Source: an uncultured Chloroflexia bacterium
Lineage (GTDB): Bacteria; Chloroflexota; Anaerolineae; JAAEKA01
Assembly: GCA_963709505.1 (NCBI GenBank)
Contig: CAVPXC010000012.1
Span: forward strand, 93,356-157,355
Direction of reading: 5' to 3'
DNA: 64,000 nt
The notes beneath the pieces are model-generated. The model saw only the letters and a list, made by a program, of their open reading frames with translations, did no database searches and was not told the DNA's origin. The translations under genes and the position numbers were made by a program. Positions 1-64,000 of this stretch are shown piece by piece. The stretch's first letter is position 1. Every line of letters begins with the position of its first letter.

Positions 1-126
1 CCTGGCGTATCAGCTTGCGCAGGAGCGGGCCGAAGGGATCGGGCAAGGTGGTTGCCGCCAAAGGCGTGATTCCCTCGACCGTTTCGAGATTGTCCACTTC
101 GTCGTGCAAGCTATCGTATTGGTTCA
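1..126 (-). CDS. hypothetical protein, partial (3' end beyond window start)
   Basis: Minus-strand ATG at 124-126 opens the frame MNQYDSLHDEVDNLETVEGITPLAATTLPDPFGP..., which runs to the window edge. No recognisable family. Confidence 0.2.
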
Positions 127-190
127 TTTTGCCTCAACTATTTAACCACATTCTTCTGCGATCAAATAATCCGGGTTGGGGGAAGGCCAC

Positions 191-1216
191 CTAGGAGTCC
201 TGCGACTCTGATACCCTCTTCACGCGCGCCGCATGGGCCTTCGCCCGGAGATCTTGGAAGAAATCAGTATCGACGATATCTTGAACTTGCTGCTGACGCT
301 TTGCTTCGTCAATTTCGATCTTGAGTTCCTCTACCTGGCGCTTTAGGCTGAGCTCCCGAACGCGGACTTTGTCCACCATGAAGGAGAACGTTTCGGCCAG
401 GTCGCTGATCTCATCGCGCAACAGACCGAATCTCGGTGCCATGCTTGCGAAGTCCTGGTCATAGTCTCCTTCGGCAACGCACTTGGCCATCCGCGTGAGC
501 CTGACAATCGGACGAGTTAGAAAACGCGTGAGCAAAAAGACCAGGACGGTTAGGGAACCGTAGGTAAAAAGAAATGCCAGAACGATTTTGGAACGGATGG
601 CTGACTGCACCTCAGATACGTAATCAGCCGCAAAGTCGATGCCGACCGCCCCCACATTTTCACCTTGTGAGTTCCTGATCGGACCATAAGCCGAGATCCA
701 CGTGCCCCATTTGTCCGAGTAAGGTTGGAGACGGAAAGCCACCTCGGATAGCCCGGTCAACATGAAATCCTGCGAAGGGGTGTAGGACTCCAGGAACTTC
801 GTTGCCTCCTCGGGATGGATTTTCCTGAATATGTCGCCAATCCAAAAAACCTCGCGATCCTGGGGGCTTTTGACATAGGAATAGGTATTTGCCCGCGGCT
901 CGATGTGGTTGACGTTTTCGATCCACGCCTGGTGGGTTTCGTAAAGTGGATCGTCCTTTGGCACACCGCTCTCATCGGGCTTAGCATTCTTGACCAGCGT
1001 CTCAAATTGGGCCCCATCGATGCCATCGATCGTGGCAGTGAGCGTACTGGTCATGTCCTGGGTGATCTGATTGAGCGCGGTCCTGGTACTAAAGTCATAG
1101 AACCACCAAAAGGCTAGCGCGAACACGACGCTGAAGACCAGGCTAAAGGCAATGATCAGCTTCCAGCTCAGGCTCAGCTCGATATGCCTGCGATGCGTCG
1201 GACGGTCTTGTGCCAT
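191..1216 (-). CDS. membrane sensor protein: two TM segments flanking a periplasmic Cache-like domain, a HAMP domain and a C-terminal ~45-aa conserved helical module, with no enzymatic output
   Basis: 341-aa ORF. The N-terminal TM segment is LIIAFSLVFSVVFALAFWWF. A second TM segment (IVLAFLFTYGSLTVLVFLL) is followed by a HAMP-like segment (TRPIVRLTRMAKCVAEGDYD...). The C-terminus is QVEELKIEIDEAKRQQQVQDIVDTDFFQDLRAKA, which recurs in the ORFs at 4169..6289 and 42030..42794. Confidence 0.75.
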   Translation of the reverse strand: MAQDRPTHRRHIELSLSWKLIIAFSLVFSVVFALAFWWFYDFSTRTALNQITQDMTSTLTATIDGIDGAQFETLVKNAKPDESGVPKDDPLYETHQAWIENVNHIEPRANTYSYVKSPQDREVFWIGDIFRKIHPEEATKFLESYTPSQDFMLTGLSEVAFRLQPYSDKWGTWISAYGPIRNSQGENVGAVGIDFAADYVSEVQSAIRSKIVLAFLFTYGSLTVLVFLLTRFLTRPIVRLTRMAKCVAEGDYDQDFASMAPRFGLLRDEISDLAETFSFMVDKVRVRELSLKRQVEELKIEIDEAKRQQQVQDIVDTDFFQDLRAKAHAARVKRVSESQDS

Positions 1217-1220
1217 TGGA

Positions 1221-1751
1221 TCACTCCATCACGGCGACTTGCCCTGCAATGATTGTTGCACCGGCCTCGTCGCTACGAACGAGATAGTCAGAGACAAAGC
1301 CGCGGTACGCTTCTTTTAGCGCCGTCGACAACTCCGAATAATAGCCAAATCTGCCACGACAGGTCATCGATCCGCAATGACACGTCAGGTCGAAATCAAA
1401 CTCCGGCCGCAAGCGCTCGTAGTGACAGTACTCGGTCATGGCGTAGTCGTAGCGGATTTCTTCGTCTTTGGCAATGTCGCGCAAGGCGTAGAAGTCCGGA
1501 TAGCCGTGCTTGTTGGTCTTGACGCCGGCATTCGGCTCGCACGAATGGTTCAGATAACGCGCCGGCGGATAGACGTCCAGGTGACGATCCCAGTCGATCT
1601 GTAAGGAGAACTCGCTTTGTTCGGGCACTACTCGACCGGTCGCGCTAAACAGAAAATCACCTCGCCTGAAGTCCTGCACGGCATAAACACCTAGTCGAAT
1701 ACCTTCGACGTATCTGAGATAAACAGTGATTGGGCGAAACTGCTCAGTCAT
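1221..1751 (-). CDS. SET-domain protein-lysine methyltransferase-like protein
   Basis: NHSCEPN motif, the conserved Tyr region EIRYDY and a post-SET Cys cluster (CHCGSMTCRG). The ATGA start/stop overlap with the upstream ATP-grasp gene indicates translational coupling. Confidence 0.8.
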   Translation of the reverse strand: MTEQFRPITVYLRYVEGIRLGVYAVQDFRRGDFLFSATGRVVPEQSEFSLQIDWDRHLDVYPPARYLNHSCEPNAGVKTNKHGYPDFYALRDIAKDEEIRYDYAMTEYCHYERLRPEFDFDLTCHCGSMTCRGRFGYYSELSTALKEAYRGFVSDYLVRSDEAGATIIAGQVAVME

Positions 1752-2719
1752 TGGTGATGGTCACAAACGGACACACTCGGCTCGCGAAGAAGCCGTGCGA
1801 TCAAATCGACGTAGGTCAGTCCGGCCTGCTCAGCAAGCGCAGGCATCGCCGAACGCGTCGGATGCAATCCTGGATTGGGGTTGATTTCCAAGAGCTGGGG
1901 GCGCTGGGCATGGTCCATACGGATATCTACCCGTCCGATGGCCTGGCAGTCAACCGTCCGATACGCGTGCCAGCCCAGGTCGCACAACTGATGCCGCAAG
2001 CTGCCATCGTCTACGGGACGAAAGGTCTGCGGGCTCCATGCCTTCTTGCCGGCCAGGTCTACCAAATGAATAGCCTCATGCTGGATTTCGACTACGCCCA
2101 GCACCTCGGCCGTGTCTCCTGAGCCAATGAGTCCGACGCTGAACTCGCGGCCTGGCAAGTAGTGCTCCACCAGTACCGGCTGCCTGAAAAACGCCAGCAG
2201 ATAGGCTACGCGCTGTGCGAGCGCCTCCGGCGTTCTCACGATCGACGCGGCGGCGATGCCTTTTGACGAGCCTTCCCGGGCCGGCTTGACAAACAACGGA
2301 AAGCCGTCCAGGTCGTCTCGCAGTGACGACAGATCGCCCATGTCCGCCACAAGCCAGAATTCCGGCGTGGGTAGGCCGGCAGAGCGCCAGAGTCGCTTGA
2401 TTATAGCTTTATCGATACAGAGCGTCAACGTGAACGCATCCGCACCTGTGCAAGGGATTTGCATCGCCTCGAGCAACGCAGGTACCTGGGCCTCGCGAGC
2501 ATGGCCCCAGCGGCCGGCCGCATAGTTGAAGACCAGATCGACTTTCTGGCCGTTGGCCAGAAAGCGCACCAGGTTGCCGATGTCGCCGATTCGCTTCACT
2601 TCGTGCCCGAGAGCCTCGATCGTTTTCGCCAAGTGATCAACTTCAAGGGCAGAGGCATACTCAGCCGTCCCTTCGGAGTCGTGTTTGTCCTGCAGCTCGT
2701 ATACCAGACCGACATTCAT
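1748..2719 (-). CDS. ATP-grasp ligase, D-alanine--D-alanine ligase family
   Basis: Ddl-like motifs (LVFNYAAGRWGHAREAQVPALLEAMQIPCTGADAFTLTLCIDK, EHYLPGREFSVGLIG). The true start is probably the internal MNVGLVYELQ at 2719, which overlaps the MFS stop by 1 nt (TAATG). Confidence 0.75.
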   Translation of the reverse strand: MNVGLVYELQDKHDSEGTAEYASALEVDHLAKTIEALGHEVKRIGDIGNLVRFLANGQKVDLVFNYAAGRWGHAREAQVPALLEAMQIPCTGADAFTLTLCIDKAIIKRLWRSAGLPTPEFWLVADMGDLSSLRDDLDGFPLFVKPAREGSSKGIAAASIVRTPEALAQRVAYLLAFFRQPVLVEHYLPGREFSVGLIGSGDTAEVLGVVEIQHEAIHLVDLAGKKAWSPQTFRPVDDGSLRHQLCDLGWHAYRTVDCQAIGRVDIRMDHAQRPQLLEINPNPGLHPTRSAMPALAEQAGLTYVDLIARLLREPSVSVCDHHQ

Positions 2720-4062
2720 TAGAAATCCAGCTTGTCGAGCACGCTGGCTCCACGTCCACGCCGCCGGAGCCGCCAATTGAGCAAACCCGTGTCGTAGATG
2801 GACCGTAAGCGCAGTGCCGCCCAAATGCCGACGACAGACGCCACCACAGCCGCCGCCAGATAGCCGTAGGCATAATTGGCAAGGCCCAGCCGCAGGCCTG
2901 CGAAGACGATTACCGCAGTGATCATACAGCCGCCCAGGGAGCCGGCCACAAACAGGTAGCTGTCCATAAAGATACTGACCCGGCCACGGCGTTCCTCCGG
3001 GACGAGCGCCTGAAACTGTTTGCGCGCCGTCTCGTCGACGGTGAACTGCGGCAGTTTCTGCAGAATCACGCCGCCTACTGCAGCAACGATGCTGGAGACC
3101 ATGGCCAGCATCCAGAGCGAACCGGCCAACGCGCAGACCGGGAGTATCAGAAAAGTGTTCTTCAGGCCGATCTTGGAAATGATCCGGCTCGCAAGAAACG
3201 CTTGCACGGCAATGGAGGCCACGGTGACGGCGAGACGATACAGGCTGTAAAAGGCCTGATAGCTCACCGGATTACTGAAGACCTGCTCGGACACCGTCAG
3301 AAAGTGAAACTCCAGAAAGGTCTCGCAAAAGATCATGGCAACAAGGATGATCGCCAGGAAGCGAAACACCGGGACGTGGCGCACAAAGTCCCAACCCTCC
3401 GTCAGCGTGGCGCCGACCGGTTCGACTTTGTACACTCGGGTGCGGATCTTGGCCCTCCGCAACCCAATGAACACCACAACAAGCGATGCCACATAGATCG
3501 TACTACAAAACAGCAAGACGCTGACAGTCCCCAAATTGAACTGAAGAGCCAGCGCGGGAAACACCAGGGCCAATAGAATCCCGGTTAAACGTCCCGCAAA
3601 ACCAAGGCTAGCGATCAGCGGAAAGAGCCGCTGCGACTGAGGCATGTCAAGCAGATCGCTCGCCAAAATCCAGAAGACCAGCGGGAAGAACAACCATTGT
3701 TGCTGAGCCACCAGGTAGAGCAGGCCGTAGTTGAGCCAGTCGGGCGTCTGGACGATGAACAAGATACTGAGAGTGGCAAAGGTCAACGCCAGCACGGCGC
3801 AGAGTACCTGCAACAGCTTCCTGCGGTCAAACCGGTCGATGATTAGCGACTGCGCTCCCGTGATCAACAGTGCTAGCCCAGCGTCCAGCATCCAGATGAA
3901 GAGGATGTCGTTGACGCCAACCTGGGTCAGAAAGTTGCTCACCGCCGTGATTTCGGCCAACGGTTGGGCAACCGAGTTTGCGAACAAGAGAAACCCCAGG
4001 GTCAGTACCAGGCCTGTTTCCCCGGGGCGGAGTCGGAACACCTGGCCCAGTCGTTGGATCAC
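2719..4062 (-). CDS. MFS-type transporter (12 predicted TM helices)
   Basis: 447-aa highly hydrophobic ORF with about 12 TM segments arranged in two halves. It is the first gene of the minus-strand operon MFS-ATPgrasp-SET-sensor. Confidence 0.65.
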   Translation of the reverse strand: MIQRLGQVFRLRPGETGLVLTLGFLLFANSVAQPLAEITAVSNFLTQVGVNDILFIWMLDAGLALLITGAQSLIIDRFDRRKLLQVLCAVLALTFATLSILFIVQTPDWLNYGLLYLVAQQQWLFFPLVFWILASDLLDMPQSQRLFPLIASLGFAGRLTGILLALVFPALALQFNLGTVSVLLFCSTIYVASLVVVFIGLRRAKIRTRVYKVEPVGATLTEGWDFVRHVPVFRFLAIILVAMIFCETFLEFHFLTVSEQVFSNPVSYQAFYSLYRLAVTVASIAVQAFLASRIISKIGLKNTFLILPVCALAGSLWMLAMVSSIVAAVGGVILQKLPQFTVDETARKQFQALVPEERRGRVSIFMDSYLFVAGSLGGCMITAVIVFAGLRLGLANYAYGYLAAAVVASVVGIWAALRLRSIYDTGLLNWRLRRRGRGASVLDKLDF

Positions 4063-4168
4063 AAGGACGCTCCTGATGGCCTAGTTGGGCTGGTGGGACG
4101 GCAGCCAGTACCGCTTTTGCGCGTAACGACCGTCAGGAAAGCACTGAACTAGCCACCCGCCATGCCGG

Positions 4169-6289
4169 TCAGGCAGGCTTGTCACGGTCTGCCTCGCCAG
4201 TGGGTGGGTTGCCTTCACTGCGCTCCGTCCGAAGCTTTCTGGCCTGCGCGGTCAGGTTCTGGAAGTATTCCGTATCGACGATCTCACCTACCTGCTTGCT
4301 TCGCTTGATCTCGTCGATCTCGATCCGCAGCTCCTTGATCTGGTTTTTTAGCTGCGTTTCACGTGATTGAACTTCCTGGGCGTTTTGAATGGCTACGGCC
4401 GCCTGGTTGGCCACGCTCTCCAACACCCGTAAGTTGTTGCTGTCGAAGGCGCTGCCCACCAGCTCGATGACACCGATCAGCTTGCCTCCAACCTGCAAGG
4501 GCACGCCCAGATAGGAGTACGGCGGGACGGCAAGACGACGCCAGGTGCGATCCAAGGTCGCCTCTTCCGGTGGGGCGGCTAAAAACGCAGTCATGTCGGC
4601 GATCAACAACCCTTCCCGCGTCTCGAGCAGCTTGTCGATCAGGCCCAAAGGCTGGGCATCGGCGCGTCCAGGCAATGGATATGTACGCCCAGATAGTTCC
4701 TGGGTCGAACCGCCACTGCCGGCGCTCGTTGTCACAGCGCTGCTGACTGGCTGAACAACGTCACCCTGAACGGCAAAACCATAGACGACCAGCTTGCCCT
4801 GGGTCGCATCGGCCAGGCTGATCTCGGCGGCATCGTAGGGAATGGCGCCGAGCAGCGAGGTGGCTAAGGAGGCCAGGGTCTCGTTGAGATCGATGCTCGA
4901 GGAAACCTTGCGGCCGATGTCGTAGATCGCTCGCAGCTCGGCCGTGCGCGCCTGTAAGGCGACAATCATGCGACTAAACACGCGCGCCAGGTGTCCCACC
5001 TCATCGCCTTGGTGGGTGACATCGGCGATTTGGCCAGGCATGAACGGTCGCTCCGCTTCAACTTCGCCAGCCGTGGTCGCCAAGGTGCTAATAGGTCGGG
5101 AGAGAGTACGTGCAACGAGCAGTGAGGCAATCACGGCTAGCACAGCCATCACCGCGGCGATTGCCAGGCCAAGCAAGCGCTGCCGCTCCACCGAGCCTAG
5201 GAAACTTGCTTCAGGCAAATCGACGACGACCATGGACAAACCAGATTGGCCTGCCGCTGCCGAACCCACTCCTTGTGTCGGGTTGGCCACGGGGGCAAAT
5301 GCGGCCACGTGAAACGCGCCGTTGCAGCGCTTCGCGTCGAAGGGGGCTGCCGGATCCGTGGGATGGCAGTAGCGCAAGCTGCCAGCCTTGGCCGACTGAA
5401 ACGCCTGGGCGACGGCGTCGCCCAGAGGCTGCACCGCCGGAATCGGTTCGGGTAAACGCGCTTCCTTTTCAGCCGGCGAGCACGTCGCCGCATTGTTGGG
5501 GCAAACGCCGCCTAGCGGCTTGGCTCCGGCAATCGCGGCCTGCGTTGTGGCGGAAAGCCCGCCCAGACTGCGGTACAACCAGTCGTCACCGCGCGATTGG
5601 CTCATCACAATGCCGTTCGGATCGACCAGATAAATGTTGATCGCTTCGCGCGCCTGCGATGCCACACCCTCGGTTTCAGCGTTCAAGGTCTCTCGAAAAA
5701 CGTCGTCGATGACCTTCTCGTCCAGATGGATTGCGACCGCGCCAACGACCGCCCCGTCTTCCTCGACCGGGGCAGAGAGACTGATACCCGGCTTGTCGTT
5801 GACCAGGTCACGCCGGAAGCTCGATGTATAAGCTTCGCCGGCCAGGGCTGCCTTGATGAAGTCACGCGTGGAGACATTGCGCCCGACCGTAGCCGGATCG
5901 GTGTGCGCCATGGCTGTACCGGTAGCGTTGTAGATGCCCACCGTGTCGATGTTGCCGTTGGCAAGCTGCATGTTGGATATGGCAGCGTTGAGGTCGCCTT
6001 GCCCACCCGGAGCGGCATCTGAGATCAAGGCCGCCGCCACCTGCGGATCGCTGGCGACGATACGCAGGAAGCCCTGGCTGTTGCTCAGGACGCTCGAGAT
6101 GTGCAGCGCGACGCTGCTGCCCAGGCGCGCCATGTTGTCCTGCGTCTGCTGCGTCAGCGCACCCACGCTGGACGCGCTGATAATCCAGGCAGCTAAGAGC
6201 AGGGGCACCAACGAAATCACCAGCATCACAACTAGCAGTTTTCTGGAGATCCGCCAATTTCGGAAGGACAACTTGTCTCGCATAGTCAT
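4169..6289 (-). CDS. membrane sensor protein: TM, Cache-like periplasmic domain, TM, HAMP, GAF, and the C-terminal conserved helical module
   Basis: 706 aa. N-terminal TM LLVVMLVISLVPLLLAAWII and a second TM LLGLAIAAVMAVLAVIASLLV, followed by a HAMP segment. GAF-like region (AIYDIGRKVSSSIDLNETLASLATSLLGAIPYDAAEISLAD...). C-terminal QIKELRIEIDEIKRSKQVGEIVDTEYFQNLTAQA. Confidence 0.75.
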   Translation of the reverse strand: MTMRDKLSFRNWRISRKLLVVMLVISLVPLLLAAWIISASSVGALTQQTQDNMARLGSSVALHISSVLSNSQGFLRIVASDPQVAAALISDAAPGGQGDLNAAISNMQLANGNIDTVGIYNATGTAMAHTDPATVGRNVSTRDFIKAALAGEAYTSSFRRDLVNDKPGISLSAPVEEDGAVVGAVAIHLDEKVIDDVFRETLNAETEGVASQAREAINIYLVDPNGIVMSQSRGDDWLYRSLGGLSATTQAAIAGAKPLGGVCPNNAATCSPAEKEARLPEPIPAVQPLGDAVAQAFQSAKAGSLRYCHPTDPAAPFDAKRCNGAFHVAAFAPVANPTQGVGSAAAGQSGLSMVVVDLPEASFLGSVERQRLLGLAIAAVMAVLAVIASLLVARTLSRPISTLATTAGEVEAERPFMPGQIADVTHQGDEVGHLARVFSRMIVALQARTAELRAIYDIGRKVSSSIDLNETLASLATSLLGAIPYDAAEISLADATQGKLVVYGFAVQGDVVQPVSSAVTTSAGSGGSTQELSGRTYPLPGRADAQPLGLIDKLLETREGLLIADMTAFLAAPPEEATLDRTWRRLAVPPYSYLGVPLQVGGKLIGVIELVGSAFDSNNLRVLESVANQAAVAIQNAQEVQSRETQLKNQIKELRIEIDEIKRSKQVGEIVDTEYFQNLTAQARKLRTERSEGNPPTGEADRDKPA

Positions 6290-6305
6290 TCAAACCTAAC
6301 CGAGC

Positions 6306-7622
6306 CTAAATGCTCCAGTCGATTGTACTTGTGGCAGCCGTCGCTGCGTTTGGTTTGGATTCCGTAGGATGGCGGTAGGCAATCAACATGGTGATGTCGT
6401 CGAACTGATCGGCTGTATCGATGAAGTTAGTCAGTGTCGCTTCCGTGCGCTCCAACAGGCTCACGGCGGAGTTTCCAGGCACTGCCAGCAGGTCGAGCAC
6501 CCGTTTCTCGGTAAAGAACTCGCGCGCGGGGTTGCGGGCCTCGGGCACGCCATCGGTGTAGGTAAACAACATGTCACCCGGCTCGATTGTGGCCGAGTCG
6601 ACCTTGAACTCCACGCCTGCCATCATCCCGACTGCCGGCCCAGTGGATTTGAGCCTGCCCTTGAGCGTACCATCGGGACCGATGATGAACGTGGGTGTGT
6701 GGCCGGCATTGATGTAGGTCAGGAGACCAGTGGCTGGATCCAGGATAGCCATGAACACCGTGGCGAAATAGTTGAGCTCCATATGGTTGTCGTTGATGTA
6801 GTTGTTGGTCAGGGTGATAGCGTTTTTCAGGGCCGTGATGCCCGTCGTTGGCGCTGCCGATCCACGCAAGCTCGCTGCCTGGCGGCGACCGCCGGCCGGG
6901 GCATCCTGCAGCACATCAGCCCAGCTCAACGAGTAGTTCTGCTGGGCAAAGGCGCGAATCAGGCTGCGCACCAGGGCCATAAAGATCGCCGCAGGAATAC
7001 CCTTGTCCACTACGTCGCCGATGACCAGACCAATGCGCCGGCCCTGGAGCATTGGGAAGATGTCGTAGAAATCGCCGGCGACGTCGCGTGCTGGCAGGCA
7101 GTGCGCCGCAAGCTCCCAGCCGGCCGGTTGGGCAAAGTCCTTGACGAGAAAGCTGGCCTGAATATAGCGTGCGATTTCCACGTCATGCTCAATTTTGAGC
7201 AGCAACTCCTCCCGCTGCTGTACCTTTTGTTCATCTCGCAGGCGCTTGTTTTCCAGGTTGAGTTCCAACCGAGCCTGAAGCAGAGCCGGATTGATTGGTA
7301 ACCAGAGGAAGTCGTCAACACCGACCTGCTGGTACTTCTCGATTTCGGCTGTTTCAGCCGGCTGTACCAGAAGCAGGATCGGCATGCCACTCAGACTCTG
7401 GGTAACGCGCACATGGGCCGCCAATTCTCGACTGGTCATGTCGGGTAAAGCAGTGCCAAGCAGCATCAAATCAAACGGCTGCTGCGCGAGCGCTTCCGTG
7501 GCCTGGCGCCCGGTTTCCGCTAAAGTCACCTGGTGGCCGAGTTCTTGCAGTACACTCACGAGAATATTGCGGTCGGCCTGGTCACCGTCAACAATCAGGA
7601 GCTGGCTTGGTTTGTTCTCCAT
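6306..7622 (-). CDS. response regulator receiver domain fused to a PP2C-type (SpoIIE/RsbU-like) serine phosphatase
   Basis: REC domain (LLIVDGDQADRNILVSVLQELGHQVTLAETG...FDLMLLGTALPDM). PP2C motifs (GDFYDIFPM, GLVIGDVVDKGIPAAIFMA, FTYTDGVPEA). Start chosen at MENKPSQLLIVDGD with a GAGGA ribosome-binding site. Confidence 0.8.
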   Translation of the reverse strand: MENKPSQLLIVDGDQADRNILVSVLQELGHQVTLAETGRQATEALAQQPFDLMLLGTALPDMTSRELAAHVRVTQSLSGMPILLLVQPAETAEIEKYQQVGVDDFLWLPINPALLQARLELNLENKRLRDEQKVQQREELLLKIEHDVEIARYIQASFLVKDFAQPAGWELAAHCLPARDVAGDFYDIFPMLQGRRIGLVIGDVVDKGIPAAIFMALVRSLIRAFAQQNYSLSWADVLQDAPAGGRRQAASLRGSAAPTTGITALKNAITLTNNYINDNHMELNYFATVFMAILDPATGLLTYINAGHTPTFIIGPDGTLKGRLKSTGPAVGMMAGVEFKVDSATIEPGDMLFTYTDGVPEARNPAREFFTEKRVLDLLAVPGNSAVSLLERTEATLTNFIDTADQFDDITMLIAYRHPTESKPNAATAATSTIDWSI

Positions 7623-7781
7623 ACTGGAATCCTCGAAAAAAGAAAAACGCCGGGCAGCCTCATCGTCCATCTTCGGCGCTGGCTGTCCAGCATAGCTCAC
7701 GAAGTCATCGCTTTCGTAGAGCAGGCTTCGTCGGACGGATCGGCCCCAGGCGATATGAAACGAGCATTAATCTTCGATCTA

Positions 7782-8225
7782 TCAAACAGGCGCTTGCGCT
7801 GCTGGCAGCTTCACGACGAAGATGTTGTAGTTACATCCGTCGGCGTAGCGATAGAGGAACTCATCGACGTTTTGGACGGCCAGATAGACACCCAGGCCGC
7901 CGATCATGCGGTTTTCCAGGGGCGAGTCCAGATCATCCGGCTGCGGCCGGTTCAGCGGATTGTACGCCACAGCCGAGTCGATCAGTGTGATTATAAGGCT
8001 ATCGGGTCCGATCTCGGCTCTAACCTCGACGTCACCTGTGAGACCGTGCTCCTCATAGCCATGGATGACAATATTGGAGCTAATCTCATCAACCGCCAGT
8101 TGCAGACGATAGGTGCGCTTAGGGTCCAGTCCGGCCTCGGCTGCGGCCTCTTTGACGAATTCGCGAATCGGTCCCAGCGAGTTCAGCGTCCCGGGAACGA
8201 CTGCAGAGCGTGCGTTTGTTTTCAT
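7782..8225 (-). CDS. anti-sigma factor / serine protein kinase, RsbW/SpoIIAB-like (GHKL ATPase)
   Basis: HATPase_c-like sequence (LAVDEISSNIVIHGY...GGLGVYLAVQNVDEF). Start at the internal MKTNARSAVV. Confidence 0.7.
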   Translation of the reverse strand: MKTNARSAVVPGTLNSLGPIREFVKEAAAEAGLDPKRTYRLQLAVDEISSNIVIHGYEEHGLTGDVEVRAEIGPDSLIITLIDSAVAYNPLNRPQPDDLDSPLENRMIGGLGVYLAVQNVDEFLYRYADGCNYNIFVVKLPAAQAPV

Positions 8226-8390
8226 ACAATTCGTCATACCATAGGTGTGTCTCAGCAACGAGAGTTTTGTTTGGCTTCCGCCACGGGCAGTCCCCCTCGA
8301 CGTACGCCGAAAGGGCGACGTGTCATGAAGGAGCGACGAAGCACGGGTCCCCAGAGCCAATCGCTGGGGACCCGTATTCGAGAGAGAGGA

Positions 8391-8726
8391 CTAAAAAACC
8401 TCGATCACGGTCGGATCGTACGTGTCGAGCATGAACACGCTGTGATGGAAGCCGGTCATCTCGATCGTTTCCAGGACAGCGTCGTGCGCGCCGACGATGT
8501 AGATGTCGACACTGCCCATCTTCTGTTTGGCGAACACCAGGCCACGCAAGCCGGCGCTCGCCATGTAATCCAGGTTGGTCATGTCCAACACGAGCCGCTC
8601 AACCTCGGTATGCGAGATCTGGTCTACAGCGTCACGCAACAGCCCGGCGACAGACGCGTCCAGTTCGCCGGTGAGGGTGATGATGGCGATGCGGCCTCGA
8701 TTTTCTGTGAGTAGTGTGAATGCCAT
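8391..8726 (-). CDS. STAS-domain anti-sigma factor antagonist (RsbV/SpoIIAA-like)
   Basis: 111 aa. Sequence IAIITLTGELDASVAGLLRDAV...LVLDMTNLDYMASAGLRGLV, with the conserved phosphorylatable Ser in the DYMASAGL context. Confidence 0.85.
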   Translation of the reverse strand: MAFTLLTENRGRIAIITLTGELDASVAGLLRDAVDQISHTEVERLVLDMTNLDYMASAGLRGLVFAKQKMGSVDIYIVGAHDAVLETIEMTGFHHSVFMLDTYDPTVIEVF

Positions 8727-8913
8727 GATGGTTGTCCCTTCTGTTCCAAAGATTTATCTGATAGTAGCTTCGAGCTTCAAGTCATCCAACAGGCCCGGCG
8801 GCCCGATGGATGAAAACGCCTCGACAAGTCGAGGAGTCCGGCACGTGCCGCGGACTCCCGAACTTGTTCGGGCATTTTCAAAGGAGTGGTTAGGAAAATC
8901 GTGCGTGTTGCAC

Positions 8914-11033
8914 CTATTTGCCAACCAGAATGACAACCGAGCGATCGCCGACGAGCAGTCCGTGTTGATCCGAAAGCAACGGCTCGTTGCCGGGTTCCCA
9001 GATATCTTCGGGGGACGGTGCACCTGTGTTGGCGAAGACATGCCATTGCATGCCGGACGGCAATCCTGGCAACTCGCACCACTGGCCTTCCCAGTGCATG
9101 TTCATCGCCACATAGACGTAGTTATCCTGGACTGCGCCGCCTCTGGCGTGCTTACCGCACAGCATGAAAGGCAGCCAGGCGGTTGTCATCGGACCAGTTG
9201 GCGTTCCAGGCTTTGGTTCCATGCCAGGTGATGTCGGCGTAGCCGCTGCCTACATAGTCGCGGTTGCTGAAATGCCAACGGTTGCGCAACACCGGATGGG
9301 CGTGACGGAAGGCAATCACGTGCTTGAAGAAGCGGAACAGCTCGGCGTTGCTCTCCAGCTGCGTCCAGTCCATCCAGTTCAGCTCGTTGTCTTGGCAGTA
9401 GGTGTTGTTATTGCCCTGCTGAGTACGGCCGACTTCATCACCCATCAGGATCATCGGCACCCCCTGGCTGACCATCAGCATGGACACGGCGTTCTTGATC
9501 TGCCGCCGGCGCAGGGCATTGATGCCTGGATCGTCTGTGGGACCTTCCCAGCCGCAGTTCCAGCTATCGTTGTCGTTGCCGCCGTCGTTGTTGTTCTCGC
9601 CGTTGGCCCAGTTGTGCTTTTCGTTGTAAGACACCAGGTCCATCAGCGTAAAGCCATCGTGGGCTATGAAGAAGTTGACCGAGGCGGTCGCGCCGCGGCC
9701 GGCGTACAGATCGGGCGAGCCGGTCAATCGCTGCGCCACCTGACTCACCAGGCCAGCTTCGCCCTTCAGGAATTTGCGCATGGTGTCGCGATACTTGCCG
9801 TTCCATTCGCCCCAGCGGAAGTAAGCTGGGAAACTGCCAACCTGGTACAAGCCGCCGGCGTCCCACGCCTCGGCGATCAGCTTGCATTTGGCAAGCACCG
9901 GGTCGAAGGCCAGCGTCTCGAGCAACGGTGGGTTTGGCAGCGGATAGCCCAACGGATCGCGGCCCAGGATGGCGGCCAGGTCGAAGCGGAAGCCGTCGAT
10001 GTGGTACTCCGCCGCCCAGTAACGCAGGCAATCCAGCACCATGCCGCGCACGATGGGGTTGTTGCAATTCAACGTGTTGCCGGTGCCGCTGAAGTTGAAG
10101 TAGTAGCCATCCGGCGTCAGCATGTAGTAAACGCGGTTGTCCAGCCCTCGAAACGAGATGTAGGGTCCCATCTCGTTGCCTTCGGCCGTATGGTTGAACA
10201 CCACATCCAGGAATACCTCGATGCCCGCCCGATGAAGCTCTTTGACCAGGTGCTTGAACTCGTCGACCTGCATGCCCAGCTTGCCGGTCGCCGCATAGCC
10301 GGCCTTGGGAGCGAAGAAGCCGACCGTGCTGTAGCCCCAGTACTGCATCAGCAGCTGGCCGGTTGCCTCATTGACGCGACTGTTCTCGAACTCGTCAAAC
10401 TCATAGACAGGCAGCAACTCGATGCAATTGACACCCAACTCCTTGAGGTAGGAGATCTTCTGGCGCAATCCGGCAAAAGTGCCCGGGAACTTGACATCCG
10501 ACGATGGATGCTTGGTAAACCCGCGCACGTGCGCCTCGTAGATCACCAAATCCTCGGCCGGAATCTCCAGCGGACGGTCGCACTTCCCAATCGAAGTCGT
10601 CGAGCACCAAGCGCGAGCGGTGCTGGTAGATGTCGTTCCAGTCTGGCTCCTTACCCCACACGTCGCGGCCGCCCAGGGCCTTGGCATAGGGATCGCTCAA
10701 GATCTTCGTCGAGTTGAAGCGATCGCCCGACCTGGGGTCGAACGGCCCATCCATGCGATAGCCGTACTCGATTTCTTCATAGTCAAGACCGTAGACCACC
10801 ATCGACCAGACGTCGCCGATGCGGAACTCCTCAGGAAAGGGGATCTCGATCCTGGGCTGGGGCGCGCCTTTGTCAAACAACACCAGGGTGCACGACGTAG
10901 CGTGGCTCGAATAAATCGAGAAGTTCGCGCCGCCGGGAACCATGGTGGCGCCAAAGGGAATCGGCTTACCGGGCCGCAGCCGGTAGCCCTGGTATTCGTG
11001 GGTAGAGTAAGTATCGATACGTAACGGATCCAT
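8914..11033 (-). pseudogene. glgX: glycogen debranching enzyme GlgX (CBM48 + GH13 isoamylase type), interrupted by two apparent single-base insertions
   Basis: Three overlapping ORFs in different frames: 10401..11033 (CBM48 N-domain), 9152..10687 (GH13 core with GFRFDLAAILGRD and VFNHTAEGNE) and 8914..9222 (C-terminal domain). The junctions are DFDWE|GDRPLEIPAEDLVIYEAHVRGF near 10600 and RLAAF|MLCGKHARGG near 9171. Confidence 0.8.
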
Positions 11034-11044
11034 TACGGCGCCTC

Positions 11045-11386
11045 TCAGTCAGCCAACGCGGCCAGGCCAGCGTCAAGTGTGTCGAAGTACTGGAAGAAGT
11101 CCAGAAAGCCGGTCATTTCCATGGTGTCGCGCAGGTCATCGGGCAGCCTGACAAGCACCACCTCGCCGCCGTTGCCCTTGATGGTGCGATAGATCACCAA
11201 CAGCAGGCGCAGGCCGGCGCTGGACATGTACGTGACGCCGCCCATGTCGATGGCGATCTTGCAATCCGGCTTGGCCAATGGCATGATCTTGGCTTGAGCC
11301 TCAGGCGCCGTACTGCCGTCGATGTCACCTACGATGTGCACGACAGTCGCGAGGTCGATTATTTCAATGTCGATGTTCAGGGCCAT
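11045..11386 (-). CDS. STAS-domain anti-sigma factor antagonist (second copy)
   Basis: 113 aa. Sequence VVHIVGDIDGSTAPEAQAKI...AIDMGGVTYMSSAGLRLLLV. Confidence 0.8.
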   Translation of the reverse strand: MALNIDIEIIDLATVVHIVGDIDGSTAPEAQAKIMPLAKPDCKIAIDMGGVTYMSSAGLRLLLVIYRTIKGNGGEVVLVRLPDDLRDTMEMTGFLDFFQYFDTLDAGLAALAD

Positions 11387-11448
11387 GGTTTGTACCTACC
11401 TGTTTTCCTTTATGCCTTCTCAGTCGCCGGGGACTGAGGCTGAGCGTT

Positions 11449-11994
11449 TCACCGCAGGGTCGTGTCAGTCGCCGGTTGGCGAGCGGGAGAGGACGAACTC
11501 GGGTCGGTGATCGCTTCCAACAGCGCGGCCGCCGGCGCGTCGGCCACCGAAAGCACCGCGTCAACAGGGCCAGGTAGCTGCGCCTCGATGTAGTCCGCAA
11601 AGGCCTTGTTGTACAGTGCGCCAGGCCGCTTGTCGCGAATGAGCTGTACGGCGTCCTTGCCTGGCATGCCCAGGTTCGTTAGGATCAGGCCGGCGACTAG
11701 AGCGCAGCGGTTATGGCCCATCCCACAGTGCGATAGCACCTTCAGCCCGCTGCTTACCATCATTGCGCCCATCCGCGCCACGGCGTGCAGCTTCTCCAGA
11801 TCGGGCAGCGTTAGGACGTCGTCGATGGGAAAGTAGATGTAGAGATACTGGTTCGGAACTGAAGGCACGCCGATGTCGAGATCGCCATCCATGTCGATGA
11901 TGGCGCAGATATCGCGTTCTTCGACCAAGCTCCAGTCGTCGATGTCGGGAGAGATAAAGAGACAACCCTTTTCGTCAAGCTGGAAAATGTCCAT
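11449..11994 (-). CDS. dual-specificity / tyrosine protein phosphatase (CX5R)
   Basis: Active-site motif HCGMGHNRCA (CX5R) in a DSPc-like context. Confidence 0.75.
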   Translation of the reverse strand: MDIFQLDEKGCLFISPDIDDWSLVEERDICAIIDMDGDLDIGVPSVPNQYLYIYFPIDDVLTLPDLEKLHAVARMGAMMVSSGLKVLSHCGMGHNRCALVAGLILTNLGMPGKDAVQLIRDKRPGALYNKAFADYIEAQLPGPVDAVLSVADAPAAALLEAITDPSSSSPARQPATDTTLR

Positions 11995-12034
11995 TTCGGT
12001 TTCGGTTGCGCCTTGTGGTTCTTAAGTAGCCTGC

Positions 12035-12165
12035 CCTGAGGCTGCCGAAGCATCCCGTGCCATTCGAGGTCGGGATGCTTCGGCGCAGACGCCTACTCAT
12101 GACATGCCATGTCATTCGTTTGCGAATACCGCCCTGCGGGATGCGGGGCCTCAGCATGACACTCG
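12035..12165. repeat. dispersed ~70-bp repeat (family B) with an internal near-palindrome ATGACATGCCATGTCAT, plus a 13-bp perfect IR hairpin (GCCGAAGCATCCC/GGGATGCTTCGGC)
   Basis: The segment 12092..12160 is ~90% identical to the reverse complement of 48689..48755. The spurious ORF translations MTCHVIRLRIPP and MTYHVIRLRIPP confirm the match. Confidence 0.7.
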
Positions 12166-12185
12166 CACAGAGCACGGTTGGTGAC

Positions 12186-14003
12186 CTAGACCGGCTCGAT
12201 GCGAACCTTCACCCGCACCTGGTTCTTGGTGTCGGGCAGCTTCACCGTCAGCCCGGCGGCGTCGAAGTTGTCGTAAGGCTCGTCGTCGATCCACACCTGG
12301 CCGATGCGAACGCTGCCGGCCGGCAGGATGTCGGGCGAGACCCGCAGGATGTTGCGCTTGAAGCTGTTCGGGTACGGCTTGAAGTAGAAGTCCATCGGCC
12401 GCTTGAAGATCAACAGATTGTTGTATACCGCGGCCAGGTAGCACAGCTCCGACGAGTGGTAGAAGCTCATCGAGTGGCTGCCCTTGAAGCGCTCCGTTCC
12501 CATCAGGTACGGAATGCCGTTGGCCAGGACGTTGAAGAAGACACCGCCGTCGTCGTGGTCCAGGAAGAACGAGTTGTAGAAGGCCTCGGACTTGCGGGCG
12601 ATGCGCAGGTACTCGTCGTCGCCCAGGATGCCTTTGAGGATCAGGTACGCCAGGATGCCCTGCTCCTGCTGCCACCACGCCTTGCGATCGTGGAACGCGT
12701 AGCGGTGCCACTCTTCACTCCCGTGCTTCATGCGCTCCATGACGTCAAACCAGCCGGAGCGCTGGCGGTCCATGCCCACCGTGGGCATGACTTCGCCGAT
12801 CTTGCGAGCCAGAGCCTCATACTGCTCTTTGGGCTTGAGGCCGTACATGCGCATCAGGTTCCAGGAGATCTTGAGGTTATGACCGACGACGCCGCGGTTC
12901 TGCTGCCACATGTGCGTGCGGTCGGCGGACCAATCGGTGAAGAACTTTTCCTGGACGAAGGGGCTTTCGTCGTAGTTCGGGAAGTACTTCTCGATAGTGT
13001 CGAAGGTGTACTCCAGGAAGTCGGCATAGCGCTTCTCGCCGGTGGCCAGGTAGAGGTTGATCAGGTAGGCCGGTGCATGGTCGCCCACCGAGTTCCAGTT
13101 CTTCTTGCCCTTGTTTTGACCCAGAGACTCGCTCTGCGGGTCCAACGTGATGACGTCCAGGTGCGAGAAGTAGCCGCCGTCGTGCCGGTCCAGGTAGAAG
13201 CGATCAAACAGATCCACGGTCATTTCGGCGTCGCGCAGGATGCGAGGATCGCCCGTGATGCGGTAGGTCTGGATGGGCCCGGCCAGGGCGTAGATCTGCT
13301 CGTAGGCCGGAATGGCGTCGTAGTCGTCGCCGAACTCCGATGCGAACACCTTGGTCTCGCGGCGTCCACTGACGTCGATGCCGTGATACCAGTATACCAC
13401 ATTCTCGTCCGGGTCGAAGAAGCGCATGTGCTCGCGGAGGTACTCGGTGCCCTTCTCGGCGCCCTCAAGGAAGCGGTCCTCGCCCGTCAGCAGGTAGCAC
13501 GAGGCGAAGCCATACACCAGGCGGGAGATGGTATCGGTCTCCTGGCGGTAGTTGTCCTGGGCCTTGTCGCCTGCCAGGGTGATGGTGGTGCGATAGTTCT
13601 GGTAGTTGACCGGCTCATCGCCGAACTGCGCCTTCAAGTAGAAGTCGCCCAGGGAGACGATCTGCTTCATCCACCAGTCTTGGCGCTCAAAGGCCCAGTT
13701 ATCGGCGGTCTTGCCGACGAAGATGATGAACTGGGCCTCGAAGGTGTTGTCGCCGCCTTCGGGGTAGTAGACGCCATAGACATACAGGAAGCGGCCCTCC
13801 TGCAACATGTCGCGCATCTGCCCACCCACCCACTGGCGCGGCTCCTCGAGGTTGTTGGCGATCCAGGCATAGGTGCCCGGCGCGAACTTCACGGCATACT
13901 CACGGCCATCCGTGGTTCGAAGGCCGAAGGTGTCAGCCTCCTTGTCGTACTTCGTGACGTAGCCGGCAATGGTGTCGGAAAAGGTAAAGTTGATTTGGTT
14001 CAT
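12186..14003 (-). CDS. six-hairpin (alpha/alpha)6 glycosidase-like protein, N-acylglucosamine 2-epimerase (AGE) superfamily-like, with an N-terminal extra domain
   Basis: 605-aa ORF with a GGAGAC ribosome-binding site. AGE-like stretches (GHNLKISWNLMRMY, GGVFFNVLANG). The family call is tentative. Confidence 0.4.
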   Translation of the reverse strand: MNQINFTFSDTIAGYVTKYDKEADTFGLRTTDGREYAVKFAPGTYAWIANNLEEPRQWVGGQMRDMLQEGRFLYVYGVYYPEGGDNTFEAQFIIFVGKTADNWAFERQDWWMKQIVSLGDFYLKAQFGDEPVNYQNYRTTITLAGDKAQDNYRQETDTISRLVYGFASCYLLTGEDRFLEGAEKGTEYLREHMRFFDPDENVVYWYHGIDVSGRRETKVFASEFGDDYDAIPAYEQIYALAGPIQTYRITGDPRILRDAEMTVDLFDRFYLDRHDGGYFSHLDVITLDPQSESLGQNKGKKNWNSVGDHAPAYLINLYLATGEKRYADFLEYTFDTIEKYFPNYDESPFVQEKFFTDWSADRTHMWQQNRGVVGHNLKISWNLMRMYGLKPKEQYEALARKIGEVMPTVGMDRQRSGWFDVMERMKHGSEEWHRYAFHDRKAWWQQEQGILAYLILKGILGDDEYLRIARKSEAFYNSFFLDHDDGGVFFNVLANGIPYLMGTERFKGSHSMSFYHSSELCYLAAVYNNLLIFKRPMDFYFKPYPNSFKRNILRVSPDILPAGSVRIGQVWIDDEPYDNFDAAGLTVKLPDTKNQVRVKVRIEPV

Positions 14004-14022
14004 GATTTGGGTCTCCGTTCAT

Positions 14023-14139
14023 GTCGGTGATCGGTGAATTGGTAGATTGGTGATCGGTGATTGGTGATCGGTGAAAGCAGTCACTCAATCATCTCAGGCC
14101 TGATTACCAATTACCAATTTACCGATTACCGATTACCGC
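14023..14139. repeat. heptamer-repeat hairpin element (GGTGATC tandem array on the left arm, GATTACC array on the right arm)
   Basis: Left arm ggtgatcggtgaattggtagattggtgatcggtgattggtgatcggtga, loop, then right arm gattaccaattaccaatttaccgattaccgattacc. The arms are complementary if G.T pairs are allowed. Confidence 0.8.
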
Positions 14140-14613
14140 TCACAGCGCCGGCGGATTCTCTTGATCCACATAGCCCTGGCTGATCTCGACGATGTTGCCC
14201 TCAGGGTCGGCGACCCAGACGGTGTTCCAGCCAGGGATGAAGGCGCCGAAGTCAAGCGGCCCTAGGGTGATCTTGGCGTCGTCACCCATTGCGGCCAGTT
14301 TGGCGTCCACGTCGTCCACTTTAAAGGCCAGGTGCCGCCATCCTGGGAAGTGCGGTCCATCGCCACCGACCGGCGGCGCCGGAGCGTCACCCTCGGCTTG
14401 GAACAGCTCCAAGTAAAGGTTGCCCGATTTGATGAAGACGAGCTGCACCTCGCCCAACGGAATGACCCGGCTGCGGGTGAAACCGAAGTGCTTGGTGTAG
14501 AAACGCTCCACAGCAAGCGGATCCCGGCAGGAAATGGCGACATGATGGAAATTCGCGTTAACCACATGGTCCTCCGTTTTGGGGAACAGTGAACAGTAAT
14601 GGTAATCAGTCAA
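14140..14613 (-). CDS. VOC (glyoxalase/bleomycin-resistance/dioxygenase) family protein
   Basis: 157 aa. Sequence FHHVAISCRDPLAVERFYTKHFGF, typical of the VOC fold. Confidence 0.7.
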   Translation of the reverse strand: MTDYHYCSLFPKTEDHVVNANFHHVAISCRDPLAVERFYTKHFGFTRSRVIPLGEVQLVFIKSGNLYLELFQAEGDAPAPPVGGDGPHFPGWRHLAFKVDDVDAKLAAMGDDAKITLGPLDFGAFIPGWNTVWVADPEGNIVEISQGYVDQENPPAL

Positions 14614-14676
14614 TTGGTATCGAACTGAGTGAGCCTCACTGTTTACTGTTCACTGTCTACCTACTGTTCACTGTAC
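14583..14676. repeat. heptamer-repeat hairpin element (GAACAGT/GTGAACA arrays)
   Basis: gaacagtgaacagtaatggtaatcag ... cactgtttactgttcactgtctacctactgttcactgtac. Confidence 0.7.
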
Positions 14677-15070
14677 TACCCGTTCAGCTGCGCCATCAAG
14701 CCAGCCTGGTCCCACACGTCCCACAACTCGGCAATCTTGCCGTCCTTGACGTGGAAGATCGTGATGCCGATCATCTTCACGCTCTTGTTTGTGGGGGGCA
14801 TGCCGAAGAAGTCGCCGGTGTGCGTTCCGGCGGCCGACCAGCGGCTGACGACCTTCTCGCCTTGGGTGAGCTGATCTTCCACCGTATAGTGCAGGTCGGG
14901 AAAAGCCGTCAGCAACAGGCCCACAAAGCCTTTGCCGATGTCACGGTGCGGGATCGTGTCGGTGTTGACGTGGCCGACGTAAGTCTCGGCCATGGCGTCG
15001 TTCCACAGGTCAGGTTATTCTCGTTGTACACCTGGTAGAACGTGTTGATTGGATCCATAATGTTCGACAT
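14676..15070 (-). CDS. SnoaL-like ester cyclase (NTF2 fold), with an apparent -1 frameshift near 15008
   Basis: The N-terminus MSNIMDPINTFYQVYNENN (AAGGAGA ribosome-binding site) is in one frame and the remainder DLWNDAMAETYVGHVNTDT...ELWDVWDQAGLMAQL is in another. One missing base in aacctg(g)acctg would restore NLDLW. Confidence 0.6.
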
Positions 15071-15098
15071 GTCGTATTCTCCTTGTTGAATAGTCTAA

Positions 15099-15668
15099 CT
15101 AGCGTTCGCTAAGTAGTTCGATAATCTTGCGAGCAAATTGATGGCAATGCCCACCCGTGCGCGCCGTCACCAGGTCGCCGTCCACCACCACGTCCTGGTC
15201 GGTGTAGATGGCGCCCATGTTGCGAATGTCGCCGTAGAGGTTGGGGTGGCCGACGACAGGCCGGCCTCGCACCAACTCCGGCGTCGTCGAGATCAGCCAC
15301 ATGCCGTGGCAGATGATGCCCTTGAGAATCGTCGGCTCGGCAAAGGCCCGTTGGACAAACTCGGTGGCCGGCGCCAATTTGCTCAGGTCATTGGTGTAGC
15401 GCAGCCGATCCGAGACGAAGGCCGAAGGCACGATAATCGCGCTGTAGCTGCGCAATTCTTCGTCGCTCATACCTTCGAACGTTTCACTGCAGTAAAAGGG
15501 CGCCTTGAACTCGTGGCCTGTGAAGGTGATCCCCGGCTGGCCCCACAAGCGGGTCAGCCAGTGCACCTCGATGCCTTCTTCGGCAAAACGGTGCTCGTAG
15601 TAGAAGATTTCCTTCTCGTAGAAGTCGCTCTCGATGAGGATGCCGATTTTTTTGCCTTGTAGTGTCAT
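15099..15668 (-). CDS. DJ-1/PfpI family protein (class I glutamine amidotransferase-like)
   Basis: 189 aa. Nucleophile elbow GIICHGMW. Sequence KKIGILIESDFYE. Confidence 0.75.
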   Translation of the reverse strand: MTLQGKKIGILIESDFYEKEIFYYEHRFAEEGIEVHWLTRLWGQPGITFTGHEFKAPFYCSETFEGMSDEELRSYSAIIVPSAFVSDRLRYTNDLSKLAPATEFVQRAFAEPTILKGIICHGMWLISTTPELVRGRPVVGHPNLYGDIRNMGAIYTDQDVVVDGDLVTARTGGHCHQFARKIIELLSER

Positions 15669-15675
15669 AGATCAC

Positions 15676-15790
15676 TCCGTGTCAATCTGATAACACGTAA
15701 CAGCGTAACACGTAACCCGGAATCCGGAGCACCGTGTCCAAGAGACGGGTTCCGGGTTCCGGGTTCCGGGTTACGTGTTACGCTTTACGT
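15676..15790. repeat. heptamer-repeat hairpin element (CGTAACA/CCGGAAC arrays)
   Basis: aacacgtaacagcgtaacacgtaacccggaatccgg ... ccgggttccgggttccgggttacgtgttacgctttacgtgttacg forms a long imperfect inverted repeat. Confidence 0.75.
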
Positions 15791-15791
15791 G

Positions 15792-16184
15792 TTACGCCAC
15801 CGTCCCATCAGGATACTGTGTCATACCGGCGAAGTGAATGGCGATTTTGCCATCGCGCAGCACCCAGCTGTCGGCGAAGCGCATCTTGGCCTCCTGGCCG
15901 CCGGCCGTCATCGTGATGGCCTCGACGATCATCAGCGTTTGAGGATCTTCAGTCTCGGCCCAGAACGCGATGTCGGTCTCCAGCCCCTCGATGCCCAGGA
16001 TGCCCTGCATGTGCTCGCGCAACTGCTCCTGGCCGCGATAGTAGAGAGGCTCCTTCATAAAGCTGCTGATCAGCAGACAGTCGTCGGTGTATTGGTCGCA
16101 CAAGGCGTCGATGTTCTTGTCCAGAATGTGCTGGATGTGCTCGCGATACATGTGACCGAGAGCGGTGTCGGGTACGTTTTTCAT
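15792..16184 (-). CDS. NTF2-like (SnoaL/ketosteroid-isomerase-like) protein
   Basis: 130 aa with NTF2-fold features (DALCDQYTDDCLLISSF...WVLRDGKIAIHF). Confidence 0.55.
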   Translation of the reverse strand: MKNVPDTALGHMYREHIQHILDKNIDALCDQYTDDCLLISSFMKEPLYYRGQEQLREHMQGILGIEGLETDIAFWAETEDPQTLMIVEAITMTAGGQEAKMRFADSWVLRDGKIAIHFAGMTQYPDGTVA

Positions 16185-16230
16185 GGGTTCATCTCCAGAG
16201 TGCTTACTATGGATAACTTTGTAACAAGTG

Positions 16231-16330
16231 ACTCGTAATCCGGAGATCGGTGATCGGTGATCGGTAGTCGGTATCCGGACAAGCAGTATATCATCTGCTG
16301 TTAATCCGGGTTACCGAGTTACCGATTACC
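16231..16330. repeat. heptamer-repeat hairpin element (GGTGATC / GATTACC)
   Basis: ggagatcggtgatcggtgatcggtagtcggtatccgg ... ccgggttaccgagttaccgattaccgattacg. Confidence 0.75.
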
Positions 16331-16332
16331 GA

Positions 16333-17871
16333 TTACGTTACTACGCCGCCAAAATCATCTCGGCCGCCTTCGCAGCCGATCATGAAGCAGGCGGCCACGG
16401 TGTTACCGCTGGTGACGGTCGGCATGACCGAGGCGTCGGCGACGCGCAGGCCCTCGACGCCGTAGACGCGCAGCTGCGGGTCCACAACGGCCATCGCATC
16501 CCGGCCGATCTTGCACGTGCCAGCCGGGTGCCACAGGGTCGAGCCCTGCGAGCGGATAAAGCCCTCCAGGTCCGCACCGGCGCCGGGCAGGATCTCAACC
16601 TCGTTGAGGTCGCTAAAGGCCGGCGTGTTGGCGATGGCGCGGATCACCTCGATCACCTTGACGAAGGCCTCAACGTCGGCGGGCTGCTGCAGGTAGTTGG
16701 GGTTGATCGAAGGCGGCGCTAACGGGTCGGCCGAGCGCAACGTCACCTCGCCGATGCTGAAGGGCTGCACCAGGATCGGCAGGAAGATACAGGCCGCAAA
16801 AGGTATGTTCAGAAGCGGCGCCAGCGGCGCGGGAATGCTGGGCGTGAAGTTGAGCTGCATGTCCGGCGGCGCCGCCTCGGCTCCCTCGCGGGTGCGCAGG
16901 AAGAGCACGTTGCCGGTCAAGCAGCGTGGTCATGGGCGAGTCGGTCTTGCGCTTGAAGACCACGGGCAGTTGCACGTGGTCCTGCAGGTTCTGGCCCACA
17001 CCCGGCAAGTCGGCGACGACGTCAATGCCATGCGGCGGCCAGGTGGTCGGCCGGGCCGATGCCCGGACAGCATCAACACCTTGGGCGACTGCAACGCGCC
17101 GGCGCTGACGATTACCTCACGGCTGGCCTGGGCCTGCTTCAGCTCGCCACCCTGGAGGTATTCGACGCCTACGGCCTTCTTGCCTTCGAAAAGGACGCGC
17201 GTGGCGTGCGCGCCGGTCTCCACGGTCAGGTTGGGCCGGTCCAGGATCGGGGTCAGAAAGACCGTGGCTGCGCTGGCGCGCTTGCCGTCGGGGCTGATGT
17301 GAAACTGCAGCAAGCCGGCGCCGTTTTCCTGTCGCGCGCCGTTGGTGTCCCAACGCGGACCGTCGTAGCCGACTTGGGTGGCGCCGACCATAAACTCGTC
17401 TGACACCATCACCGGATCGGGGCAATCGACTACAGGAATCGGCCCGCCGGCGCCGTGATACTCCGAATCGCCGCCCGCGTAATCCTCCAGCGACTTGAAG
17501 ATCGGCAGGACGTCCTTGTAGCTCCAGCCATCGGCGCCGAGAGCGTTCCACATGTCGTAGTTGAGCCGATTGCCGCGCACGTACATCATGGCGTTGACGG
17601 AGGTGCTGCCACCCAACACCTTGCCCTGGTTAATGATCAGACTGCGGCCGGCCATGCCCGCCTGTGCCTCGGTGCCGAGCGCCCAGTCGACGTCCGAGCC
17701 CCACAGCGACACAAAACTGCCTACATCGGCGATTGCTGGGTTCGTGTCGGAGCCGCCGGCTTCAAGCACCAGCACACGCATAGCTGGATTGGCGCTGAGA
17801 CGGTTGGCAACCACGGCGCCGGAGGCGCCGCTGCCGATAACGATGAAGTCAAAAGACTGGTGGGAGGTCAT
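16333..17871 (-). pseudogene. GMC-family (choline dehydrogenase-like) FAD oxidoreductase, disrupted by three single-base insertions within ~130 bp
   Basis: N-terminal FAD motif FDFIVIGSGASGAVVANRLS and C-terminal motif HPAGTCKIG...GLRVADASVMP. The three frame switches are LMLSG|IGPADHLAA|HGIDVVADLPGVGQNLQDHVQLPVVFK...TTLL|TGNVLFL, at about 17025, 16990 and 16915. Confidence 0.8.
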
Positions 17872-17928
17872 GGTCTGCTCCTGATGGTTCGAGTAGGCAA
17901 TTCTGTGAGCCTACAAAATGATTGGGAT

Positions 17929-18618
17929 CTATTTCGCCGGCGCGGCGGCCTGTTGCTGCTGTTTTGCAGCTGCCTGGGCCGCTAACGCCTTGGTTTTCAT
18001 CTCGCCCAGTCGCTTGGCATTCCAATAGACCAGGAGTACGCAGGTGATGATGACCAAGGCAGAGTGAAGAGCCCAAGGCTGCGAAGCCTCCCAGCGTAGA
18101 GTCACGGTCACGTAGTAGATGACAGCCAGGAGGAAATAGGTGCCTGCTCGCAAAAGATGGCCGCGGATGTCGGCGACGCGCTCCGTGCGCTCGGTGCCCT
18201 GGTAGTGCCGCAACCGATTGGTGTGCCAGCCGACCATCAACAGGTGAAAAACAGCCAACGCAGCGATGTAGTACCAATAGTTCGGTGGGTTTCCTGCCAG
18301 GAAGCTGAAGCTGAAGATGAAGTACAGCACCGAAAACCGGATCACGTCAAAGAAGAAGACGGAGTAATCGAGCGTATATGGAAAGCGCTCGATGAGCAGG
18401 CTGTACGAAAGCCACACCGAAACGACGAAAAACAACGTCGCGATGAACGATATCACAATCAGGACATTGGCGGGTGTCGACAGATCAAACACCGGACCGG
18501 TAGTGAGCTTAAACGTAACCATGAACTCACGGAAGAACGTGACCAACATGACCGAGAAAAAGAAGGTGATCAGAGTTGGCAAACGCTGTAAGTACCTTGC
18601 AAGTGGATCAGGATTCAT
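17929..18618 (-). CDS. integral membrane protein of unknown function
   Basis: About 6 hydrophobic segments. Start at MNPDPLARY with a GGGAAGG ribosome-binding site. C-terminal Gln/Ala-rich tail. Confidence 0.5.
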   Translation of the reverse strand: MNPDPLARYLQRLPTLITFFFSVMLVTFFREFMVTFKLTTGPVFDLSTPANVLIVISFIATLFFVVSVWLSYSLLIERFPYTLDYSVFFFDVIRFSVLYFIFSFSFLAGNPPNYWYYIAALAVFHLLMVGWHTNRLRHYQGTERTERVADIRGHLLRAGTYFLLAVIYYVTVTLRWEASQPWALHSALVIITCVLLVYWNAKRLGEMKTKALAAQAAAKQQQQAAAPAK

Positions 18619-18669
18619 ACGCAGTTCACCTTCCCTATCGTTACCTACTGACATCTGGGCTGGAACTTT

Positions 18670-18775
18670 TTGCGGAGACACGTCTCAAAGCGACGGAAGT
18701 TGCAGGTTGCAGGTGGCTGGTTGCAAGGACTTGCAACTTGCCACTTGCAACCTGCAACCTGCCACCTATTCCACC
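18670..18775. repeat. heptamer-repeat hairpin element (GCAGGTG/GCAAGTG arrays)
   Basis: gttgcaggttgcaggtggctggttgcaaggacttgcaacttgccacttgcaacctgcaacctgccacc. Confidence 0.75.
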
Positions 18776-18780
18776 GTGGT

Positions 18781-19194
18781 TTACTTCTGCAACTGCTCGA
18801 TCAGGCCCCAATCGTCCCAGTTCGCCCAGGCCTCGGTGATCTTGTCGCCGACCACATGGTACATGACCAGGCCCTTCCAGGTGGCGCGCTTGCCTGTGGC
18901 CGGAATCCCGGCGAAGGTGCCGGTGTGGGTGCCGGGCGCCTGGAAGCGTACGACCACCTTGTCGCCCTCGGCCACCATGTCCACGATCTTCAGGTCCAGG
19001 TCCGGAAACGCGGCATAGAGCATGTCCATCTGGTTGTGCAGGGCATTCTCGCCCTTGATCGCCTCAGGCACGGCCGAGCGATCGATGTAGAAGCCCGGCG
19101 CCGTAAACTGCGTGAACTTGCTGAAGTCTCGCTCCACCAGAATCGCCTGCGCATAGGCGCGCACGATTTCTTTGTTCTGTTCAATCGAACCCAT
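18781..19194 (-). CDS. SnoaL-like ester cyclase
   Basis: Sequence MGSIEQNKEIVRAYAQAIL...DKITEAWANWDDWGLIEQL. Confidence 0.7.
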   Translation of the reverse strand: MGSIEQNKEIVRAYAQAILVERDFSKFTQFTAPGFYIDRSAVPEAIKGENALHNQMDMLYAAFPDLDLKIVDMVAEGDKVVVRFQAPGTHTGTFAGIPATGKRATWKGLVMYHVVGDKITEAWANWDDWGLIEQLQK

Positions 19195-19196
19195 GA

Positions 19197-19818
19197 CTAA
19201 TCTCCTTGTTTGCCAAAATGATCGAGCAGTGTCTGCAAGATGATCGGGTACTGCCCGCCGTTGAAATGATGCGCGCCCGGCACGACGACCACGGAGGCGC
19301 TCAACTTGTCTTGCCACGCGGTGCGGTTGGCTCGCCAGTCTGATGTGTGCGGATCGTTGTCGGATATCATGACCACGATCTGCCGGCCGGCCGCTGTCTT
19401 GGCCCGCTCCAGGTCGAACGGCGTGTTGATCCAGGGCATCAGGCTGTCCCAGGGCGCATCGGTCCAGAACCAGCCGGCCACGCAGAGCGTGCCGTCAACG
19501 TGAACGCCTTCCGGCAGCTCGGCCAACGCACGCAGGACTGCCTGGCATCCCACGCTGTGCCCGACGATCACAGTCCGGGCGATTTCGTCGGGATCAGAAC
19601 CGAGCACCTGCATGACCCTTCCGACCCAAGCCGAAATAGTTGGCTCGCCCGGGTTGGGCATGGCAGACACCACGACCGGATCGAAAGGCAGCGGAAGGTC
19701 TCGATACGGCGGCGGACCGCCTACTCGACCGACGGATTCAGCTCCGCTGCAGCCAGGGATACCAGTCGCTTGCCGGCGTGCCGGACCAGCGCGGGATGAC
19801 GATCAGACGCTTGCTCAT
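19197..19818 (-). CDS. RBBP9/YdeN-like serine hydrolase (alpha/beta fold), with an apparent frameshift near 19700
   Basis: The N-terminus MSKRLIVIPRWSGTPASDWYPWLQREL ends at a stop. The remainder, in another frame, is PPYRDLPLPFDPVVVSAMPNPGEP...GHSVGCQ (GXSXG)...ISDNDPH. Confidence 0.65.
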
Positions 19819-19835
19819 TGGGTGCCTGATGCTGC

Positions 19836-20264
19836 CTAGCCTTCGTAGAGCATCTTGATGCCATCGATCTGGCGCATCAAGCCCATCACGTCGTTCTCCA
19901 CAATGGCCTTCACCAGCTTACCTTCGGGTGAGAACCAGAAGAAGGTGACGCCGTCGATCGACACATTCTTGTTGCTGCCGGGCACGTTGCGCCAGGTGCC
20001 GACGTGCTTGCTGCTCATGGTCCACCAGGAAGCCGCCTTGGTGTCGTCGGCCACGATGTCGTTCGCGACGTAGGTCAAGCCCTCGAAGGCGATGCGGTTG
20101 CGCGTCACCATGCCCTTGAACCCGTCGATCGTGTCGGTACGCGTGAACGCCAGAATGAAGGCGAAGTTGGGATCGATCAGCTCGTCGATCGTATCCATGT
20201 CGCCTTTGCTCCAAATCTCGGTCATGAAACGCCGTATGGCGTCCTCGTTCTCTTTCTTACCCAT
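19836..20264 (-). CDS. SnoaL-like ester cyclase
   Basis: Sequence MGKKENEDAIRRFMTEIWSKGDMDTIDELI...KLVKAIVENDVMGLMRQ. Confidence 0.65.
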   Translation of the reverse strand: MGKKENEDAIRRFMTEIWSKGDMDTIDELIDPNFAFILAFTRTDTIDGFKGMVTRNRIAFEGLTYVANDIVADDTKAASWWTMSSKHVGTWRNVPGSNKNVSIDGVTFFWFSPEGKLVKAIVENDVMGLMRQIDGIKMLYEG

Positions 20265-20707
20265 TGTGTCGTTCTCCTTCTTAAATTAGTGGTCAAGCTG
20301 GGCAATACGTCAAGCTGCTGAAGCAGGCCCAGGCTATCCTGAGCCACCCACATCTCGACGATCTTGCCGTTTTCGATGCGAAAGATGTCAATGCCCTTGT
20401 CGATCACGCGCTTACCCGTTGCCGGACGTCCCAAAAACTCGCCCGTGTTGGTAGCCACATAGCTCCAACGTGTCGCCACCAGATTTCCCTCAGCCATCTC
20501 GATATCTACGGTAAAATGCACGTCTGGGAAAGCTACGAGTGCAGTTTCGAACCATTTATGCAGGTTAGGCGGTTGATGCGCCTGGCCTCCGGGAAAATTA
20601 AAGATGACAGGTTCCACAGCAATCTCGTCGATGATCTCGCCATGCTTGTCGTTCCACAATTCGTACCAGTAGCGCCGCACAACGGCTTTATTTGCTTCGA
20701 TTGACAT
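20222..20707 (-). CDS. SnoaL-like ester cyclase (C-terminus extended by ~25 aa, overlapping the next gene by 43 nt)
   Basis: Sequence MSIEANKAVVRRYWYELWNDKHGEIIDEI...KIVEMWVAQDSLGLLQQL. Confidence 0.65.
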   Translation of the reverse strand: MSIEANKAVVRRYWYELWNDKHGEIIDEIAVEPVIFNFPGGQAHQPPNLHKWFETALVAFPDVHFTVDIEMAEGNLVATRWSYVATNTGEFLGRPATGKRVIDKGIDIFRIENGKIVEMWVAQDSLGLLQQLDVLPSLTTNLRRRTTQWVRKRTRTPYGVS

Positions 20708-20721
20708 AGTTGTTAGTAACT

Positions 20722-20812
20722 CCGGCTGTAGATTGGTAGATTGGTAGATTGGTAGATTGGTTAGATTGGTAGATTGGTACCAATTACCATTACCAATCTA
20801 CCAATCCGCCAA
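20722..20812. repeat. octamer-repeat hairpin element (GATTGGTA x6 / TACCAATC arrays)
   Basis: gtagattggtagattggtagattggtagattggttagattggtagattggtaccaattaccattaccaatctaccaatc. Confidence 0.8.
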
Positions 20813-20816
20813 GCTA

Positions 20817-21257
20817 TTAACCAGGTGGCGGCGGGACAACGCCAAGCTGTTGCAGCAAGCCCAGCTCGTCCACATTGGCCCAGCGCTCGACGATCTGGCC
20901 GTCGCGCATGCGGACGATGGTGGTGCCGCTAAAGGTCAGTTGCTTGCCACTGGGCGGCATGCCCATCACGCCACCGGTGTCGGTGCCAACCAGGTGCCAG
21001 CGGTGCACGACCTTGTCGCCGGCGTACACTTCGTCGTCGATGGTCAACTGGATGTCGGGCATGGCGGCACGGAACATGCCGACGATGGCGCGGAAGCTGG
21101 CGCTGCCTTTCTCCGTCTTCGGCTTGCCGCCAACCGTTGAATGATCATCTGCGTCGGGGGCAATCAGCGTATCGAGTACGCTGAAATCGCCCTTGTTCCA
21201 GACTGAGTTGAAGAACTTCTCGGCGATGGCGTTGTTGGCTTCGGGTGAATAGGACAT
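20817..21257 (-). CDS. SnoaL-like ester cyclase
   Basis: Sequence MSYSPEANNAIAEKFFNSVWNKGDFSVLDTLIAPDADDHST...ERWANVDELGLLQQLG. Close paralog of 22151..22561. Confidence 0.7.
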   Translation of the reverse strand: MSYSPEANNAIAEKFFNSVWNKGDFSVLDTLIAPDADDHSTVGGKPKTEKGSASFRAIVGMFRAAMPDIQLTIDDEVYAGDKVVHRWHLVGTDTGGVMGMPPSGKQLTFSGTTIVRMRDGQIVERWANVDELGLLQQLGVVPPPPG

Positions 21258-21335
21258 TGGGATTCTCCTTGTTTACGTTATCGTCAGTTCGACTATCGGC
21301 GGCTGTCAGGTCGCCGAGATCTACAATTAACCAAG

Positions 21336-22125
21336 TCAGCGAGCGTTGGCGGGCAAGACGCCCTCCAGCGTGCCAACGAGCTGCAGCGACACCTGGCCGC
21401 CTTGCAGCAACATCACATCATAAACGGTGCGCACTCCCAGGCTGCCGCCCGCCGTGGCCTCGAACCAGACGTAGTCGTCATCGCCGGTAATGTTGCGCAT
21501 GAATACCAGATGGAATCCACTCTCCGTTTCGAACTTGTGACGGAAGAACGAGCGCAGGGCCTCGCCGCCTTCGACTGAAAGCTTACCCGTGACAAGACGA
21601 GCGTCGGCGGTGAAGAAGTCGTCGGCCATGCCGTCGGTATCCTGGCGAGCCTGGTAGTCGATGTAGCGATGGTGCACCCGTTGAGCATCTTCGTTGACCG
21701 GCGGGACAAAGCCCGCAAAGTCGCCAGGCTGCCACACGCTGCCCTGCTTCGAGCCGTAGAGCTGCAGGTAGACCTGACCGTGGCGCAGGAACTTCATCTC
21801 ATATGGCTCGATCAGGCCGGCTGGGCTGTCGATCACAAGCTCCTGCCAGATGAAGTCACGCCCGGCGACGAGCTGCTGGACCCGGACAGGGCCGAAGCCG
21901 GCCAGTCGCTCCGTCATCAGCTCGATCACACCTTTGACGGCCGGCCGGCCTTCGGCGCGGAAAGTTAAAGCCATGCAGACGGGCGTCCTCGGTGTACAGA
22001 TCGCGCACCAATCCATCCAGATCGCCGCGCTGCGCGTACGCCATCCGTCGCGCCTGATAGGCCTGGGCCTGTTCGACGCTGGCGGGATCGCCGACAATCA
22101 TGGGGGCAATGCGGTCGTCTGTCAT
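21336..22125 (-). CDS. tandem NTF2-like (SnoaL_2) two-domain protein, with an apparent single-base insertion near 21965
   Basis: MTDDRIAPMIVGDPASVEQAQAY...LYTEDARLHGFNF in one frame continues as RAEGRPAVKGVIELMTERL... in another. An extra c in tttccgc explains the shift. Confidence 0.6.
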
Positions 22126-22150
22126 GAGGTAACTCGTGTCCACCAATCTA

Positions 22151-23462
22151 CTAACCAGGTGGCGGCGGCGCAATGCCAAGCTGCTGGAGCAGGCCCAGCT
22201 CGTCCACGTTGGCCCAGCGCTCGACAATCTTGCCGTCGCGCATGCGCACGGTGGTGATGCCGCTGAAGTGCAGCTCTTTGCCGCTGGGCGGCATGCCCAT
22301 TACGCCACCGGTGTCCGTGCCAACGAGGTGCCAGCGGTGCACGACCTTATCGCCGGCGTAAACCTCGTCGTCGATGGTCAGCTTGATGTTGGGCATCGCA
22401 CTGCGGAACATGGAGACGATCGCAAGGAAGCTGGCGCTGCCTTTCTCGGTCTTGGGCTTGCCGCCAACCGTCGAGTGGTCGTCCGCATCGGACGCGATCA
22501 GCGTGTCGAGCACGCCGAAGTCGCCCTTGTTCCACACCGAGTTCGAAGAAGCGCACGGCAATAGCGTTGTTTTCTTCGGGAGTGAACTGGCGCGCGGACG
22601 GACGGCCGGCCGTCATCTGAGTGGTCAGGCCAAGCTGATTGGCAACCACGTGGATGGCGCGGATCTTGCCGCCCCAGAACTCGAAGAAGTCAATGCCATA
22701 CTCGTCAACCTGGCTTCCGGACGGTTGAACGCCGTTGAACTCGCCAACGTGCTGGCCGGTGATACGCCAGCGTAGGGCTGCCTTGTTGTCGCCGGCAAAC
22801 TCGCGCACGACCTCGAATTTGAGGTTGGCGAACGCCTGGCGGAGGTAGCTAACGTAGCCGCGCAGCGCCTCTTTGCCGGAGAGCGACGGCATGGTGGGCA
22901 AGCTGAACTGAAAGTCGTCGGCGAGGATCTCGTCCATAGCTGAGAAGCGCCCCTTGTTGAGCAGCTCGTCGAAGAAGCGGCGAGCCGTTGCCAGGTTCTG
23001 CTCCGGCGTAGTTGCGGTCCGAGGGCTAGGCATGACGCCAAGCTGCTGGAACATGCCAATGGTGTCCTCGTGGCCGATGACCTCGACGATCTTGCCGTCC
23101 TTGATCCGGTGCCAACTCATGCCGTCGATCTCGAAGTAACGGCCGCTGGGCGGGACGTCGCCGGCGACGGTGTGGATGGCGCCGCCCAAATGCGTGCCGC
23201 CGCCGCGCCACCTGGTCACCACCATATCGCCCGACGCCACCATGTCCTTGGCGTGGATGTAGAAGTCGGGAAAACACCCATGCAGCATGGTCACAAGATC
23301 CTTGAAACCGTCCGGGCCTACGTACGGCTCAGGATGCGTCGGCAGGGTAAAGACGAAATCAGGCGTCAGCAGCTCGTACAGGGTGCCGAGATTGCCATCC
23401 GTCATGATCTCCTTAAAGTAGCGCATCGCGATGTACTTGTTCTGGGTTTCCGACATGCTCAC
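22151..23462 (-). CDS. three tandem SnoaL-like ester cyclase domains in one reading frame (third domain shifted by one inserted base near 22578)
   Basis: Domain 1 runs MSMSETQNKYIAMRYFKEI...GMFQQLGVMP. Domain 2 runs PEQNLATARRFFDELLNKGRF...VVANQLGLTTQ. Domain 3 runs MTAGRPSARQFTPEENNAIAVRFF(N)SVWNKGDFGVLD...LGLLQQLG. There is no stop between the domains. Confidence 0.6.
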
Positions 23463-23560
23463 ATCACCTCTTCAGTCTCTTTCTTCTCCATCGGGAGAAG
23501 CATCAACGGCCAAACTCCGGCTCCCCTCTCCGTAGTAGAAAAGGAAGCTTGAGGAAGAAT

Positions 23561-23670
23561 GCTAGAGGTATCTTCTCAACTTGTAGGGGCCAGGCCCTTG
23601 CGGTCGCCCTAGCGGGCAGGCGCAAAGCCGTGCCCCTACCCCGGATTATTGAGAAGATACTGCTAGAGCC
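23561..23670. mobile_element. MITE-like ~100-bp element (family A) with ~25-bp terminal inverted repeats GTATCTTCTCAA....GTAGGGGC
   Basis: Left end gtatcttctcaacttgtaggggc and right end gcccctaccccggattattgagaagatac. The core ttgcggtcgccct.g..ggcaggcgcaa.gccgtgcccctacc is about 85% identical to the reverse complement of 44693..44790. Confidence 0.65.
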
Positions 23671-24148
23671 GTGCAAAGCCCGGTGCATAGCTCGGCGGCA
23701 CGACTACCGCGTTGTAGCTCTCGATCACCAGCCCGTACGGGTTCTTGGTCGAAGGACGCAAGGTCCAGGCCTGCGTAAAGTCGGCTGAGACACGCTTGCT
23801 TTTGGCGGCCGGCGGCACGAACCAGCTGGCCTGCCACGCCACGACGACCTGAACGTTGATGTTATCGCCATCGATCTTCGGATCGACGCTCACCACGTTG
23901 TGGTTTTCGTCGAAAAAGAGGTTAATCACACCCGGCGCCTTCTCGCCGTCGGAATACGTGCCGCCAGAATACCAGGCGACAAAATCGCCGACGCCGTGCA
24001 GGGTCTTCTCGGGGAAGATCATTTGGACGTTCTCATCCGCCACGAGTTCGAGGATCTTCTCAGTCGGCACGTGGAAATCCAGCGCCTGGTACCAGGCCGC
24101 GGCAAAGGCTTGAATTTGTTCTTGGGTAACTGCGTTATGTCCAGTCAT
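23663..24148 (-). CDS. NTF2-like protein (SnoaL-like superfamily)
   Basis: 161 aa. Sequence MTGHNAVTQEQIQAFAAAWYQALDFHVPTEKILELV. Confidence 0.5.
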   Translation of the reverse strand: MTGHNAVTQEQIQAFAAAWYQALDFHVPTEKILELVADENVQMIFPEKTLHGVGDFVAWYSGGTYSDGEKAPGVINLFFDENHNVVSVDPKIDGDNINVQVVVAWQASWFVPPAAKSKRVSADFTQAWTLRPSTKNPYGLVIESYNAVVVPPSYAPGFARL

Positions 24149-24164
24149 GGGATATCTCCTTTGG

Positions 24165-24300
24165 ATCGGTGAACAGTCAACAGTCAGTCAACAGTCAACA
24201 GAAGTTGCGACTACTTGCTTCTTATCTGTTCACTGCTTACTGCTTACTGCTTACTGCTTACTGCTCTACTGTTCACTGTTCACTGTTCACTGCCTAAGTC
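24165..24300. repeat. heptamer-repeat hairpin element (GTCAACA / CTGCTTA / CTGTTCA arrays)
   Basis: ggtgaacagtcaacagtcagtcaacagtcaacag ... ctgttcactgcttactgcttactgcttactgcttactgctctactgttcactgttcactgttcactg. Confidence 0.75.
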
Positions 24301-24668
24301 GGGAACGAGAACGGGCTGACCGAGATCACGCCCGTGAATTGATGGGTTGCCTTGTTATCACGCAACATGAACACGTCGTAGACCTTGGCCTCGGCCAGGT
24401 TGGTGTGCAGAGTGGCCTCGAAAAAAATCGAGTCCTCCGTCTCCGTAAAACGATCGGTTGACACCAGCTTCAAGCTGCCCAATCGAGCAAGATACGCCAC
24501 GAAGTGCTCACGCAGCGCCTGGCGGCCTTTGATCGTGAAGTCGAAGCCGATCAACACTGCGCCGTCGTGATAGTGCTGCATTAGCCCGTCGATATCGTGG
24601 GCCTCCAGTGCAGCGACCTGCTCTTGGTAGAATTTCTGGCCTGCTGTCAAGTTCGAAGAAGTCGTCAT
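24294..24668 (-). CDS. NTF2-like / SnoaL_2 protein
   Basis: Sequence MTTSSNLTAGQKFYQEQVAALEAHDIDGLMQHYHDGAVLIGFD. An alternative upstream ATG lies at 24698. Confidence 0.55.
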   Translation of the reverse strand: MTTSSNLTAGQKFYQEQVAALEAHDIDGLMQHYHDGAVLIGFDFTIKGRQALREHFVAYLARLGSLKLVSTDRFTETEDSIFFEATLHTNLAEAKVYDVFMLRDNKATHQFTGVISVSPFSFPT

Positions 24669-24699
24669 GATATGTATGCTGCGAGTATCCCGATCCATC

Positions 24700-24800
24700 G
24701 ATAGATTGGTAGATTGGTAGATTGGTCGTAGAACGATACTGGCGAGTCCGCGTTGCCTTTCCCACCAATCTACCAGTTTACCAATCTACCAACCTACTGC
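24700..24800. repeat. octamer-repeat hairpin element (GATTGGTA / TACCAATC)
   Basis: gatagattggtagattggtagattggtcg ... ccaccaatctaccagtttaccaatctaccaacc. Confidence 0.75.
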
Positions 24801-26505
24801 CCACATGTTGCGCCGATGCGCTCCGGGTGCGTGTCACCTTCCAGCACCAGGTCGATCAGGAAGGGGCCGGGATGGGTCAGCATCTGCTGGATGGCCGGAC
24901 CGATCTCATCGGGCTTCTCGACCCGAAGTCCGGGCACGCTGAGGCCCCGAGCCATGTCGACGAAGTGCAACGGTGGGCTGGACAGGTCAAAGCTCAGCGG
25001 GAAATCGTGCTTGGGAATGCCCTGGTCCTTCCAGTACTGGTCGATGTTCAGCTGCAACAGCCGGTAGGAGCCGTTGTTGCAGACCACGAACTTGACGTCG
25101 AGGTTGTGCCGCGCCGCGGTCCACAGCGCCTGGATGGTGTACATCGAGCCGCCGTCGCCGCTGAAGCCGATTACTGTCTTGCCGGGATTGGCCAGCTTGG
25201 CGCCGATTGCGCCGGGGAAGCCGATGCCCAGGGAACCGCCGCGGGTCAGGAAGTACTCACCAGTTCGCTGGGGCGGCCAGTAGCGCACCACGGCTGGCGA
25301 ACTGGTCAGCGCCTCGTCGAAGATCACGACGTTCTCAGTGGGGAGCTGCTTGACCAGCTCTTCCATAAACTGCGCCATGTGCAGCGGCGTCGCGTCGCGC
25401 GCCGCCTGGTCGGCCTGAAGCAGCGCCGCCCGTTTGGCGGCCTTGGCCGCGCCGATCTCCTGCGTGCGAGCATCGGCCGCCGTGCGCTGTTCGGTGGTCA
25501 TTCCCGCCTCCAGCGCGTCGGCCAACAGGTCCAGGCTCAACTTGGGATCGGCCACTACGGCCAGATCGACCCGATGGTTCTTGCCGATTTCGTAGGCGTT
25601 GAGGTCGATGTGCACGACCTTGGCGCCCGGCGCCCAGATGTCGCCCAAATGCGGAAAAACTTCGGGCAAAACGTAGGTGCCGACAATGAGATTGGCGTCG
25701 CCTTTCTGCATCAAGGGCAGGCTGGCCGAGCCGAACATGTGGCCGGTCATGCCCTGGTACAGAGGATGCTCGTAGCTCATGTTGACCTCGCCCGAGTCCG
25801 CTTCCCAGACCTCAGCGCCCAGCAGCTCGGCCACCTTCTCCAGCTCGGCCTGCGCGCCGGAGTAAGCCACGCCGTCGCCGGCGAAGATCATCGGCTTGGC
25901 GCCGGCGGCCAGAAGAGCGGCGGCCTGGTGCACAAAGTCGATCTGCGGCCTCACGCGCGTCGAGGGGATCAAGGTGGGGTAGACCTCGTCGGTGCACGGC
26001 GCATCCAGGATGTCGGCCGGGATACAGACGTAGACCGGGCCCATCGGCGGCGTGCCGGCCACCTTGATGGCCCGGCGAATGACCCGCAGCAGGTTGGCCG
26101 GCTCCAGCACCATGGTCGACCACTTGGTCACCGGCTCGGCGAAGGCCACCAGGTCACCGTACATCTGCGACTCGGTGTTCATGTAGCGGATGCCGGCGTC
26201 GCCGCCGATCACCACTAGAGGTGAATGGCCGCGCTTGGCCTGAAAGAGCGCACCGATGCCGTTGCCCACGCCGGGCGTGCTGTGCAACTGCACCAGCGTC
26301 GGGCGCTGGGTCGCGCGGGCATAGCCATCGCCTGCCAGCACGGCGACAAATTCCTGGAGCGTCAGGATGTACTTCATCTCCGGGTAGTCGGCCAGTGCAT
26401 CCAGGAAACCCTGTTCCACAGTGCCGGGATTGCCGAACATGAAATCCATCCCATCGGCGAGGAACTGTTCGATGATTGCGGAACGACCGGTTTTTGTCTG
26501 CCATA
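24794..26505 (-). CDS. thiamine-diphosphate-dependent enzyme (acetolactate synthase / benzoylformate decarboxylase family), with an apparent extra A in an A5 homopolymer near 26493
   Basis: ThDP-binding motif GDGGSMYTIQALWTAARHNL...NNGSY. The N-terminus MADK(T)GRSAIIEQFLADGMDFMFGNPG is restored if aaaaacc is read as aaaacc. Confidence 0.7.
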
Positions 26506-26527
26506 ACCTTTTGCGGCGACTGGGTGA

Positions 26528-26640
26528 CCGGTAGACCGAGTAGATTGGTAGATTGGTCGGGTGACCGGGTACTGGTGAGGTTCGATGTACCCAACTCTAC
26601 CTAGCTTACCTTGTCACCTTTCACCTTCTACCATCCGTAC
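26528..26640. repeat. octamer/heptamer-repeat hairpin element (GTAGATTG / GGTGACC arrays)
   Basis: gaccggtagaccgagtagattggtagattggtcgggtgaccgggtactggtgagg ... cccaactctacctagcttaccttgtcacctttcaccttctacc. The inverted repeat is imperfect. Confidence 0.55.
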
Positions 26641-27482
26641 CTGCGCAACCCGTTCTCCAGCACTTCGATCATCAATTCGCCCACCAGGTGAGAGTCCTGG
26701 GTAGAGCGGCCGGTGAGGAAGGGGTAGTCCAGGATGGTGGAGATGGTGCGGCCAACGCCGCCGTGGTACTGGCCATCGGGGCCGACCGCGTCGCGCAGGA
26801 TGTACTCCAGGGGATAGAAGGGCGTGCGGAAGTTGGCACTGGTGTTCATCGGGTTGCCGTCGTAATCGTACATCTGGGCAAAGCCGGTGCCGTCTTTCCA
26901 GTCGTACTCGCGGGCGTGGCCGGTGACGTGTTTGCCCCAGATGATGCTCTTGCGCTCGGTCCAATCACGGGCAAAGGCCAGGCAGGTCACGCAGTAGCAC
27001 TCGGCGGCGATCAGCTTGCCCTGGGCCAGGAAGCCAAGGATCACGTCGTGCAGCCGCTCGTTGTTGACCATATCGACCATGGGACCACTGCCGCCGGGCA
27101 GCAGGAGTGCATCGTATTGCTCCAGTTCCTTCCAGCAGGCATCGCGCTTGGTGTAGTACTCTTCCAATTGTATGCCAAAGTGCGGGCCATTAAAGTAGGG
27201 CATCTGCGGGAACCAGGTCGACAGGTTGATCGGATCCTTCAGCAGGCTCGACTCATGGATCTCTCGGGTCCGGGTGGCATAATGCACGTCGGTGACGATC
27301 TTGTGCAGTGGCGGGTCTAGGAAGCCCGGCTCCATGCTGGGCGGTAGCGCCGGCGGCTTCCGGCCGAACGGTGTCATAAAGTCAATCTGATAGCCACGCT
27401 CGAGCAGAACATCATATGGGCCTACTAGCTCTTCGCCCCAGTAGCCCCACTCAGACAGGACAGCGAGAATCTTTTTGGACAT
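26628..27482 (-). CDS. DJ-1/PfpI-like (class I glutamine amidotransferase-like) protein
   Basis: 284 aa. Sequence LLPGGSGPMVDMVNNERLHDVILGF...IAAECYCVTCLA (nucleophile Cys). AAGGAG ribosome-binding site. Confidence 0.65.
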   Translation of the reverse strand: MSKKILAVLSEWGYWGEELVGPYDVLLERGYQIDFMTPFGRKPPALPPSMEPGFLDPPLHKIVTDVHYATRTREIHESSLLKDPINLSTWFPQMPYFNGPHFGIQLEEYYTKRDACWKELEQYDALLLPGGSGPMVDMVNNERLHDVILGFLAQGKLIAAECYCVTCLAFARDWTERKSIIWGKHVTGHAREYDWKDGTGFAQMYDYDGNPMNTSANFRTPFYPLEYILRDAVGPDGQYHGGVGRTISTILDYPFLTGRSTQDSHLVGELMIEVLENGLRRYGW

Positions 27483-27594
27483 GGGAAGCTCCTTATGTTA
27501 TGTAGCAAAACTTACTTCGAATGCAACCAATGGTGAAGGAAGAAGAGTCCTTGCATACTCAAAACGGGTAGGTTGGAACAATCTGCGATCCAGA

Positions 27595-27834
27595 TTACGA
27601 CCACAGGGAGCCTGGATCGATATCGTCCAGGTCCGGGGTAACCTCATCCTGCTCCAACTCGACCTTCAGGAAGTGCATCAGTGTTTCGATGGTGGAAAAT
27701 CCAACGCGCTTGCCGCTGCGGGAATCCTCCAAGCTGAAGCGCCACATCGCCGGCACGTCAGTGCCGCCATCGCGCTCCTGCCAGCAGCGCAAGAGATAGA
27801 CGCTGTAGCGGGGCGGTGATTTGGCCTGAGACAT
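27595..27834 (-). CDS. small hypothetical protein
   Basis: 80-aa ORF MSQAKSPPRYSVYLLRCWQERDGGTDVPAMWRFSLEDS.... No family recognised and the start is uncertain. Confidence 0.3.
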   Translation of the reverse strand: MSQAKSPPRYSVYLLRCWQERDGGTDVPAMWRFSLEDSRSGKRVGFSTIETLMHFLKVELEQDEVTPDLDDIDPGSLWS

Positions 27835-28299
27835 AGTGAATGCTCTCTTGCAGCGAAAGGACCGCTGCAACGCTGCGGTGAGATTGAAACTGGTGGCGGG
27901 ATTATGGCAGAATATCGTAAACTCAACGTTAAATGGATTGTCAACGAAACGACCAGAACTGACGAATAACAAAGCAAATCGTAAACCCATTTTGCTGGCC
28001 AAAACTCTCAATTCAACTCAACCTACTGTATATTGTGTTGCTGGAGACAGTAACCTCAGTATTTAGGTATTTACCAAGTTACACGAAATTTACGATGTGC
28101 CTACTATTCGGTTGCTCCAGGTGATCAGAACCTGCTGCGGCATCGCCAACTGGAATCTCACCTACACAAATAAGTCGCCTATCCTGGGTTCTTAGTAAGA
28201 GTGTCTTCAGAATGAGTTGACGGAATATTGAAGAGCTAGCTTCTGAGCACAGTGTCAACCCATTTTGAATGCACCCATTTGATAAGATCGTGTTGTCTC

Positions 28300-28400
28300 G
28301 AAAGAGCCGTTGTAGTGCAGGTGGACAGGTGGCAGGTAGCAGGTGGCATACAGTTGCTACTTGCCACTTGCCACTTGCAACCTGCAACCTGCAACTTGCC
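28300..28400. repeat. heptamer-repeat hairpin element (GGCAGGT/GGCAAGT arrays)
   Basis: caggtggacaggtggcaggtagcaggtggcatacagttgctacttgccacttgccacttgcaacctgcaacctgcaacttgcc. Confidence 0.8.
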
Positions 28401-28447
28401 CACCCTTACGAAGGCCGATAGTTGACGCCAACCTCGTCATCTGTAAA

Positions 28448-30553
28448 ATGCAAAGCCAGGTTATGATCCCTACACTGCTATCCTTGAAACTGTTCGGTGG
28501 GTTCGAACTTCGACTAAACGACGTACCTGTCGACGGCTTTGTCTCAAACAAGGCGCGCGCGCTGTTAGCGTTCCTGGTTGTGACCAATAGACCACAGCCG
28601 CGCCCCGTTCTAGCGGAGTTGCTGTGGGGCGACAAGCCCGACAACGTGGCCAACTCCAACCTCCGCATGGCGCTGTCTAATCTTCGCAAGCTCGTTGGTC
28701 CTTGCCTCGACATCACTCGCAGCGATGTGGCCCTCGTCAAGGGACGCCTCTACGATGTGGATGTAGAGCACTTCCAGACACGTCTCAGTCAGGTCGATCT
28801 GGCAACTCTGGAGAGCAACTCCAGCTTGCTGGAGGAAGCAATCGCGCTGTATCGCGGCGACTTTCTCGAGGGCCTATCGGTGCGCGATGCATCGAGCTTT
28901 GAGGAATGGGCGCTGCGCCAGCGAGAGCGCTATCGCCAAATGGCCCTGCAAGCACTCTACCGACTGTCCATGGTCCACACCGACCGCGGCAACTATGCCG
29001 CGGCCATTGATTACACCACCCGGCTGTTGGACCTCGAACTCTGGCAGGAGGAGGGCCACCGGCAGATGATGCTTCTGCTGGCCATCACCGGCCAGCGCGC
29101 CGCCGCCCTGGATCAGTACGCGGCTTGCCGGCGCATCCTGGCCGAGGAGCTGCACGTCGATCCCATGCCCGAGACCAATGCCTTATTGGCCCGCATCAGG
29201 GCCATGCCCGAACAGCGGGACATACCGGCGCAAGCCGGCGCAGGAGCGCCTGCCCTTTTTGGTCGCCAAGACGAGCACGCCTGGATGCTACAGCAATGGA
29301 AAGCCGCTCAAGACCAACGCAGCAAAATCACCTTGATCGAAGGTGAGGTAGGCATCGGCAAGACCCGCCTGGTCGAGGAAGTTCTGCGCTTTGCGACGGC
29401 GGCGGGCGCCACGATTCTGCGGGCGCGCTGTCACGATTTCGGCGACGACATGCCCTTCCATCCGTTCATCGAGATTCTCCGCCAGGCGCTGGATCGGCAG
29501 CCGGACCTGCCTGGCCGCCTCTCCCCGGTGTGGCTAGCAGAGCTGTCTGGACTGCTGCCGGAGCTGACCGATGCCATGCCAGACCTGCTCGAACTGGCGC
29601 TGCGCCCACCCGACGCTAACACGAGACAGCGCCTGTTCGAGGCCATTTCACAACTCTTGCGCGCAACGCAGCATCAGCCGTTGGCCGAGGCCGCACGGCT
29701 GGCTACGAATGGCAAAGGACCGTTGAAGCAAGACAGTACCCTGCTCGCCGCAGCGGTCAAACCCAAGGAACGATGGACCGTTCTCTTCCTCGACGATTTG
29801 CATTGGATCGATAGCGCCAGCGTCGATCTCCTGCGCTACCTGGCTCACCGGCTCAACGGGTGCACCCTGTGGTTCATCGGCGCCTATCAGCGCGAGGGCA
29901 TGGATGCCGATCACCCTTTCCTGAAGCTGCGCCGCTCCCTGGTCTCTGAGGGCCGCGCCGACGTCCTCCGGCTCGAACGTTTGCCTGCCAGCGCGATCAC
30001 CGAATGGATCAAGGCGATGCCCGGCTTGACAGACGACCAGGTCGGCCGGCTATCCAAGTACGCAGTGACTCGTTCGGAGGGCAATCCCTTCGTCACCAAC
30101 CATCTCTTGAAAGAGATGCGCGAGAACGCTTCCCTACGAGAGGTGAGAGGGGTTTGGCGTTTAGAGGATGGGTGGATCCCATCGAGCAGCGCAATTCCTT
30201 TCGCCGTGCGCGAGGTGATCATCCTCAAGCTGAGCCGGGTGAGCCCGGCGGCGCGCGCCTTGCTCGGAGAGGCCGCCGGCCTGGGGGAAAGCTTCAACCT
30301 GCAAAGACTCCGCCAAGTCTTTGGGATGGAAGGGGACCTAGCCGACGCACTAGGTGAATGCTTGCATCAGGGCCTCGTTAGCCCGAGCCACGGCGACACG
30401 TACCGCTTTTCACACGCCATGATTCGCGAGATCGCCTACGAGCGGCTGTCGCCATGGCACCGTATGAAGGCCCATGCCTGGCTCACCCAAAGCCCCTCAT
30501 CGGAGACACCCATCCGGGTGCCATCCGTTCTGGCGGCTGGTCAATTTCGTTGA
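28448..30553 (+). CDS. SARP/AfsR-family transcriptional regulator: OmpR-type winged-helix DNA-binding domain, BTAD, AAA+ (NB-ARC-like) ATPase and a C-terminal helical region
   Basis: Winged-helix region (LFGGFELRLNDVPVDGFVSNKARALLAFLVV). BTAD region (YRGDFLEG...EWALRQRERYRQMALQAL). Walker A GEVGIGKTRL. Start chosen at MQSQVM (28448), because the ORF-finder N-terminus is a translation of the upstream repeat. Confidence 0.75.
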   Translation: MQSQVMIPTLLSLKLFGGFELRLNDVPVDGFVSNKARALLAFLVVTNRPQPRPVLAELLWGDKPDNVANSNLRMALSNLRKLVGPCLDITRSDVALVKGRLYDVDVEHFQTRLSQVDLATLESNSSLLEEAIALYRGDFLEGLSVRDASSFEEWALRQRERYRQMALQALYRLSMVHTDRGNYAAAIDYTTRLLDLELWQEEGHRQMMLLLAITGQRAAALDQYAACRRILAEELHVDPMPETNALLARIRAMPEQRDIPAQAGAGAPALFGRQDEHAWMLQQWKAAQDQRSKITLIEGEVGIGKTRLVEEVLRFATAAGATILRARCHDFGDDMPFHPFIEILRQALDRQPDLPGRLSPVWLAELSGLLPELTDAMPDLLELALRPPDANTRQRLFEAISQLLRATQHQPLAEAARLATNGKGPLKQDSTLLAAAVKPKERWTVLFLDDLHWIDSASVDLLRYLAHRLNGCTLWFIGAYQREGMDADHPFLKLRRSLVSEGRADVLRLERLPASAITEWIKAMPGLTDDQVGRLSKYAVTRSEGNPFVTNHLLKEMRENASLREVRGVWRLEDGWIPSSSAIPFAVREVIILKLSRVSPAARALLGEAAGLGESFNLQRLRQVFGMEGDLADALGECLHQGLVSPSHGDTYRFSHAMIREIAYERLSPWHRMKAHAWLTQSPSSETPIRVPSVLAAGQFR

Positions 30554-30554
30554 T

Positions 30555-30720
30555 GCTACAAGTTGCAAGTGGCAGGTGGCAGGTGGCGGATGGCAGGTGG
30601 CAGGTGGCAGGTGGCAAGTGGCAAGTGGCAAGTGGCAAGTGGCAGGTTGCAGAACACTTATCACTTGCCACCTGCCACCTGCCACTTGTAACCTGCCACC
30701 TGCGAGCCGAACTGCCGATG
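30555..30720. repeat. heptamer-repeat hairpin element, asymmetrically expanded (about 14 GGCAGGT/GGCAAGT units on the left, about 6 complementary units on the right)
   Basis: caagttgcaagtggcaggtggcaggtggcggatggcaggtggcaggtggcaggtggcaagtggcaagtggcaagtggcaagtggcaggttgcag ... cacttgccacctgccacctgccacttgtaacctgccacctgc. Confidence 0.8.
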
Positions 30721-30927
30721 CCGCTGACTTGCCGAATTGGGACTTGCTAGCTACAATTCCGCAACGTATCATGTCTTGAGTTGCATCGAAGCCTTCGTTG
30801 CCAACACAAGTAAAATCATCAGGGGCATAGCTGCCTGGCGTAAAGTTGCACGACCGATCTATGCTGTTGTGTCGAATTGGCGCTACCAACGGCCTGACTG
30901 CCTAGCTATCAAGGAGATAGAGTAACA

Positions 30928-33900
30928 ATGTTTGAGCCCATAAGAGATGTCGCACGTCGTCCTGTTCACAGATTGCGGGGCAAGCACCGTATCCGACCGG
31001 CTCTTGGTACCGCACTCATGCTTGCAGCCATGATCGTCGTGTCGCTGGCCTATGCCACGCCGTCGACATGGGCGAGTGCCCCACCGGCCCAGCCAGCCAC
31101 ACCGATTGTGGTCAATTCGCTCGGGGACGAAGCGGACGCCTACCCCGGCGACGGGATATGCCAAACTGCAAGCGGCAGCGGCTGCACCCTTCGTGCGGCG
31201 ATCCAAGAGGCAGAGAGTGCTAGTTCGCCCGGCCTTGACGTGATTGACCTAACCGGACTGAGCGGTACAATCAGCCTAACGAACGGCGCGTTGCCGGACA
31301 TCAGGGAAGATCTAAACGTCCTCGGCCCGCTACTGATTACCTTAACGATTGACGGCCTTCATGCCGCGCGTCCCCTATTGATCCAGAGAAATGCAACAGT
31401 TCTCGTCGCCAACCTAACGGTCGCCAACGGCAGCAGTACCCGTTTTGGCGGGGCGATCTCAAACAGTGGCACTCTCACGTTGCAGAACGCAACCATCGTT
31501 GGCAGCAACGCCCATGTGACAGGAGGAGCGATTTTCAACAGTAGTGGGGCTTCGTTGTGGCTGAAGGATAGCTTAATCGGCGGTGACACGTCGAGCGACG
31601 CCAACTCCGCGTTGTTCGGCGGAGGCCTCTACAATGGCCGCGGCGCGGTAATCATCGAAGACAGCCAGATCTCGCACAACGAGGCGGCAGCGCTTGGCGG
31701 CGGGATTTATAACTCAGGTGGTAAAGTCACCACGCTTGGCACGACCCGAATCGAAAGCAACCACGCAATCGGCAGCGGCGGAGGAATCTTCAATGGAATC
31801 GGTGGATCACTTGAGGTTTCCAACACAAGCATTGACCGCAATTCGGCCGGCGGATCCGGCGGCGGAATCTATAACCTCGGCGCGCAAACGTTGGTAAACG
31901 CAACCGTAGGAGAGAACACGGCAGTCCACTACGGCGGTGGCATCGCCAACACCCATGGCGCCGTCACCAATCTGTACAACGTGACCATTGCCGGCAACGG
32001 CGCCAACGTTATTTCGGACCATGGCGACTTCCGAGGCAGCGGCGGCGGCGGCATCTTCAGCAGTGCCGCAGTTGGGTTGCAGAACTCCTTGATCAGCGGC
32101 AATTACGACAACTCTACCGTAACCAGTTACCCTGACTGCTACGCTTCGGAATCGGCCTCCTTCCCTGTCAACGCGCAAAATCTCATCGGAAATAACGCAG
32201 GCTGCGCCGCTTACTTCACTAACGGCGTAAACGGTAATCTGGTCGGTACGGCCACGGCCCCACTCGATCCGATGCTCGGAGCCTTCTCAGATCCCGGCGT
32301 TTATCCGCTGCAGGCCGGCAGCCCGGCCGTCGATGCGGGCGACCCAAGCGGCTGCGATGATAGCCACGGCGGTGTTTTGACTGACGATCAGCGCGGCGTG
32401 CTGCGCCCCCAGGGTCCTACCTGCGACATTGGCGCCTACGAAGCCGCGCGGCCTGTGATGAACGACCAAAGCTTTGAGCTGCCGGAGAACAGCCTTAACG
32501 GCACCTTGGTTGGCACGGTTGTCGCAACGGATCCCGACTTGGGTGTACTGACCTACGCGATCACCGGCGGCAACACCGACGACGCATATAGTCTGGACCA
32601 GTCGAACGGCAACCTGACCGTCAACAACAGCAGCGCGCTCAACTACGAGACGACTCCCCAATTCAATCTCTCGGTCGTAGTCACCGACGCCGAAGGTTTC
32701 ACGGACTCTTCGACCGTCACTGTCGATCTAATCAACGTCAACGAGCCCCCGATTGCCGTCGACGACGTTTATACCGCGACACAAGCGTTGCCGTTGACCG
32801 TACCTGCCCCTGGCGTGCTGGAGAACGACATTGATCCCGACCTGGCTAACGTGCTGACGGCAGCCCAACTCACCAGCCCGGCCTATGGTGACGTGAGGTT
32901 GGCCATCGACGGCGGGTTCGTATACACGCCTACCATCGGATTCGCGGGAGAAGACGCTTTCACCTACTTCGCCAGCGATGGAGTGTTTACGAGCACGGCT
33001 ACCGTTTCCATCACCGCAACCTACGATCCGCTGATCGTCCGCAACACCGCCGATAGCGGTGCAGGCTCTCTCAGGGAAGCCATTAATTATGCCACTCAAC
33101 TGGGCCTCCCAGCCACGATCACCTTCGACATCCCTGGCCCTGGCGCCCACACCATTTACCCTGTCATACCATTGCCAGACCTTGCACCATACGTGACGAT
33201 CGACGCAACAACTCAGCCATCCGGCACGGTCGAACTCAACGGCAGTCTGTCACCGGCTGGCACTACAGGGCTGTTCGTCTTCGGCGGCGAGCAAGCCAGC
33301 GCTCCATCGTCAACGGGCGAGCTCAGCGCACTATCTGTTGCCGCCATCCGCGGGCTGGTGATTAAGGGCTTCCCAGGCGACGGCATTCGCATCGCGGATG
33401 CCTATGATATTCTCGTCGAAGCCAACACGGTAATCAGCAATACCGGAAACGGCATCAGCGTATCCAGCGGAACAGGTATTGCCATTCATGGCAATAGCAT
33501 CGCCGAAAACGGCAGACTGGGCATCGATTTGAATGACGACGGCGTCACTCCGAACGACATCGGCGACCCGGATTCAGGACCGAACACGCTGCAAAACACC
33601 CCAGTGCTGCTGCGCGCCGTCCCGATCAACTCCGGCATTACCTTCGAGGGCCGGCTCAATAGCTTGCCGATGACCCGAACCTACACCCTCGAGTTTTTCC
33701 GGAGCTCGACGTGCGATCCCAGCCAGTACGGCGAGGGCCAGGTTTTCCTTGGCGCCCACGATGTGGAGACCAACGGCGCTGGCAACGCCAGGTTCTCGAC
33801 AATCCTGCCCGTCGTCGTACCAACCGGGCAATTCGTGACCGCTACCGCTACCGATCCGGATGGCAACACCTCCGAGTTCTCCCCGTGCATCGTCACCGGC

Positions 33901-36900
33901 GCCGGCAATGATACCTGGCCTCGGGCGCTACGCCTGGAGCCAACACTCGAAGGCCCGATCCTGACCGCAAGCGCGTCGCAGTACCTCGATCTCCTGGACC
34001 AGTCGCGCTGGTACAAGATCCACATCGAGCCAGGCACCAAGGTCAAGGTTACCCTGGAGGACCTGCCTGCCAATTACGACCTGACTTTGTACAAGGACAT
34101 CCGGGAGACCTATGACGCGCTGACAATCCCCAGCGACAACAGTGACCTGACGAAGCTCAACGCCGAGTTCGCACCTGACTCCTGGAGCCCCGACTCCTGG
34201 AGCCCCGACTCCTGGAGCCCTGACTCCTGGAGCCCGACTCCTGGAGCCCAACTCCTCGGAGCCTGACTCCTGGAGCCCCAACTCCTGGAGCCCCGACTCC
34301 TGGAGCCTGACTCCTGGAGCCTGACTCCTCGGAGCCTGACTCCTGGAGCCCGGATACTTACAGCCCCGACTCCTGGAGCCCCAACTCCTGGAGCCCGGAC
34401 CCGGCCTATTCCAGTGCCCAACTGCGCAGCCTTCTAGCGACATCGGGCCTTGACGGCACCGCCAACGAGCGCGTCGTGGCGAACACATGGAGCAACACAG
34501 GCGATTTCTACGTGCGAGTGCGCGGGCGCAACGGTGCCTTCAGCCTGGCTGCGCCATTTACCGTGAGGATCACCGTGGAGACCGGCCTGTGTGAAGGTCT
34601 TGACACAACCCTCGTACCCTCCAGCCTCAGCCCGGTGGCCGGCAACTATCGCACGATCATCCTCACCGACCTGGCCCGCACACCGGGTTCACCCGCGGCC
34701 ATCGCCGAACTGCAGGCTAAGCTGGCCGCTCTAGCCGCCCGCGGCGAGGTCGCCGGCGTCGTGGTGGACGTCGGCGCCGACGCCCGTGTTGCGGCCGCCA
34801 ATGCACAGGCTGACGCCAAGCCGGAGTGTCCGCCTGCCAAGAACCTGGTTGCCGACAGCATCAAGGAAATCGTCGAACAGTATCGCTCGGTCAACCCGCT
34901 GGAGTACGTGGTGCTGGCCGGCGGCGATGAGGTCATTCCCTTCTTCCGCCACCCGGACCACTCGCTGCTGGCAAACGAGTCCAACTACGTGCCGCCTGTG
35001 AAAAACGATACCGCCTCGCAGTCCAGCCTGCGCCTGGGCTACGTCCTGAGCCAGGACCGCTACGGATCTGCCGTTGATGTGTTCTACAAGAGCTACGTCA
35101 TTCCGGTGCCGAACCTGGCTGTCGGCCGGCTCGTGGAGACTCCTGCTGACATGATTGGTATGATCGACGCCTATTTGAGCACGGCATCTGGCGTCGTGAC
35201 TACGCCCACCTCCTCCTTGGTTACCGGCTACGACTTCCTGACAGACGCGGCGGAGGCCGTGCAGACAGAGCTGCAAGCCGGCATCGGCGCACCTGCGCAG
35301 ACACTGATTGCGCCCCGCTCGGCGCTCCCCACCGATCCGGAGTCGTGGAACGCGGATCAGCTTCGTGCGCTGCTCCTGGGCAGCCGCCACGACCTGATCT
35401 ACCTGGCCGGCCATTTCAGCGCCAGCACGGCCCTGGCCGCCGACTATCAGACCCGTCTCTCTTCCACCGACGTCACCTCGTCGACCGTGGACATGGTCAA
35501 CGCCATCGTCTTCAGCGCCGGGTGCCACTCGGGCTACAACATCGTCAATCAAGCCGGCGTGCCCCTCGTGACGCGCGAGCCGGACTGGGCCCAGGCATTC
35601 GCTCGCAAGGGCGCAACGCTCATCGCCGGAACCGGCTACCAGTACGGCGATACCGACTTTATCGAGTACAGCGAACGGCTCTATCGCGAGTTCAGCCAGC
35701 AACTACGCCTTGGGTTCGGCCCGGTTTCAGTCGGCAAGGCCCTCGCAGCCGCCAAAACGCAGTACCTGGCCGAGACGCCTGAGATGCGAGGCATCCACGA
35801 GAAATCTCTACTCGAGGCGACGCTGTTTGGCCTGCCCATGCTCAGCGTGAACATGCCGGCGGGCCGGGGCGATCCGCCGGTAGACCCGTCCATCGTGACC
35901 GAAACCGGCGGCTTCCCGACTAACCCTGGCAATGCCCTGGGGCTACAGGCCGCCGATGTGACCATAGTCCCTGACCTGACCGTCAACAACGTGGTGCTAA
36001 CCGCTACCAACGGCGTCGACACAGTAACTGCGACTTACCTTTCCGGTTCCGATGGTGTCATGGTCAATCCCGGCGAGTCAGCGTTCCCGGTGGAGTTTCC
36101 CAACGTCACGGTACCCGGTAACGTGCTGCGTGGTGTCGGCTTCCGAGGCGGAGCGTACAGCGATGAGACCAACATCATACCGTTGACCGCGGCGCCAGTG
36201 ACTGAGCTGCGAGGTATGCACGGACCGTTCCAGCCGAGCATTTTCTACCCACCATTGCCATGGCAGGCCAACTACTTCGACGCACTGGCGAATCCGGTCG
36301 ATGGTGTCACGCGCCTGGCCATCCTGCCAGCCCAGTTCAAGGCAGACAGCTCGACAGCAGTTGAGGGGACGCTGCGCTCCTTCGACACCATGCGATTCCG
36401 CCTATACTATAGCGACAACCTGATCGTGCCAGAAGATACCGTGCCCAACTATCCGGCGCTGGCCGCACCGCCATCTATCTCGAAAGTCAGCTCGATCACC
36501 GCCACAAACCAGGTCGACTTCGTAGTCACGGTCATCGGCGACCCGGTGGCGGGTGTTCAAGAGGCGTGGGTGATCTACACGGCTGTGGCTGGCGACCTCT
36601 ACGGCCAGTGGCAAGCGCTCGACCTCACGCAAGACGCCCTGGACTCCAGGGCGTGGAAAGGCACACTCACGGTGACCGGGACGGCGCCTGACGACGTGCG
36701 TTTCATGGTGCAGGCCGTGAACGGCGTCGGGTTGGTGGCGACGGCCACCAACATGGGGTCCTACTTCATCGGTGGCGTTGATCCAGGGGCGACCTCCAGC
36801 GACGCCCAACCGACCAGCGTAACCCTGTTGGCCCCACCTACGTCCGGACCCTACGCCACTGAAACAGCCGTTACCGCCCTGTTAGAGACGATCGCCGGGA

Positions 36901-37814
36901 ACGCGGGCAGTGGACCAACCACGGCTGCCAACCCTTTGCCCGGTCAGAGCGTGACGTTCGCCTTGGGCGGCCAACAGCGCGTTGCGATCACCGGTCCGGA
37001 TGGCCGTGCCACGACAACTTTACCGCTCATGGCGCCTCCCGGGCTTAACGAGATACGGGTCTCTTTCGCGGGCACTGAACAATACCTGCCCTCGTCCTCG
37101 ACGGTTCCCTTCACCCTCTTCAAGCAGCCCACGCGGCTGGCGCTCGTACCGCAGCCAGCGACAGGTCAATACAGCGACGCTGTCGAGTTGAGTGCGAAGC
37201 TCACCGATAGCCTAAACAGAGCGCTGCGGGACAAGACGATCTTCATGATCGTCGGCAGCGGCAGTCCATCGACAACGATCTCGACGATAACAAACTACCT
37301 TGGCGAGACTGTGTCGGAGCCTATCTACTTACCGAGCGGCACGTACTCGGTAACCGCCTACTTCATGGGCGTCATTCCAGTAGGCGGCGGTGCGACCGTT
37401 ATGTTGGAAGATCCACTGTATGAGCAATCCACCCAAGGCGGGTCGCTCCTTATGCTTCCGGAATATGCCAAATTGGACTACACGGGCCAGATCGCCGGTT
37501 ACCAGAATCTGCCTTTCCGCGCTGCTGCCCAGGTCGCCCAAGTGGACGACGGCATGCCCGGTGACCTGACCCTGGCCAAGGTGCAATACGTTCTCACTGA
37601 CGCCAACAATCAGGTCGTTGCTTCAATGCTTGGGGACGTCGCACCAGATGGAAGCTCCTTGGCTAAAATCCCGGGGCAGGCGGCAGGCATCTACTACATG
37701 ACTGTCCAGGTCGTTGGCGGCTACTTCACCTCATCCGTCAGCGAGCCCACGACAATCACGGTGTACGCCCCTTTGCCGGTCCGAGTATGGCTTCCAAGCA
37801 TAGCTTCCCAGTGA
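30928..37814 (+). CDS. giant secreted multidomain protein (~2290 aa if contiguous): signal peptide, CSLREA-like motifs, right-handed beta-helix (PbH1) repeats, cadherin-like domains, PPC-like domain interrupted by DSWSP repeats, clan-CD (gingipain C25-like) peptidase-like domain and C-terminal Ig-like domains. The reading frame is broken inside the tandem repeat at 34230-34340.
   Basis: Two 1112-aa ORFs (30928..34266 and 34476..37814) lie in different frames. The first ends inside the PPC-like domain (...RWYKIHIEPGTKVKVTLEDLPANYDLTLYKD...APDSWSPDSW). The second starts by completing it (ANTWSNTGDFYVRVRGRNGAFSLAAPFTVRITVE). Other features: N-terminal signal/TM LGTALMLAAMIVVSLAYA, CSLREA-like motifs GSGCTLRAAIQEA and GAGSLREAINYA, GGGIYN beta-helix repeats, DLINVNEPPIAVDD, and a His/Cys pair in LAGHFSAS...FSAGCHSGYN. 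AAGGAG ribosome-binding site. Confidence 0.6.
34174..34400 (+). repeat. coding 15-nt tandem repeat (GACTCCTGGAGCCCN encoding DSWSP) of about 13 units, with several 14-nt units and two ctcgg variants
   Basis: Spacings between successive ACTCCT starts are 15,15,15,14,14,15,15,15,14,14,15. The net length change of about -4 switches from frame 1 to frame 3. Confidence 0.85.
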
Positions 37815-37928
37815 CGATCTCGGAATGAAGCGACTTGTTTCAGTGCATGGTAGGAACCGGCACTCACAATTGGAACGAATTAGCGCATACGCACCGCCCA
37901 GCAGGTCGCCTCGAGGGAGTCGCTGCTG

Positions 37929-38279
37929 ATGCTGACACTGTTCGAGCGCGGCCTGCTGGCCCACTTGATCGCCGATTGGCTCCTGCAAAACGACTGGATG
38001 GCACGCAACAAGCGCAGCGTACTTCACCCTGCCGCTTGGGTGCACGCCGGTATCCAGTCTATGTGCTTGGGTATCGCCTTGGGCCCGATCGCGGGTATCG
38101 TGCTGGGCGGCATACATCTGTTGGTCGACACGCGCATTCCCATGCGCTGGTGGCAACGCGTGTTTCGGCAAACCACCGAAGGCGAGGTGGCCTTGCACGT
38201 CGCCATCTGGGAAGACCAGGTCATCCATATCGTCACTATCGGGATTTGGGTCGCTTTAGTTGGCCTGATTAAACCGTAA
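37929..38279 (+). CDS. DUF3307-family membrane protein
   Basis: The sequence MLTLFERGLLAHLIADWLLQNDWMARNK matches the DUF3307 N-terminal signature. Two to three TM segments. Confidence 0.55.
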   Translation: MLTLFERGLLAHLIADWLLQNDWMARNKRSVLHPAAWVHAGIQSMCLGIALGPIAGIVLGGIHLLVDTRIPMRWWQRVFRQTTEGEVALHVAIWEDQVIHIVTIGIWVALVGLIKP

Positions 38280-38313
38280 GAACGAGCAAACCGCCCCAAA
38301 CGGAAAGTCAAGC

Positions 38314-41300
38314 ATGGACTCACCGATCGTATATCTTCCAATGGATCGTCGCCAGGCGTTGGCACGCGGTGAAACGCTGCCTGATCGCGTTCAAGGTGCG
38401 GCTCTCTTCGCCGACATCTCCGGCTTCACCCCGCTCACAGAAACGCTTGCCCGAGAGCTTGGCCCCCAGCGCGGCAGCGAGGAAATAACGCTACACCTCA
38501 ACCTGGTGTACGATGCGCTGATTGCCGAGCTACACCGTTTCGGCGGCAGCGTCATCGGCTTTAGCGGCGACGCGATTACCTGTTGGTTCGACGAGGATCG
38601 TGGCCAGCGAGCTGTGGCCTGTGGTTTGGCCATGGAGCAAGCGATGGCGCGTTTCGCAACGATTATCGTGCCTTCGGGCAAGACCATGTCTTTGACGATG
38701 AAAGTGGCGGTCACCGTTGGGCCGGCGCGTCGTTTCCACGTCGGCGATCCTGGCTACTGGATCGTCGAAGTGCTTGCCGGCGCCACCCTCGACCGATTGG
38801 CCGCCACCGAAAACCATGCTCGAGGCGGTGAGGTTGTGGTCGACTCGGCGACCGCGGCTGCTCTGGGCGATGCGCTTGAGATCGTAGCCTGGCGTGAAGA
38901 CCCGCAAAACAACCAACGCTTTGCGGTGGTCGGCGGACTGACCCAGCAGGTGACGCCCACGCCATGGCCTCTCTTGCCCGACGACGCTCTTGACGAAGAG
39001 GTCACGCGCCCATGGCTATTGCCTGCCGTCTACGAACGGCTCCGGCAGGGCCTTGGCGGATTCCTGGCCGAGTTACGCCCGGCAGTCGCGCTGTTTATGG
39101 CTTTCACCGGCATTGACTACGACTTAGACGACGATGCTGGAAGCAAGCTGGACACATTCATCCATGCGGTGCAGACGATCCTTGCACCCTACGACGGCAC
39201 GCTCATTCAGTTGACCATGGGCGACAAGGGTAGCTACCTGTACGCGGCCTTCGGTGCGCCTTTTGCGCACGAAGATGATGCCAAGCGGGCGGGATCAGCG
39301 GCGCTTGAGCTGCGCGATCTGGCCACGAAGCTGGACTTCCTCCGTGGGATTAGGATTGGCATCACCCAGGGCAGTATGCGGACCGGAGCCTACGGCGGGA
39401 CAATGCACCGCACCTATGGCGTGCTCGGGGACGCCACAAACCTGGCAGCCCGGTTAATGCAAGCTGCGACGCCCGATCAGATTGTGGTGACTCAAAGGGT
39501 CCAAGAGATGCTTGCGGAGGATTTTACGTGGGAGCGCCTCCCGGAGCTGCACGTCAAAGGCAGGAGTGAGCCTATCACCGCGTACAACCTTCTGGCGGTC
39601 AAAATACGTCCGGCGCTCACGTTGCTTCAGTCGCAACATGAGCTGCCCCTGGTGGGACGCCAGGCTGAGATGACGCTGGTCGGCGAAAAGATGGAGCGAG
39701 TGGCACAGGGCGCCGGCCAAATCATCGGAATCACGGCCGAGGCTGGCATGGGCAAATCCCGGCTGGTAGCTGAGCTCATGCGCCTCGTCGACGAACGACA
39801 ATGGCCTCACTACGGCGGCGAGTGCAGCTCGTATGGCACCAACACCAGCTATCATGTCTGGTACAGTATCTGGTGGCACTTCTTCGGCCTCAATCCGGCG
39901 TCGACGTTGGAGGAGCAGATCGGTACGCTCGAGACCCAGCTCAGATGGATCGATCCTGGGCTACTGCCTCGTCTGCCGCTGCTGGGCACTGCATTGAACC
40001 TCCCCATCCCAGACAACGAGCTCACCGCTACGTTCGATGCCAAGCTGCGCAAGTCGTCACTCGAGGCGCTCCTGCTCGATTGCTTGCGGGCGCGCAGCCA
40101 GCAGACGCCTTTTGTGCTGTTGCTCGAGGATTGTCATTGGCTTGACCCCTTGTCACACGATCTGCTAGAAGCCGTTGCCCTGGCCGTTGCCAGCCTGCCG
40201 GTGCTTATGCTCCTGGCCTATCGACCACCGCAGCTTCAGTATCTGAAGTCGCCTCGTGTAAGCTCGCTGGCCCACTTCGCCATGGTCGAGTTGGACGATT
40301 TCACCCCTGATGAGGCTCGTCGCCTGATCGACCTCAAGATTCAGCATGAGTACGGCAGTCAGGCCGAGATATCTGGCGATCTGGCAGGACGCATTACCCA
40401 ACGCGCGGGTGGAAACCCCTTCTTCATTGAAGAGCTGCTGAATTACTTGCGAACCCAAGGAATCGATCCCACCGACCGCAACGCGCTGGCGCAGTTGGAA
40501 CTGCCGAACAGCCTGCAAAGCCTGGTGTTGAGCCGTGTAGATCAACTGGCCGAGAACCAGAAGATCACCCTCAAGGTGGCCAGCGTGGTGGGTCGCTTGT
40601 TCGAAGCCGATACGCTGGGTGGCTACTATCCACAACTGGGCGGGGCTGAGCGCGTGCGTGAGGACCTGGGCGCACTGACAAATGCGGACCTGACGCTGCT
40701 TGAGGTGCCTGAGCCTGAGCTGATCTATGGCTTCCGCCACGGTATCACGCAAGAGGTAGCGTACGAAAGCTTGCCTTTTGCGACCCGAGCCATGCTTCAC
40801 GAGAGCCTGGCCAACTACACCGAGCGAACCGCCGGCCCGCGGCTCGATCAAGTTATCGACCAACTCGCCTTCCACTACGGTCGCAGCGACAATGTGGACA
40901 AGAAGCGCGAGTACTTCCTTAGAGCAGGCGAGCGCGCCCAGGCCGCCTACAACAATGCCACAGCCATCGACTATTACCGGCAAGCCCTTCCGCTGGTGGA
41001 GGGCAGAGAGTGCATCGCCGTGCGGCTGAAACTGGCCCAGGTCATGGACTTGGTGGGCAAGTGGCAAGAGGCCAATGAGTTGTATCAACAGGCCCTGGAC
41101 CTGGCAGTCCAGTTGGACGACCTCCAGGCGATGGCTCGATGTGAAACGGCCATGGGCGAACATCTGCGCAAGCGCGGGCTGTACAAGGAGGCTGCATCCA
41201 GGCTGAACGAGGCACGCGCCAAGTTTGAGCAGATCGACGACTTGGCTGGGGTGGGCCAGACCCTCCACACCGAAGGCACCCTGACAGCGCAACAGGGCGA

Positions 41301-41985
41301 CTTCGAACGAGCTCGATCCCTCTACGAGAGTAGCCTAGAGATCCGCCGACAGCTAAATGATTGGGCAGCCATCGCCAGCCTCCTCAGCAACCTTGGCAAC
41401 GTCGCGCGCCTGCAAGGCAAGTATGAGGAGGCGCGAGCTCTGCAAGAGGAGGGGCTGGCCATTCGCCAGGAGAGCGGTGACAAGTGGGCCATTGCGGTTT
41501 CACTCAACAACCTTGGCAACGTGGCGCTGAACATCGGCGACCATACGGCCGCCCGTGAGTACTTGCAGAAGGCCGTGGCTCTGGAACGCGAGGTTGGCGA
41601 CCGAGCCAAGCAGGTCAATGCTCTCAATGACCTGGGAAACGTAGTTCGCAGCCAGGGCGACTACAGCGCGGCGCAGTCCCTCTATACTGAGGCGTTGCAG
41701 ATCAACCGGGAACTGGACAACAAATGGGCCTCGGCCTATCTTTTCGAGGACGTCGGCTGTCTGGCGGCCTTGAAAGGCCAGGCAGAACGCGCGCTACAGC
41801 TGGTCGCAGCCGCCTCGGCGCTGCGGCAGTCTATCGGCGCACCCCTGTCACCCGCGGAGCAATCAAAACTCGACGAGCTACTCATCCCAGCAAAGGAACA
41901 GCTTGGCGAGGAAGGCCTCGCAGAAGCGAATGAGAAGGGCCGCTCACTGAGTCTCCAACAGGCCATCGATCTGGCTGTCGGTTGA
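38314..41985 (+). CDS. multidomain regulator: two class-III adenylate/guanylate cyclase (CHD) domains, AAA+ ATPase and C-terminal TPR repeats
   Basis: CHD 1 (AALFADISGFTPLTE...GFSGDAITCWF). CHD 2 (VALFMAFTGIDYD...LTMGDKGSYLYAAFGAP...YGVLGDATNLAARL). Walker A AEAGMGKSRLVAEL. TPR-like repeats (LSNLGNVARLQGKYEEARALQEEGLAIRQESGDKWAIAVSLNNLGNVAL). Confidence 0.85.
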   Translation: MDSPIVYLPMDRRQALARGETLPDRVQGAALFADISGFTPLTETLARELGPQRGSEEITLHLNLVYDALIAELHRFGGSVIGFSGDAITCWFDEDRGQRAVACGLAMEQAMARFATIIVPSGKTMSLTMKVAVTVGPARRFHVGDPGYWIVEVLAGATLDRLAATENHARGGEVVVDSATAAALGDALEIVAWREDPQNNQRFAVVGGLTQQVTPTPWPLLPDDALDEEVTRPWLLPAVYERLRQGLGGFLAELRPAVALFMAFTGIDYDLDDDAGSKLDTFIHAVQTILAPYDGTLIQLTMGDKGSYLYAAFGAPFAHEDDAKRAGSAALELRDLATKLDFLRGIRIGITQGSMRTGAYGGTMHRTYGVLGDATNLAARLMQAATPDQIVVTQRVQEMLAEDFTWERLPELHVKGRSEPITAYNLLAVKIRPALTLLQSQHELPLVGRQAEMTLVGEKMERVAQGAGQIIGITAEAGMGKSRLVAELMRLVDERQWPHYGGECSSYGTNTSYHVWYSIWWHFFGLNPASTLEEQIGTLETQLRWIDPGLLPRLPLLGTALNLPIPDNELTATFDAKLRKSSLEALLLDCLRARSQQTPFVLLLEDCHWLDPLSHDLLEAVALAVASLPVLMLLAYRPPQLQYLKSPRVSSLAHFAMVELDDFTPDEARRLIDLKIQHEYGSQAEISGDLAGRITQRAGGNPFFIEELLNYLRTQGIDPTDRNALAQLELPNSLQSLVLSRVDQLAENQKITLKVASVVGRLFEADTLGGYYPQLGGAERVREDLGALTNADLTLLEVPEPELIYGFRHGITQEVAYESLPFATRAMLHESLANYTERTAGPRLDQVIDQLAFHYGRSDNVDKKREYFLRAGERAQAAYNNATAIDYYRQALPLVEGRECIAVRLKLAQVMDLVGKWQEANELYQQALDLAVQLDDLQAMARCETAMGEHLRKRGLYKEAASRLNEARAKFEQIDDLAGVGQTLHTEGTLTAQQGDFERARSLYESSLEIRRQLNDWAAIASLLSNLGNVARLQGKYEEARALQEEGLAIRQESGDKWAIAVSLNNLGNVALNIGDHTAAREYLQKAVALEREVGDRAKQVNALNDLGNVVRSQGDYSAAQSLYTEALQINRELDNKWASAYLFEDVGCLAALKGQAERALQLVAAASALRQSIGAPLSPAEQSKLDELLIPAKEQLGEEGLAEANEKGRSLSLQQAIDLAVG

Positions 41986-42029
41986 ATTGCGATCACGCCG
42001 ATCAACCTGCTTGGAAGTCACCCAATTCC

Positions 42030-42794
42030 ATGCACGGATTGACCTTAGAACCGGAAAGCAGCTATCTCCACGTGGACAAGATCAACATTTTGCAGTCGGT
42101 AAGCATCTTCTCGACCACGCCGCGCCACATCCTGGCCGAGGTGGCTGACAAGCTGGAGGAGGTCGAGGTCCTGTCAGGGGCAACGATCTTCGAAAAAGGC
42201 GACCCGGGCACGTCGATGTACATTGTCGTCGACGGCTCGGTGTGGGTACACGATGGCGACATGAGCATCAACTACCTGCACACGCGCGACGTCTTTGGCG
42301 AGATGGCGGCTCTTGATCCCGTCCCGCGCAGCGCCTCCGTGACCGCGGTAGAGGACACACACCTCTTCAGGCTGGAACAGGACGAGTTGCACGAGATCAT
42401 GATGCGCTCACCGGAAATCGCCGATGGCATCATCCGCGTGCTCTGCGAACACCTGCGCGCTCGGGTATCAGATATGAAAGAGGATTACCTCTACATGCAG
42501 CAGTTCGCCAAGGTGACCGCCGCAGCCGCCGCGGTCGAAAGTGGCGTGTACATCCCCGAGGCGCTGGACGATGTCGCACAGCGCACCGATGCTCTGGGCC
42601 GGCTGGCGCGCGTGTTCCAAAGCATGATGCGCGAGGTCTACACCCGCGAGCAACGCTTCAAGAAACAGATTGCCGAGCTACACATCGAGATCGACGAAAC
42701 ACGAAAGGCGCTCCAGGTCTCGGAGATTACGGAGACGGAGTACTTTCAAGAGCTCAAACAACGGGCCGGCGCGCTGCGGCGGGCGAAGCAGTAG
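42030..42794 (+). CDS. cyclic-nucleotide-binding (cNMP) domain protein with the C-terminal conserved helical module
   Basis: cNMP-binding motifs (GATIFEKGDPGTSMYIVVDGSV...FGEMAALD...RSASVTAVEDTHLFRL). C-terminal KKQIAELHIEIDETRKALQVSEITETEYFQELKQRA. The gene starts 45 nt after the cyclase stop. Confidence 0.8.
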   Translation: MHGLTLEPESSYLHVDKINILQSVSIFSTTPRHILAEVADKLEEVEVLSGATIFEKGDPGTSMYIVVDGSVWVHDGDMSINYLHTRDVFGEMAALDPVPRSASVTAVEDTHLFRLEQDELHEIMMRSPEIADGIIRVLCEHLRARVSDMKEDYLYMQQFAKVTAAAAAVESGVYIPEALDDVAQRTDALGRLARVFQSMMREVYTREQRFKKQIAELHIEIDETRKALQVSEITETEYFQELKQRAGALRRAKQ

Positions 42795-42875
42795 TGCAGG
42801 TTGCAAGTGGCAAGTGGCAGGTTGCAGGTTGCAGGTTGCAGCTTGCCACCTGCAACTTGCCACCTGCAACCTGCA
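42795..42875. repeat. heptamer-repeat hairpin element (GCAGGTT/GCAAGTG arrays)
   Basis: gtgcaggttgcaagtggcaagtggcaggttgcaggttgcaggttgcagcttgccacctgcaacttgccacctgcaacctgcat. Confidence 0.8.
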
Positions 42876-42883
42876 TAAAGACC

Positions 42884-44059
42884 ATGACCCATTCACAACC
42901 CTTCCCCTCCGAAATCACCCATAACGGCGAGACAGAGCGCAAAGTTACCTGGCTGGAGCTCTTCTACGACCTGGTCTATGTGGCAGCCATTATCCAATTG
43001 GGCAACGTGCTGAGCAAAGACGTGTCCTGGTTTGGCTTCATCGCCTTTGTTGCCCTGTTTATCCCCATCTGGTGGTCCTGGACCGGGATCACTTTCTATA
43101 TCAACCGCTTCGTCGTGGACGACTTGTGGTATCGGATGCTGATCTTCGTCCAGATCGGCTTTATTGCGATTCTGGCGATGAGCGTGCCGAAGGCCTTTGG
43201 CGAGCTGGCGGTGCAGTTTACCCTGGCCTACGTCGGCATTCGAGCGATTCTGATTGTGTTGTACGTCCGTGGAGGCCGGAGTGTTCCGCAGGCGCGGCCG
43301 CTGACCCGACGTTACGCAATTGGGTTTTCGATCGCCGCCGCGATTTGGCTGCTCTCGGTCTTTGTACCAGCCCCAGCCCGGTACGCGATCTGGGCGCTGG
43401 GCATGATCGTGGACTTTGCCGTCCCCCTTTCCTCACGCCGTCTCAACGCGCTCATTCCACCCGACGTGTCGCATATGGCCGAGCGCTATGGGCTGTTTAC
43501 TATCATCGTGTTGGGCGAGGCGTTTGTGAAGGTGATCAGCAGCGCGCCCGAAGAGCCGCTTGCGGCTATAGAGCTGGTGCTTGGCGCACTTGGACTAGTC
43601 ATCGTCGGCGCCATGTGGTGGATCTACTTCGACAACGTTGCCGGGTCATCGGTGAGACCCGTGGGGCGCGCCCCTTACATCTGGATCTATTCGCATCTCC
43701 CTTTAGCCATCGGCCTGACCGCGTTTGGCGTGGGGATCAAGAAGATCATTTTCCTGCACGGCCACGAGGGAATCCCTGACGGGTACCGACTCCTCGTTGG
43801 GGGCGCACTGGCTGCGGTCTTGGTCTTCGTTATGCTGATCGAGCTCGCTACCACGCGCGCGGAGAACGCCCCACCCATCCGGCCGCGCGCGGGCATGCAG
43901 TTCGGGGCCGCCGCGCTTGTGGTTGCGATTGCGGTGTTTGGCGCTTCGCTGTCGCCTGTCGCCTTTATGGCTGTGCTGGCAGCGGCAGCCGTTGCGCCGA
44001 TCTTGGTCGGCTTGTTCGAAGCGAGAAGACATCCTGCCCATGAGCCAGAAGCACACTAG
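42884..44059 (+). CDS. LtrA-like (low temperature requirement A family) integral membrane protein
   Basis: The sequence VTWLELFYDLVYVAAIIQLG matches the LtrA N-terminal signature. About 10 TM segments. Start at MTHSQPF (42884), downstream of the repeat. Confidence 0.6.
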   Translation: MTHSQPFPSEITHNGETERKVTWLELFYDLVYVAAIIQLGNVLSKDVSWFGFIAFVALFIPIWWSWTGITFYINRFVVDDLWYRMLIFVQIGFIAILAMSVPKAFGELAVQFTLAYVGIRAILIVLYVRGGRSVPQARPLTRRYAIGFSIAAAIWLLSVFVPAPARYAIWALGMIVDFAVPLSSRRLNALIPPDVSHMAERYGLFTIIVLGEAFVKVISSAPEEPLAAIELVLGALGLVIVGAMWWIYFDNVAGSSVRPVGRAPYIWIYSHLPLAIGLTAFGVGIKKIIFLHGHEGIPDGYRLLVGGALAAVLVFVMLIELATTRAENAPPIRPRAGMQFGAAALVVAIAVFGASLSPVAFMAVLAAAAVAPILVGLFEARRHPAHEPEAH

Positions 44060-44684
44060 GCCGCCTGCCCCTGTCGGCTCCATGAGCACCCACCGCATCG
44101 AGGCCCTGGCCGACGGCGTATTTGCCATCGTCATGACCCTGCTGGTCTTTGACCTGCGCGTGCCCGAAGTACCCGCAGCAGAACTACCCGCTACGTTGAT
44201 CGCTTTGTGGCCCAAATTCATGGGATATGCGATCAGCTTTGTTCTGCTGGGTATCTACTGGATCGGCCATCGCAACCAGTTCAACTTCATCAAGCGCGCC
44301 GATCAGAACTTCCACTGGCTCAACATCCTGTTTTTTGGCGCCGTCTGTCTTGTGCCGTTTTCCACCGGCCTGGTCAGCCGCTATCCGGGCGAATGGCTGG
44401 TGATCGCAATCTACGGGGTGAATCTTATCCTGATTGGGCTGTGCTTGTTCCTGACTTGGACCTATGCCTCCTACCGCTATCACCTGGTCGACGCGGACCT
44501 GCCGCAGCCCGTGATGCGGCTGGCCCGCCAGCGCACCCTGCTGGCGCCGGCCTTCTACGTCGTTGCCATCTTGGTCGGCTTGATCAACCCCAGACTCAGC
44601 CTGATCATTTTCGCGCTGGTCCCGCTGCTCTACATCTTCCCCGGTTTGCAGCATTTCTGGACCTACCTGGCCCATCGCAGCTAA
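44040..44684 (+). CDS. DUF1211 / TMEM175-like putative K+ channel family membrane protein
   Basis: The sequence RIEALADGVFAIVMTLLVFDL matches the DUF1211 signature. The start overlaps the LtrA 3' end by 20 nt. An alternative start lies at 44082. Confidence 0.6.
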   Translation: MSQKHTRPPAPVGSMSTHRIEALADGVFAIVMTLLVFDLRVPEVPAAELPATLIALWPKFMGYAISFVLLGIYWIGHRNQFNFIKRADQNFHWLNILFFGAVCLVPFSTGLVSRYPGEWLVIAIYGVNLILIGLCLFLTWTYASYRYHLVDADLPQPVMRLARQRTLLAPAFYVVAILVGLINPRLSLIIFALVPLLYIFPGLQHFWTYLAHRS

Positions 44685-44692
44685 ACTCATGT

Positions 44693-44795
44693 TGTTTCTT
44701 CTCAATATTACGAGGTAGGGGCACGGCCTTGCGCCTGCCAGTCAGGGCGACCGCAAAGGTACGCCCCTGTTGGGAGTCGTGCTTACTTCGCCGGA
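44693..44795. mobile_element. MITE-like element family A, second (partly decayed, inverted) copy
   Basis: ttcttctcaatattacgaggtaggggcacggccttgcgcctgccagtcagggcgaccgcaaaggtacgcccctg. The shared spurious translation RGRGTALRLP(A/V)RATA appears in both copies. Confidence 0.6.
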
Positions 44796-44804
44796 CGCCC
44801 ATAT

Positions 44805-44821
44805 GTAACTATAATAGTTAC
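44805..44821. promoter_or_regulatory. perfect 8-1-8 palindrome GTAACTAT-A-ATAGTTAC containing a TATAAT -10 hexamer, 19 bp upstream of the Rrf2 gene. Candidate autoregulatory operator/promoter.
   Basis: Read directly from the sequence. Rrf2 regulators commonly bind palindromic sites overlapping their own promoters. Confidence 0.45.
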
Positions 44822-44839
44822 AGTAGGCGAGGTCCAAGA

Positions 44840-45268
44840 ATGTCGAGTAACAGTCGCTTTGCAGTCGCAGTCCATACCGTGACACTCCTGGCGCTCAGTG
44901 ATGGCCCGGTTTCGTCGTCGGCGATTGCCGGCAGCGTCAGCACCAACCCTGTGGTGATTAGACGTATCCTGGGCGCTCTACATCAGGCTGGCTTGGTCCA
45001 CACGCAGCTCGGACCGGAAGGCGGCGCTGTGCTGGCTCAGCGGCCAGAGGATATCACCCTCCTGGACGTTTACCGAGCCACCGGACAGAGTGACCTCTTC
45101 GCCCTGCCCGCTCACCAGCCTAACCCGTTGTGCCCGTGCGGTCGCAACATCCAGCCCGTGTTGATACCGGTATTGGAACAAGCCGAAGACGCCGTCCAGA
45201 CGACCCTGGCTGCGGTGACTGTCGCCGACCTAGTTGACCAGATTAGACAGCGCGAGCACGTAAGCTAA
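44840..45268 (+). CDS. Rrf2-family (BadM/IscR/NsrR-like) transcriptional regulator
   Basis: Sequence MSSNSRFAVAVHTVTLLALSDGPVSSSAIAGSVSTNPVVIRRILGALHQAGLV, a wHTH of the Rrf2 type. Cys residues in NPLCPCG. Confidence 0.7.
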   Translation: MSSNSRFAVAVHTVTLLALSDGPVSSSAIAGSVSTNPVVIRRILGALHQAGLVHTQLGPEGGAVLAQRPEDITLLDVYRATGQSDLFALPAHQPNPLCPCGRNIQPVLIPVLEQAEDAVQTTLAAVTVADLVDQIRQREHVS

Positions 45269-45341
45269 CGGTCTCTCTTTTTTGAGACCAAGTGTCACCG
45301 ATCCTAATACTGAACTAGAATCACCGAAAGGAACGAATCCC

Positions 45342-46196
45342 ATGAGCAATCGCATTCTTGTCGTCGGAGCCACCGGAAATGTTGGCCACAGCCTGATCGA
45401 GCAGTTGACCGCGCGCGGCCATAAGGTGAGGGCCGCAACGCGTCACATCGAGACCTACGCGAGTCCCGCTGGAGTTGAGGCCGTACGCTTTGATTACGAT
45501 CAGGCTGAGACCTATGGCCCCGCCTTGCAGGGCATGGATCACGTGTTTGCCATCCCAAAAGGCGCCGATAATGAAGCCCACCAAACCCTGGGTCCCTTCA
45601 TCGACGCAGCCAAGGCCGCCGGTGTGCGCCATTTTGTCCTAATGACCGCACGTGGCGTCGACATGGCGCCTGACACCGGTTATCGCAAGGCGGAGCTGCA
45701 TCTCATCGACTCGGGTCTGCCCTATACGATCCTGCGTCCGACGTGGTTTATGCAGAACTTCAACCCGGGCTTCATCCTGCCGATCATTCGGCAAACCGGA
45801 AGTATCTACCTTCCCGCCGATGAGGGCAAAACCAGTTTCGTCGACACCCGGGACATCGCCGACGTTGCCGCAGTCGCCCTAACAGAAGAGGGGCATCTGG
45901 GCAAAGCCTATGGCATCACAGGCAGCGAAGCTCTTGGCTATGGCGAAGCGGCGGCGATCTTGTCCGCTGCTGCTGGGCGCACCATCGGGTACACTTCCAT
46001 ATCCGACCAGGACTTCCGCAACGGGTTGAGTGCCGCCGGCTGGACCTCCGGCCAGGTGGGGATGATGGCCGGCTTGTTTGACACCGTACGTGCAGGCTGG
46101 GCCGCCGGCATCGATTCGACGACGCAGGATCTGACGGGTCGTCCGCCCCGCTCGTTTATGGACTTCGCCAAGGAAAACGCCGACGCATGGTGTTAG
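45342..46196 (+). CDS. NmrA-family NAD(P)-binding protein (atypical SDR)
   Basis: Sequence MSNRILVVGATGNVGHSLIEQLTARGHKVRAATR. AAAGGA ribosome-binding site. Confidence 0.75.
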   Translation: MSNRILVVGATGNVGHSLIEQLTARGHKVRAATRHIETYASPAGVEAVRFDYDQAETYGPALQGMDHVFAIPKGADNEAHQTLGPFIDAAKAAGVRHFVLMTARGVDMAPDTGYRKAELHLIDSGLPYTILRPTWFMQNFNPGFILPIIRQTGSIYLPADEGKTSFVDTRDIADVAAVALTEEGHLGKAYGITGSEALGYGEAAAILSAAAGRTIGYTSISDQDFRNGLSAAGWTSGQVGMMAGLFDTVRAGWAAGIDSTTQDLTGRPPRSFMDFAKENADAWC

Positions 46197-46244
46197 TCCT
46201 GGTCTGAGAACCGCGGACTGTTGGAGGCGCGGACCAGAGATCTA

Positions 46245-46306
46245 CTTTGTACAGCATTGCGTAAACCCGTGCCGGGTTTACGCAATGCTGTACAAAGGTT
46301 TTCGTT
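46245..46306 (+). terminator. perfect 24-bp inverted repeat (CTTTGTACAGCATTGCGTAAACCC / GGGTTTACGCAATGCTGTACAAAG) with a 5-nt spacer, followed by GTTTTCGTT. Probable intrinsic terminator, possibly also a protein-binding palindrome.
   Basis: Exact reverse complementarity verified by eye. A T-rich tract follows. Confidence 0.5.
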
Positions 46307-46399
46307 GACGGTTGCCGAAGGGACACCGCGCATGGGCGGCTGGCCTGAGAATGTAGCGCCACCTGTGGCACGAAGAACTAATTTTGAGAGGAGACGACG

Positions 46400-47020
46400 A
46401 TGAATATCGGTATTCTAGGCGCCGGTCGGGTCGGAGGCACTCTCGGCCGGCTGTGGATGAGCCAGGGCCACCAAGTGATGTTCGGGGTACGCGATCCGCT
46501 CGGGCCTAAGATGCAGGAGCTGCTTGCCGCAACCGGACCGGCCGCGCGCGCCGCAAGCCCGGCCGAAGCTGTCGCTTTCGGCGATGTCGTGCTGCTGGCC
46601 GTGTCGTGGGCGGGCGCGCGCGAGGTTATCGAACAGGCCGGCCCGTGGACCGGTAAAATCCTGATCGACGCGACCAACCGGCTGACGCCGCCGTCGCCCG
46701 ACGATGCTCCGTCCGCCGCCGAAGACGTGGCACGCTGGGCGAAGGACGCCCGCGTCGTCAAGGCCTTCAACGCCACCGGCTCGGCAAATATGGCCGCCGC
46801 TCCCTATGGCGCATTCAAGGTTGATATCATGTTCTGCGGCGATGATTCCCACGCCAAAGCCGTCGTTACCGACCTGATCGCCACCAGCGGATTCAATCCG
46901 GTGGACTGCGGACCACTGGCCAACGCAAGCCTGGTAGAATCGCTGGCCAAGCTGTGGATGCAACTCGCCTTTGCCATGGACAACGGCCCGGATATAGCGT
47001 TTAAGCTTTTGCATCGATAG
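46400..47020 (+). CDS. NADP oxidoreductase, coenzyme F420-dependent family (F420H2:NADP+ oxidoreductase-like Rossmann protein)
   Basis: Sequence MNIGILGAGRVGGTLGRLW...VVLLAVSW...KILIDATN. GAGAGGAG ribosome-binding site. Confidence 0.65.
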   Translation: MNIGILGAGRVGGTLGRLWMSQGHQVMFGVRDPLGPKMQELLAATGPAARAASPAEAVAFGDVVLLAVSWAGAREVIEQAGPWTGKILIDATNRLTPPSPDDAPSAAEDVARWAKDARVVKAFNATGSANMAAAPYGAFKVDIMFCGDDSHAKAVVTDLIATSGFNPVDCGPLANASLVESLAKLWMQLAFAMDNGPDIAFKLLHR

Positions 47021-47059
47021 AGCAAGGCCATTCCAACTCGCCAAGAAGAAGAACAAACC

Positions 47060-47633
47060 ATGCTAAACTTCGATCCCGTAAGTAAAGAAGAAATCACCAT
47101 CGACCAGCTTTGCGCGATGCTTACCGTCGCCGATCTGCGTCAACTGACCGACGAAATGATCGACGCCATGCTCGACCTGATCGCCGGCTGCACGGATGCG
47201 GATGTCACATTTGTTCCTGATGACCCTAGGGCCGAGGATACGTTCGCAACGGATCCCGACGAAGCCAGCTTGGCCTGGACCCTCGGCCACGTGATCGTGC
47301 ACGCCACCGCATCGTCGGAAGAGGCGGCGTTTCTGGCAGCTGAGCTAGGGCGCGGCGTACCCGCACGCGAGGACCGATCTCGCTATGAAGTCCCCTGGCG
47401 CACGATGACAACCACGGAACAGTGCCGCCTGCGGCTGGAGGAAAGCCGGCGTATGCGCGTAGCAAGCTTGGAGTTGTGGCCGGATCCACCCCATCTCGAC
47501 AACACATTTAAGGCCTGGTACGGCGACCAACGCTACAACGCTGATCGTACGTTTCGTGTTCGGCCTACGACACGACGACAGCCACCTGGGACAGATTGCG
47601 GAGATCGTGCGGCAGGCGAGAGCGGGGAGATGA
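47060..47633 (+). CDS. DinB/YfiT-like (DinB_2) metal-dependent hydrolase-fold protein, with an apparent frameshift near 47545
   Basis: After ...[11 protein letters not shown] the +1 frame gives the expected C-terminus [30 protein letters not shown]. The annotated frame continues as unrelated residues. Conserved His in [11 protein letters not shown]. Confidence 0.55.
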
Positions 47634-47711
47634 TGAGATGGTGCAGTAGTTCGGTAGTGTGATAGTGCGGAAGTGCCAGGCGTCGGTGACATGTCACTTG
47701 AGAGGTAAGCG

Positions 47712-48680
47712 ATGAAGGCACATGGCGTTATGATGATAAGCGTGCGACCTGTTGATCCTGCTGCCGACTTGGCACGCATTGCCGAGTTGACCAATGCCGT
47801 GCATCCAAACTCGGAGACAGAGGAACTGCTGCGAGAAGATCTTAGCGCGCCAGATGGACGGGCGCTTTATGCGGAGTTTGGTCGCCAGTGTGCCGGACGA
47901 ACCGGTTGCGGGCTATGCGCTGGTAGATCACGTTCCCTGGCAGCCCGCAGGCCGGTTTTGGCTGTGGGTCACTACAGATATCCGTTGGCGCGGCCAAGGT
48001 ATCGGTTCGATGTTGTTTGCACGAGCGCTTACGCTAGCCACCGAACAGCGTGCCGCTATTCTCGCTACTCAAGTGCGGGATGACCAACCTGAAAGCCTCG
48101 CATTTGCCGAACGCCGCAACTTCCACGTCGAGCGGCACATCTTTGAATCCGTGATCGACCTATCGATCTTCGACCAGAGTCGATTCACGGGCTTAATAGA
48201 AGATATAGAGGCCACCGGTATCCGGTTCTTTTCCCTGGGCGACGCAGGTAATACGCGGGAGGCCTTGCGCGCGCTGTGGGAGGTCAACTACCGCGTCTGT
48301 ACTCGACGACCCGGCATCCACGGGGAGCTTTTCCTCCTTCGAGGATTTCAGCCAAGTCGTGGGCCAGGCCTCCTGGTTCGACCCTTCGGGCCAGATCATG
48401 GCCGCCGACGGCGAGACGATTGTTGGTCTCGGTGCGGTTGGGTATTTCCCGGAGAACTCGTAGCGCCAGGAATATGATCACCGGCGTCGAGCGCGCCTAC
48501 CGAGGGCGTCACATCGCGTTGGCGCTGAAGCTCCTTGGTATTCGCTACGCGAAAGCCAGGGGTGCGCTCACGATCCGCACCAACAACGACTCGCAAAACG
48601 TGCCTATGCTTGCCGTCAACCGCAAGCTGGGCTACCGACCCGAACCGGGTATATACCGGCTAATCAGACAATTCGCCTAG
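47712..48680 (+). pseudogene. tandem-GNAT N-acetyltransferase, split across three frames (at least 3 indels near 47870, 48300 and 48465)
   Basis: Domain 1 runs VAGYALVDHVPWQPAGRFWLWVTTDIRWRGQGIGSMLFARAL. Domain 2 runs in two further frames: ...FEDFSQVVGQASWFDPSGQIMAADGETIVGLGAVGYFPENS* and then NMITGVERAYRGRHIALALKLLGIRYAKARG. Confidence 0.65.
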
Positions 48681-48688
48681 CTGGTTAT

Positions 48689-48780
48689 GTCGTGCTGAGA
48701 CCCCGCATCCCGCGGGCGGTATTCGCAAACGAATGACATGGTATGTCATGAGTAGACCCCGCATCCCGCGGGGCATGAGG
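48689..48780. repeat. dispersed repeat family B, inverted copy, plus a duplicated ACCCCGCATCCCGCGGG motif
   Basis: gtcgtgctgagaccccgcatcccgcgggcggtattcgcaaacgaatgacatggtatgtcatgagtag is about 90% identical to the reverse complement of 12092..12160. Confidence 0.7.
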
Positions 48781-48823
48781 AACTCAGAATGACACCAAAG
48801 AACATAACACGAAAGGAAACAAC

Positions 48824-49846
48824 ATGCGTTACAAACTTTTCGGCAAGAGCGGCCTGCGGGTCTCAGAACTGGCGTTGGGAACAATGACGTTCGGCGAAGA
48901 CTGGGGCTGGGGCGCGTCGAAAGAGGTCAGCCAACAGATCTTCGATGCCTATGCCGCGGCCGGTGGCAACTTCGTCGACACGGCCAATCGCTACACCGAA
49001 GGCGCCAGCGAACGCTTTGTCGGCGAATTCGTCGCCGCCGACCGCGAACACTTCGTGGTCGCCACCAAATACACGCTCAAGACGCGCACCGGCGACCCCA
49101 ACGCCGCCGGCAACCACCGCAAAAACATGGTGCAAGCGCTTGAGGCCAGTCTGAAGCGATTGAACATGGATTATGTCGATGTCTTTTGGCTTCATGCCTG
49201 GGACTTCATGACCCCCGTCGACGAGGTCATGCGCGGCCTGGACGACCTGGTGCGCGCCGGCAAGGTGCTCTACGTCGGCATCTCCGACACCCCAGCCTGG
49301 GTCGTGGCCCAAGCCAACACCCTCGCCGAGCTGCGCGGCTGGTCGCGCTTCGCCGGCCTGCAGATCCGCTACAGCCTGGCCGACCGCGCGGCCGAACGCG
49401 AGCTGCTCCCCATGGCTCGCGCACTCGATCTGGCCGTCACCCCTTGGAGCGTGCTGGGCGCCGGCGTGCTGACCGGCAAGTACAACAAGGACGCGGCAGC
49501 CACGGGTCGCGTCGCACAATGGGGCGCCTCCCAGCGTGACCTGGCTCTCGCCGATACGGTGCTGCAGGTCGCGACAGAGACCGGTTGCTCGCCGTCGCAA
49601 GTTGCCATCAACTGGGTCCGCCAAAAGCCGGGCGTCATCATCCCGATCCTTGGCGCCACCAAGCTCGCCCAGCTGACCGATAACCTCGACTGCCTGGCGC
49701 ATCCCCTCGACGAAGCCCAAATCACCCGGCTCGACACAGACAGTCAAATCGAACTAGGCTTTCCCCACGACTTCTTGTCCTCGGGCAACGTCCGCGACAT
49801 GGTCTTTGCCGGAACGTTCGATCAGATCGATAACCACCGGGTGTAG
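48824..49846 (+). CDS. aldo/keto reductase
   Basis: Sequence MRYKLFGKSGLRVSELALGTMTFGEDWGWG...NFVDTANRY. Typical AKR N-terminus. Confidence 0.85.
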   Translation: MRYKLFGKSGLRVSELALGTMTFGEDWGWGASKEVSQQIFDAYAAAGGNFVDTANRYTEGASERFVGEFVAADREHFVVATKYTLKTRTGDPNAAGNHRKNMVQALEASLKRLNMDYVDVFWLHAWDFMTPVDEVMRGLDDLVRAGKVLYVGISDTPAWVVAQANTLAELRGWSRFAGLQIRYSLADRAAERELLPMARALDLAVTPWSVLGAGVLTGKYNKDAAATGRVAQWGASQRDLALADTVLQVATETGCSPSQVAINWVRQKPGVIIPILGATKLAQLTDNLDCLAHPLDEAQITRLDTDSQIELGFPHDFLSSGNVRDMVFAGTFDQIDNHRV

Positions 49847-49851
49847 CAGTG

Positions 49852-49950
49852 GAGGGTGGAGAGTGGAGGGTGGAGGGTGGAGGGTGGAGGGTCCGAAGCA
49901 GATGTTCCGCGGCCAGCTCCCCACCCTCCACCCTCCACCCTCCACTGATT
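49852..49950. repeat. heptamer-repeat hairpin element (GGAGGGT x6 / CCACCCT x4)
   Basis: gtggagggtggagagtggagggtggagggtggagggtggagggtccgaagcagatgttccgcggccagctccccaccctccaccctccaccctccac. Confidence 0.8.
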
Positions 49951-50658
49951 TTACCAGGAAATCAACTCGCGATCCCGAAAAAACCCACCACTCGGCCCCC
50001 CGTCCGGCAGCGTCGCAAGCCAAACGATGCTGTCGGCGCCTTGCTCGATGCTACGCGGCGCGGCGGGCCCACCCATCTCGGTTCGAACCGAGCCCGGACA
50101 GGCCGCGTTGACCAGCACGTTGCTGCCGCGCGTCGCGTCGGCTAACATCAACGTAAGCCCGTTGAGTGCGAGCTTCGACAGCCGGTAGGACGGCATGTCT
50201 CCAACCATGCTCGAGATCTGCCCGGCGCCGGAGGAGACGTTCACTACCCGCCCGAAGCCCCGTTCCACCATACCCGGAACGATTTCCTGGCACAACATTA
50301 AGGGACCGAACAGGTTGGTGTCCAGTGTCGCGTGATAGACCGCCTGCTCAACCTCCATCACCCCTCGCCCTTCGTCGGGATAGACGGCCGCGTTGTTGAC
50401 CAAGACGTCAGCGCCGCCGAAATTGCGCTCGACGTAGTGTTTCAAGTCCTTGATCTGCCGCTGACTGGTGACGTTGAGGGGGCGAAAGACGATTTCTCCT
50501 CCCTCGCGTTTGAGCCGCTCGGCTGCCTCCAATCCCTGGTTGACCTTACGGCTGGTCAGGACGACGCAGTAGCCGAGCCCCGCCAACTGGCGGCACACCT
50601 CGAAGCCAATCCCGCGATTTCCACCGGTGACGATCGCCGTGCGCATCTGCCTGTCCAT
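49951..50658 (-). CDS. SDR-family oxidoreductase
   Basis: Motif TAIVTGGNRGIGFEV. Sequences NAAV and YRLSK (YxxxK). Confidence 0.8.
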   Translation of the reverse strand: MDRQMRTAIVTGGNRGIGFEVCRQLAGLGYCVVLTSRKVNQGLEAAERLKREGGEIVFRPLNVTSQRQIKDLKHYVERNFGGADVLVNNAAVYPDEGRGVMEVEQAVYHATLDTNLFGPLMLCQEIVPGMVERGFGRVVNVSSGAGQISSMVGDMPSYRLSKLALNGLTLMLADATRGSNVLVNAACPGSVRTEMGGPAAPRSIEQGADSIVWLATLPDGGPSGGFFRDRELISW

Positions 50659-50667
50659 GGCCTCAAG

Positions 50668-51075
50668 CTACTCTTCTTTCGGTGTTGCCGGGGCGAATTG
50701 AAGCGCGTCGGAGTTGATGCAAAAGCGTTTACCGGTGGGCTGCGGGCCATCGTCGAAGACGTGACCCAGGTGGCCGCCACAGCGGTTGCAAACCACCTCA
50801 GTACGGACCATAAAGTGGCTGATGTCGCGCTTGGTCTCCACCGCCTCCGGATCGACGGGCTCCCAGTAGCTGGGCCAGCCCGAGCCGGATTCGTACTTGG
50901 TGTCAGAGCTAAACAGCTGGGCGCCGCAGCCGGCGCACAAGTAGGCGCCGGCCGTCTGGTTGTGATAGTACTTGCCGGTGCCTGGCCGCTCCGTGCCTTT
51001 TTGGCGCAAGATATTGTACTGCTCGGGCGTCAGCGTCTGGCGCCACTCGGCATCTGATTTTATCGTCTTCTCCAT
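50668..51075 (-). CDS. msrB: peptide-methionine (R)-S-oxide reductase MsrB
   Basis: Zn-binding CxxC pairs ([21 protein letters not shown]) and the catalytic region RFCINS. Confidence 0.85.
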
Positions 51076-51086
51076 AGCATATTGCT

Positions 51087-51195
51087 CCTGAAAAGCTGAC
51101 TACTCACCTGTCATTCCCGCGGAAGCGGAAAATCAGCCCAAGCAAGCTAGATTCTCGCTTGCGCGGGAATGACGGGTGAGCAGTTACCTGAAAAG
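51087..51195. mobile_element. MITE-like element: ~90-bp body with ~27-bp imperfect terminal inverted repeats, flanked by a 9-bp direct repeat CCTGAAAAG (candidate target-site duplication)
   Basis: Left TIR gctgactactcacctgtcattcccgcg. Reverse complement of the right TIR ggtaactgctcacccgtcattcccgcg. Direct repeats at 51087..51095 and 51187..51195. Confidence 0.55.
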
Positions 51196-51218
51196 TTTCA
51201 AACGCTGCCGCGTATTCC

Positions 51219-51879
51219 TCAGCGGTAGACTATTTCCCGCTGCCATTGGCCTTGCGGTTCACAGTGCAGCTGCCAATAGACGTCAGCTATCCGGTCGGGA
51301 TCAAACAAAGTACCTGGCTGAACCATGCCGGCAATGGTCACGGTCGCCACGTGAATGCCTGCCGGCTCCAGCTCAGCGGCCAGACTGAAGACCAAGTTGC
51401 GCAGACCGGCCTTGCCCACGGCTAAGGCAGCCGCTTGCGGCCATGGATTGAGCGCCAACCCACCTCCGGTGAACAGCATCGTTCCGGCCCCTGCCGTCCG
51501 CATCTGGGGAAACACCTGCTGGGAGGCAACCAACGCCCCGACCACATTGGAGCGAAAGGCCTCGACCAACTGCTCGCCATCCAACGTCGAGGGAGCGCCC
51601 GGAGCGTTTGCGGCGACGTTGTAGACCAGGACCGCTGTCGGGCCCAGATGGTTGGTGATACGCTCAAACGCTCCGCGCAAGGATTGGGCTTCGCCGGCAT
51701 CGGCGGCAAAGCCAAAGGAACTCGACGCCGCCAGCGGAGAGCTCTGCCTGATAATCTGCCAGAGCTTCCTCGCGCCGGGCAATCAATGCGACCCGAAAGC
51801 CTTCTCGACCAAAACGCCGGGCTACGGCCAGGCTGACGCCCGGTCCTGCACCGACGATAGTGCATAGTTTGGTGTTCAT
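51219..51879 (-). CDS. SDR-family oxidoreductase, with an apparent frameshift near 51750
   Basis: The N-terminus MNTKLCTIVGAGPGVSLAVARRFGREGFRVALIARREEALADYQAEL (ORF 51664..51879) continues in another frame (ORF 51219..51782) with ...VYNVAANAP... Confidence 0.6.
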
Positions 51880-51887
51880 TTCGTCCT

Positions 51888-52574
51888 TTAGAGGCCCTCA
51901 GCCTTGAAGCCAATGTCCTTGTGGGTACCGTCGCAGAACGGCTTGTTGTGCGAGCCGCCGCAGCGGCATAGGAAGGCACGGTTGCCCTCAAACGCAATCA
52001 GGCCGTCGGCGCTGGACAACCCCAAGTCGCCTTCGATCTTGATCGAGCCGTCGGCCGTCGGAATAACAATCAACCTACCGCCAGTTTGGATCGTGTCGAT
52101 CAGGCGAACCCTGTTTTCTCCAAGCGCTCCGGAGTTTGCAAACCCGATACGAACGTGACTGTTGTCGCAGAACGGCTTGTTGTGCGAATCGCCGCAGCGG
52201 CAAAGCGCCATGCGCGTATCCTGCACCACGGCGCCATCGACCAGGCGCAGCTCAATGTCGCCGCGCAGGTACAAGGGGCCGCGGTCGCGTAAGCAAATCG
52301 TATTTTGCTCAGGCGCGCCCTCGGCTGCGCCGCCGTCTTTACGCTCAAAGTGCAACGCGCCGGTGGGACAACGCATTATCACCTCGGCAACTGCGTCCGC
52401 CGCAGCGTTGGCCGGCTGGATCCACGGCCGTTTGCCGGTATCGAACACGCCCGGCAACCCGCGCACGCATTCGGCGGCATGCGTACATCGTTCGGCGTCG
52501 TAGGTAACGACGATGTCATCACTCCAGTATGCTTTTACCTTAGCGGTCATGGGGTTTTGTCCTTCTCTGGCCAT
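51888..52574 (-). CDS. CDGSH-type iron-sulfur domain protein (two CDGSH motifs) with an N-terminal Cys-rich domain
   Basis: Motifs CRCGDSHNKPFCDNSH and CRCGGSHNKPFCDGTH. N-terminal ERCTHAAECVRG...MRCPTGAL. Confidence 0.8.
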   Translation of the reverse strand: MAREGQNPMTAKVKAYWSDDIVVTYDAERCTHAAECVRGLPGVFDTGKRPWIQPANAAADAVAEVIMRCPTGALHFERKDGGAAEGAPEQNTICLRDRGPLYLRGDIELRLVDGAVVQDTRMALCRCGDSHNKPFCDNSHVRIGFANSGALGENRVRLIDTIQTGGRLIVIPTADGSIKIEGDLGLSSADGLIAFEGNRAFLCRCGGSHNKPFCDGTHKDIGFKAEGL

Positions 52575-52585
52575 TCAACGTTTTT

Positions 52586-52671
52586 GATCCTCAGATCGGT
52601 CCGGTCCCCGAAGACCGGACCGATCTGAGGATCAAGTGCGATCGGTCCGGTCTTCGGGGACCGGACCGATC
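52586..52671. repeat. two consecutive perfect palindromes (48 bp: GATCCTCAGATCGGTCCGGTCC-CCGA-AGACCGGACCGATCTGAGGATC; 32 bp: GATCGGTCCGGTC-TTCGGG-GACCGGACCGATC) sharing the core GATCGGTCCGGTC
   Basis: Read directly from the sequence. Located between two minus-strand genes. Confidence 0.7.
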
Positions 52672-52677
52672 TCCTCG

Positions 52678-53298
52678 TCAACTGATCGCCGGCGCCTTGT
52701 AGAGGTAAGTCGAATCGGTAAGCTGCTTGAGCACAAACGCCGCCACGTCGGCGCGGGAGACCTGACCGGCGCCAATCTCAGGGTCGAGGCCGGACTTGTA
52801 GCTGCCGGCGGCGGGACCGTCGGTCAATCCGCCCGGGCGGATGATGGTCCAATCGAGGCCACTGGCCTTGATCACCTGCTCCTGGCGCTCCTTGTCCTCC
52901 ATCGGCTTCCTGAGCACGCTCTTCATCAACATCTTGAAGGCGAATGACACCTGATCCTTGCTCTCGCCCACGCCCAGCGAGCTAACGATGATGATTCGGC
53001 GCGGCTGCCCGAGCCGCTTCATGGCGTCGACGATTGCCTGCGTTCCTTGTGAGACAATATAATCCGGATTGGAGTCGGTGTTGCCCAGCGAGACGATAAC
53101 AGCCTCGGCGTCTTGCAGGGTTTCGTCGACTTTGGCGGCGTCGAGCACGTTGCCCGTGACGACGGCTAAGTTGGCATTGTTTAGGCCAAGCTTCGCAGGA
53201 TCCCGCACCAACACGATTACCTGGTCCCCTGCGGCCAGCGCTTGCTGGACCACTTGTTTGCCCGTGCCGCCGGTGGCGCCAAAAACAGCGATCTTCAT
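52678..53298 (-). CDS. NAD(P)H-binding (NmrA/SDR-like, atypical) oxidoreductase
   Basis: Sequence MKIAVFGATGGTGKQVVQQALAAGDQVIVLVRDPAKL. Confidence 0.75.
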   Translation of the reverse strand: MKIAVFGATGGTGKQVVQQALAAGDQVIVLVRDPAKLGLNNANLAVVTGNVLDAAKVDETLQDAEAVIVSLGNTDSNPDYIVSQGTQAIVDAMKRLGQPRRIIIVSSLGVGESKDQVSFAFKMLMKSVLRKPMEDKERQEQVIKASGLDWTIIRPGGLTDGPAAGSYKSGLDPEIGAGQVSRADVAAFVLKQLTDSTYLYKAPAIS

Positions 53299-53313
53299 GG
53301 TCTTTTTCTCCTA

Positions 53314-53670
53314 CTATTCTTCTCGGTCTTGCGTCTCAGCCGCCCGGCGACTTTTTTGTTGCCGTGCGATCTCGTATGAGTCGGACAGCAAAGCGATCGC
53401 CCGATCGACGTCAGCCGGTTGCCGGAGGTAAAAGCTGATCCACCCGGTTTCGGGCAGCAGATGATGCGGTTCGGCCCGTCCGGCGGCGACCACGGCGTCC
53501 CGCACCTTCTTCGGAAACGGGATATCGAGCATGTGATCGCCATGAAGATGCCCGATCTCACGCGTGTCCAGCCGATATTCCGTACCGCCAAACCGATGCG
53601 GCGCGGCGGTCATGCTGTCCCAACTCAACACGGCCCGCGTGATCTCCTCATTTGCACCAGTCACTGCCAT
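53314..53670 (-). CDS. hypothetical protein (small alpha/beta protein). Possibly luciferase-like/DUF family.
   Basis: 118-aa ORF with good codon usage. Sequence HRFGGTEYRLDTREIGHLHGDHMLDIPFP. Confidence 0.4.
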   Translation of the reverse strand: MAVTGANEEITRAVLSWDSMTAAPHRFGGTEYRLDTREIGHLHGDHMLDIPFPKKVRDAVVAAGRAEPHHLLPETGWISFYLRQPADVDRAIALLSDSYEIARQQKSRRAAETQDREE

Positions 53671-53724
53671 AGATATCCATCCGCCTCCTTCAGCGCCAAC
53701 TGTTCACTGTTCACTGTTCACTGT

Positions 53725-54570
53725 TCACTGCCCCAGCTCTGCAAACAAATCATCCATCACCAAACTCTTCTGCTCCACCGGCCAGGCCAACGCATAGGCC
53801 TCGCGGCTCAGCATCTGCTTGAGCGCATCGTCGGGCAGCTTGCGGAAGAAGCTGTCAGAGCCGAACTGGGTCGCGTGGCACATAAGCGCCGCAAACTTCG
53901 CTTCGACCTGTTCGGCAACGTCGATGACGGCGTCTACCTGATCGTCGGGCCAGCCGAGCTCGCCTTTGTCGATCCGCTCTTGCCAGCCGCCGGCATCTTC
54001 GCCCAGAGAGACCATGCGATCGCGCATTTCCAGAAAGAAGGAGCGGGGAATCACTTGATAAAACAAGCGGCTGGCGTGCCAGGCCTTACCCTGCTCGAGA
54101 AACTGCGACGCGTCAGCAGCGGCGTGAAAGGCCGCCACGGTGTGCCTATGGATGGCCAGATGATCGGGATGGCCATAGCCGCCGTTTGGCTCGAACGTCA
54201 GCACCACCTGCGGCTGCAGCCGGCGGATGATACCCACCAGCCGCGCCACGACCTCGTCGGTGGGGGCGTTGATGTAGGCGCGGGGGTCTTCGTTTTCCGG
54301 CGTGCCAACCATTCCAGAATCGCGATAGTCGAGGAAGATCAGCTCCTGCACACCAAGCATGCCGGCCGCGCAGCGCAGCTCGTCCTGCCGCACCTGCCAG
54401 AGGGTTTCGGGCGTCGCCAGAGCCGAGTCGGCGATCTCGCCCACGTCGCCGTTGGTAGCGCAGACCAGCGCGGTCAGTGTGCCACGGGCAGCGTAATGCG
54501 CCAGGGTCCCGCCGGAACCGAAGGCCTCGTCGTCGGGATGGGCAAAAAGAGCGAGAAGTGTCTTAGTCAC
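53725..54570 (-). CDS. PIG-L/LmbE-family N-acetylglucosaminyl deacetylase (MshB/BshB-like)
   Basis: Hallmark LALFAHPDDEAFGSGGTLA and a downstream His-rich HPDH. Confidence 0.8.
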   Translation of the reverse strand: MTKTLLALFAHPDDEAFGSGGTLAHYAARGTLTALVCATNGDVGEIADSALATPETLWQVRQDELRCAAGMLGVQELIFLDYRDSGMVGTPENEDPRAYINAPTDEVVARLVGIIRRLQPQVVLTFEPNGGYGHPDHLAIHRHTVAAFHAAADASQFLEQGKAWHASRLFYQVIPRSFFLEMRDRMVSLGEDAGGWQERIDKGELGWPDDQVDAVIDVAEQVEAKFAALMCHATQFGSDSFFRKLPDDALKQMLSREAYALAWPVEQKSLVMDDLFAELGQ

Positions 54571-54976
54571 GAGCTGGTTCCTGTTCTTTCAGACTAACGG
54601 CTGCATAGATTTCGCCAAGAAAGCGACTGGGCTTGGTACCGAGCAAGCGGGTGTCGGCAAAGCCGCACCGCAGCGCCAGATCCTGCCACGTCCCGAACGA
54701 TAGCGGATGCGGCACCCATGTGTTACCGCGATTGGCGCCGTACTCCACCAGGATCAACCGGCCGCCTGGCTTGAGATAGCGATGAACGAGCTGCACGATA
54801 GGCTCCTTGCTGCGATGGAAGTGCAACGAGTTAGCCATGATTGTACCGTCCAACGGGGGCAGCGGGAGCCAGCGAGTGAAGTCGGCGGTAAAACTCCGCC
54901 CGGCGCGATCACCCCACCTCGCAGCAAAGTCACATGATCGGTATGGTCCATAACGGATCGATGGCCTTGCAGCCAT
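54563..54976 (-). pseudogene. class I SAM-dependent methyltransferase remnant (only the C-terminal half recognisable)
   Basis: Sequence LHFHRSKEPIVQLVHRYLKPGGRLILVEY resembles the post-motif-II/III region. No Gly-rich motif I upstream. Pieces occur in two frames. Confidence 0.35.
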
Positions 54977-55144
54977 TATACCGGTTATTAGGGGAACCCT
55001 GCGTTATGCGCCTTACACTTAGCACACAAATACAAAAAGCTCGGCATGGTCGAACCGATTGACTTTTTGAAAAGTCTATGGCATTATATAACCATGGTCA
55101 TGGCTATGGCCACCAATCAACTCGCGCTGTCATGGAGGCGCCTC

Positions 55145-55375
55145 ATGCTTACTATCTCCAAGAGCAAGTTAAAAACCCACATGCTGCAGGTTTTTCGTCA
55201 GATCGAGCAGACCGGTGAGGAGGTCATTGTCACCGACAACAATCGTCCTGTGCTTCGAATCCAGCCCTTTGCCCGGAAACCTGGCGTCGACGAGGTGTTC
55301 TCCCCGTATCGCGGCAAGATGGTCTTGCACGAAGATCCGGATACACCCACTGCTGACGAATGGAGCGAAGTCTAA
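55145..55375 (+). CDS. type II antitoxin, Phd/YefM family
   Basis: Sequence MLTISKSKLKTHMLQVFRQIEQTGEEVIVTDNNRPVLRIQPF. Confidence 0.75.
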   Translation: MLTISKSKLKTHMLQVFRQIEQTGEEVIVTDNNRPVLRIQPFARKPGVDEVFSPYRGKMVLHEDPDTPTADEWSEV

Positions 55376-55756
55376 ATGGTGGTGCTTGATACGTCTGCGC
55401 TGCTCTCTTGGACATTTTCTCCAGAGCAGCTTTCTGCAAACGCAGCCAAGGCAATCGAAGAAGCTCAACAAGTCGCCATCAGTTCGATGTCGATCTGGGA
55501 GATTGGTCTCAAAGTGAAGCGCGGCAAACTGGAGCTTCCCCTGTCACCCGACGCATTCGTGCTGAAACTCAAAGAGACAGATAGAATGCGAATCGAACCG
55601 GTTACTGAAGCGACCTGGCTGAAAAACCTGGAGCTGCCCTGGGACCACAAGGATCCGGCCGACCGCACGATTGTAGCCACAGCTGCCCTGTTCAATTGTC
55701 CCCTAATTACTTCTGATCTGGAGATTCGATCATTCTATGCGAATGCTGTGTGGTAG
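55376..55756 (+). CDS. type II toxin, PIN-domain (VapC-like) ribonuclease
   Basis: Sequence MVVLDTSALLSW...SIWEIGLK...TIVATAALFNCPLITSD. Its ATG directly abuts the antitoxin stop (TAAATG). Confidence 0.75.
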   Translation: MVVLDTSALLSWTFSPEQLSANAAKAIEEAQQVAISSMSIWEIGLKVKRGKLELPLSPDAFVLKLKETDRMRIEPVTEATWLKNLELPWDHKDPADRTIVATAALFNCPLITSDLEIRSFYANAVW

Positions 55757-55763
55757 TGTGTGT

Positions 55764-58700
55764 TCATGAAACGCAGACAGAGCCAAGCAACAGGCCCCCG
55801 AAGTGACGTGCTCTTCGGGGGCCTGTTGCCGCTGCAGAGTATTTACACGTGCCGTCGCCGCGTTGCTCAGCGCGCCGGCCAGTAACGCCAGCAGCGCCAG
55901 CAGTGTTCCGGCCAACGGCAGGGCAGGGACGACGGCAGGAGTTCGCCTGGATACCGCTCAACGTCACAGCGGTCGGCCCGGTGTAGACCACGCTGACCGG
56001 CCCGTGCCGCGTCGCCACGCCGCTGTTGTCGACATCCTCGACCCAGTAGAAGTAAGACGTGCCGGGAACCAGGTCGGTACGGTCGTCCCAGGTGTAGATG
56101 AAGCCGCCGGGGTTGCCCTGCGACTGCGAGGGAATCAGCGTCTCGTTCAACTGCCGATCCGGCCCCCCATCCGACGTGCCGCGGTAGAGGTTGAAGCCGC
56201 GGTTGTTCAGCTCGGTGTTGGTTTCCCAAGTCAGCAGAACGGCATCGCCTTGCTGCACTGCACTGAAGTCGGCCAGGGTTACTGCCAACGGGCTAAAAGT
56301 AAGCTTGTAGTCCTCGGCTTCGCCCGCTGTGGCCGCGCCGAAGGCCGTCGGCGTTGCCTGCGGCCCTGCCGCGCCGCCCTCCGCACCCGCCAGCGGATAG
56401 CTGATGCCCGTGCAGCCGTTGCTGCCGTCGCGCGCAGTCAGGCGGAAGCGGAAACGGTAGGTGTTGGAACCCGCCCCGAGCAGTCCGGTCGGCGCACTGA
56501 ACGTGATGTTGTTGACGCCGTTCACCAGGGGCGCATTCTGGATCACCCGCTCGGAGATACCGCCGTAGCTATCGCCGAAATCGCCGTCCGAGCCCCCAGG
56601 CGCCGCCGGGCCGACGCCCGTGCCGTCCGTGAAGTCCATCCAGGCGTCCAAACAACTGGCGCCCGAAGCCGTCACATTGAACGCGCCCGTGCCGCCTCCC
56701 CAGTTGCCGTTGCCGGCCAACGCCACCCCGTCGTCCGAGACGTTGTCGCCATCCTCGACAAAGCTGGCGTCAGCCGTCCAGCCGGAGCCCAGTCGCAGCG
56801 CGCCGCTGCCCGTGTGCCAGGCGACACCGTAGGAAGCCGCTAGATCGCTGTAATCGGCGGAGGAGGCAATCGAGGCGCCGCAGATTGTCAGACTCCAAGA
56901 TGAGAGGGTACCGGTGTCGCTTATCGCATCGTCCACCACTCGCAGTGTCCACGTGCCGTTTGCCGCCTTGCCATCCAAGCCGCTCAACAGGCCTTCGGGT
57001 TTGAAGCTACCGGTGAAGGGTGCCGTACCCGCCGTGATAGAAGTCGCCGCTTCGTCGTCGAATACGGTGTTCACATAGTTGTCACCGCTGCTGCCGTTGT
57101 CCGTCGACAACTCTACTGCAGTCGTGTCAGGATGCAGAATGTGGATGTCCAGATCCTCATCCCAGGTATGGGTAAGTTGGCCGATGGTGATGTTCACATC
57201 TGTGATGGTTCCACCACCGCTGGGCACATTGACGACGGAGGTCGTCGTGCCAAGCGTGCCGCTAGGGGGCACCGCCTTGGGCACGTCGGTGCTGACGTAG
57301 GTAGTACAGCTCACTGCTGCTGTGCGGAACGCAAAGAGGGTCGAAACGCGGTTCCCGCAGGCATTGACCGCATACACGCGCCAGTAATGCACTGTGTCGG
57401 CGGCCAACGCCGAAGATGTCCAGCTTGTGGAGGTCAATCCGGTCGCCAACGCCACAATGTTCGCAAACGTCGGATCGGTCGCCACCTGGATGTCGTAGCT
57501 GGTCGCGCCTGCCACCGCGCCCCAGGTGAAGGTCGGGTTCGTGGCGCCGCCGGTACTGCCGTTAGCCGGCGCAGTAAGGGCCGGCGCAGCAGCCAGCGGA
57601 GTCGAGACATTCAGCGTGGCACTGGCCTGGTGGGTCAGGCTGCCCGCCGTGCCGGTGACGGTGATGTTGGTCGCGCCTGCGCCTGCGCCGCTGACGGTCA
57701 GCGTGCTGCTGCCCGGCGGGGCGACGGGGTTGGGGCTGAAGGATGCGGTGGGACCAGTCGGGCTAAGGGCCGCACTCAGGCTAACGGCGCTGCTGAACCC
57801 ACCGACGCTCCCGACCGTCACGTTCACCGTGGCGTTGCTGCCCTGGCAGATGGTCTGGTTGGCCGGCGCGGCAGCGATGGTGAAATCAGACACGTTGCAC
57901 GATGGGAACTTGAAGGTGCCGATGCGCGTATACCAGTTATATGCGCCGCTGGTCTGCGCGTACTCCTGGGTGTACCAAAAGGTGCAGTCGTCGGAGGGGT
58001 CGACTTGCATGGCGCTGTAATCGCCCCAGCGGTTATTGGAGTCGTTTTGGTAGCCGCCACCCGTGACGAGGGTGGCCTCGTTCTGGGGCAGGGTGCCTAG
58101 CGTGTCGGCCGCCAAACGGCCGACGTACCGGATGCTGGGGTAGAGACTGACGTTGTCGGTGATGCTGTAGCCCAACGCCATGTTGCCGGCGCCGTCCATG
58201 GCAATGCTGCCCATCCAGCGGCTGGTCGAGGTGGTGTCGGCCGGCCCGTAGACCCCCTGCTGGTTGATCGCCCAGGCGCTGCCGGTGTTGCGCAGCTCGA
58301 ACCAGTGGATGCCAGCCCGGCCGGCCGGGCTGTTGGTATCCACGGTGTGGTTACTGACCAGCGTCTGGTAGCTGCCGAAGTTGCGGTACTGGAGACGGTG
58401 CATCAGCCGGTCGGCGAGATCATCCAGCATCACGCTCGTCCCCGGCTGGTCGATGCAGGCGGGTGAAGCGGCGCACAGGGTGGGGTCGACGTTCGTCGTG
58501 TTGAGCGTATAGGTCGGCACGAAAGGCGAACCGGCAGTCCCGAAATAGGAGTTGGCCGGCGCCGTCCAGTCGACGTGGAAATTCCAGATGCGCAGCGCGT
58601 CGCTGGGTCCAATATTGGCCGAGTCGTCCCACTCAGCGAAGAGACTAGGCGCGCCGCTTGGCGGCTGGGTTGCCCCCTCCCAGTCAGCCGGCAGCATCCC

Positions 58701-59684
58701 GCCATAGGCGGAGTTGTAGGAGTAACCGTTGAAGTACTGAACTGACGCCGCGGCGCCGGTCAACATTGCGGAGCGTTGGAAAGCGGCCACGCCCGCGCCA
58801 CGCCACGCCGTCCCGGCATCGTTGAACTGATTGACCGAAAGATAGTAGCCATCGGGCCACAGCCCAATTTTAGGATAGTCCGGGAAATAAGTATTGGGCC
58901 AGGTGTAGGAGTAACGGTACCAGCTCCCCGTCGGGTCGCCAGTCTGCGACACCGCGATACAGATCAGGTCCGAGCTCCCGTCGCCGACGGCGCCAAGGGC
59001 GAACTGCATCATGACCCAGCGGTCCGCCAGGTGATCGTAGAGCGTGACCGGGTCGCCGTCGTTATAGTCCTGGCACTTGCCGCCGAAGCCGCTCCACAGG
59101 GTGTTGCCGAGGGCCGGTCCGTAGAGCGACGTGCCGGTCTTGGTCCAGATCTGGAAGCGAACGTTGACCCACTGAATCTGATGGTCGGGTCCGACATCGC
59201 CTTGGGTGTCTGGTGGACGTACGGTATAGCCCACGTTGTTGATTCCAGCCCAGTTCTGGATCGGCAACGGCATGGCTGCCGGCCCATGCCAGTCCTGGTA
59301 CGAGGAATCGATCCCGCTGAAGCTGCCCTCCTTTTCATGGCCCGGCAGCAGCCCGAGTTCCCTGAACCGAATGAGGGTCGGGTCCGCCGGCGGAGCAGCA
59401 ATGGGCTCAATGTCGCGCAAGGGCGGCGAGACATCCATGTGGTCTGGCTGGATCACGACCACCCCGTCGGCCGCCGGCTTCACATCCGCCTCCTGGTTGA
59501 CCCTGCTCAGCCCTGCCGATGCGCCCGCCACGCTGAGTTGCCCGGCCTTCTGTCCGATGGCCGTTCGGCCGGCCGCACCTGACTGGGATACGCCGGGATG
59601 CATAGCGCCAGGCGGCGCAAAGGCCGCCAGGCCGATCCCTAACACCACCAAAGCGCCTACCAGACGATTCCAATGTGGTTTCAT
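55764..59684 (-). CDS. large secreted protein (about 1300 aa): signal peptide, ~700-aa N-terminal region of unknown fold, proprotein-convertase P-domain-like module, FN3 domain and the conserved C-terminal anchor module. The extreme C-terminus is apparently frameshifted near 55940.
   Basis: Signal peptide MKPHWNRLVGALVVLGIGLAAFA with a GGAGA ribosome-binding site. P-domain-like DLDIHILHPDTTAVELSTDNGSSGDNY...GTWTLRVVDDAISDTGTLSSWSLTICG. FN3 PTFTWGAVAGATSYDIQVATDPTF...VHYWRVYAVN. Module EDYKLTFSPLAVTLADFSAVQQGDAVLLTWETNTELNNRGFNLYRG...YFYWVEDVD...RHGPVSV..PTAVTLSGIQAN. The -1 frame continues TPAVVPALPLAGTLLALLALLAGAL, a hydrophobic anchor. Confidence 0.7.
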   Translation of the reverse strand: MKPHWNRLVGALVVLGIGLAAFAPPGAMHPGVSQSGAAGRTAIGQKAGQLSVAGASAGLSRVNQEADVKPAADGVVVIQPDHMDVSPPLRDIEPIAAPPADPTLIRFRELGLLPGHEKEGSFSGIDSSYQDWHGPAAMPLPIQNWAGINNVGYTVRPPDTQGDVGPDHQIQWVNVRFQIWTKTGTSLYGPALGNTLWSGFGGKCQDYNDGDPVTLYDHLADRWVMMQFALGAVGDGSSDLICIAVSQTGDPTGSWYRYSYTWPNTYFPDYPKIGLWPDGYYLSVNQFNDAGTAWRGAGVAAFQRSAMLTGAAASVQYFNGYSYNSAYGGMLPADWEGATQPPSGAPSLFAEWDDSANIGPSDALRIWNFHVDWTAPANSYFGTAGSPFVPTYTLNTTNVDPTLCAASPACIDQPGTSVMLDDLADRLMHRLQYRNFGSYQTLVSNHTVDTNSPAGRAGIHWFELRNTGSAWAINQQGVYGPADTTSTSRWMGSIAMDGAGNMALGYSITDNVSLYPSIRYVGRLAADTLGTLPQNEATLVTGGGYQNDSNNRWGDYSAMQVDPSDDCTFWYTQEYAQTSGAYNWYTRIGTFKFPSCNVSDFTIAAAPANQTICQGSNATVNVTVGSVGGFSSAVSLSAALSPTGPTASFSPNPVAPPGSSTLTVSGAGAGATNITVTGTAGSLTHQASATLNVSTPLAAAPALTAPANGSTGGATNPTFTWGAVAGATSYDIQVATDPTFANIVALATGLTSTSWTSSALAADTVHYWRVYAVNACGNRVSTLFAFRTAAVSCTTYVSTDVPKAVPPSGTLGTTTSVVNVPSGGGTITDVNITIGQLTHTWDEDLDIHILHPDTTAVELSTDNGSSGDNYVNTVFDDEAATSITAGTAPFTGSFKPEGLLSGLDGKAANGTWTLRVVDDAISDTGTLSSWSLTICGASIASSADYSDLAASYGVAWHTGSGALRLGSGWTADASFVEDGDNVSDDGVALAGNGNWGGGTGAFNVTASGASCLDAWMDFTDGTGVGPAAPGGSDGDFGDSYGGISERVIQNAPLVNGVNNITFSAPTGLLGAGSNTYRFRFRLTARDGSNGCTGISYPLAGAEGGAAGPQATPTAFGAATAGEAEDYKLTFSPLAVTLADFSAVQQGDAVLLTWETNTELNNRGFNLYRGTSDGGPDRQLNETLIPSQSQGNPGGFIYTWDDRTDLVPGTSYFYWVEDVDNSGVATRHGPVSVVYTGPTAVTLSGIQANSCRRPCPAVGRNTAGAAGVTGRRAEQRGDGTCKYSAAATGPRRARHFGGLLLGSVCVS
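55781..55817. terminator. 14-bp perfect stem (ACAGGCCCCCGAAG / CTTCGGGGGCCTGT) with a 9-nt loop between the convergent PIN toxin and secreted-protein genes. Candidate bidirectional terminator.
   Basis: Read directly from the sequence. Weak T-tract. Confidence 0.45.
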
Positions 59685-59832
59685 AGGTTGAATTCTCCAG
59701 TTTCTCTGAGCATATGAAGCGAACCGGCCATATGTCCACAGCGCCCATGGAAGCCTGACAAATGCCGCGCCGACCAAGGATGCCAGCAGCGCCCTGCCTG
59801 CTAACCAGGGGATTGACCGTGAAGAACAGAAG

Positions 59833-59857
59833 GCGGGGAGCGACGTCGCTCCCTGCC
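59833..59857. terminator. 18-bp perfect palindrome GGGAGCGACGTCGCTCCC downstream of the 59911..61078 gene
   Basis: Read directly from the sequence. Confidence 0.4.
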
Positions 59858-59910
59858 TCCCACGTGCCAGAAACCGGGCCTTTCCCTACAACCCGGTACG
59901 GAAAGATCGG

Positions 59911-61078
59911 CTATGCGCGGCGACGCAGCCGGCTCAGTCCCAGGGCTATGCCAGCGCTCACAGCGACCCACAGCCACGGCAACCTCACGGTCGCCGCCGG
60001 ACCAGCCTGTATCTCGCTCACCGTCACCGCCGTCGGCACGGTGTAGTCGACGCTCACCGGACCGTGCCTCGTCGCCGCGCCGTAGATGTTGACATCCTCG
60101 ACCCAGTAGAAGTACGACGCGCCAGGAACCAGTTCGGTGCGGTCTTCCCAGGTGTAGATGAAGCCGCCGGCGTTGCCCTGCGACTGCGACGGAATCAACG
60201 TCTCGTTCAACTGCCGGTCCCACCCCGCCGCCGACGTGCCGCGGTAGAGGTTGAAGCCGCGGTTGTTCAACTCGCTGTTGGTTTCCCAAGTTAGCAGGAC
60301 GGCGTCGCTCTGCTGCGTCGCGCTGAAGTCGGCCAGGGCAACGGCTAAGGTGCTGTTGCAGGGCAGAGCGCCAATGGTGCCGCCTCGGATAATGTCTGCC
60401 CCACAGATGGACTGTGTCCCAGGAGGATTGGGTATCTGGGAGACGTCATCCCAGTTTGTTCCTGTGTCATTGAGCGCTGTGAAGTCGCTGCAATCAAGGG
60501 TGTTCGCCCAAGAAATCGCTGCACCTTCGCCGTTGACCTCGCCCGTTTCGGGAACACTCGCGAAGTCGATCTGGGTAGCACCGCACGCCAGATACAGGTC
60601 GGTCCCACTGGAATTTGAGAAGAAGGTAGTGCCATTACTGACAAAGGACATGGTGAATTCACAACCTACGGCGCTGTTTAGCTCTGTGCTTGGAACACCA
60701 GCGGTGTTTCCCCCGCACAGTTGAATGCACGTCTTAGCTGAAATGCTAGAACTAGAGGGGAAGGAGTATGTCCACAAATCGGTGTTTCCTCCAATAGCTG
60801 TATTGCGAAAAGAGCAGCCATTGAGGTCAACGCTCTGCGGCAAGACGGTTGCAAATCTCGACAAATTCGCCGTCGCCGGGGTCGGCGCCGCACGTGTTGG
60901 GATTGTAAAGCAACTGCGAAAAGAAGAGATCGCCGGGTTGGGGCGTCACCGTAGGGGCCTTCGGAGACGCGCCAATTGCCGAGCCAGCCACGAAAAGCAA
61001 CAGCACCGACAGGAGAGGCAACGCCAATGAAGCCGGCTTGACACGGGTCGCGCTTTGTCGAGAGGCGGGCTGGTTCAT
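59911..61078 (-). CDS. secreted lamin-tail-domain (LTD) protein with the conserved C-terminal anchor module, with an apparent frameshift near 60840
   Basis: Signal peptide MNQPASRQSATRVKPASLALPLLSVLLLFVAGSAIGA. LTD start DLFFSQLLYNPNTCGADPGDGEFVEICN in one frame, continuing as SRFATVLPQSVDLNGCSF in another. C-terminus LADFSATQQSDAVLLTWETNSELNNRGFNLYRG...PTAVTVSEIQAGPAATVRLPWLWVAVSAGIALGLSRLRRRA*. Confidence 0.7.
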
Positions 61079-61370
61079 GGTATTCTTCCTTCCAGAGTCT
61101 CCAATAAGCTCGACCGTAAGCAGTGGCTTCCAATTTTCCGTTGCTGGTCGCCAGGTCGTTTTTAGTGCGACCGTTAGCTTGCCAGACACCTGTCTCATAT
61201 CTTGAACGGGGATATCTTCGTTCAGTGGCCTCAGCACGATACATCCACATTCGACATATCACGAAGTTCGGCTTCACACAAACCCACGCATTTTACGGGC
61301 AGCTTGCAGTTACCCCACGCCGCCAACTGGCGCCATTGGGGGTAACTGCGCTAGGCAAGAATGAACAAAG

Positions 61371-61400
61371 CGCCTGATCCTTAGTCGAGGGTCAGGCGCC
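61371..61400 (-). terminator. 11-bp stem hairpin (GCGCCTGATCC / GGGTCAGGCGC) followed on the minus strand by UUUGUUCAUUCUU, about 70 nt downstream of the 61472 stop
   Basis: Read directly from the sequence. Confidence 0.45.
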
Positions 61401-61471
61401 TTCGTTGTGCCACTCTTGGGTGACTTGCGGACACTGGACCAGTCTCCGATGGCTGGACCAGTCGCAGCAAC

Positions 61472-63003
61472 TTACCCGTTCTGGCGTCCCGCACGCCGGA
61501 AGAAGCGGCTAAGGGCCAGGGACAGCCCTGCGACCACTGCCGCCCACAGCCATGGCAACGGCTGTGCTGGCGCGCCGCCGGCCCGCAAGCCACTCAGTGT
61601 CACCGCGGTCGGCACAGTGTAGTTCACACTGACCGGCCCATACATCGTCGCCGCGCCGTTTATGTTGACATCCTCGACCCAGTAGTAGTAGGTCGAATCC
61701 GGCGTCAAATCGGCACGGTCTTCCCAAGTGTAGATGAAGCCGCCGGGGCTGCCTTGCGACTGCGACGGGATCAGCGCCTCGTTCAACTGCCGGTCCGGCG
61801 CGGCCGGTGAGACGCCGCGGTAGAGATTGAAGCCGCGGGTGTTCAGCTCACTATTGGTCTCCCAGGTCAACAGGACAGCGTCGCCCTGCTGGACAGCGCC
61901 AAATTCGGCTAGGGTCACGGCCAGAGGGCTGGCCGCGGAGAGGACGAATTGGGTGTTGGTGGCCGACAAACTCAGATTGCTTAACGTCACCGAACAGTTG
62001 AGCTGCCCCGACACGCACGCGCTGCGGGTGATCCCCACGAGGATCTTCGTCCAGGCACCAGTCCCGATCTTCGCCCAGACCCACAAACTGCTTGGGGTCT
62101 GGCCATTGAGCTCACCAAACGTATAGTAGAAGACGACTGATGACGCCGTGTCAGTAGTGGTTGGGTCAATGGCGTAGCAGCGCTTCACGGAAATCTGCGA
62201 CCCGGCCGCGGTCCAGTCCGAGCACGTCTGGTTACCGCTGATGTTCACGATGGTGCTGCCAAGGTTTGCACTAGCGTCCGTTGTGATGTTCACCCCGTAG
62301 TATTTGTTGGTGGAGATATTCAGGAAATTGTACAAGGTGTTGTTGGACGACAGCGTCTGGGTCTGTCGCAGAGCGCCGTTGTTCGTCACCGTGCCACCCA
62401 CGGTAAGAGCGAACGTATTGAGGTCGAGCGTGGCTGCGCTGCTCACGGACAGGTTCCCGGCCACGTCCGTCGCACGACTGAGATCCGTAGTACCGCCACT
62501 AACAATCAGGTTGTTGAAAGTGTCAAAAGCAGTATTGTTCGGTAAGGTGTTATTGGCGGTGGAGCTGCTACAGTGCCACTACCTTGGGTCCAAGTGCCAA
62601 TATTGGTGGCGGTAAAACTCCCAGCTTTCAAGGTTCCACCGCTTGTCATGTTAATGCTACCGGTCCTGGAACCATTTCCAAACGTTATCGCTCCAGAGAC
62701 CGTCACCTGAGAACCGGAGTTGAACGCGAGGATACCGCTGCCGGAGGCAGGCGTCGTGCCGCCTAGTTGGATGCTTGCGCAAACTGCATTTGAAACGTTA
62801 AGGGTTACGGTGGCCCCATTTTGGATCGTTACCGTGTCGCCAGCAACCGGCACATTGCCGCATGACCAGGTACCAGCGGTCCCCCAGTTACCGTTTGTCG
62901 TTGCCACACAACTGGCTGCCGCCGCGTGTTGTGGCGCGGCCACGAGGGCAAAACCCGCGACCAAAAGCGCCCCGAACACCATCAAGAACCATTTGGGTTT
63001 CAT
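61472..63003 (-). CDS. secreted beta-helix-like protein with the conserved C-terminal anchor module, with an apparent frameshift near 62560
   Basis: Signal peptide MKPKWFLMVFGALLVAGFALVAAP with a GGAAGGGA ribosome-binding site. The N-terminal ORF 62506..63096 ends at a stop and the downstream frame continues open (SSTANNTLPNNTAFDTFNNLIVSGGTTDLSRATDVAGNLSV...). C-terminus LAVTLAEFGAVQQGDAVLLTWETNSELNTRGFNLYRG...PTAVTLSGLRAGGAPAQPLPWLWAAVVAGLSLALSRFFRRAGRQNG*. Confidence 0.7.
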
Positions 63004-63092
63004 CGTTTCCCTTCCTTCCGCATGCTGAGTTGAGTGATTTCTCCTCAGTCGCATGGCTGGAACTGGCCCCACCATGCCCTTTACGCCTGAAG

Positions 63093-64000
63093 TCATAAGA
63101 TCCCTTGTTCACGTTTCATGCATTCTTCCTTTGCCCCAGGCTGGAACACGCCGACGATGGGGCCATCGGGGAGCGTTTGCTGCGGGCCGACCGCCAGCGT
63201 GGCAACCAGCAAGCACAACACCGGGCCTTTCGCAACAAGCCCGGTGTCGCCCACTTGCCACATCCTCTCACGCTGGTTCCGTGATATCGGCGCTGCACTG
63301 GTCGCACGCAGACTGGGCCAGTCTGGAGTATTACCGCGCCGTCGCAAGCGCCCGAGACCCACGGCTACTCCAGCGCCCACGGCCAACGCCAGCCAGGGCA
63401 GCGCACTGGCGGCTGCCGGGGTGGCGCTAATGCCGCTCAACGTCACCGCAGTCGGCGCCCCGAACGTCGCGCTCACCGGCCCGTGACGAGTTACCACGCC
63501 GTTGAGATCCACGTCCTCGATCCAGTAGTAGTAGGTCGAACCCGGCGTCAAGTCGGCACGGTCTTCCTAGGTGTAGGTGAAACCACCGGGGTTGCCCTGC
63601 GACTGCGACGGAATCAGCGTCTCGTTCAACTGCCGATCCGGCCCGGCTGGCGCCGTCCCGCGCCACAGGTTGAAGCCTCGGTTGTTCAGCTCGCTGTTAG
63701 TCTCCCAAGTCACCAAGACGTGGTCAGTGCGCGCCTCAGCTTGGAACATGGCGAGTGTCACAGCAAGCGGTCTGAAGTCCCAACGATAGTCCTCGACCTC
63801 ACCACCCTTCGACTGACCAACACCATTCGCGGCTCGCCCGTCGAACGCCAGTTGCGGTGTAAGAGGAACTTCGTCCGTGGGAAAGAGCCGAAAACGGCCA
63901 TAAAGCGTTCTATTGCCATCCGGTGGGAAGGTGCCAGCCGGAACATTGAAGGTAAAAACCTGGTTCAGCCCTGGGCCTACAGGCTGGTTGATGATCGCAT
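63093..64000 (-). pseudogene. fourth member of the secreted-protein family (5' end outside the window). The conserved module carries an in-frame TAG replacing a conserved Trp codon, and the C-terminus extends ~70 aa past the RRR tail.
   Basis: The frame reads ...EVEDYRWDFRPLAVTLAMFQAEARTDHVLVTWETNSELNNRGFNLWRG...GGFTYT*EDRADLTPGSTYYYWIEDVD...RHGPVSATFGAPTAVTLSGISATPAAASALPWLALAVGAGVAVGLGRLRRRG.... The paralogs have W at the * position (TGG to TAG, plus-strand cta at 63566..63568). Confidence 0.55.

What the first reader, a model, noticed from the sequence alone, without database searches (positions are those of the whole stretch)
38314..42794. Self-contained cAMP circuit: double-CHD cyclase-AAA-TPR regulator immediately followed by a cNMP-binding protein that carries the shared C-terminal module
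The 1223-aa protein has two class III cyclase homology domains, a Walker-A NTPase and TPR repeats. The next gene, 45 nt downstream, is a 255-aa cNMP-binding protein whose only other feature is the conserved C-terminal helix module. This suggests cyclic nucleotide made by the first protein is read by the second and relayed through the module.
Basis: inference. Interest (0 to 1): 0.6.

Follow-up and report, generated by a model that had tools for sequence, protein, structure and literature searches.

The report
sAC-like cyclase with cAMP-receptor partner
A bacterial look-alike of the human 'soluble' adenylyl cyclase sits 44 bases upstream of a small cyclic-nucleotide sensor whose only output is a conserved helical tail; the pairing recurs in related Chloroflexota. 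In most relatives the tail-bearing gene is followed by a MinD-like ATPase, which is missing here and points to an undescribed signalling output.

Summary
ORF A (38314-41985, 1223 aa) has two cyclase homology domains, a P-loop STAND NTPase and TPR repeats. Its best solved relative is human soluble adenylyl cyclase, with C1 and C2 aligned in order. Neither CHD is complete alone, but together they supply both metal aspartates (D34, D86) and the Asn/Arg pair (N376, R380), invariant in 11 orthologues. The base-selecting pair is non-canonical (Q299/G369), so the product is not settled.

ORF B (42030-42794, 254 aa) has an intact cyclic-nucleotide-binding cassette, a HAMP-like segment and a terminal helix. 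The same tail ends two other sensors in the window.

An A orthologue lies within 5 kb of B in 13 of 27 genomes with a B orthologue, in several gene orders, and in 0 of 53 control loci (p = 6e-8). Functional coupling is therefore well supported, though only by comparative genomics.

'Self-contained' is not supported, because no effector is present. In relatives, a 251-aa MinD/ParA-type ATPase lies near the tail-bearing gene in 51 of 80 loci and directly downstream in 26. An HD-domain protein is adjacent to or fused with B. Neither is in this window.

The tail has no Pfam or NCBIfam model, and literature searches found no description.

The parts
38314..41985 (+). ORF A, 1223 aa: tandem-CHD (C1-C2) class III cyclase fused to a STAND P-loop NTPase and a TPR array. 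Overall architecture matches full-length soluble adenylyl cyclase.
38380..38958 (+). CHD1 (about res 23-215), C1-like. It carries both metal-binding Asp (D34 in FADISGFT, D86 in GDAITCWF). It lacks the Asn/Arg pair and has Gly82 at the sAC Lys95 (bicarbonate) position.
39061..39603 (+). CHD2 (about res 250-430), C2-like. It lacks the metal Asp residues and carries N376 and R380 (NLAARL). Q299 sits at the substrate-Lys position and G369 at the Asp/Thr position.
39646..40206 (+). AAA_16 / STAND NTPase core, with Walker A GMGKS (res 478-482) and Walker B LLLEDCHW (res 602-609).
40891..41838 (+). TPR array (TPR_12, TPR_10, MalT-like TPR), about res 860-1175.
41986..42029 (+). 44-nt A-B spacer with GGAAG 12 nt upstream of the ATG. 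No terminator-like site lies between the genes.
42030..42794 (+). ORF B, 254 aa: CNB domain, HAMP-like segment and terminal helices, with no DNA-binding or enzymatic domain.
42087..42464 (+). Cyclic-nucleotide-binding domain (about res 20-145). The phosphate-binding cassette FGEMAALDPVPRSASVTA is at res 89-106. F89, G90, E91, R100, S101 and A102 are invariant in 22 family members. AF2 pLDDT is about 90, and the fold matches GlxR/CRP/MlotiK1 CNB domains.
42486..42644 (+). HAMP-like segment (about res 153-205: YLYMQQFAKVTAAAAAVESGVY...RTDALGRLARVFQSMMREV).
   Evidence: 13 of 22 family members hit Pfam HAMP at E<=0.01; this copy does not
42645..42791 (+). Terminal helix pair (about res 206-254: ...LHIEIDETRKALQVSEITETEYFQELKQRAGALRRAKQ). 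This is the part shared with other sensors, and in homologues it always lies at the extreme C-terminus.
191..1216 (-). Second bearer of the tail: a 341-aa HAMP protein ending ...LKIEIDEAKRQQQVQDIVDTDFFQDLRAKAHAAR.
4169..6289 (-). Third bearer of the tail: a 706-aa dCache-HAMP-GAF protein ending ...LRIEIDEIKRSKQVGEIVDTEYFQNL... It lies directly downstream of a REC-SpoIIE(PP2C) gene (6306-7700, -).
30928..37814 (+). Two 1112-aa Ig/cadherin/beta-helix surface-type proteins upstream of A. Homologues lie beside the A/B cluster in 10 relatives, so they may belong to the same neighbourhood.

Best explanation
A and B form a conserved cyclic-nucleotide generator/receptor pair of Chloroflexota.

A is a soluble-adenylyl-cyclase-type enzyme. 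Its two CHDs fold onto each other as an intramolecular C1/C2 pseudo-heterodimer with one competent active site: metals from CHD1, Asn/Arg from CHD2. The P-loop STAND NTPase and TPR array probably gate activity in response to an unknown ligand or protein (inferred). The product is most likely cAMP (inferred; the Gln/Gly specificity pair is non-canonical).

B is a dimeric receptor. Nucleotide binding at an intact phosphate-binding cassette would move the CNB C-helix. That helix runs straight into a HAMP-like bundle and then a terminal helix pair that acts as the output by protein-protein contact (inferred).

Comparative genomics points to a dedicated 251-aa MinD/ParA-type ATPase as the usual partner of this tail. 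It also points to an HD-domain protein as a likely third element, possibly the phosphodiesterase. Neither is encoded in this window.
For: Shown:
- The best solved relative of A(1-441) is human ADCY10, with C1 and C2 aligned in order (E = 1.6e-26).
- D34, D86, N376, R380 and G369 are invariant, and Q299 is conserved in 10 of 11 orthologues.
- Walker A and B motifs are present, and TPR repeats are present.
- In B, PBC residues F89, G90, E91, R100, S101 and A102 are invariant in 22 homologues. The CNB fold is confident and matches GlxR/CRP/MlotiK1.
- The A-B gap is 44 nt with no terminator-like site.
- An A orthologue (CHD 54-66% identical) lies within 5 kb of the B orthologue in 13 of 27 loci. 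Gene orders seen are A-B-(HD)-LtrA, B-ATPase-A, B-HD-A, B-ATPase-[TLC/HEAT/cNMP]-A and convergent. The figure is 0 of 53 for module-only loci (Fisher p = 6e-8).
- The tail is a conserved output position. It ends proteins with REC (19), dCache (17), GAF (6), HAMP (34), PAS and glutaminase domains among 51 ORFs from six phyla. A profile search finds 2838 cluster representatives at E<=1e-10.
- The MinD/ParA-type ATPase lies within the locus in 51 of 80 loci, directly downstream on the same strand in 26 and directly upstream in 3.
- Starting instead from three ATPases, a tail-bearing gene lies within 4 kb in 2 of 3 places, and a class III cyclase or CNB gene is adjacent in all 3.
- An HD protein lies directly after B in L001-3, L018, L025 and L026, and is fused to B in L014 and L020.
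Against: - No biochemistry exists; everything about activity, ligand and partner is inferred.
- The substrate-selecting Lys is Gln and the Asp/Thr is Gly, so the product could be cGMP or another nucleotide.
- The sAC bicarbonate Lys95 is Gly/Ser/Asn/Ala, so sAC-style bicarbonate control is unlikely.
- About half of the B loci show no A orthologue within 10 kb.
- The proposed partner ATPase is absent from this 64-kb window and from the four closest relatives' loci. In this lineage the tail may therefore act on something else.
- The AF2 confidence of the tail is only 55-75 as a monomer.
- This copy of B does not itself reach Pfam HAMP at E<=0.01.
Confidence: 0.68

Rival explanations
1. Feedback or convergence model. 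The extreme-C-terminal tail of B, and of the other tail-bearing sensors in the window, is a ligand for the TPR array of cyclase A. B would then be a product-sensing regulator of A, and several sensors (dCache-HAMP-GAF, HAMP) would feed into one cyclase. The ATPase would not be the target in this lineage.
For: - TPR arrays commonly bind short C-terminal peptides or helices (established knowledge).
- The tail is always at the very C-terminus.
- This window has three tail-bearing proteins, one TPR-STAND cyclase and no ATPase.
- The closest relatives keep A-B adjacent without the ATPase.
Against: - Across phyla the tail-bearing gene is far more often next to the ATPase (29 of 80 directly adjacent) than next to any TPR cyclase. 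No A orthologue occurs in the 53 non-CNB loci.
- Cyclases next to the ATPase in L083 and L084 are about 520-aa tandem-CHD proteins in which Pfam found only cyclase domains.
- No interaction was tested.
Confidence: 0.15
2. Pycsar-like anti-phage system. A phage-triggered cyclase makes a cyclic nucleotide that activates a CNB-domain effector, which then kills or arrests the cell.
For: The two-gene logic of cyclase plus CNB protein is that of Pycsar. PADLOC gives domain-level hits of A to PycC (E = 2e-9) and of B's CNB domain to PycTIR (E = 5e-18). STAND-TPR proteins are common in defence systems.
Against: - The hits cover only the generic CHD and CNB domains, and B has no TIR or transmembrane effector.
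- A's best relative is sAC, with a tandem C1/C2 arrangement.
- B is a highly conserved family, with 437 hits and 56-100% identity among the 120 hits listed. Synteny is stable across Anaerolineae, Caldilineae and Chloroflexia.
- The neighbours are signalling and surface proteins rather than a defence island.
Confidence: 0.04
3. The genes are neighbours without a private channel. B reads a cell-wide cyclic-nucleotide pool made by other cyclases, or its CNB domain binds a different ligand. Adjacency would reflect only co-regulation with the surface-protein genes.
For: About half of the B loci lack an A orthologue within 10 kb. Chloroflexota carry many class III cyclases (own knowledge). Other CNB proteins and other cyclases occur in the same neighbourhoods. 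A's specificity residues are unusual.
Against: - The linkage survives at least five different gene orders, which argues for selection on proximity.
- It is specific to CNB-type tail proteins (13 of 27 against 0 of 53).
- The PBC Glu and Arg that contact ribose and phosphate are invariant.
- A truncated A remnant still sits between the ATPase and HD-B in L014.
Confidence: 0.13

Closest known systems
Mammalian soluble adenylyl cyclase (ADCY10; PDB 4CLF/4OYA) and the sAC-like cyclases reported from Chloroflexus (Kobayashi, Buck & Levin 2004; own knowledge, not retrieved)
   Same: Tandem C1-C2 in one chain, with both domains aligned in order. D47/D99, N412/R416 and M337 equivalents are present. 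The full-length layout of C1-C2 followed by a P-loop NTPase and TPR is shared.
   Different: The substrate Lys334 is Gln and Thr405 is Gly. The bicarbonate-binding Lys95 is Gly and Arg176 is not aligned to Arg. Bicarbonate control and strict ATP specificity therefore cannot be assumed.
Mycobacterial STAND cyclases (Rv0386, Rv1358, Rv2488c: CHD-ATPase-TPR-LuxR)
   Same: A class III CHD is fused to an AAA/STAND NTPase and TPR. Rv0386 also uses Gln at the substrate-Lys position (Castro et al. 2005, own knowledge). Its TPR and ATPase domains are noted in bioRxiv 10.1101/2024.03.06.583649.
   Different: Those proteins have a single CHD that must homodimerise, and they end in a LuxR HTH. A has two complementary CHDs and no DNA-binding domain.
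CRP/GlxR-type cAMP receptors and the MlotiK1 CNB domain
   Same: The CNB fold and phosphate-binding cassette are shared (Foldseek E about 1e-13).
   Different: B has no HTH, channel or kinase output. The CNB C-helix continues into a HAMP-like segment and a terminal helix pair.
Pycsar (PycC cyclase plus CNB-domain effector)
   Same: Two adjacent genes: a class III-type cyclase and a CNB protein.
   Different: B has no TIR or transmembrane effector. A is a 1223-aa sAC-type enzyme. The family is vertically conserved with stable synteny.
MinD/ParA-family ATPases controlled by short partner helices (MinD-MinE, ParA-ParB N-peptide, FlhG binding the EIDAL motif of FliM/FliY; own knowledge)
   Same: In relatives, a MinD/ParA-type ATPase is encoded directly after the gene whose product ends in a conserved helix containing IEIDE.
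   Different: The ATPase falls below every NCBIfam family cut-off. It has Arg in place of the signature Lys (SFRGGTGKS). No interaction has been shown, and the ATPase is not in this window.

Membership tests
Class III nucleotidyl cyclase (CHD) | Two metal-binding Asp residues | tested here: met
   D34 and D86 in CHD1 align to sAC D47 and D99 and are invariant in 11 orthologues. CHD2 lacks them.
Class III nucleotidyl cyclase (CHD) | Transition-state Asn and Arg | tested here: met
   N376 and R380 in CHD2 align to sAC N412 and R416 and are invariant. CHD1 lacks them, so there is one composite site.
Class III nucleotidyl cyclase (CHD) | Canonical adenine-selecting pair Lys + Asp (or Thr) | tested here: not met
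   Q299 and G369 occupy the positions of sAC K334 and T405. They are conserved in 10 of 11 and 11 of 11 orthologues.
Soluble adenylyl cyclase type (ADCY10-like) | Tandem C1-C2 in one polypeptide followed by a P-loop NTPase and TPR | tested here: met
Soluble adenylyl cyclase type (ADCY10-like) | Bicarbonate site (Lys95, Arg176) | tested here: not met
   G82 aligns with Lys95 (Gly/Ser/Asn/Ala in orthologues) and A163 aligns with Arg176.
Soluble adenylyl cyclase type (ADCY10-like) | Makes cAMP | not testable with these tools
   Needs an enzyme assay.
STAND / AAA_16 NTPase | Walker A and Walker B motifs | tested here: met
   GMGKS at 478-482 and LLLEDCHW at 602-609; AAA_16 E = 9e-18.
Cyclic-nucleotide-binding domain (PF00027) | Beta-roll fold with a phosphate-binding cassette, Glu and Arg present | tested here: met
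   Pfam E = 9e-19. FGE...RSA is invariant in 22 homologues. AF2 pLDDT is about 90, and Foldseek matches GlxR/CRP/MlotiK1.
CRP/FNR transcription factor | C-terminal helix-turn-helix | tested here: not met
   No HTH_Crp hit in Pfam. The CRP model of NCBIfam matches only res 50-146. The C-terminus is all long helices.
HAMP domain | Match to PF00672 (two helices with a connector, DExG-type motif) | tested here: inconclusive
   13 of 22 family members hit at E<=0.01 (best 8e-6), and the HD-fused orthologue hits at res 352-396. The window copy itself does not reach the threshold.
Pycsar defence system | CNB effector carrying a TIR or transmembrane killing domain | tested here: not met
   PADLOC hits cover only the CNB domain (res 32-152), and no TIR or TM region was found.
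Tail-plus-MinD-like-ATPase gene pair (defined here from relatives) | 251-aa MinD/ParA-type ATPase encoded next to the tail-bearing gene | tested here: not met
   No tblastn hit in the 64-kb window at E<1e-3. It is present in 51 of 80 related loci. The rest of the source genome could not be examined.

The most novel reading that the evidence does not exclude
The roughly 100-residue C-terminal unit (HAMP-like segment plus the 'LRIEIDE..QV.EITETDYFQ.L..KA..LR' helix pair) is an undescribed, widespread signalling output. It would couple many kinds of sensor (CNB, receiver, dCache/HAMP, GAF, PAS) to a dedicated MinD/ParA-type ATPase, often together with class III cyclases and HD proteins. On this reading, cAMP and phosphorelay signals in Chloroflexota, Cyanobacteria and other phyla would converge on an ATPase switch of the cell-positioning type rather than on transcription.
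Probability: 0.4. Interest if true: 0.8.

Novelty: new variant of a known kind. Interest (0 to 1): 0.6.

Why it matters
Full-length sAC-type cyclases have a P-loop/TPR half whose function is poorly understood even in mammals. A bacterial version with a genetically linked, dedicated receptor gives a tractable system for studying that architecture.

The receptor's output tail is a strongly conserved sequence that ends thousands of sensor proteins, yet has no Pfam or NCBIfam model and no hit in the literature searched. Its tight linkage to one MinD/ParA-type ATPase family suggests a signalling route from second messengers and two-component systems to a positioning-type ATPase. This can be tested directly with a few purified proteins.

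Tried and rejected
- Literature searches for the tail motif as text (six variants) and for cyclase, CNB, HAMP and MinD/ParA combinations found nothing describing it. The eLife 2020 conflict-systems paper (PMC7159879) concerns different vWA-MoxR systems.
- Looking up the source contig through the identical protein P0031 failed. I therefore could not check whether the ATPase or HD gene lies elsewhere in this genome. The top 120 ATPase homologues did not include one on a 260,626-bp contig.
- The region downstream of the HAMP-tail gene at the window's left edge does not begin an ATPase.
- A suspected CNB-ParA fusion in L081 (weak BcsQ hit) was rejected by BLASTP and Pfam.
- The TOMM kinase/cyclase model (TIGR03903) matches A at 190 bits against a cut-off of 706, so A is not a member.
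- The Spectrin_SYNE1 hit on the tail is below cut-off and reflects coiled-coil composition.
- Promoter and terminator scans were uninformative.

Full report
**1. What is in the sequence**

ORF A is 38314-41985 (+), 1223 aa. ORF B most likely starts at the ATG at 42030, 44 nt after A's TGA. GGAAG lies 12 nt upstream, and the product is 254 aa. Homologues of the same length begin at the same point. The longer TTG-initiated ORF listed mechanically (41982) is probably not used. No terminator-like site lies between A and B. A and B are the only CHD and CNB genes in the 64 kb.

**2. Protein A**

Pfam sees one Guanylate_cyc domain (306-424), AAA_16 (445-631) and many TPR models (about 860-1175). The first CHD is too divergent for Pfam. 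A phmmer search of residues 1-441 against all PDB sequences nonetheless puts human soluble adenylyl cyclase (ADCY10; 4CLF, 4OYA) on top (E = 1.6e-26). It gives two collinear matches: C1 to 23-176 and C2 to 220-384.

Residues were read off that alignment and checked in 11 orthologues:
- sAC D47 and D99 (metals) correspond to D34 and D86, in CHD1, and are invariant.
- sAC N412 and R416 (transition state) correspond to N376 and R380, in CHD2, and are invariant.
- CHD1 lacks the Asn/Arg pair and CHD2 lacks the Asp pair.

Neither domain is complete alone. Together they form one composite active site and one degenerate site, as in sAC and the mammalian C1/C2 enzymes.

Two differences from sAC matter:
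- The adenine-selecting Lys334 is Gln299 (Gln in 10 of 11 orthologues) and Thr405 is Gly369 (11 of 11).
- The bicarbonate-binding Lys95 is Gly82 (Gly/Ser/Asn/Ala in orthologues), and Arg176 aligns with Ala.

From my own knowledge, Rv0386, a mycobacterial CHD-ATPase-TPR cyclase, also uses Gln at the Lys position and is an adenylyl cyclase with guanylyl side activity. cAMP is therefore the most likely product, but it is not established. The NTPase has Walker A GMGKS (478-482) and Walker B LLLEDCHW (602-609).

**3. Protein B**

The CNB domain is clear (PF00027, E = 9e-19). In an alignment of 22 homologues the phosphate-binding cassette residues F89, G90, E91, R100, S101 and A102 are invariant. 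An AlphaFold model built on that alignment has pLDDT around 90 across the CNB domain. Foldseek matches GlxR, CRP, MlotiK1 and PKG CNB domains at E about 1e-13.

After the CNB domain the model is purely helical (128-170, 188-234, 237-253), with pLDDT of 55-75. No HTH or enzyme domain is detected.

The C-terminal part is better conserved than the CNB domain. It has two pieces:
- The first piece, about 153-205 (YMQQFAKVTAAAxAVEAG.Y.PE.L..VA.RTD.LG.LARVFQ.M.REV), resembles HAMP. Of 22 family members, 13 hit PF00672 at E<=0.01, although this copy does not.
- The second piece is a terminal helix pair, L(R/K)IEIDE..K..QV.EITE(T)(D/E)YFQ.L..(K/R)A..LR, always at the extreme C-terminus.

**4. The 'shared module'**

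The tail of B matches the C-termini of window ORFs 191-1216(-), a 341-aa HAMP protein, and 4169-6289(-), a 706-aa dCache-HAMP-GAF protein, at E = 3e-13 and 1e-12.

Outside the window, a genome scan returned 80 loci. In 51 tail-bearing ORFs from Chloroflexota, Cyanobacteria, Acidimicrobiia, Planctomycetota, Binatia and Proteobacteria, the upstream domains are HAMP (34), receiver (19), dCache (17), HisKA (7), GAF (6), glutaminase (2) and PAS (1).

A profile of the unit finds 6588 cluster representatives at E<=1e-3 and 2838 at E<=1e-10 among 1.84 billion. That profile also contains the end of a receiver domain, so the counts are approximate. The tail thus sits in the position where an output domain is expected. 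No Pfam or NCBIfam model covers it, and text searches for the motif found nothing.

**5. Is the A-B pairing conserved?**

B belongs to a tight family, with 437 hits at E<1e-5 and 56-100% identity among the 120 hits listed. Twenty-seven of the 80 loci carry a full-length B orthologue.

tblastn with A's CHD region finds an orthologue (54-66% identical) within 5 kb in 13 of them:
- L001, L002, L003 and L025, the closest relatives, have the order A-B-HD-LtrA.
- L004, L006 and L010 have B-ATPase-A.
- L018 and L026 have B-HD-A.
- L007 and L009 have B-ATPase-[TLC/HEAT/cNMP membrane protein]-A.
- L015 and L031 are convergent.

L014 keeps a truncated remnant of A between the ATPase and an HD-B fusion. 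None of the 53 loci whose tail is carried by another kind of sensor has an A orthologue (Fisher p = 6e-8). Linkage that survives at least five gene orders is good evidence for functional coupling. About half of the B loci show no A orthologue within 10 kb, and some of these contigs are short, so the pairing is frequent but not obligatory.

**6. What the tail talks to**

Clustering all ORFs of the 80 loci revealed a 251-aa MinD/ParA-type ATPase.
- Pfam assigns it to ParA, AAA_31 and CbiA.
- The best PDB match is archaeal MinD 1HYQ (E = 3e-14).
- It falls below every NCBIfam cut-off.
- Its Walker A motif is SFRGGTGKSN, with Arg at the signature-Lys position.

The ATPase occurs in 51 of 80 loci. 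It is directly downstream on the same strand in 26 and directly upstream in 3, whatever the sensor domain.

Starting from the ATPase instead, a tail-bearing gene lies within 4 kb in two of three independent places, and a class III cyclase or CNB gene is adjacent in all three. In cyanobacterial loci a 170-aa CNB protein lies between the ATPase and the operon that ends in a dCache-HAMP-tail gene. The family is very large, with at least 8000 hits at E<=1e-20.

The simplest reading is that the tail is the contact for this ATPase. This would be analogous to MinE, ParB or the FliM EIDAL helix acting on their MinD/ParA partners (own knowledge; a lead, not a test).

The ATPase is not in this window, nor in the loci of the four closest relatives, and the rest of the source genome could not be reached. 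In this lineage the tail could therefore act on a distant ATPase gene product or on something else. The most attractive alternative is A's own TPR array, which would make B a feedback regulator.

**7. Other recurrent neighbours**

An HD-domain protein follows B in L001-3, L018, L025 and L026, and is fused to the N-terminus of B in L014 and L020. A phosphodiesterase role is an inference only: the solved-structure and NCBIfam matches are weak. It is absent from the window. Large Ig/cadherin/beta-helix proteins like the two upstream of A recur beside the cluster in ten relatives.

**8. Rivals**

- A Pycsar-like defence system shares the two-gene logic. However, PADLOC hits are only domain-level, B has no killing domain, and the family is vertically conserved with stable synteny.
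- Neighbours without a private channel cannot be excluded, but the specificity and persistence of the linkage argue against it.

**9. Verdict**

'cAMP' and 'self-contained' are not established.

The cyclase is a new member of a known kind. The receptor, with its HAMP-like/helix output and the link of that output to a MinD/ParA-type ATPase, appears undescribed in the libraries and literature searched, and it is the part worth following up.

The source organism is most likely an Anaerolineae-class Chloroflexota MAG, judged from the closest loci.

Noticed in passing
L004:10947-11702, and 50 other related loci; not in the window: A 251-aa MinD/ParA-type ATPase (SFRGGTGKSN, below all NCBIfam cut-offs) is encoded directly after tail-bearing sensor genes in 26 of 80 loci and is present in 51 of 80. 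It is also repeatedly adjacent to class III cyclases and CNB proteins.
   Followed up: yes
L001:10820-11434; L014:9416-10768; L020:9386-10729: An HD-domain protein is encoded directly after B in several relatives and is fused to B's N-terminus (HD-CNB-HAMP-helix, about 450 aa) in two Chloroflexia genomes. It may be the phosphodiesterase of the circuit. It is absent from the window.
   Followed up: partly
window 30928-34266 and 34476-37814 (+): Two 1112-aa tandem paralogues with cadherin/Big_9/beta-helix and Ig-like domains lie upstream of A. Homologous giant proteins flank the A/B cluster in L001, 2, 4, 9, 10, 15, 17, 23, 25 and 26.
   Followed up: partly
window 4169-7700 (-); L081:4645-10769: A REC-SpoIIE(PP2C) gene is followed by a dCache-HAMP-GAF-tail gene. 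In L081 the same two gene types bracket the ATPase and a 586-aa CNB protein, and are preceded by STAS/RsbW-like partner-switching genes. The window version looks like that cluster without the ATPase and CNB genes.
   Followed up: partly
window 2719-4062 (-); L065:7444-8826, L079:7490-8845, L080:2289-3644: An MFS-like membrane protein next to the dCache-HAMP-tail gene is conserved in three distant loci.
   Followed up: no
window 28343-30553 (+): A 736-aa BTAD + AAA_16 STAND protein (SARP/AfsR-like N-terminus) lies upstream of the giant surface-protein genes. Its NTPase is distantly related to that of A.
   Followed up: no
L007:2744-6049, L009:5671-8997, L016, L023: A 1101-aa membrane protein with a TLC/ATP-ADP-transporter-like region, HEAT repeats and a C-terminal CNB domain lies between the ATPase and the cyclase in some relatives. 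Its CNB domain is 54% identical to that of B.
   Followed up: partly
L057-L063, L071, L075 (cyanobacteria): A conserved cyanobacterial cluster has the ATPase transcribed divergently from CNB(170 aa)-Asp/Glu racemase-SBP_bac_3-Na:dicarboxylate symporter-dCache-HAMP-tail. This suggests an amino-acid or dicarboxylate sensing branch of the same system.
   Followed up: partly
window 42794-44059 (+): An LtrA-family membrane protein starts at or just after B's stop codon. The order B-(HD)-LtrA is kept in the closest relatives (L001-L003, L025) only.
   Followed up: partly
L083:6001-9152: Two paralogous copies of the ATPase (56% identical) bracket a 523-aa tandem-CHD cyclase that lacks the STAND/TPR half. 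No tail-bearing gene lies within 6 kb.
   Followed up: no

Follow-up and report, generated by a model that had tools for sequence, protein, structure and literature searches.

A conserved C-terminal FN3-like module with a hydrophobic, arginine-ended tail as a candidate stalk and membrane anchor of exported proteins in Chloroflexota

Four adjoining genes on the minus strand of the window (the whole 64-kb stretch of DNA analysed) each carry a copy of a C-terminal module of ~112 aa (family HMM, 173-207 bits), and on balance we favour the reading that they encode Sec-exported proteins equipped with a lineage-specific cassette of an FN3 stalk and a type I membrane anchor. The cassette would consist, in order, of an FN3 domain, a linker of small residues, a single hydrophobic helix and a terminal Arg cluster. 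The N-terminal signal peptide would be cleaved first, after which the C-terminal hydrophobic segment would halt translocation and the Arg cluster would be retained on the cytoplasmic side in keeping with the positive-inside rule, leaving a membrane protein of type I topology (N-out, C-in) with a single pass. In bacteria with one membrane, a short rigid FN3 stalk would then hold the enzyme or adhesin at that membrane's outer face, and a dedicated sortase-like enzyme would not be needed. A cleaved signal peptide and a stop-transfer anchor are enough to explain everything seen. The sequence-only reading had placed a shared C-terminal cassette on unrelated exported proteins, which is borne out well beyond the window, given that ~85-90% of ~200 members from at least 24 assemblies keep the hydrophobic stretch and the Arg cluster. 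The features of the array are as follows.

Gene 1, 55764..59684, minus strand, as read: ATG at 59684 and signal peptide MKPHWNRLVGALVVLGIGLAAFA; domain order ~600-aa N-terminal domain, Ig/FN3-like repeats, P-domain, GEVED, module
Gene 1 predicted FN3 module core, 55959..56294, minus strand: family HMM positions 2-113, 207 bits
Gene 1 tail, 55843..55958, minus strand: split across three frames
Gene 2, 59911..61078, minus strand: signal peptide MNQPASRQSATRVKPASLALPLLSVLLLFVAGSAIG, lamin-tail-like domain, Cys-rich region, module, tail
Gene 2 predicted FN3 module core, 60019..60354, minus strand: 207 bits
Gene 2 tail and stop, 59911..60018, minus strand: linker SEIQAGPAATVR, hydrophobic segment LPWLWVAVSAGIALGLS, RLRRRA, stop
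Gene 3, 61472..63003, minus strand: signal peptide MKPKWFLMVFGALLVAGFALVAAPQHAAA, G8/beta-helix-like passenger, module, tail
Gene 3 predicted FN3 module core, 61595..61930, minus strand: 205 bits
Gene 3 tail and stop, 61472..61594, minus strand: SGLRAGGAPAQP, LPWLWAAVVAGLSLALS, RFFRRAGRQNG, stop
Gene 4 (partial, N-terminus outside the window edge), 63093..64000, minus strand: GEVED-like end, module, tail
Gene 4 end of GEVED-like domain, GGEVEDYRW, 63806-63780, minus strand
Gene 4 predicted FN3 module core, 63438..63773, minus strand: 173 bits, in-frame TAG inside
Gene 4 tail, 63333..63437, minus strand: SGISATPAAASA, LPWLALAVGAGVAVGLG, RLRRRG, with no stop codon after it

The consensus drawn from these copies by the sequence-only reading is accurate for the module core, apart from its '(E)DY', which is the end of the GEVED domain and occurs in genes 1 and 4 only. 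The similarity it reported among the copies is likewise real, genes 2 and 3 being 72% identical across module and tail and the four copies having a mean DNA column identity of 74%. Recent duplication or gene conversion was rejected as its source because synonymous substitution is close to saturated and divergence between paralogs of one genome is as large as that between copies from different genomes. The passengers are unrelated, as had been claimed: gene 1 carries a P-domain (4.6e-10) and GEVED behind an N-terminal domain without any Pfam family, the frame-repaired protein of gene 2 falls just under the LTD cutoff (1.3e-7, 32.4 bits; cutoff 34.3), and gene 3 has a weak G8 match, its N-terminal part being homologous to passengers in four other loci (L001, L013, L014 and L015).

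Activated sludge and soils abound in polymer-feeding filaments of the Anaerolineae and Caldilineales, Ca. Amarolinea among them, and to our knowledge hardly any work has addressed how these filaments keep hydrolases and adhesins at their surface. The cassette is widespread in Chloroflexota: each genome has tens of carriers, clustering at 50% identity gives at least 961 clusters, and it marks a large share of the Anaerolineae/Caldilineales surface proteome for which a curated model is lacking. An HMM of it would improve annotation at once, since most members are now 'hypothetical protein', and would be a clean input for phylogenetic profiling of a possible processing enzyme. Its passengers include subtilases, alpha-amylases, LTD, P-domain, GEVED, SdrD_B, PKD, LamG and cohesin. 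The initial protein search returned only matches of up to 260 aa, probably through length bias, and the full-length carriers were therefore taken from genome loci and an exhaustive profile search. Among 76 complete carriers, 66 start with a signal-peptide-like sequence; signal-peptide and topology calls are heuristic throughout, and by this heuristic carriers combine such a start with a single C-terminal transmembrane (TM) segment and positive charge C-terminal to it, the arrangement of a type I protein. Chloroflexi genomes are devoid of LPS-synthesis genes and BamA, which fits a single membrane (PMC5826079), and the idea that Anaerolineae carry outer-membrane genes is contradicted by the same study.

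The tail is alike in design in most copies and variable in sequence. In 89 of 100 non-redundant full-length modules (24 assemblies), it spans 28-48 aa (median 37) and consists of a hydrophobic core followed by a mean of 3.6 basic and 0.2 acidic residues; the same hydrophobic core and basic end recur in 107 of 126 independent representatives. The hydrophobic segment, ~17-20 residues long, lies ahead of the first Arg and is made up largely of A, L, G and V, and the Arg cluster has R at its first position in 86 of 87 copies and at the next three in 55, 57 and 45, with the stop following 0-8 residues past it. Kyte-Doolittle hydropathy is 1.7-2.3 for the window copies, and some stretches in the family are weak, at 1.2-1.5 units per residue, which counts somewhat against their serving as anchors. 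The hydrophobic segments are Gly/Ala-rich, with Pro in 71 and Trp in 60 of the 89 at their outer edge, and a linker of 8-25 residues, made up of small residues, separates them from 'PTAVTL'. No position of the 89 tails is invariant and no short conserved signature motif stands at or near the TM segment in any of them: LPxTG, PGF and Cys are each absent (0/89) and PEP occurs once, which agrees with the sequence-only reading in its denial of LPXTG and PGF. The tail evolves nearly neutrally (dN/dS ~0.7, versus ~0.33 for the core; amino-acid identity 0.27 versus 0.58), and some copies have alternative tails, amphipathic-helix-like or YLP-box-like, without a TM segment.

Tripartite sorting domains are defined as C-terminal regions composed of a signature motif, a TM helix and a basic cluster, usually of Arg (10.1101/2023.06.07.544157). 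The cassette has the C-terminal location, the hydrophobic segment of TM length and the basic cluster, and lacks the signature motif. Like the LPXTG/sortase, PEP-CTERM/exosortase, PGF-CTERM/archaeosortase, GlyGly-CTERM/rhombosortase and MYXO-CTERM/myxosortase systems, it closes the protein with a hydrophobic helix and then an Arg cluster, and it resembles them in being lineage-restricted, with many paralogous carriers per genome and unrelated exoenzyme or adhesin passengers. Unlike them, it has a conserved folded domain of ~110 aa ahead of a tail that drifts almost neutrally, and it comes with neither a curated match at cutoff nor an enzyme in the neighbourhoods. Type I 'C-terminal hydrophobic tail' surface proteins are an established class in monoderm bacteria (PMC3415414), and cassette carriers would share their design: a signal peptide and one C-terminal TM segment, N-out/C-in, with basic residues inside and no processing needed. 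Whereas those proteins are idiosyncratic, the cassette is a conserved domain plus tail reused on hundreds of unrelated proteins across the phylum.

Apart from the motif, however, the design is that of cleaved sorting signals, in the extreme C-terminal position, the Gly/Ala-rich hydrophobic stretch with RRRR and the many paralogous carriers with exoprotein cargo, and this tells against a plain anchor. The tail could accordingly be an undescribed sorting signal that a dedicated enzyme (rhomboid/rhombosortase-like, CPBP/myxosortase-like, exosortase/archaeosortase-like or sortase) cuts within the membrane or close to it, with the protein then re-anchored or released; we consider this unlikely. The hydrophobic segments, with their edge Pro and Trp, resemble rhomboid-type substrates, and the FN3 module or 'PTAVTL' would have to serve as the recognition element instead of a short motif. 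In 'PTAV', P107 is invariant and T, A and V are each kept in at least 90% of copies, and LPXTG signals also have a spacer ahead of the TM segment (10.1101/2023.06.07.544157). In addition, each orphan C-terminal signal studied to date was eventually matched to an enzyme, a precedent that also weighs against the anchor (10.1101/2023.06.07.544157). Against cleavage stand the lack of an invariant motif abutting the TM segment, the variable spacer past PTAVTL, the near-neutral evolution of the tail and its replacement by an amphipathic-helix-like tail in some copies. Moreover, 'PTAVTLSG[LV]xA' is a repetition of the strand with which the module begins (strand A), and in tandem arrays of 2-10 module copies PTAVTL forms strand A of the copy that follows. 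A variant in which the folded ~110-aa domain is itself recognised, and an intramembrane protease of, for example, the rhomboid or CPBP type cleaves a Gly/Ala/Pro-rich type I helix, is an improbable form of this proposal: it would make a new C-terminal sorting class in single-membrane Chloroflexota, releasing or re-anchoring dozens of exoenzymes per cell alongside the phylum's YLP-box system.

Searches for models and enzymes bear on the same question. When 66 module-plus-tail sequences were scanned against Pfam and NCBIfam, including all curated CTERM sorting domains, none reached cutoff, leaving the module uncatalogued. The best CTERM scores below cutoff were LPXTG_anchor (E 0.0047), MYXO-CTERM (0.0041) and GVDTG (0.0074), with PID_CTERM at best 11.8 bits of the 26 required; such matches are scattered over more than 12 models, and those to LPXTG_anchor, PVV_CTERM and PID_CTERM, on inspection, cover the TM and basic part only. 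Neither of the two outcomes that the sequence-only reading had named against itself, a match to a known sorting domain or loss of the hydrophobic stretch in orthologs, was found. No sortase-like gene was detected in the 64-kb window, as that reading had stated; nor did the window, or the surroundings of module genes out to 10 kb in 28 assemblies, yield a recurring candidate of the sortase, exosortase, rhomboid or CPBP kind. Even the commonest neighbour families occur in no more than 6 of the 28 and are housekeeping or mobile (SufB-like, response regulators, kinase, dehydrogenase, phosphoribosyltransferase, PIN and a transposase-like protein). Five neighbourhood matches to the sortase 'TLxTC' regex were rejected: they fall in the N-terminus of a passenger, in an off-frame ORF rich in Arg and Pro, and in ORFs of other, unrelated kinds. 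Sorting enzymes are usually encoded away from their substrates, and for this reason the neighbourhood result is weak evidence, which limits its value in support of an anchor. Given a tail without signature motif and evolving almost neutrally, the alternative tails and the lack of a recurring neighbour enzyme, a different processing enzyme is not implied, contrary to what had been concluded from the window, and nothing in the analysis points to a novel system of the sortase type. A tripartite-looking tail needs a signature motif before an enzyme is deduced from it.

Two catalogued devices also invite comparison with the cassette. The first, NCBIfam choice-of-anchor R (NF041539), is likewise a conserved beta-sandwich that directly precedes C-terminal anchoring signals in a variety of surface proteins; 15 of 66 members resemble it weakly along the core (best E 4.8e-4), and one inspected alignment scores 18.8 bits (E 0.0013), under the cutoff of 30, so that the module is not a member. 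What defines choice-of-anchor domains is that each lineage combines them with a known sorting signal of a different kind, whereas the module is mostly paired with one generic tail of TM segment and Arg cluster. The second, the YLP-box (NF050076 and NF053834, 'ultrashort_CTERM'), is an already curated putative sorting motif of ~10 residues without TM segment or FN3 domain, found on homologs of the gene 1 passenger domain and on ORFs adjoining module genes; the four window genes are all without it. Related organisms seem to use it as an alternative C-terminal device, and its presence on homologous passengers lends something to the idea that the cassette, too, is a sorting signal.

The modelled module core, an FN3 domain of ~105-110 aa, has the fibronectin type III fold, and its seven-stranded beta-sandwich can be superposed on FN3 domains of solved structure; the AlphaFold2 model of gene 2 has pLDDT ~95 across the core and a helix over residues 128-147. 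It remains under the gathering threshold of Pfam fn3 (PF00041; matches in 2 of 66 members, best E 3.4e-4), and Pur_ac_phosph_N, which matches 21 of 66 (best 1e-4), is also below threshold, its listed scores being 15-18 bits against a cutoff of 30. Compared with membrane-proximal FN3 domains such as those of Ihog, neogenin/DCC, cytokine receptors and bacterial glycosidase/pectate-lyase modules, identity is 10-24%, and the strand C-to-E segment of the module is unusually long and conserved. The core includes the conserved segment 'DRQLNxxLIPSQxxG...GFxYxWxD', and residues 41-66 contain invariant or near-invariant positions in a segment that is irregular yet confidently modelled. Purifying selection acts on the core of every paralog (dN/dS 0.18 for window genes 2 and 3), and on that account the FN3 core of the proposed anchor probably also touches a shared envelope partner. 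Conservation of this strength exceeds what a passive stalk would need, which counts against the anchor reading. The same selection, the residues at 41-66, the persistence of the module alongside different tails and the tandem arrays can be taken further, to a module that is itself the functional element, an envelope-binding or oligomerisation domain that attaches cargo to a component of the wall, sheath or S-layer, or to a secretion/assembly factor, with the TM tail as a secondary or transient tether. This is a doubtful reading: FN3 domains are common passive spacers, no binding-domain family matches and no binding partner was found, and most copies by far retain the tail, which is therefore not dispensable.

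Two claims of the sequence-only reading about the genes of the array held only in part. Genes 1-3 have signal-peptide-like N-termini (heuristic), as expected of secreted proteins, but linking signal peptide and body requires a frame change at 60848-60843 in gene 2 and within 62585-62509 in gene 3; both were placed by overlap of open frames, and tblastn of carriers against the window gave no passenger matches at E<1e-6. Likewise, all four genes had been said to end in module, TM segment, Arg cluster and stop, and only genes 2 and 3 do so, because the gene 1 tail is out of frame and gene 4 has no stop. In gene 1, the module frame continues '...SGIQANSCRRPCPAVGRN...' to the stop at 55764 without a TM segment, while the hydrophobic stretch 'LPLAGTLLALLALLAGAL' (55921-55868) and 'ATRRRHV' with its stop (55866-55843) lie in two other frames. 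Two 1-nt corrections, in which a base is removed close to 55941-55943 and another close to 55867, give SGIQATPAVVPALPLAGTLLALLALLAGALATRRRHV followed by a stop, so that the real end is probably 55843. The repaired tail is of the 'LPLAG' type and matches the 'PLAGALLALLAPLAGALAVRRRRA' variant of homologs; the 'LPWLW' tail ascribed to gene 1 was mistaken. In gene 4, an in-frame TAG at 63569-63567 replaces the TGG (Trp) of other copies (cctAGg versus ccTGGg), a G-to-A substitution and not an indel, and the open frame runs ~80 codons past RRRG, to 63093; an exact-pattern scan of metagenome contigs around this codon gave no match.

With at least one lesion in each of the four genes, the products of genes 1, 3 and 4 absent from the protein database and that of gene 2 present there only in truncated form (P0001, its last 246 aa), the array might consist of decaying pseudogenes and the cassette be non-functional in this organism, and the TAG, as a substitution, could be a real nonsense mutation; we regard such decay as very unlikely. 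The frame breaks and the TAG are probably assembly errors, because an unrelated single-copy gene of the window, for a GMC oxidoreductase, is broken likewise, needing three +1 frame changes within ~200 nt, and because an orthologous array elsewhere (L077) is intact, its gene 1 ortholog being 59% identical over residues 1-1231 and closing with a canonical tail. The frames are otherwise open over long stretches (1337 codons in gene 1). Most module copies are intact in assemblies of short-read appearance, and broken ones appear to be concentrated in those of long-read appearance (L001 and CP059258), the read type being judged from contig names and completeness. Gene structures in error-prone assemblies thus want a frame-by-frame check. 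The syntenic locus L001 is 67-87% identical to the window and too diverged to judge whether lesions are shared. Several further same-strand ORF pairs in the window overlap suspiciously, which also speaks against decay.

The C-termini of four minus-strand genes (genes 1-4; 55764..59684, 59911..61078, 61472..63003, and 63093..>64000) share an FN3 module of ~112 aa, found by three-frame translation of the minus strand and in the ORF list. Scored with an HMM from intact family members, the copies are:

56294-55959, minus strand, module copy of gene 1 (207 bits)
60354-60019, minus strand, module copy of gene 2 (207 bits)
61930-61595, minus strand, module copy of gene 3 (205 bits)
63773-63438, minus strand, module copy of gene 4 (173 bits)

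Across the four copies, DNA column identity averages 74%; module and tail of genes 2 and 3 share 72% identity, and the repeat greatly exceeds chance expectation. The core consensus written in the sequence-only reading, which proposed a four-gene tandem array bearing a candidate undescribed sorting signal, is accurate; the '(E)DY' counted there as part of the module closes the GEVED domain that genes 1 and 4 carry and lies outside the module.

On the module, every Pfam and NCBIfam model stays below its cutoff, and no solved structure is matched to it by sequence. A scan of species-representative genomes yielded 229 confirmed module stretches, all from Chloroflexota (Anaerolineae, Caldilineales, Ca. 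Amarolinea aalborgensis, and Ardenticatenaceae) with one exception, a 7-kb contig labelled 'MAG: Thauera sp.' (L043, JBEOKH010000303.1). Judged by sequence, this contig is probably mis-binned, because its module tail is identical to those of L041, a Caldilineales locus, and L042, from an unclassified bin. When 1.84 billion representatives were searched exhaustively with a profile, 961 matched at E<=1e-30 and 11,385 at E<=1e-10. Genomes carry many copies, frequently as tandem gene arrays, and at the syntenic locus L001 a similar array with different passengers lies beside the same methyltransferase and PIG-L genes. The module and its tail constitute a real, large, and uncurated cassette for which an HMM is worthwhile. 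Tandem modules (2-10 copies) also occur within single proteins, as in locus L055 (aa 3332-3545, frame +1) and database proteins P0082-P0085, P0118, P0131, and P0198.

Complete carriers range from 221 to 2859 aa (n=76), and 66 of the 76 have a signal peptide-like N-terminus. Their passengers include GEVED, LTD, subtilase, alpha-amylase, SdrD_B, P-domain, Big, PKD, LamG, cohesin, and nuclease/phosphatase, a typical set of extracellular cargo. The same type of tail follows 89 of 100 non-redundant full-length modules in the loci (24 assemblies) and is present in 107 of 126 independent representatives; the hydrophobic stretch is therefore no accident of the window. In order, the tail comprises an 8-25-residue linker of small residues, ~17-20 residues rich in A/L/G/V, R-R-R-(R), and a stop 0-8 residues on, giving a length of 28-48 residues (median 37, n=89). 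Among these 89 tails no position is invariant, LPxTG, PGF, and Cys are absent (0/89), and Pro and Trp are merely enriched at the outer edge of the helix. The one conserved element close to the tail, 'PTAVTLSG[LV]xA', shares its profile with strand one of the module, 'PLAVTLADFxA', and where modules are in tandem, the 'PTAVxL' that ends one copy doubles as the opening strand of its successor. Matches of individual tails to CTERM models are sub-threshold and scattered over more than 12 different models, and the inspected ones, to LPXTG_anchor, PVV_CTERM, and PID_CTERM, cover the TM and basic part only.

In a minority of copies, the TM tail is replaced by a ~34-aa amphipathic helix-like tail or a short YLP-like ending. 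Tails of the former kind (~22-43 aa in place of TM and Arg; 'NAWPSWLDTLVKTAREFLAVGFSR', 'AFRQVIRVLEFLRSLW') are carried by P0149, P0166, P0199, P0176, P0025, P0049, L065, and the first module of L003, and the two scanned (P0149- and P0025/P0049-type) match no curated model. P0080, a database protein of 122 aa from a 775-bp ENA contig, fuses a gene 1-like signal peptide and first ~70 residues to a gene 2-like module end and tail ('...GLPWLWVAVSAGMALGLGRVRRRA'), and is either an assembly chimera or a deletion/recombination variant between array members.

By the Nei-Gojobori method applied to 89 copies, the core has a dN/dS of ~0.33 with synonymous sites near saturation (pS ~0.58), values that are equal for within-genome paralogs and between-genome copies; genes 2 and 3 of the window give a dN of 0.13 and a dS of 0.74. 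For the tail, dN/dS is ~0.7 and amino-acid identity is 0.27, versus 0.58 for the core. Thus, the copies are old and the core is under functional constraint, and constraint on the tail is limited to composition and length.

In its published working definition, a sorting domain consists of a signature motif, a TM segment, and an Arg cluster, with a cognate enzyme (10.1101/2023.06.07.544157), whereas the cassette has the TM segment and the Arg cluster without a signature motif. An established alternative is the type I single-spanning or 'hydrophobic tail' surface protein, which loses its signal peptide by cleavage and stays in place through an N-out, C-in segment (PMC3415414). Neither LPS-synthesis genes nor BamA are present in Chloroflexi genomes, which fits a single membrane (PMC5826079). 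On balance, a plain anchor cassette is the likelier reading: the signal peptide would be cleaved, an N-out, C-in C-terminal segment would retain the carrier, and, the membrane being single, a type I anchor would display the passenger at the cell surface on an FN3 stalk. Such an anchor accounts for every observation without a new enzyme. Both components of the cassette, an FN3 domain and a generic stop-transfer anchor, are already known, and none of the results demands a new processing system. The strong constraint on the core suggests that the module may also contact a shared envelope partner. The observation in the sequence-only reading is confirmed in part and its interpretation supported in part: the TM and Arg tail is family-wide (89/100 and 107/126), but the different processing enzyme that the reading took to be implied is not supported.

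That the tail is a true cleaved sorting signal is unlikely, given that the tails lack a signature motif and that neither the window nor the module-gene neighborhoods of 28 assemblies offer an enzyme candidate. The window contains no sortase-like gene, as the sequence-only reading had stated, and no exosortase- or rhomboid-like gene either, its polytopic proteins being an MFS transporter and LtrA; no neighboring family recurs in more than six of the 28 assemblies, and the recurrent ones are housekeeping or mobile. Sortase-motif regex matches in these neighborhoods were false. Genes for sorting enzymes often lie at distant loci of the same genome, and empty neighborhoods are therefore weak negative evidence. 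Somewhat less probable still is a binding role centered on the module, for which the strongly constrained core (dN/dS ~0.33) speaks. A Phd/YefM-like antitoxin and PIN-domain toxin pair (55046-55756, plus strand) lies between the array and the methyltransferase/PIG-L genes; the pair is absent from the corresponding position in L001, in L013, module genes have a PIN homolog in their vicinity, and the PIN cluster occurs in 3 assemblies.

While the four module copies stand, the gene structures first assigned to them do not. In gene 1, the frame of the module encodes no hydrophobic tail: LPLAGTLLALLALLAGAL, the hydrophobic stretch, is read in one of the two remaining frames and the basic end, ATRRRHV*, in the other. 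Correcting one base near 55941-43 and one near 55867 recovers a tail of the 'LPLAG' type, so the 'LPWLW' tail ascribed to this gene was wrong in both frame and type. Gene 4 has an in-frame TAG at 63569-63567 where other copies have Trp, and its frame, said to stop directly after the Arg tail, stays open for ~80 codons beyond RRRG. In genes 2 and 3, the signal peptide joins the body only via one frame change each. Outside the array, a GMC oxidoreductase gene, single-copy and unrelated to the module genes, yields its canonical sequence only after three consecutive +1 shifts of frame in a stretch of ~200 nt (about 16900-17060). This suggests indel errors across the whole window, and other same-strand ORF pairs overlap suspiciously in different frames and may be further frame breaks:

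16336-17871 (within), minus strand, GMC oxidoreductase N-domain ORF (GMC_oxred_N, 2.6e-42)
16336-17871 (within), minus strand, GMC oxidoreductase C-domain ORF (GMC_oxred_C, 1.8e-37)
1751-4062, 18784-19673, 19839-20707, and 51425-52574, minus strand, overlapping ORF pairs
51891-52574, minus strand, CDGSH/Fer4_19 protein, its overlapping partner ORF without family

The broken copies of the module cluster in records that look like long-read assemblies from contig names and completeness, namely L001 ('contig_55844') and the complete chromosome CP059258; where contig names are of MEGAHIT or SPAdes style, most copies are intact. L077, an independent JGI contig, has an intact gene 1 ortholog (59% identity over residues 1-1231) ending in '...WPWLWLLAGAGAALAIGRRRRA*', followed by two more intact module genes. 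Because of the broken oxidoreductase, the enrichment of breaks in long-read-like records, and the intact L077 array, the frame lesions are probably not biology; although the gene 4 TAG is a substitution and so could be real, true pseudogenization of the array in the source organism is very improbable on the same evidence.

The N-terminal ~600 aa of gene 1 (57830-59684, minus strand) match no Pfam family and contain the motifs DHQIQWVN, DRWVMMQF, and DDCTFWYT. The domain is widespread across metagenomes from soil and sediment, with at least 598 matching stretches at 40-60% identity; in most of them Ig-like domains come next and the anchor is lacking. Homologs of the gene 1 passenger and ORFs adjoining module genes carry a very short hydrophobic C-terminal motif without TM ('...QVYLPLIIRASD', '...RVYLPLVLRTSD', '...IFMPLIMRNH'), which matches the curated NCBIfam 'YLP-box putative sorting motif' (NF050076, NF053834) and for which no paper was found in the literature. 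It is present at:

L079, L080, L084, L085, L087, and L142, C-termini
L038, 7909-9081
L048, 1-9360
P0040 and P0074

In the window, two 1112-aa ORFs (30928-37811, plus strand) code for large exoprotein-like proteins that lack the module, the first with cadherin, Big_9, and beta-helix domains and PDSWS repeats at its end, and the second ending in '...VRVWLPSIASQ', which is faintly YLP-like and below detection by the YLP-box models. These genes are flanked by a BTAD-AAA_16 regulator (28343-30550, plus strand) and, on the other side, by a 1223-aa adenylate/guanylate cyclase-AAA_16-TPR protein (38314-41982, plus strand).
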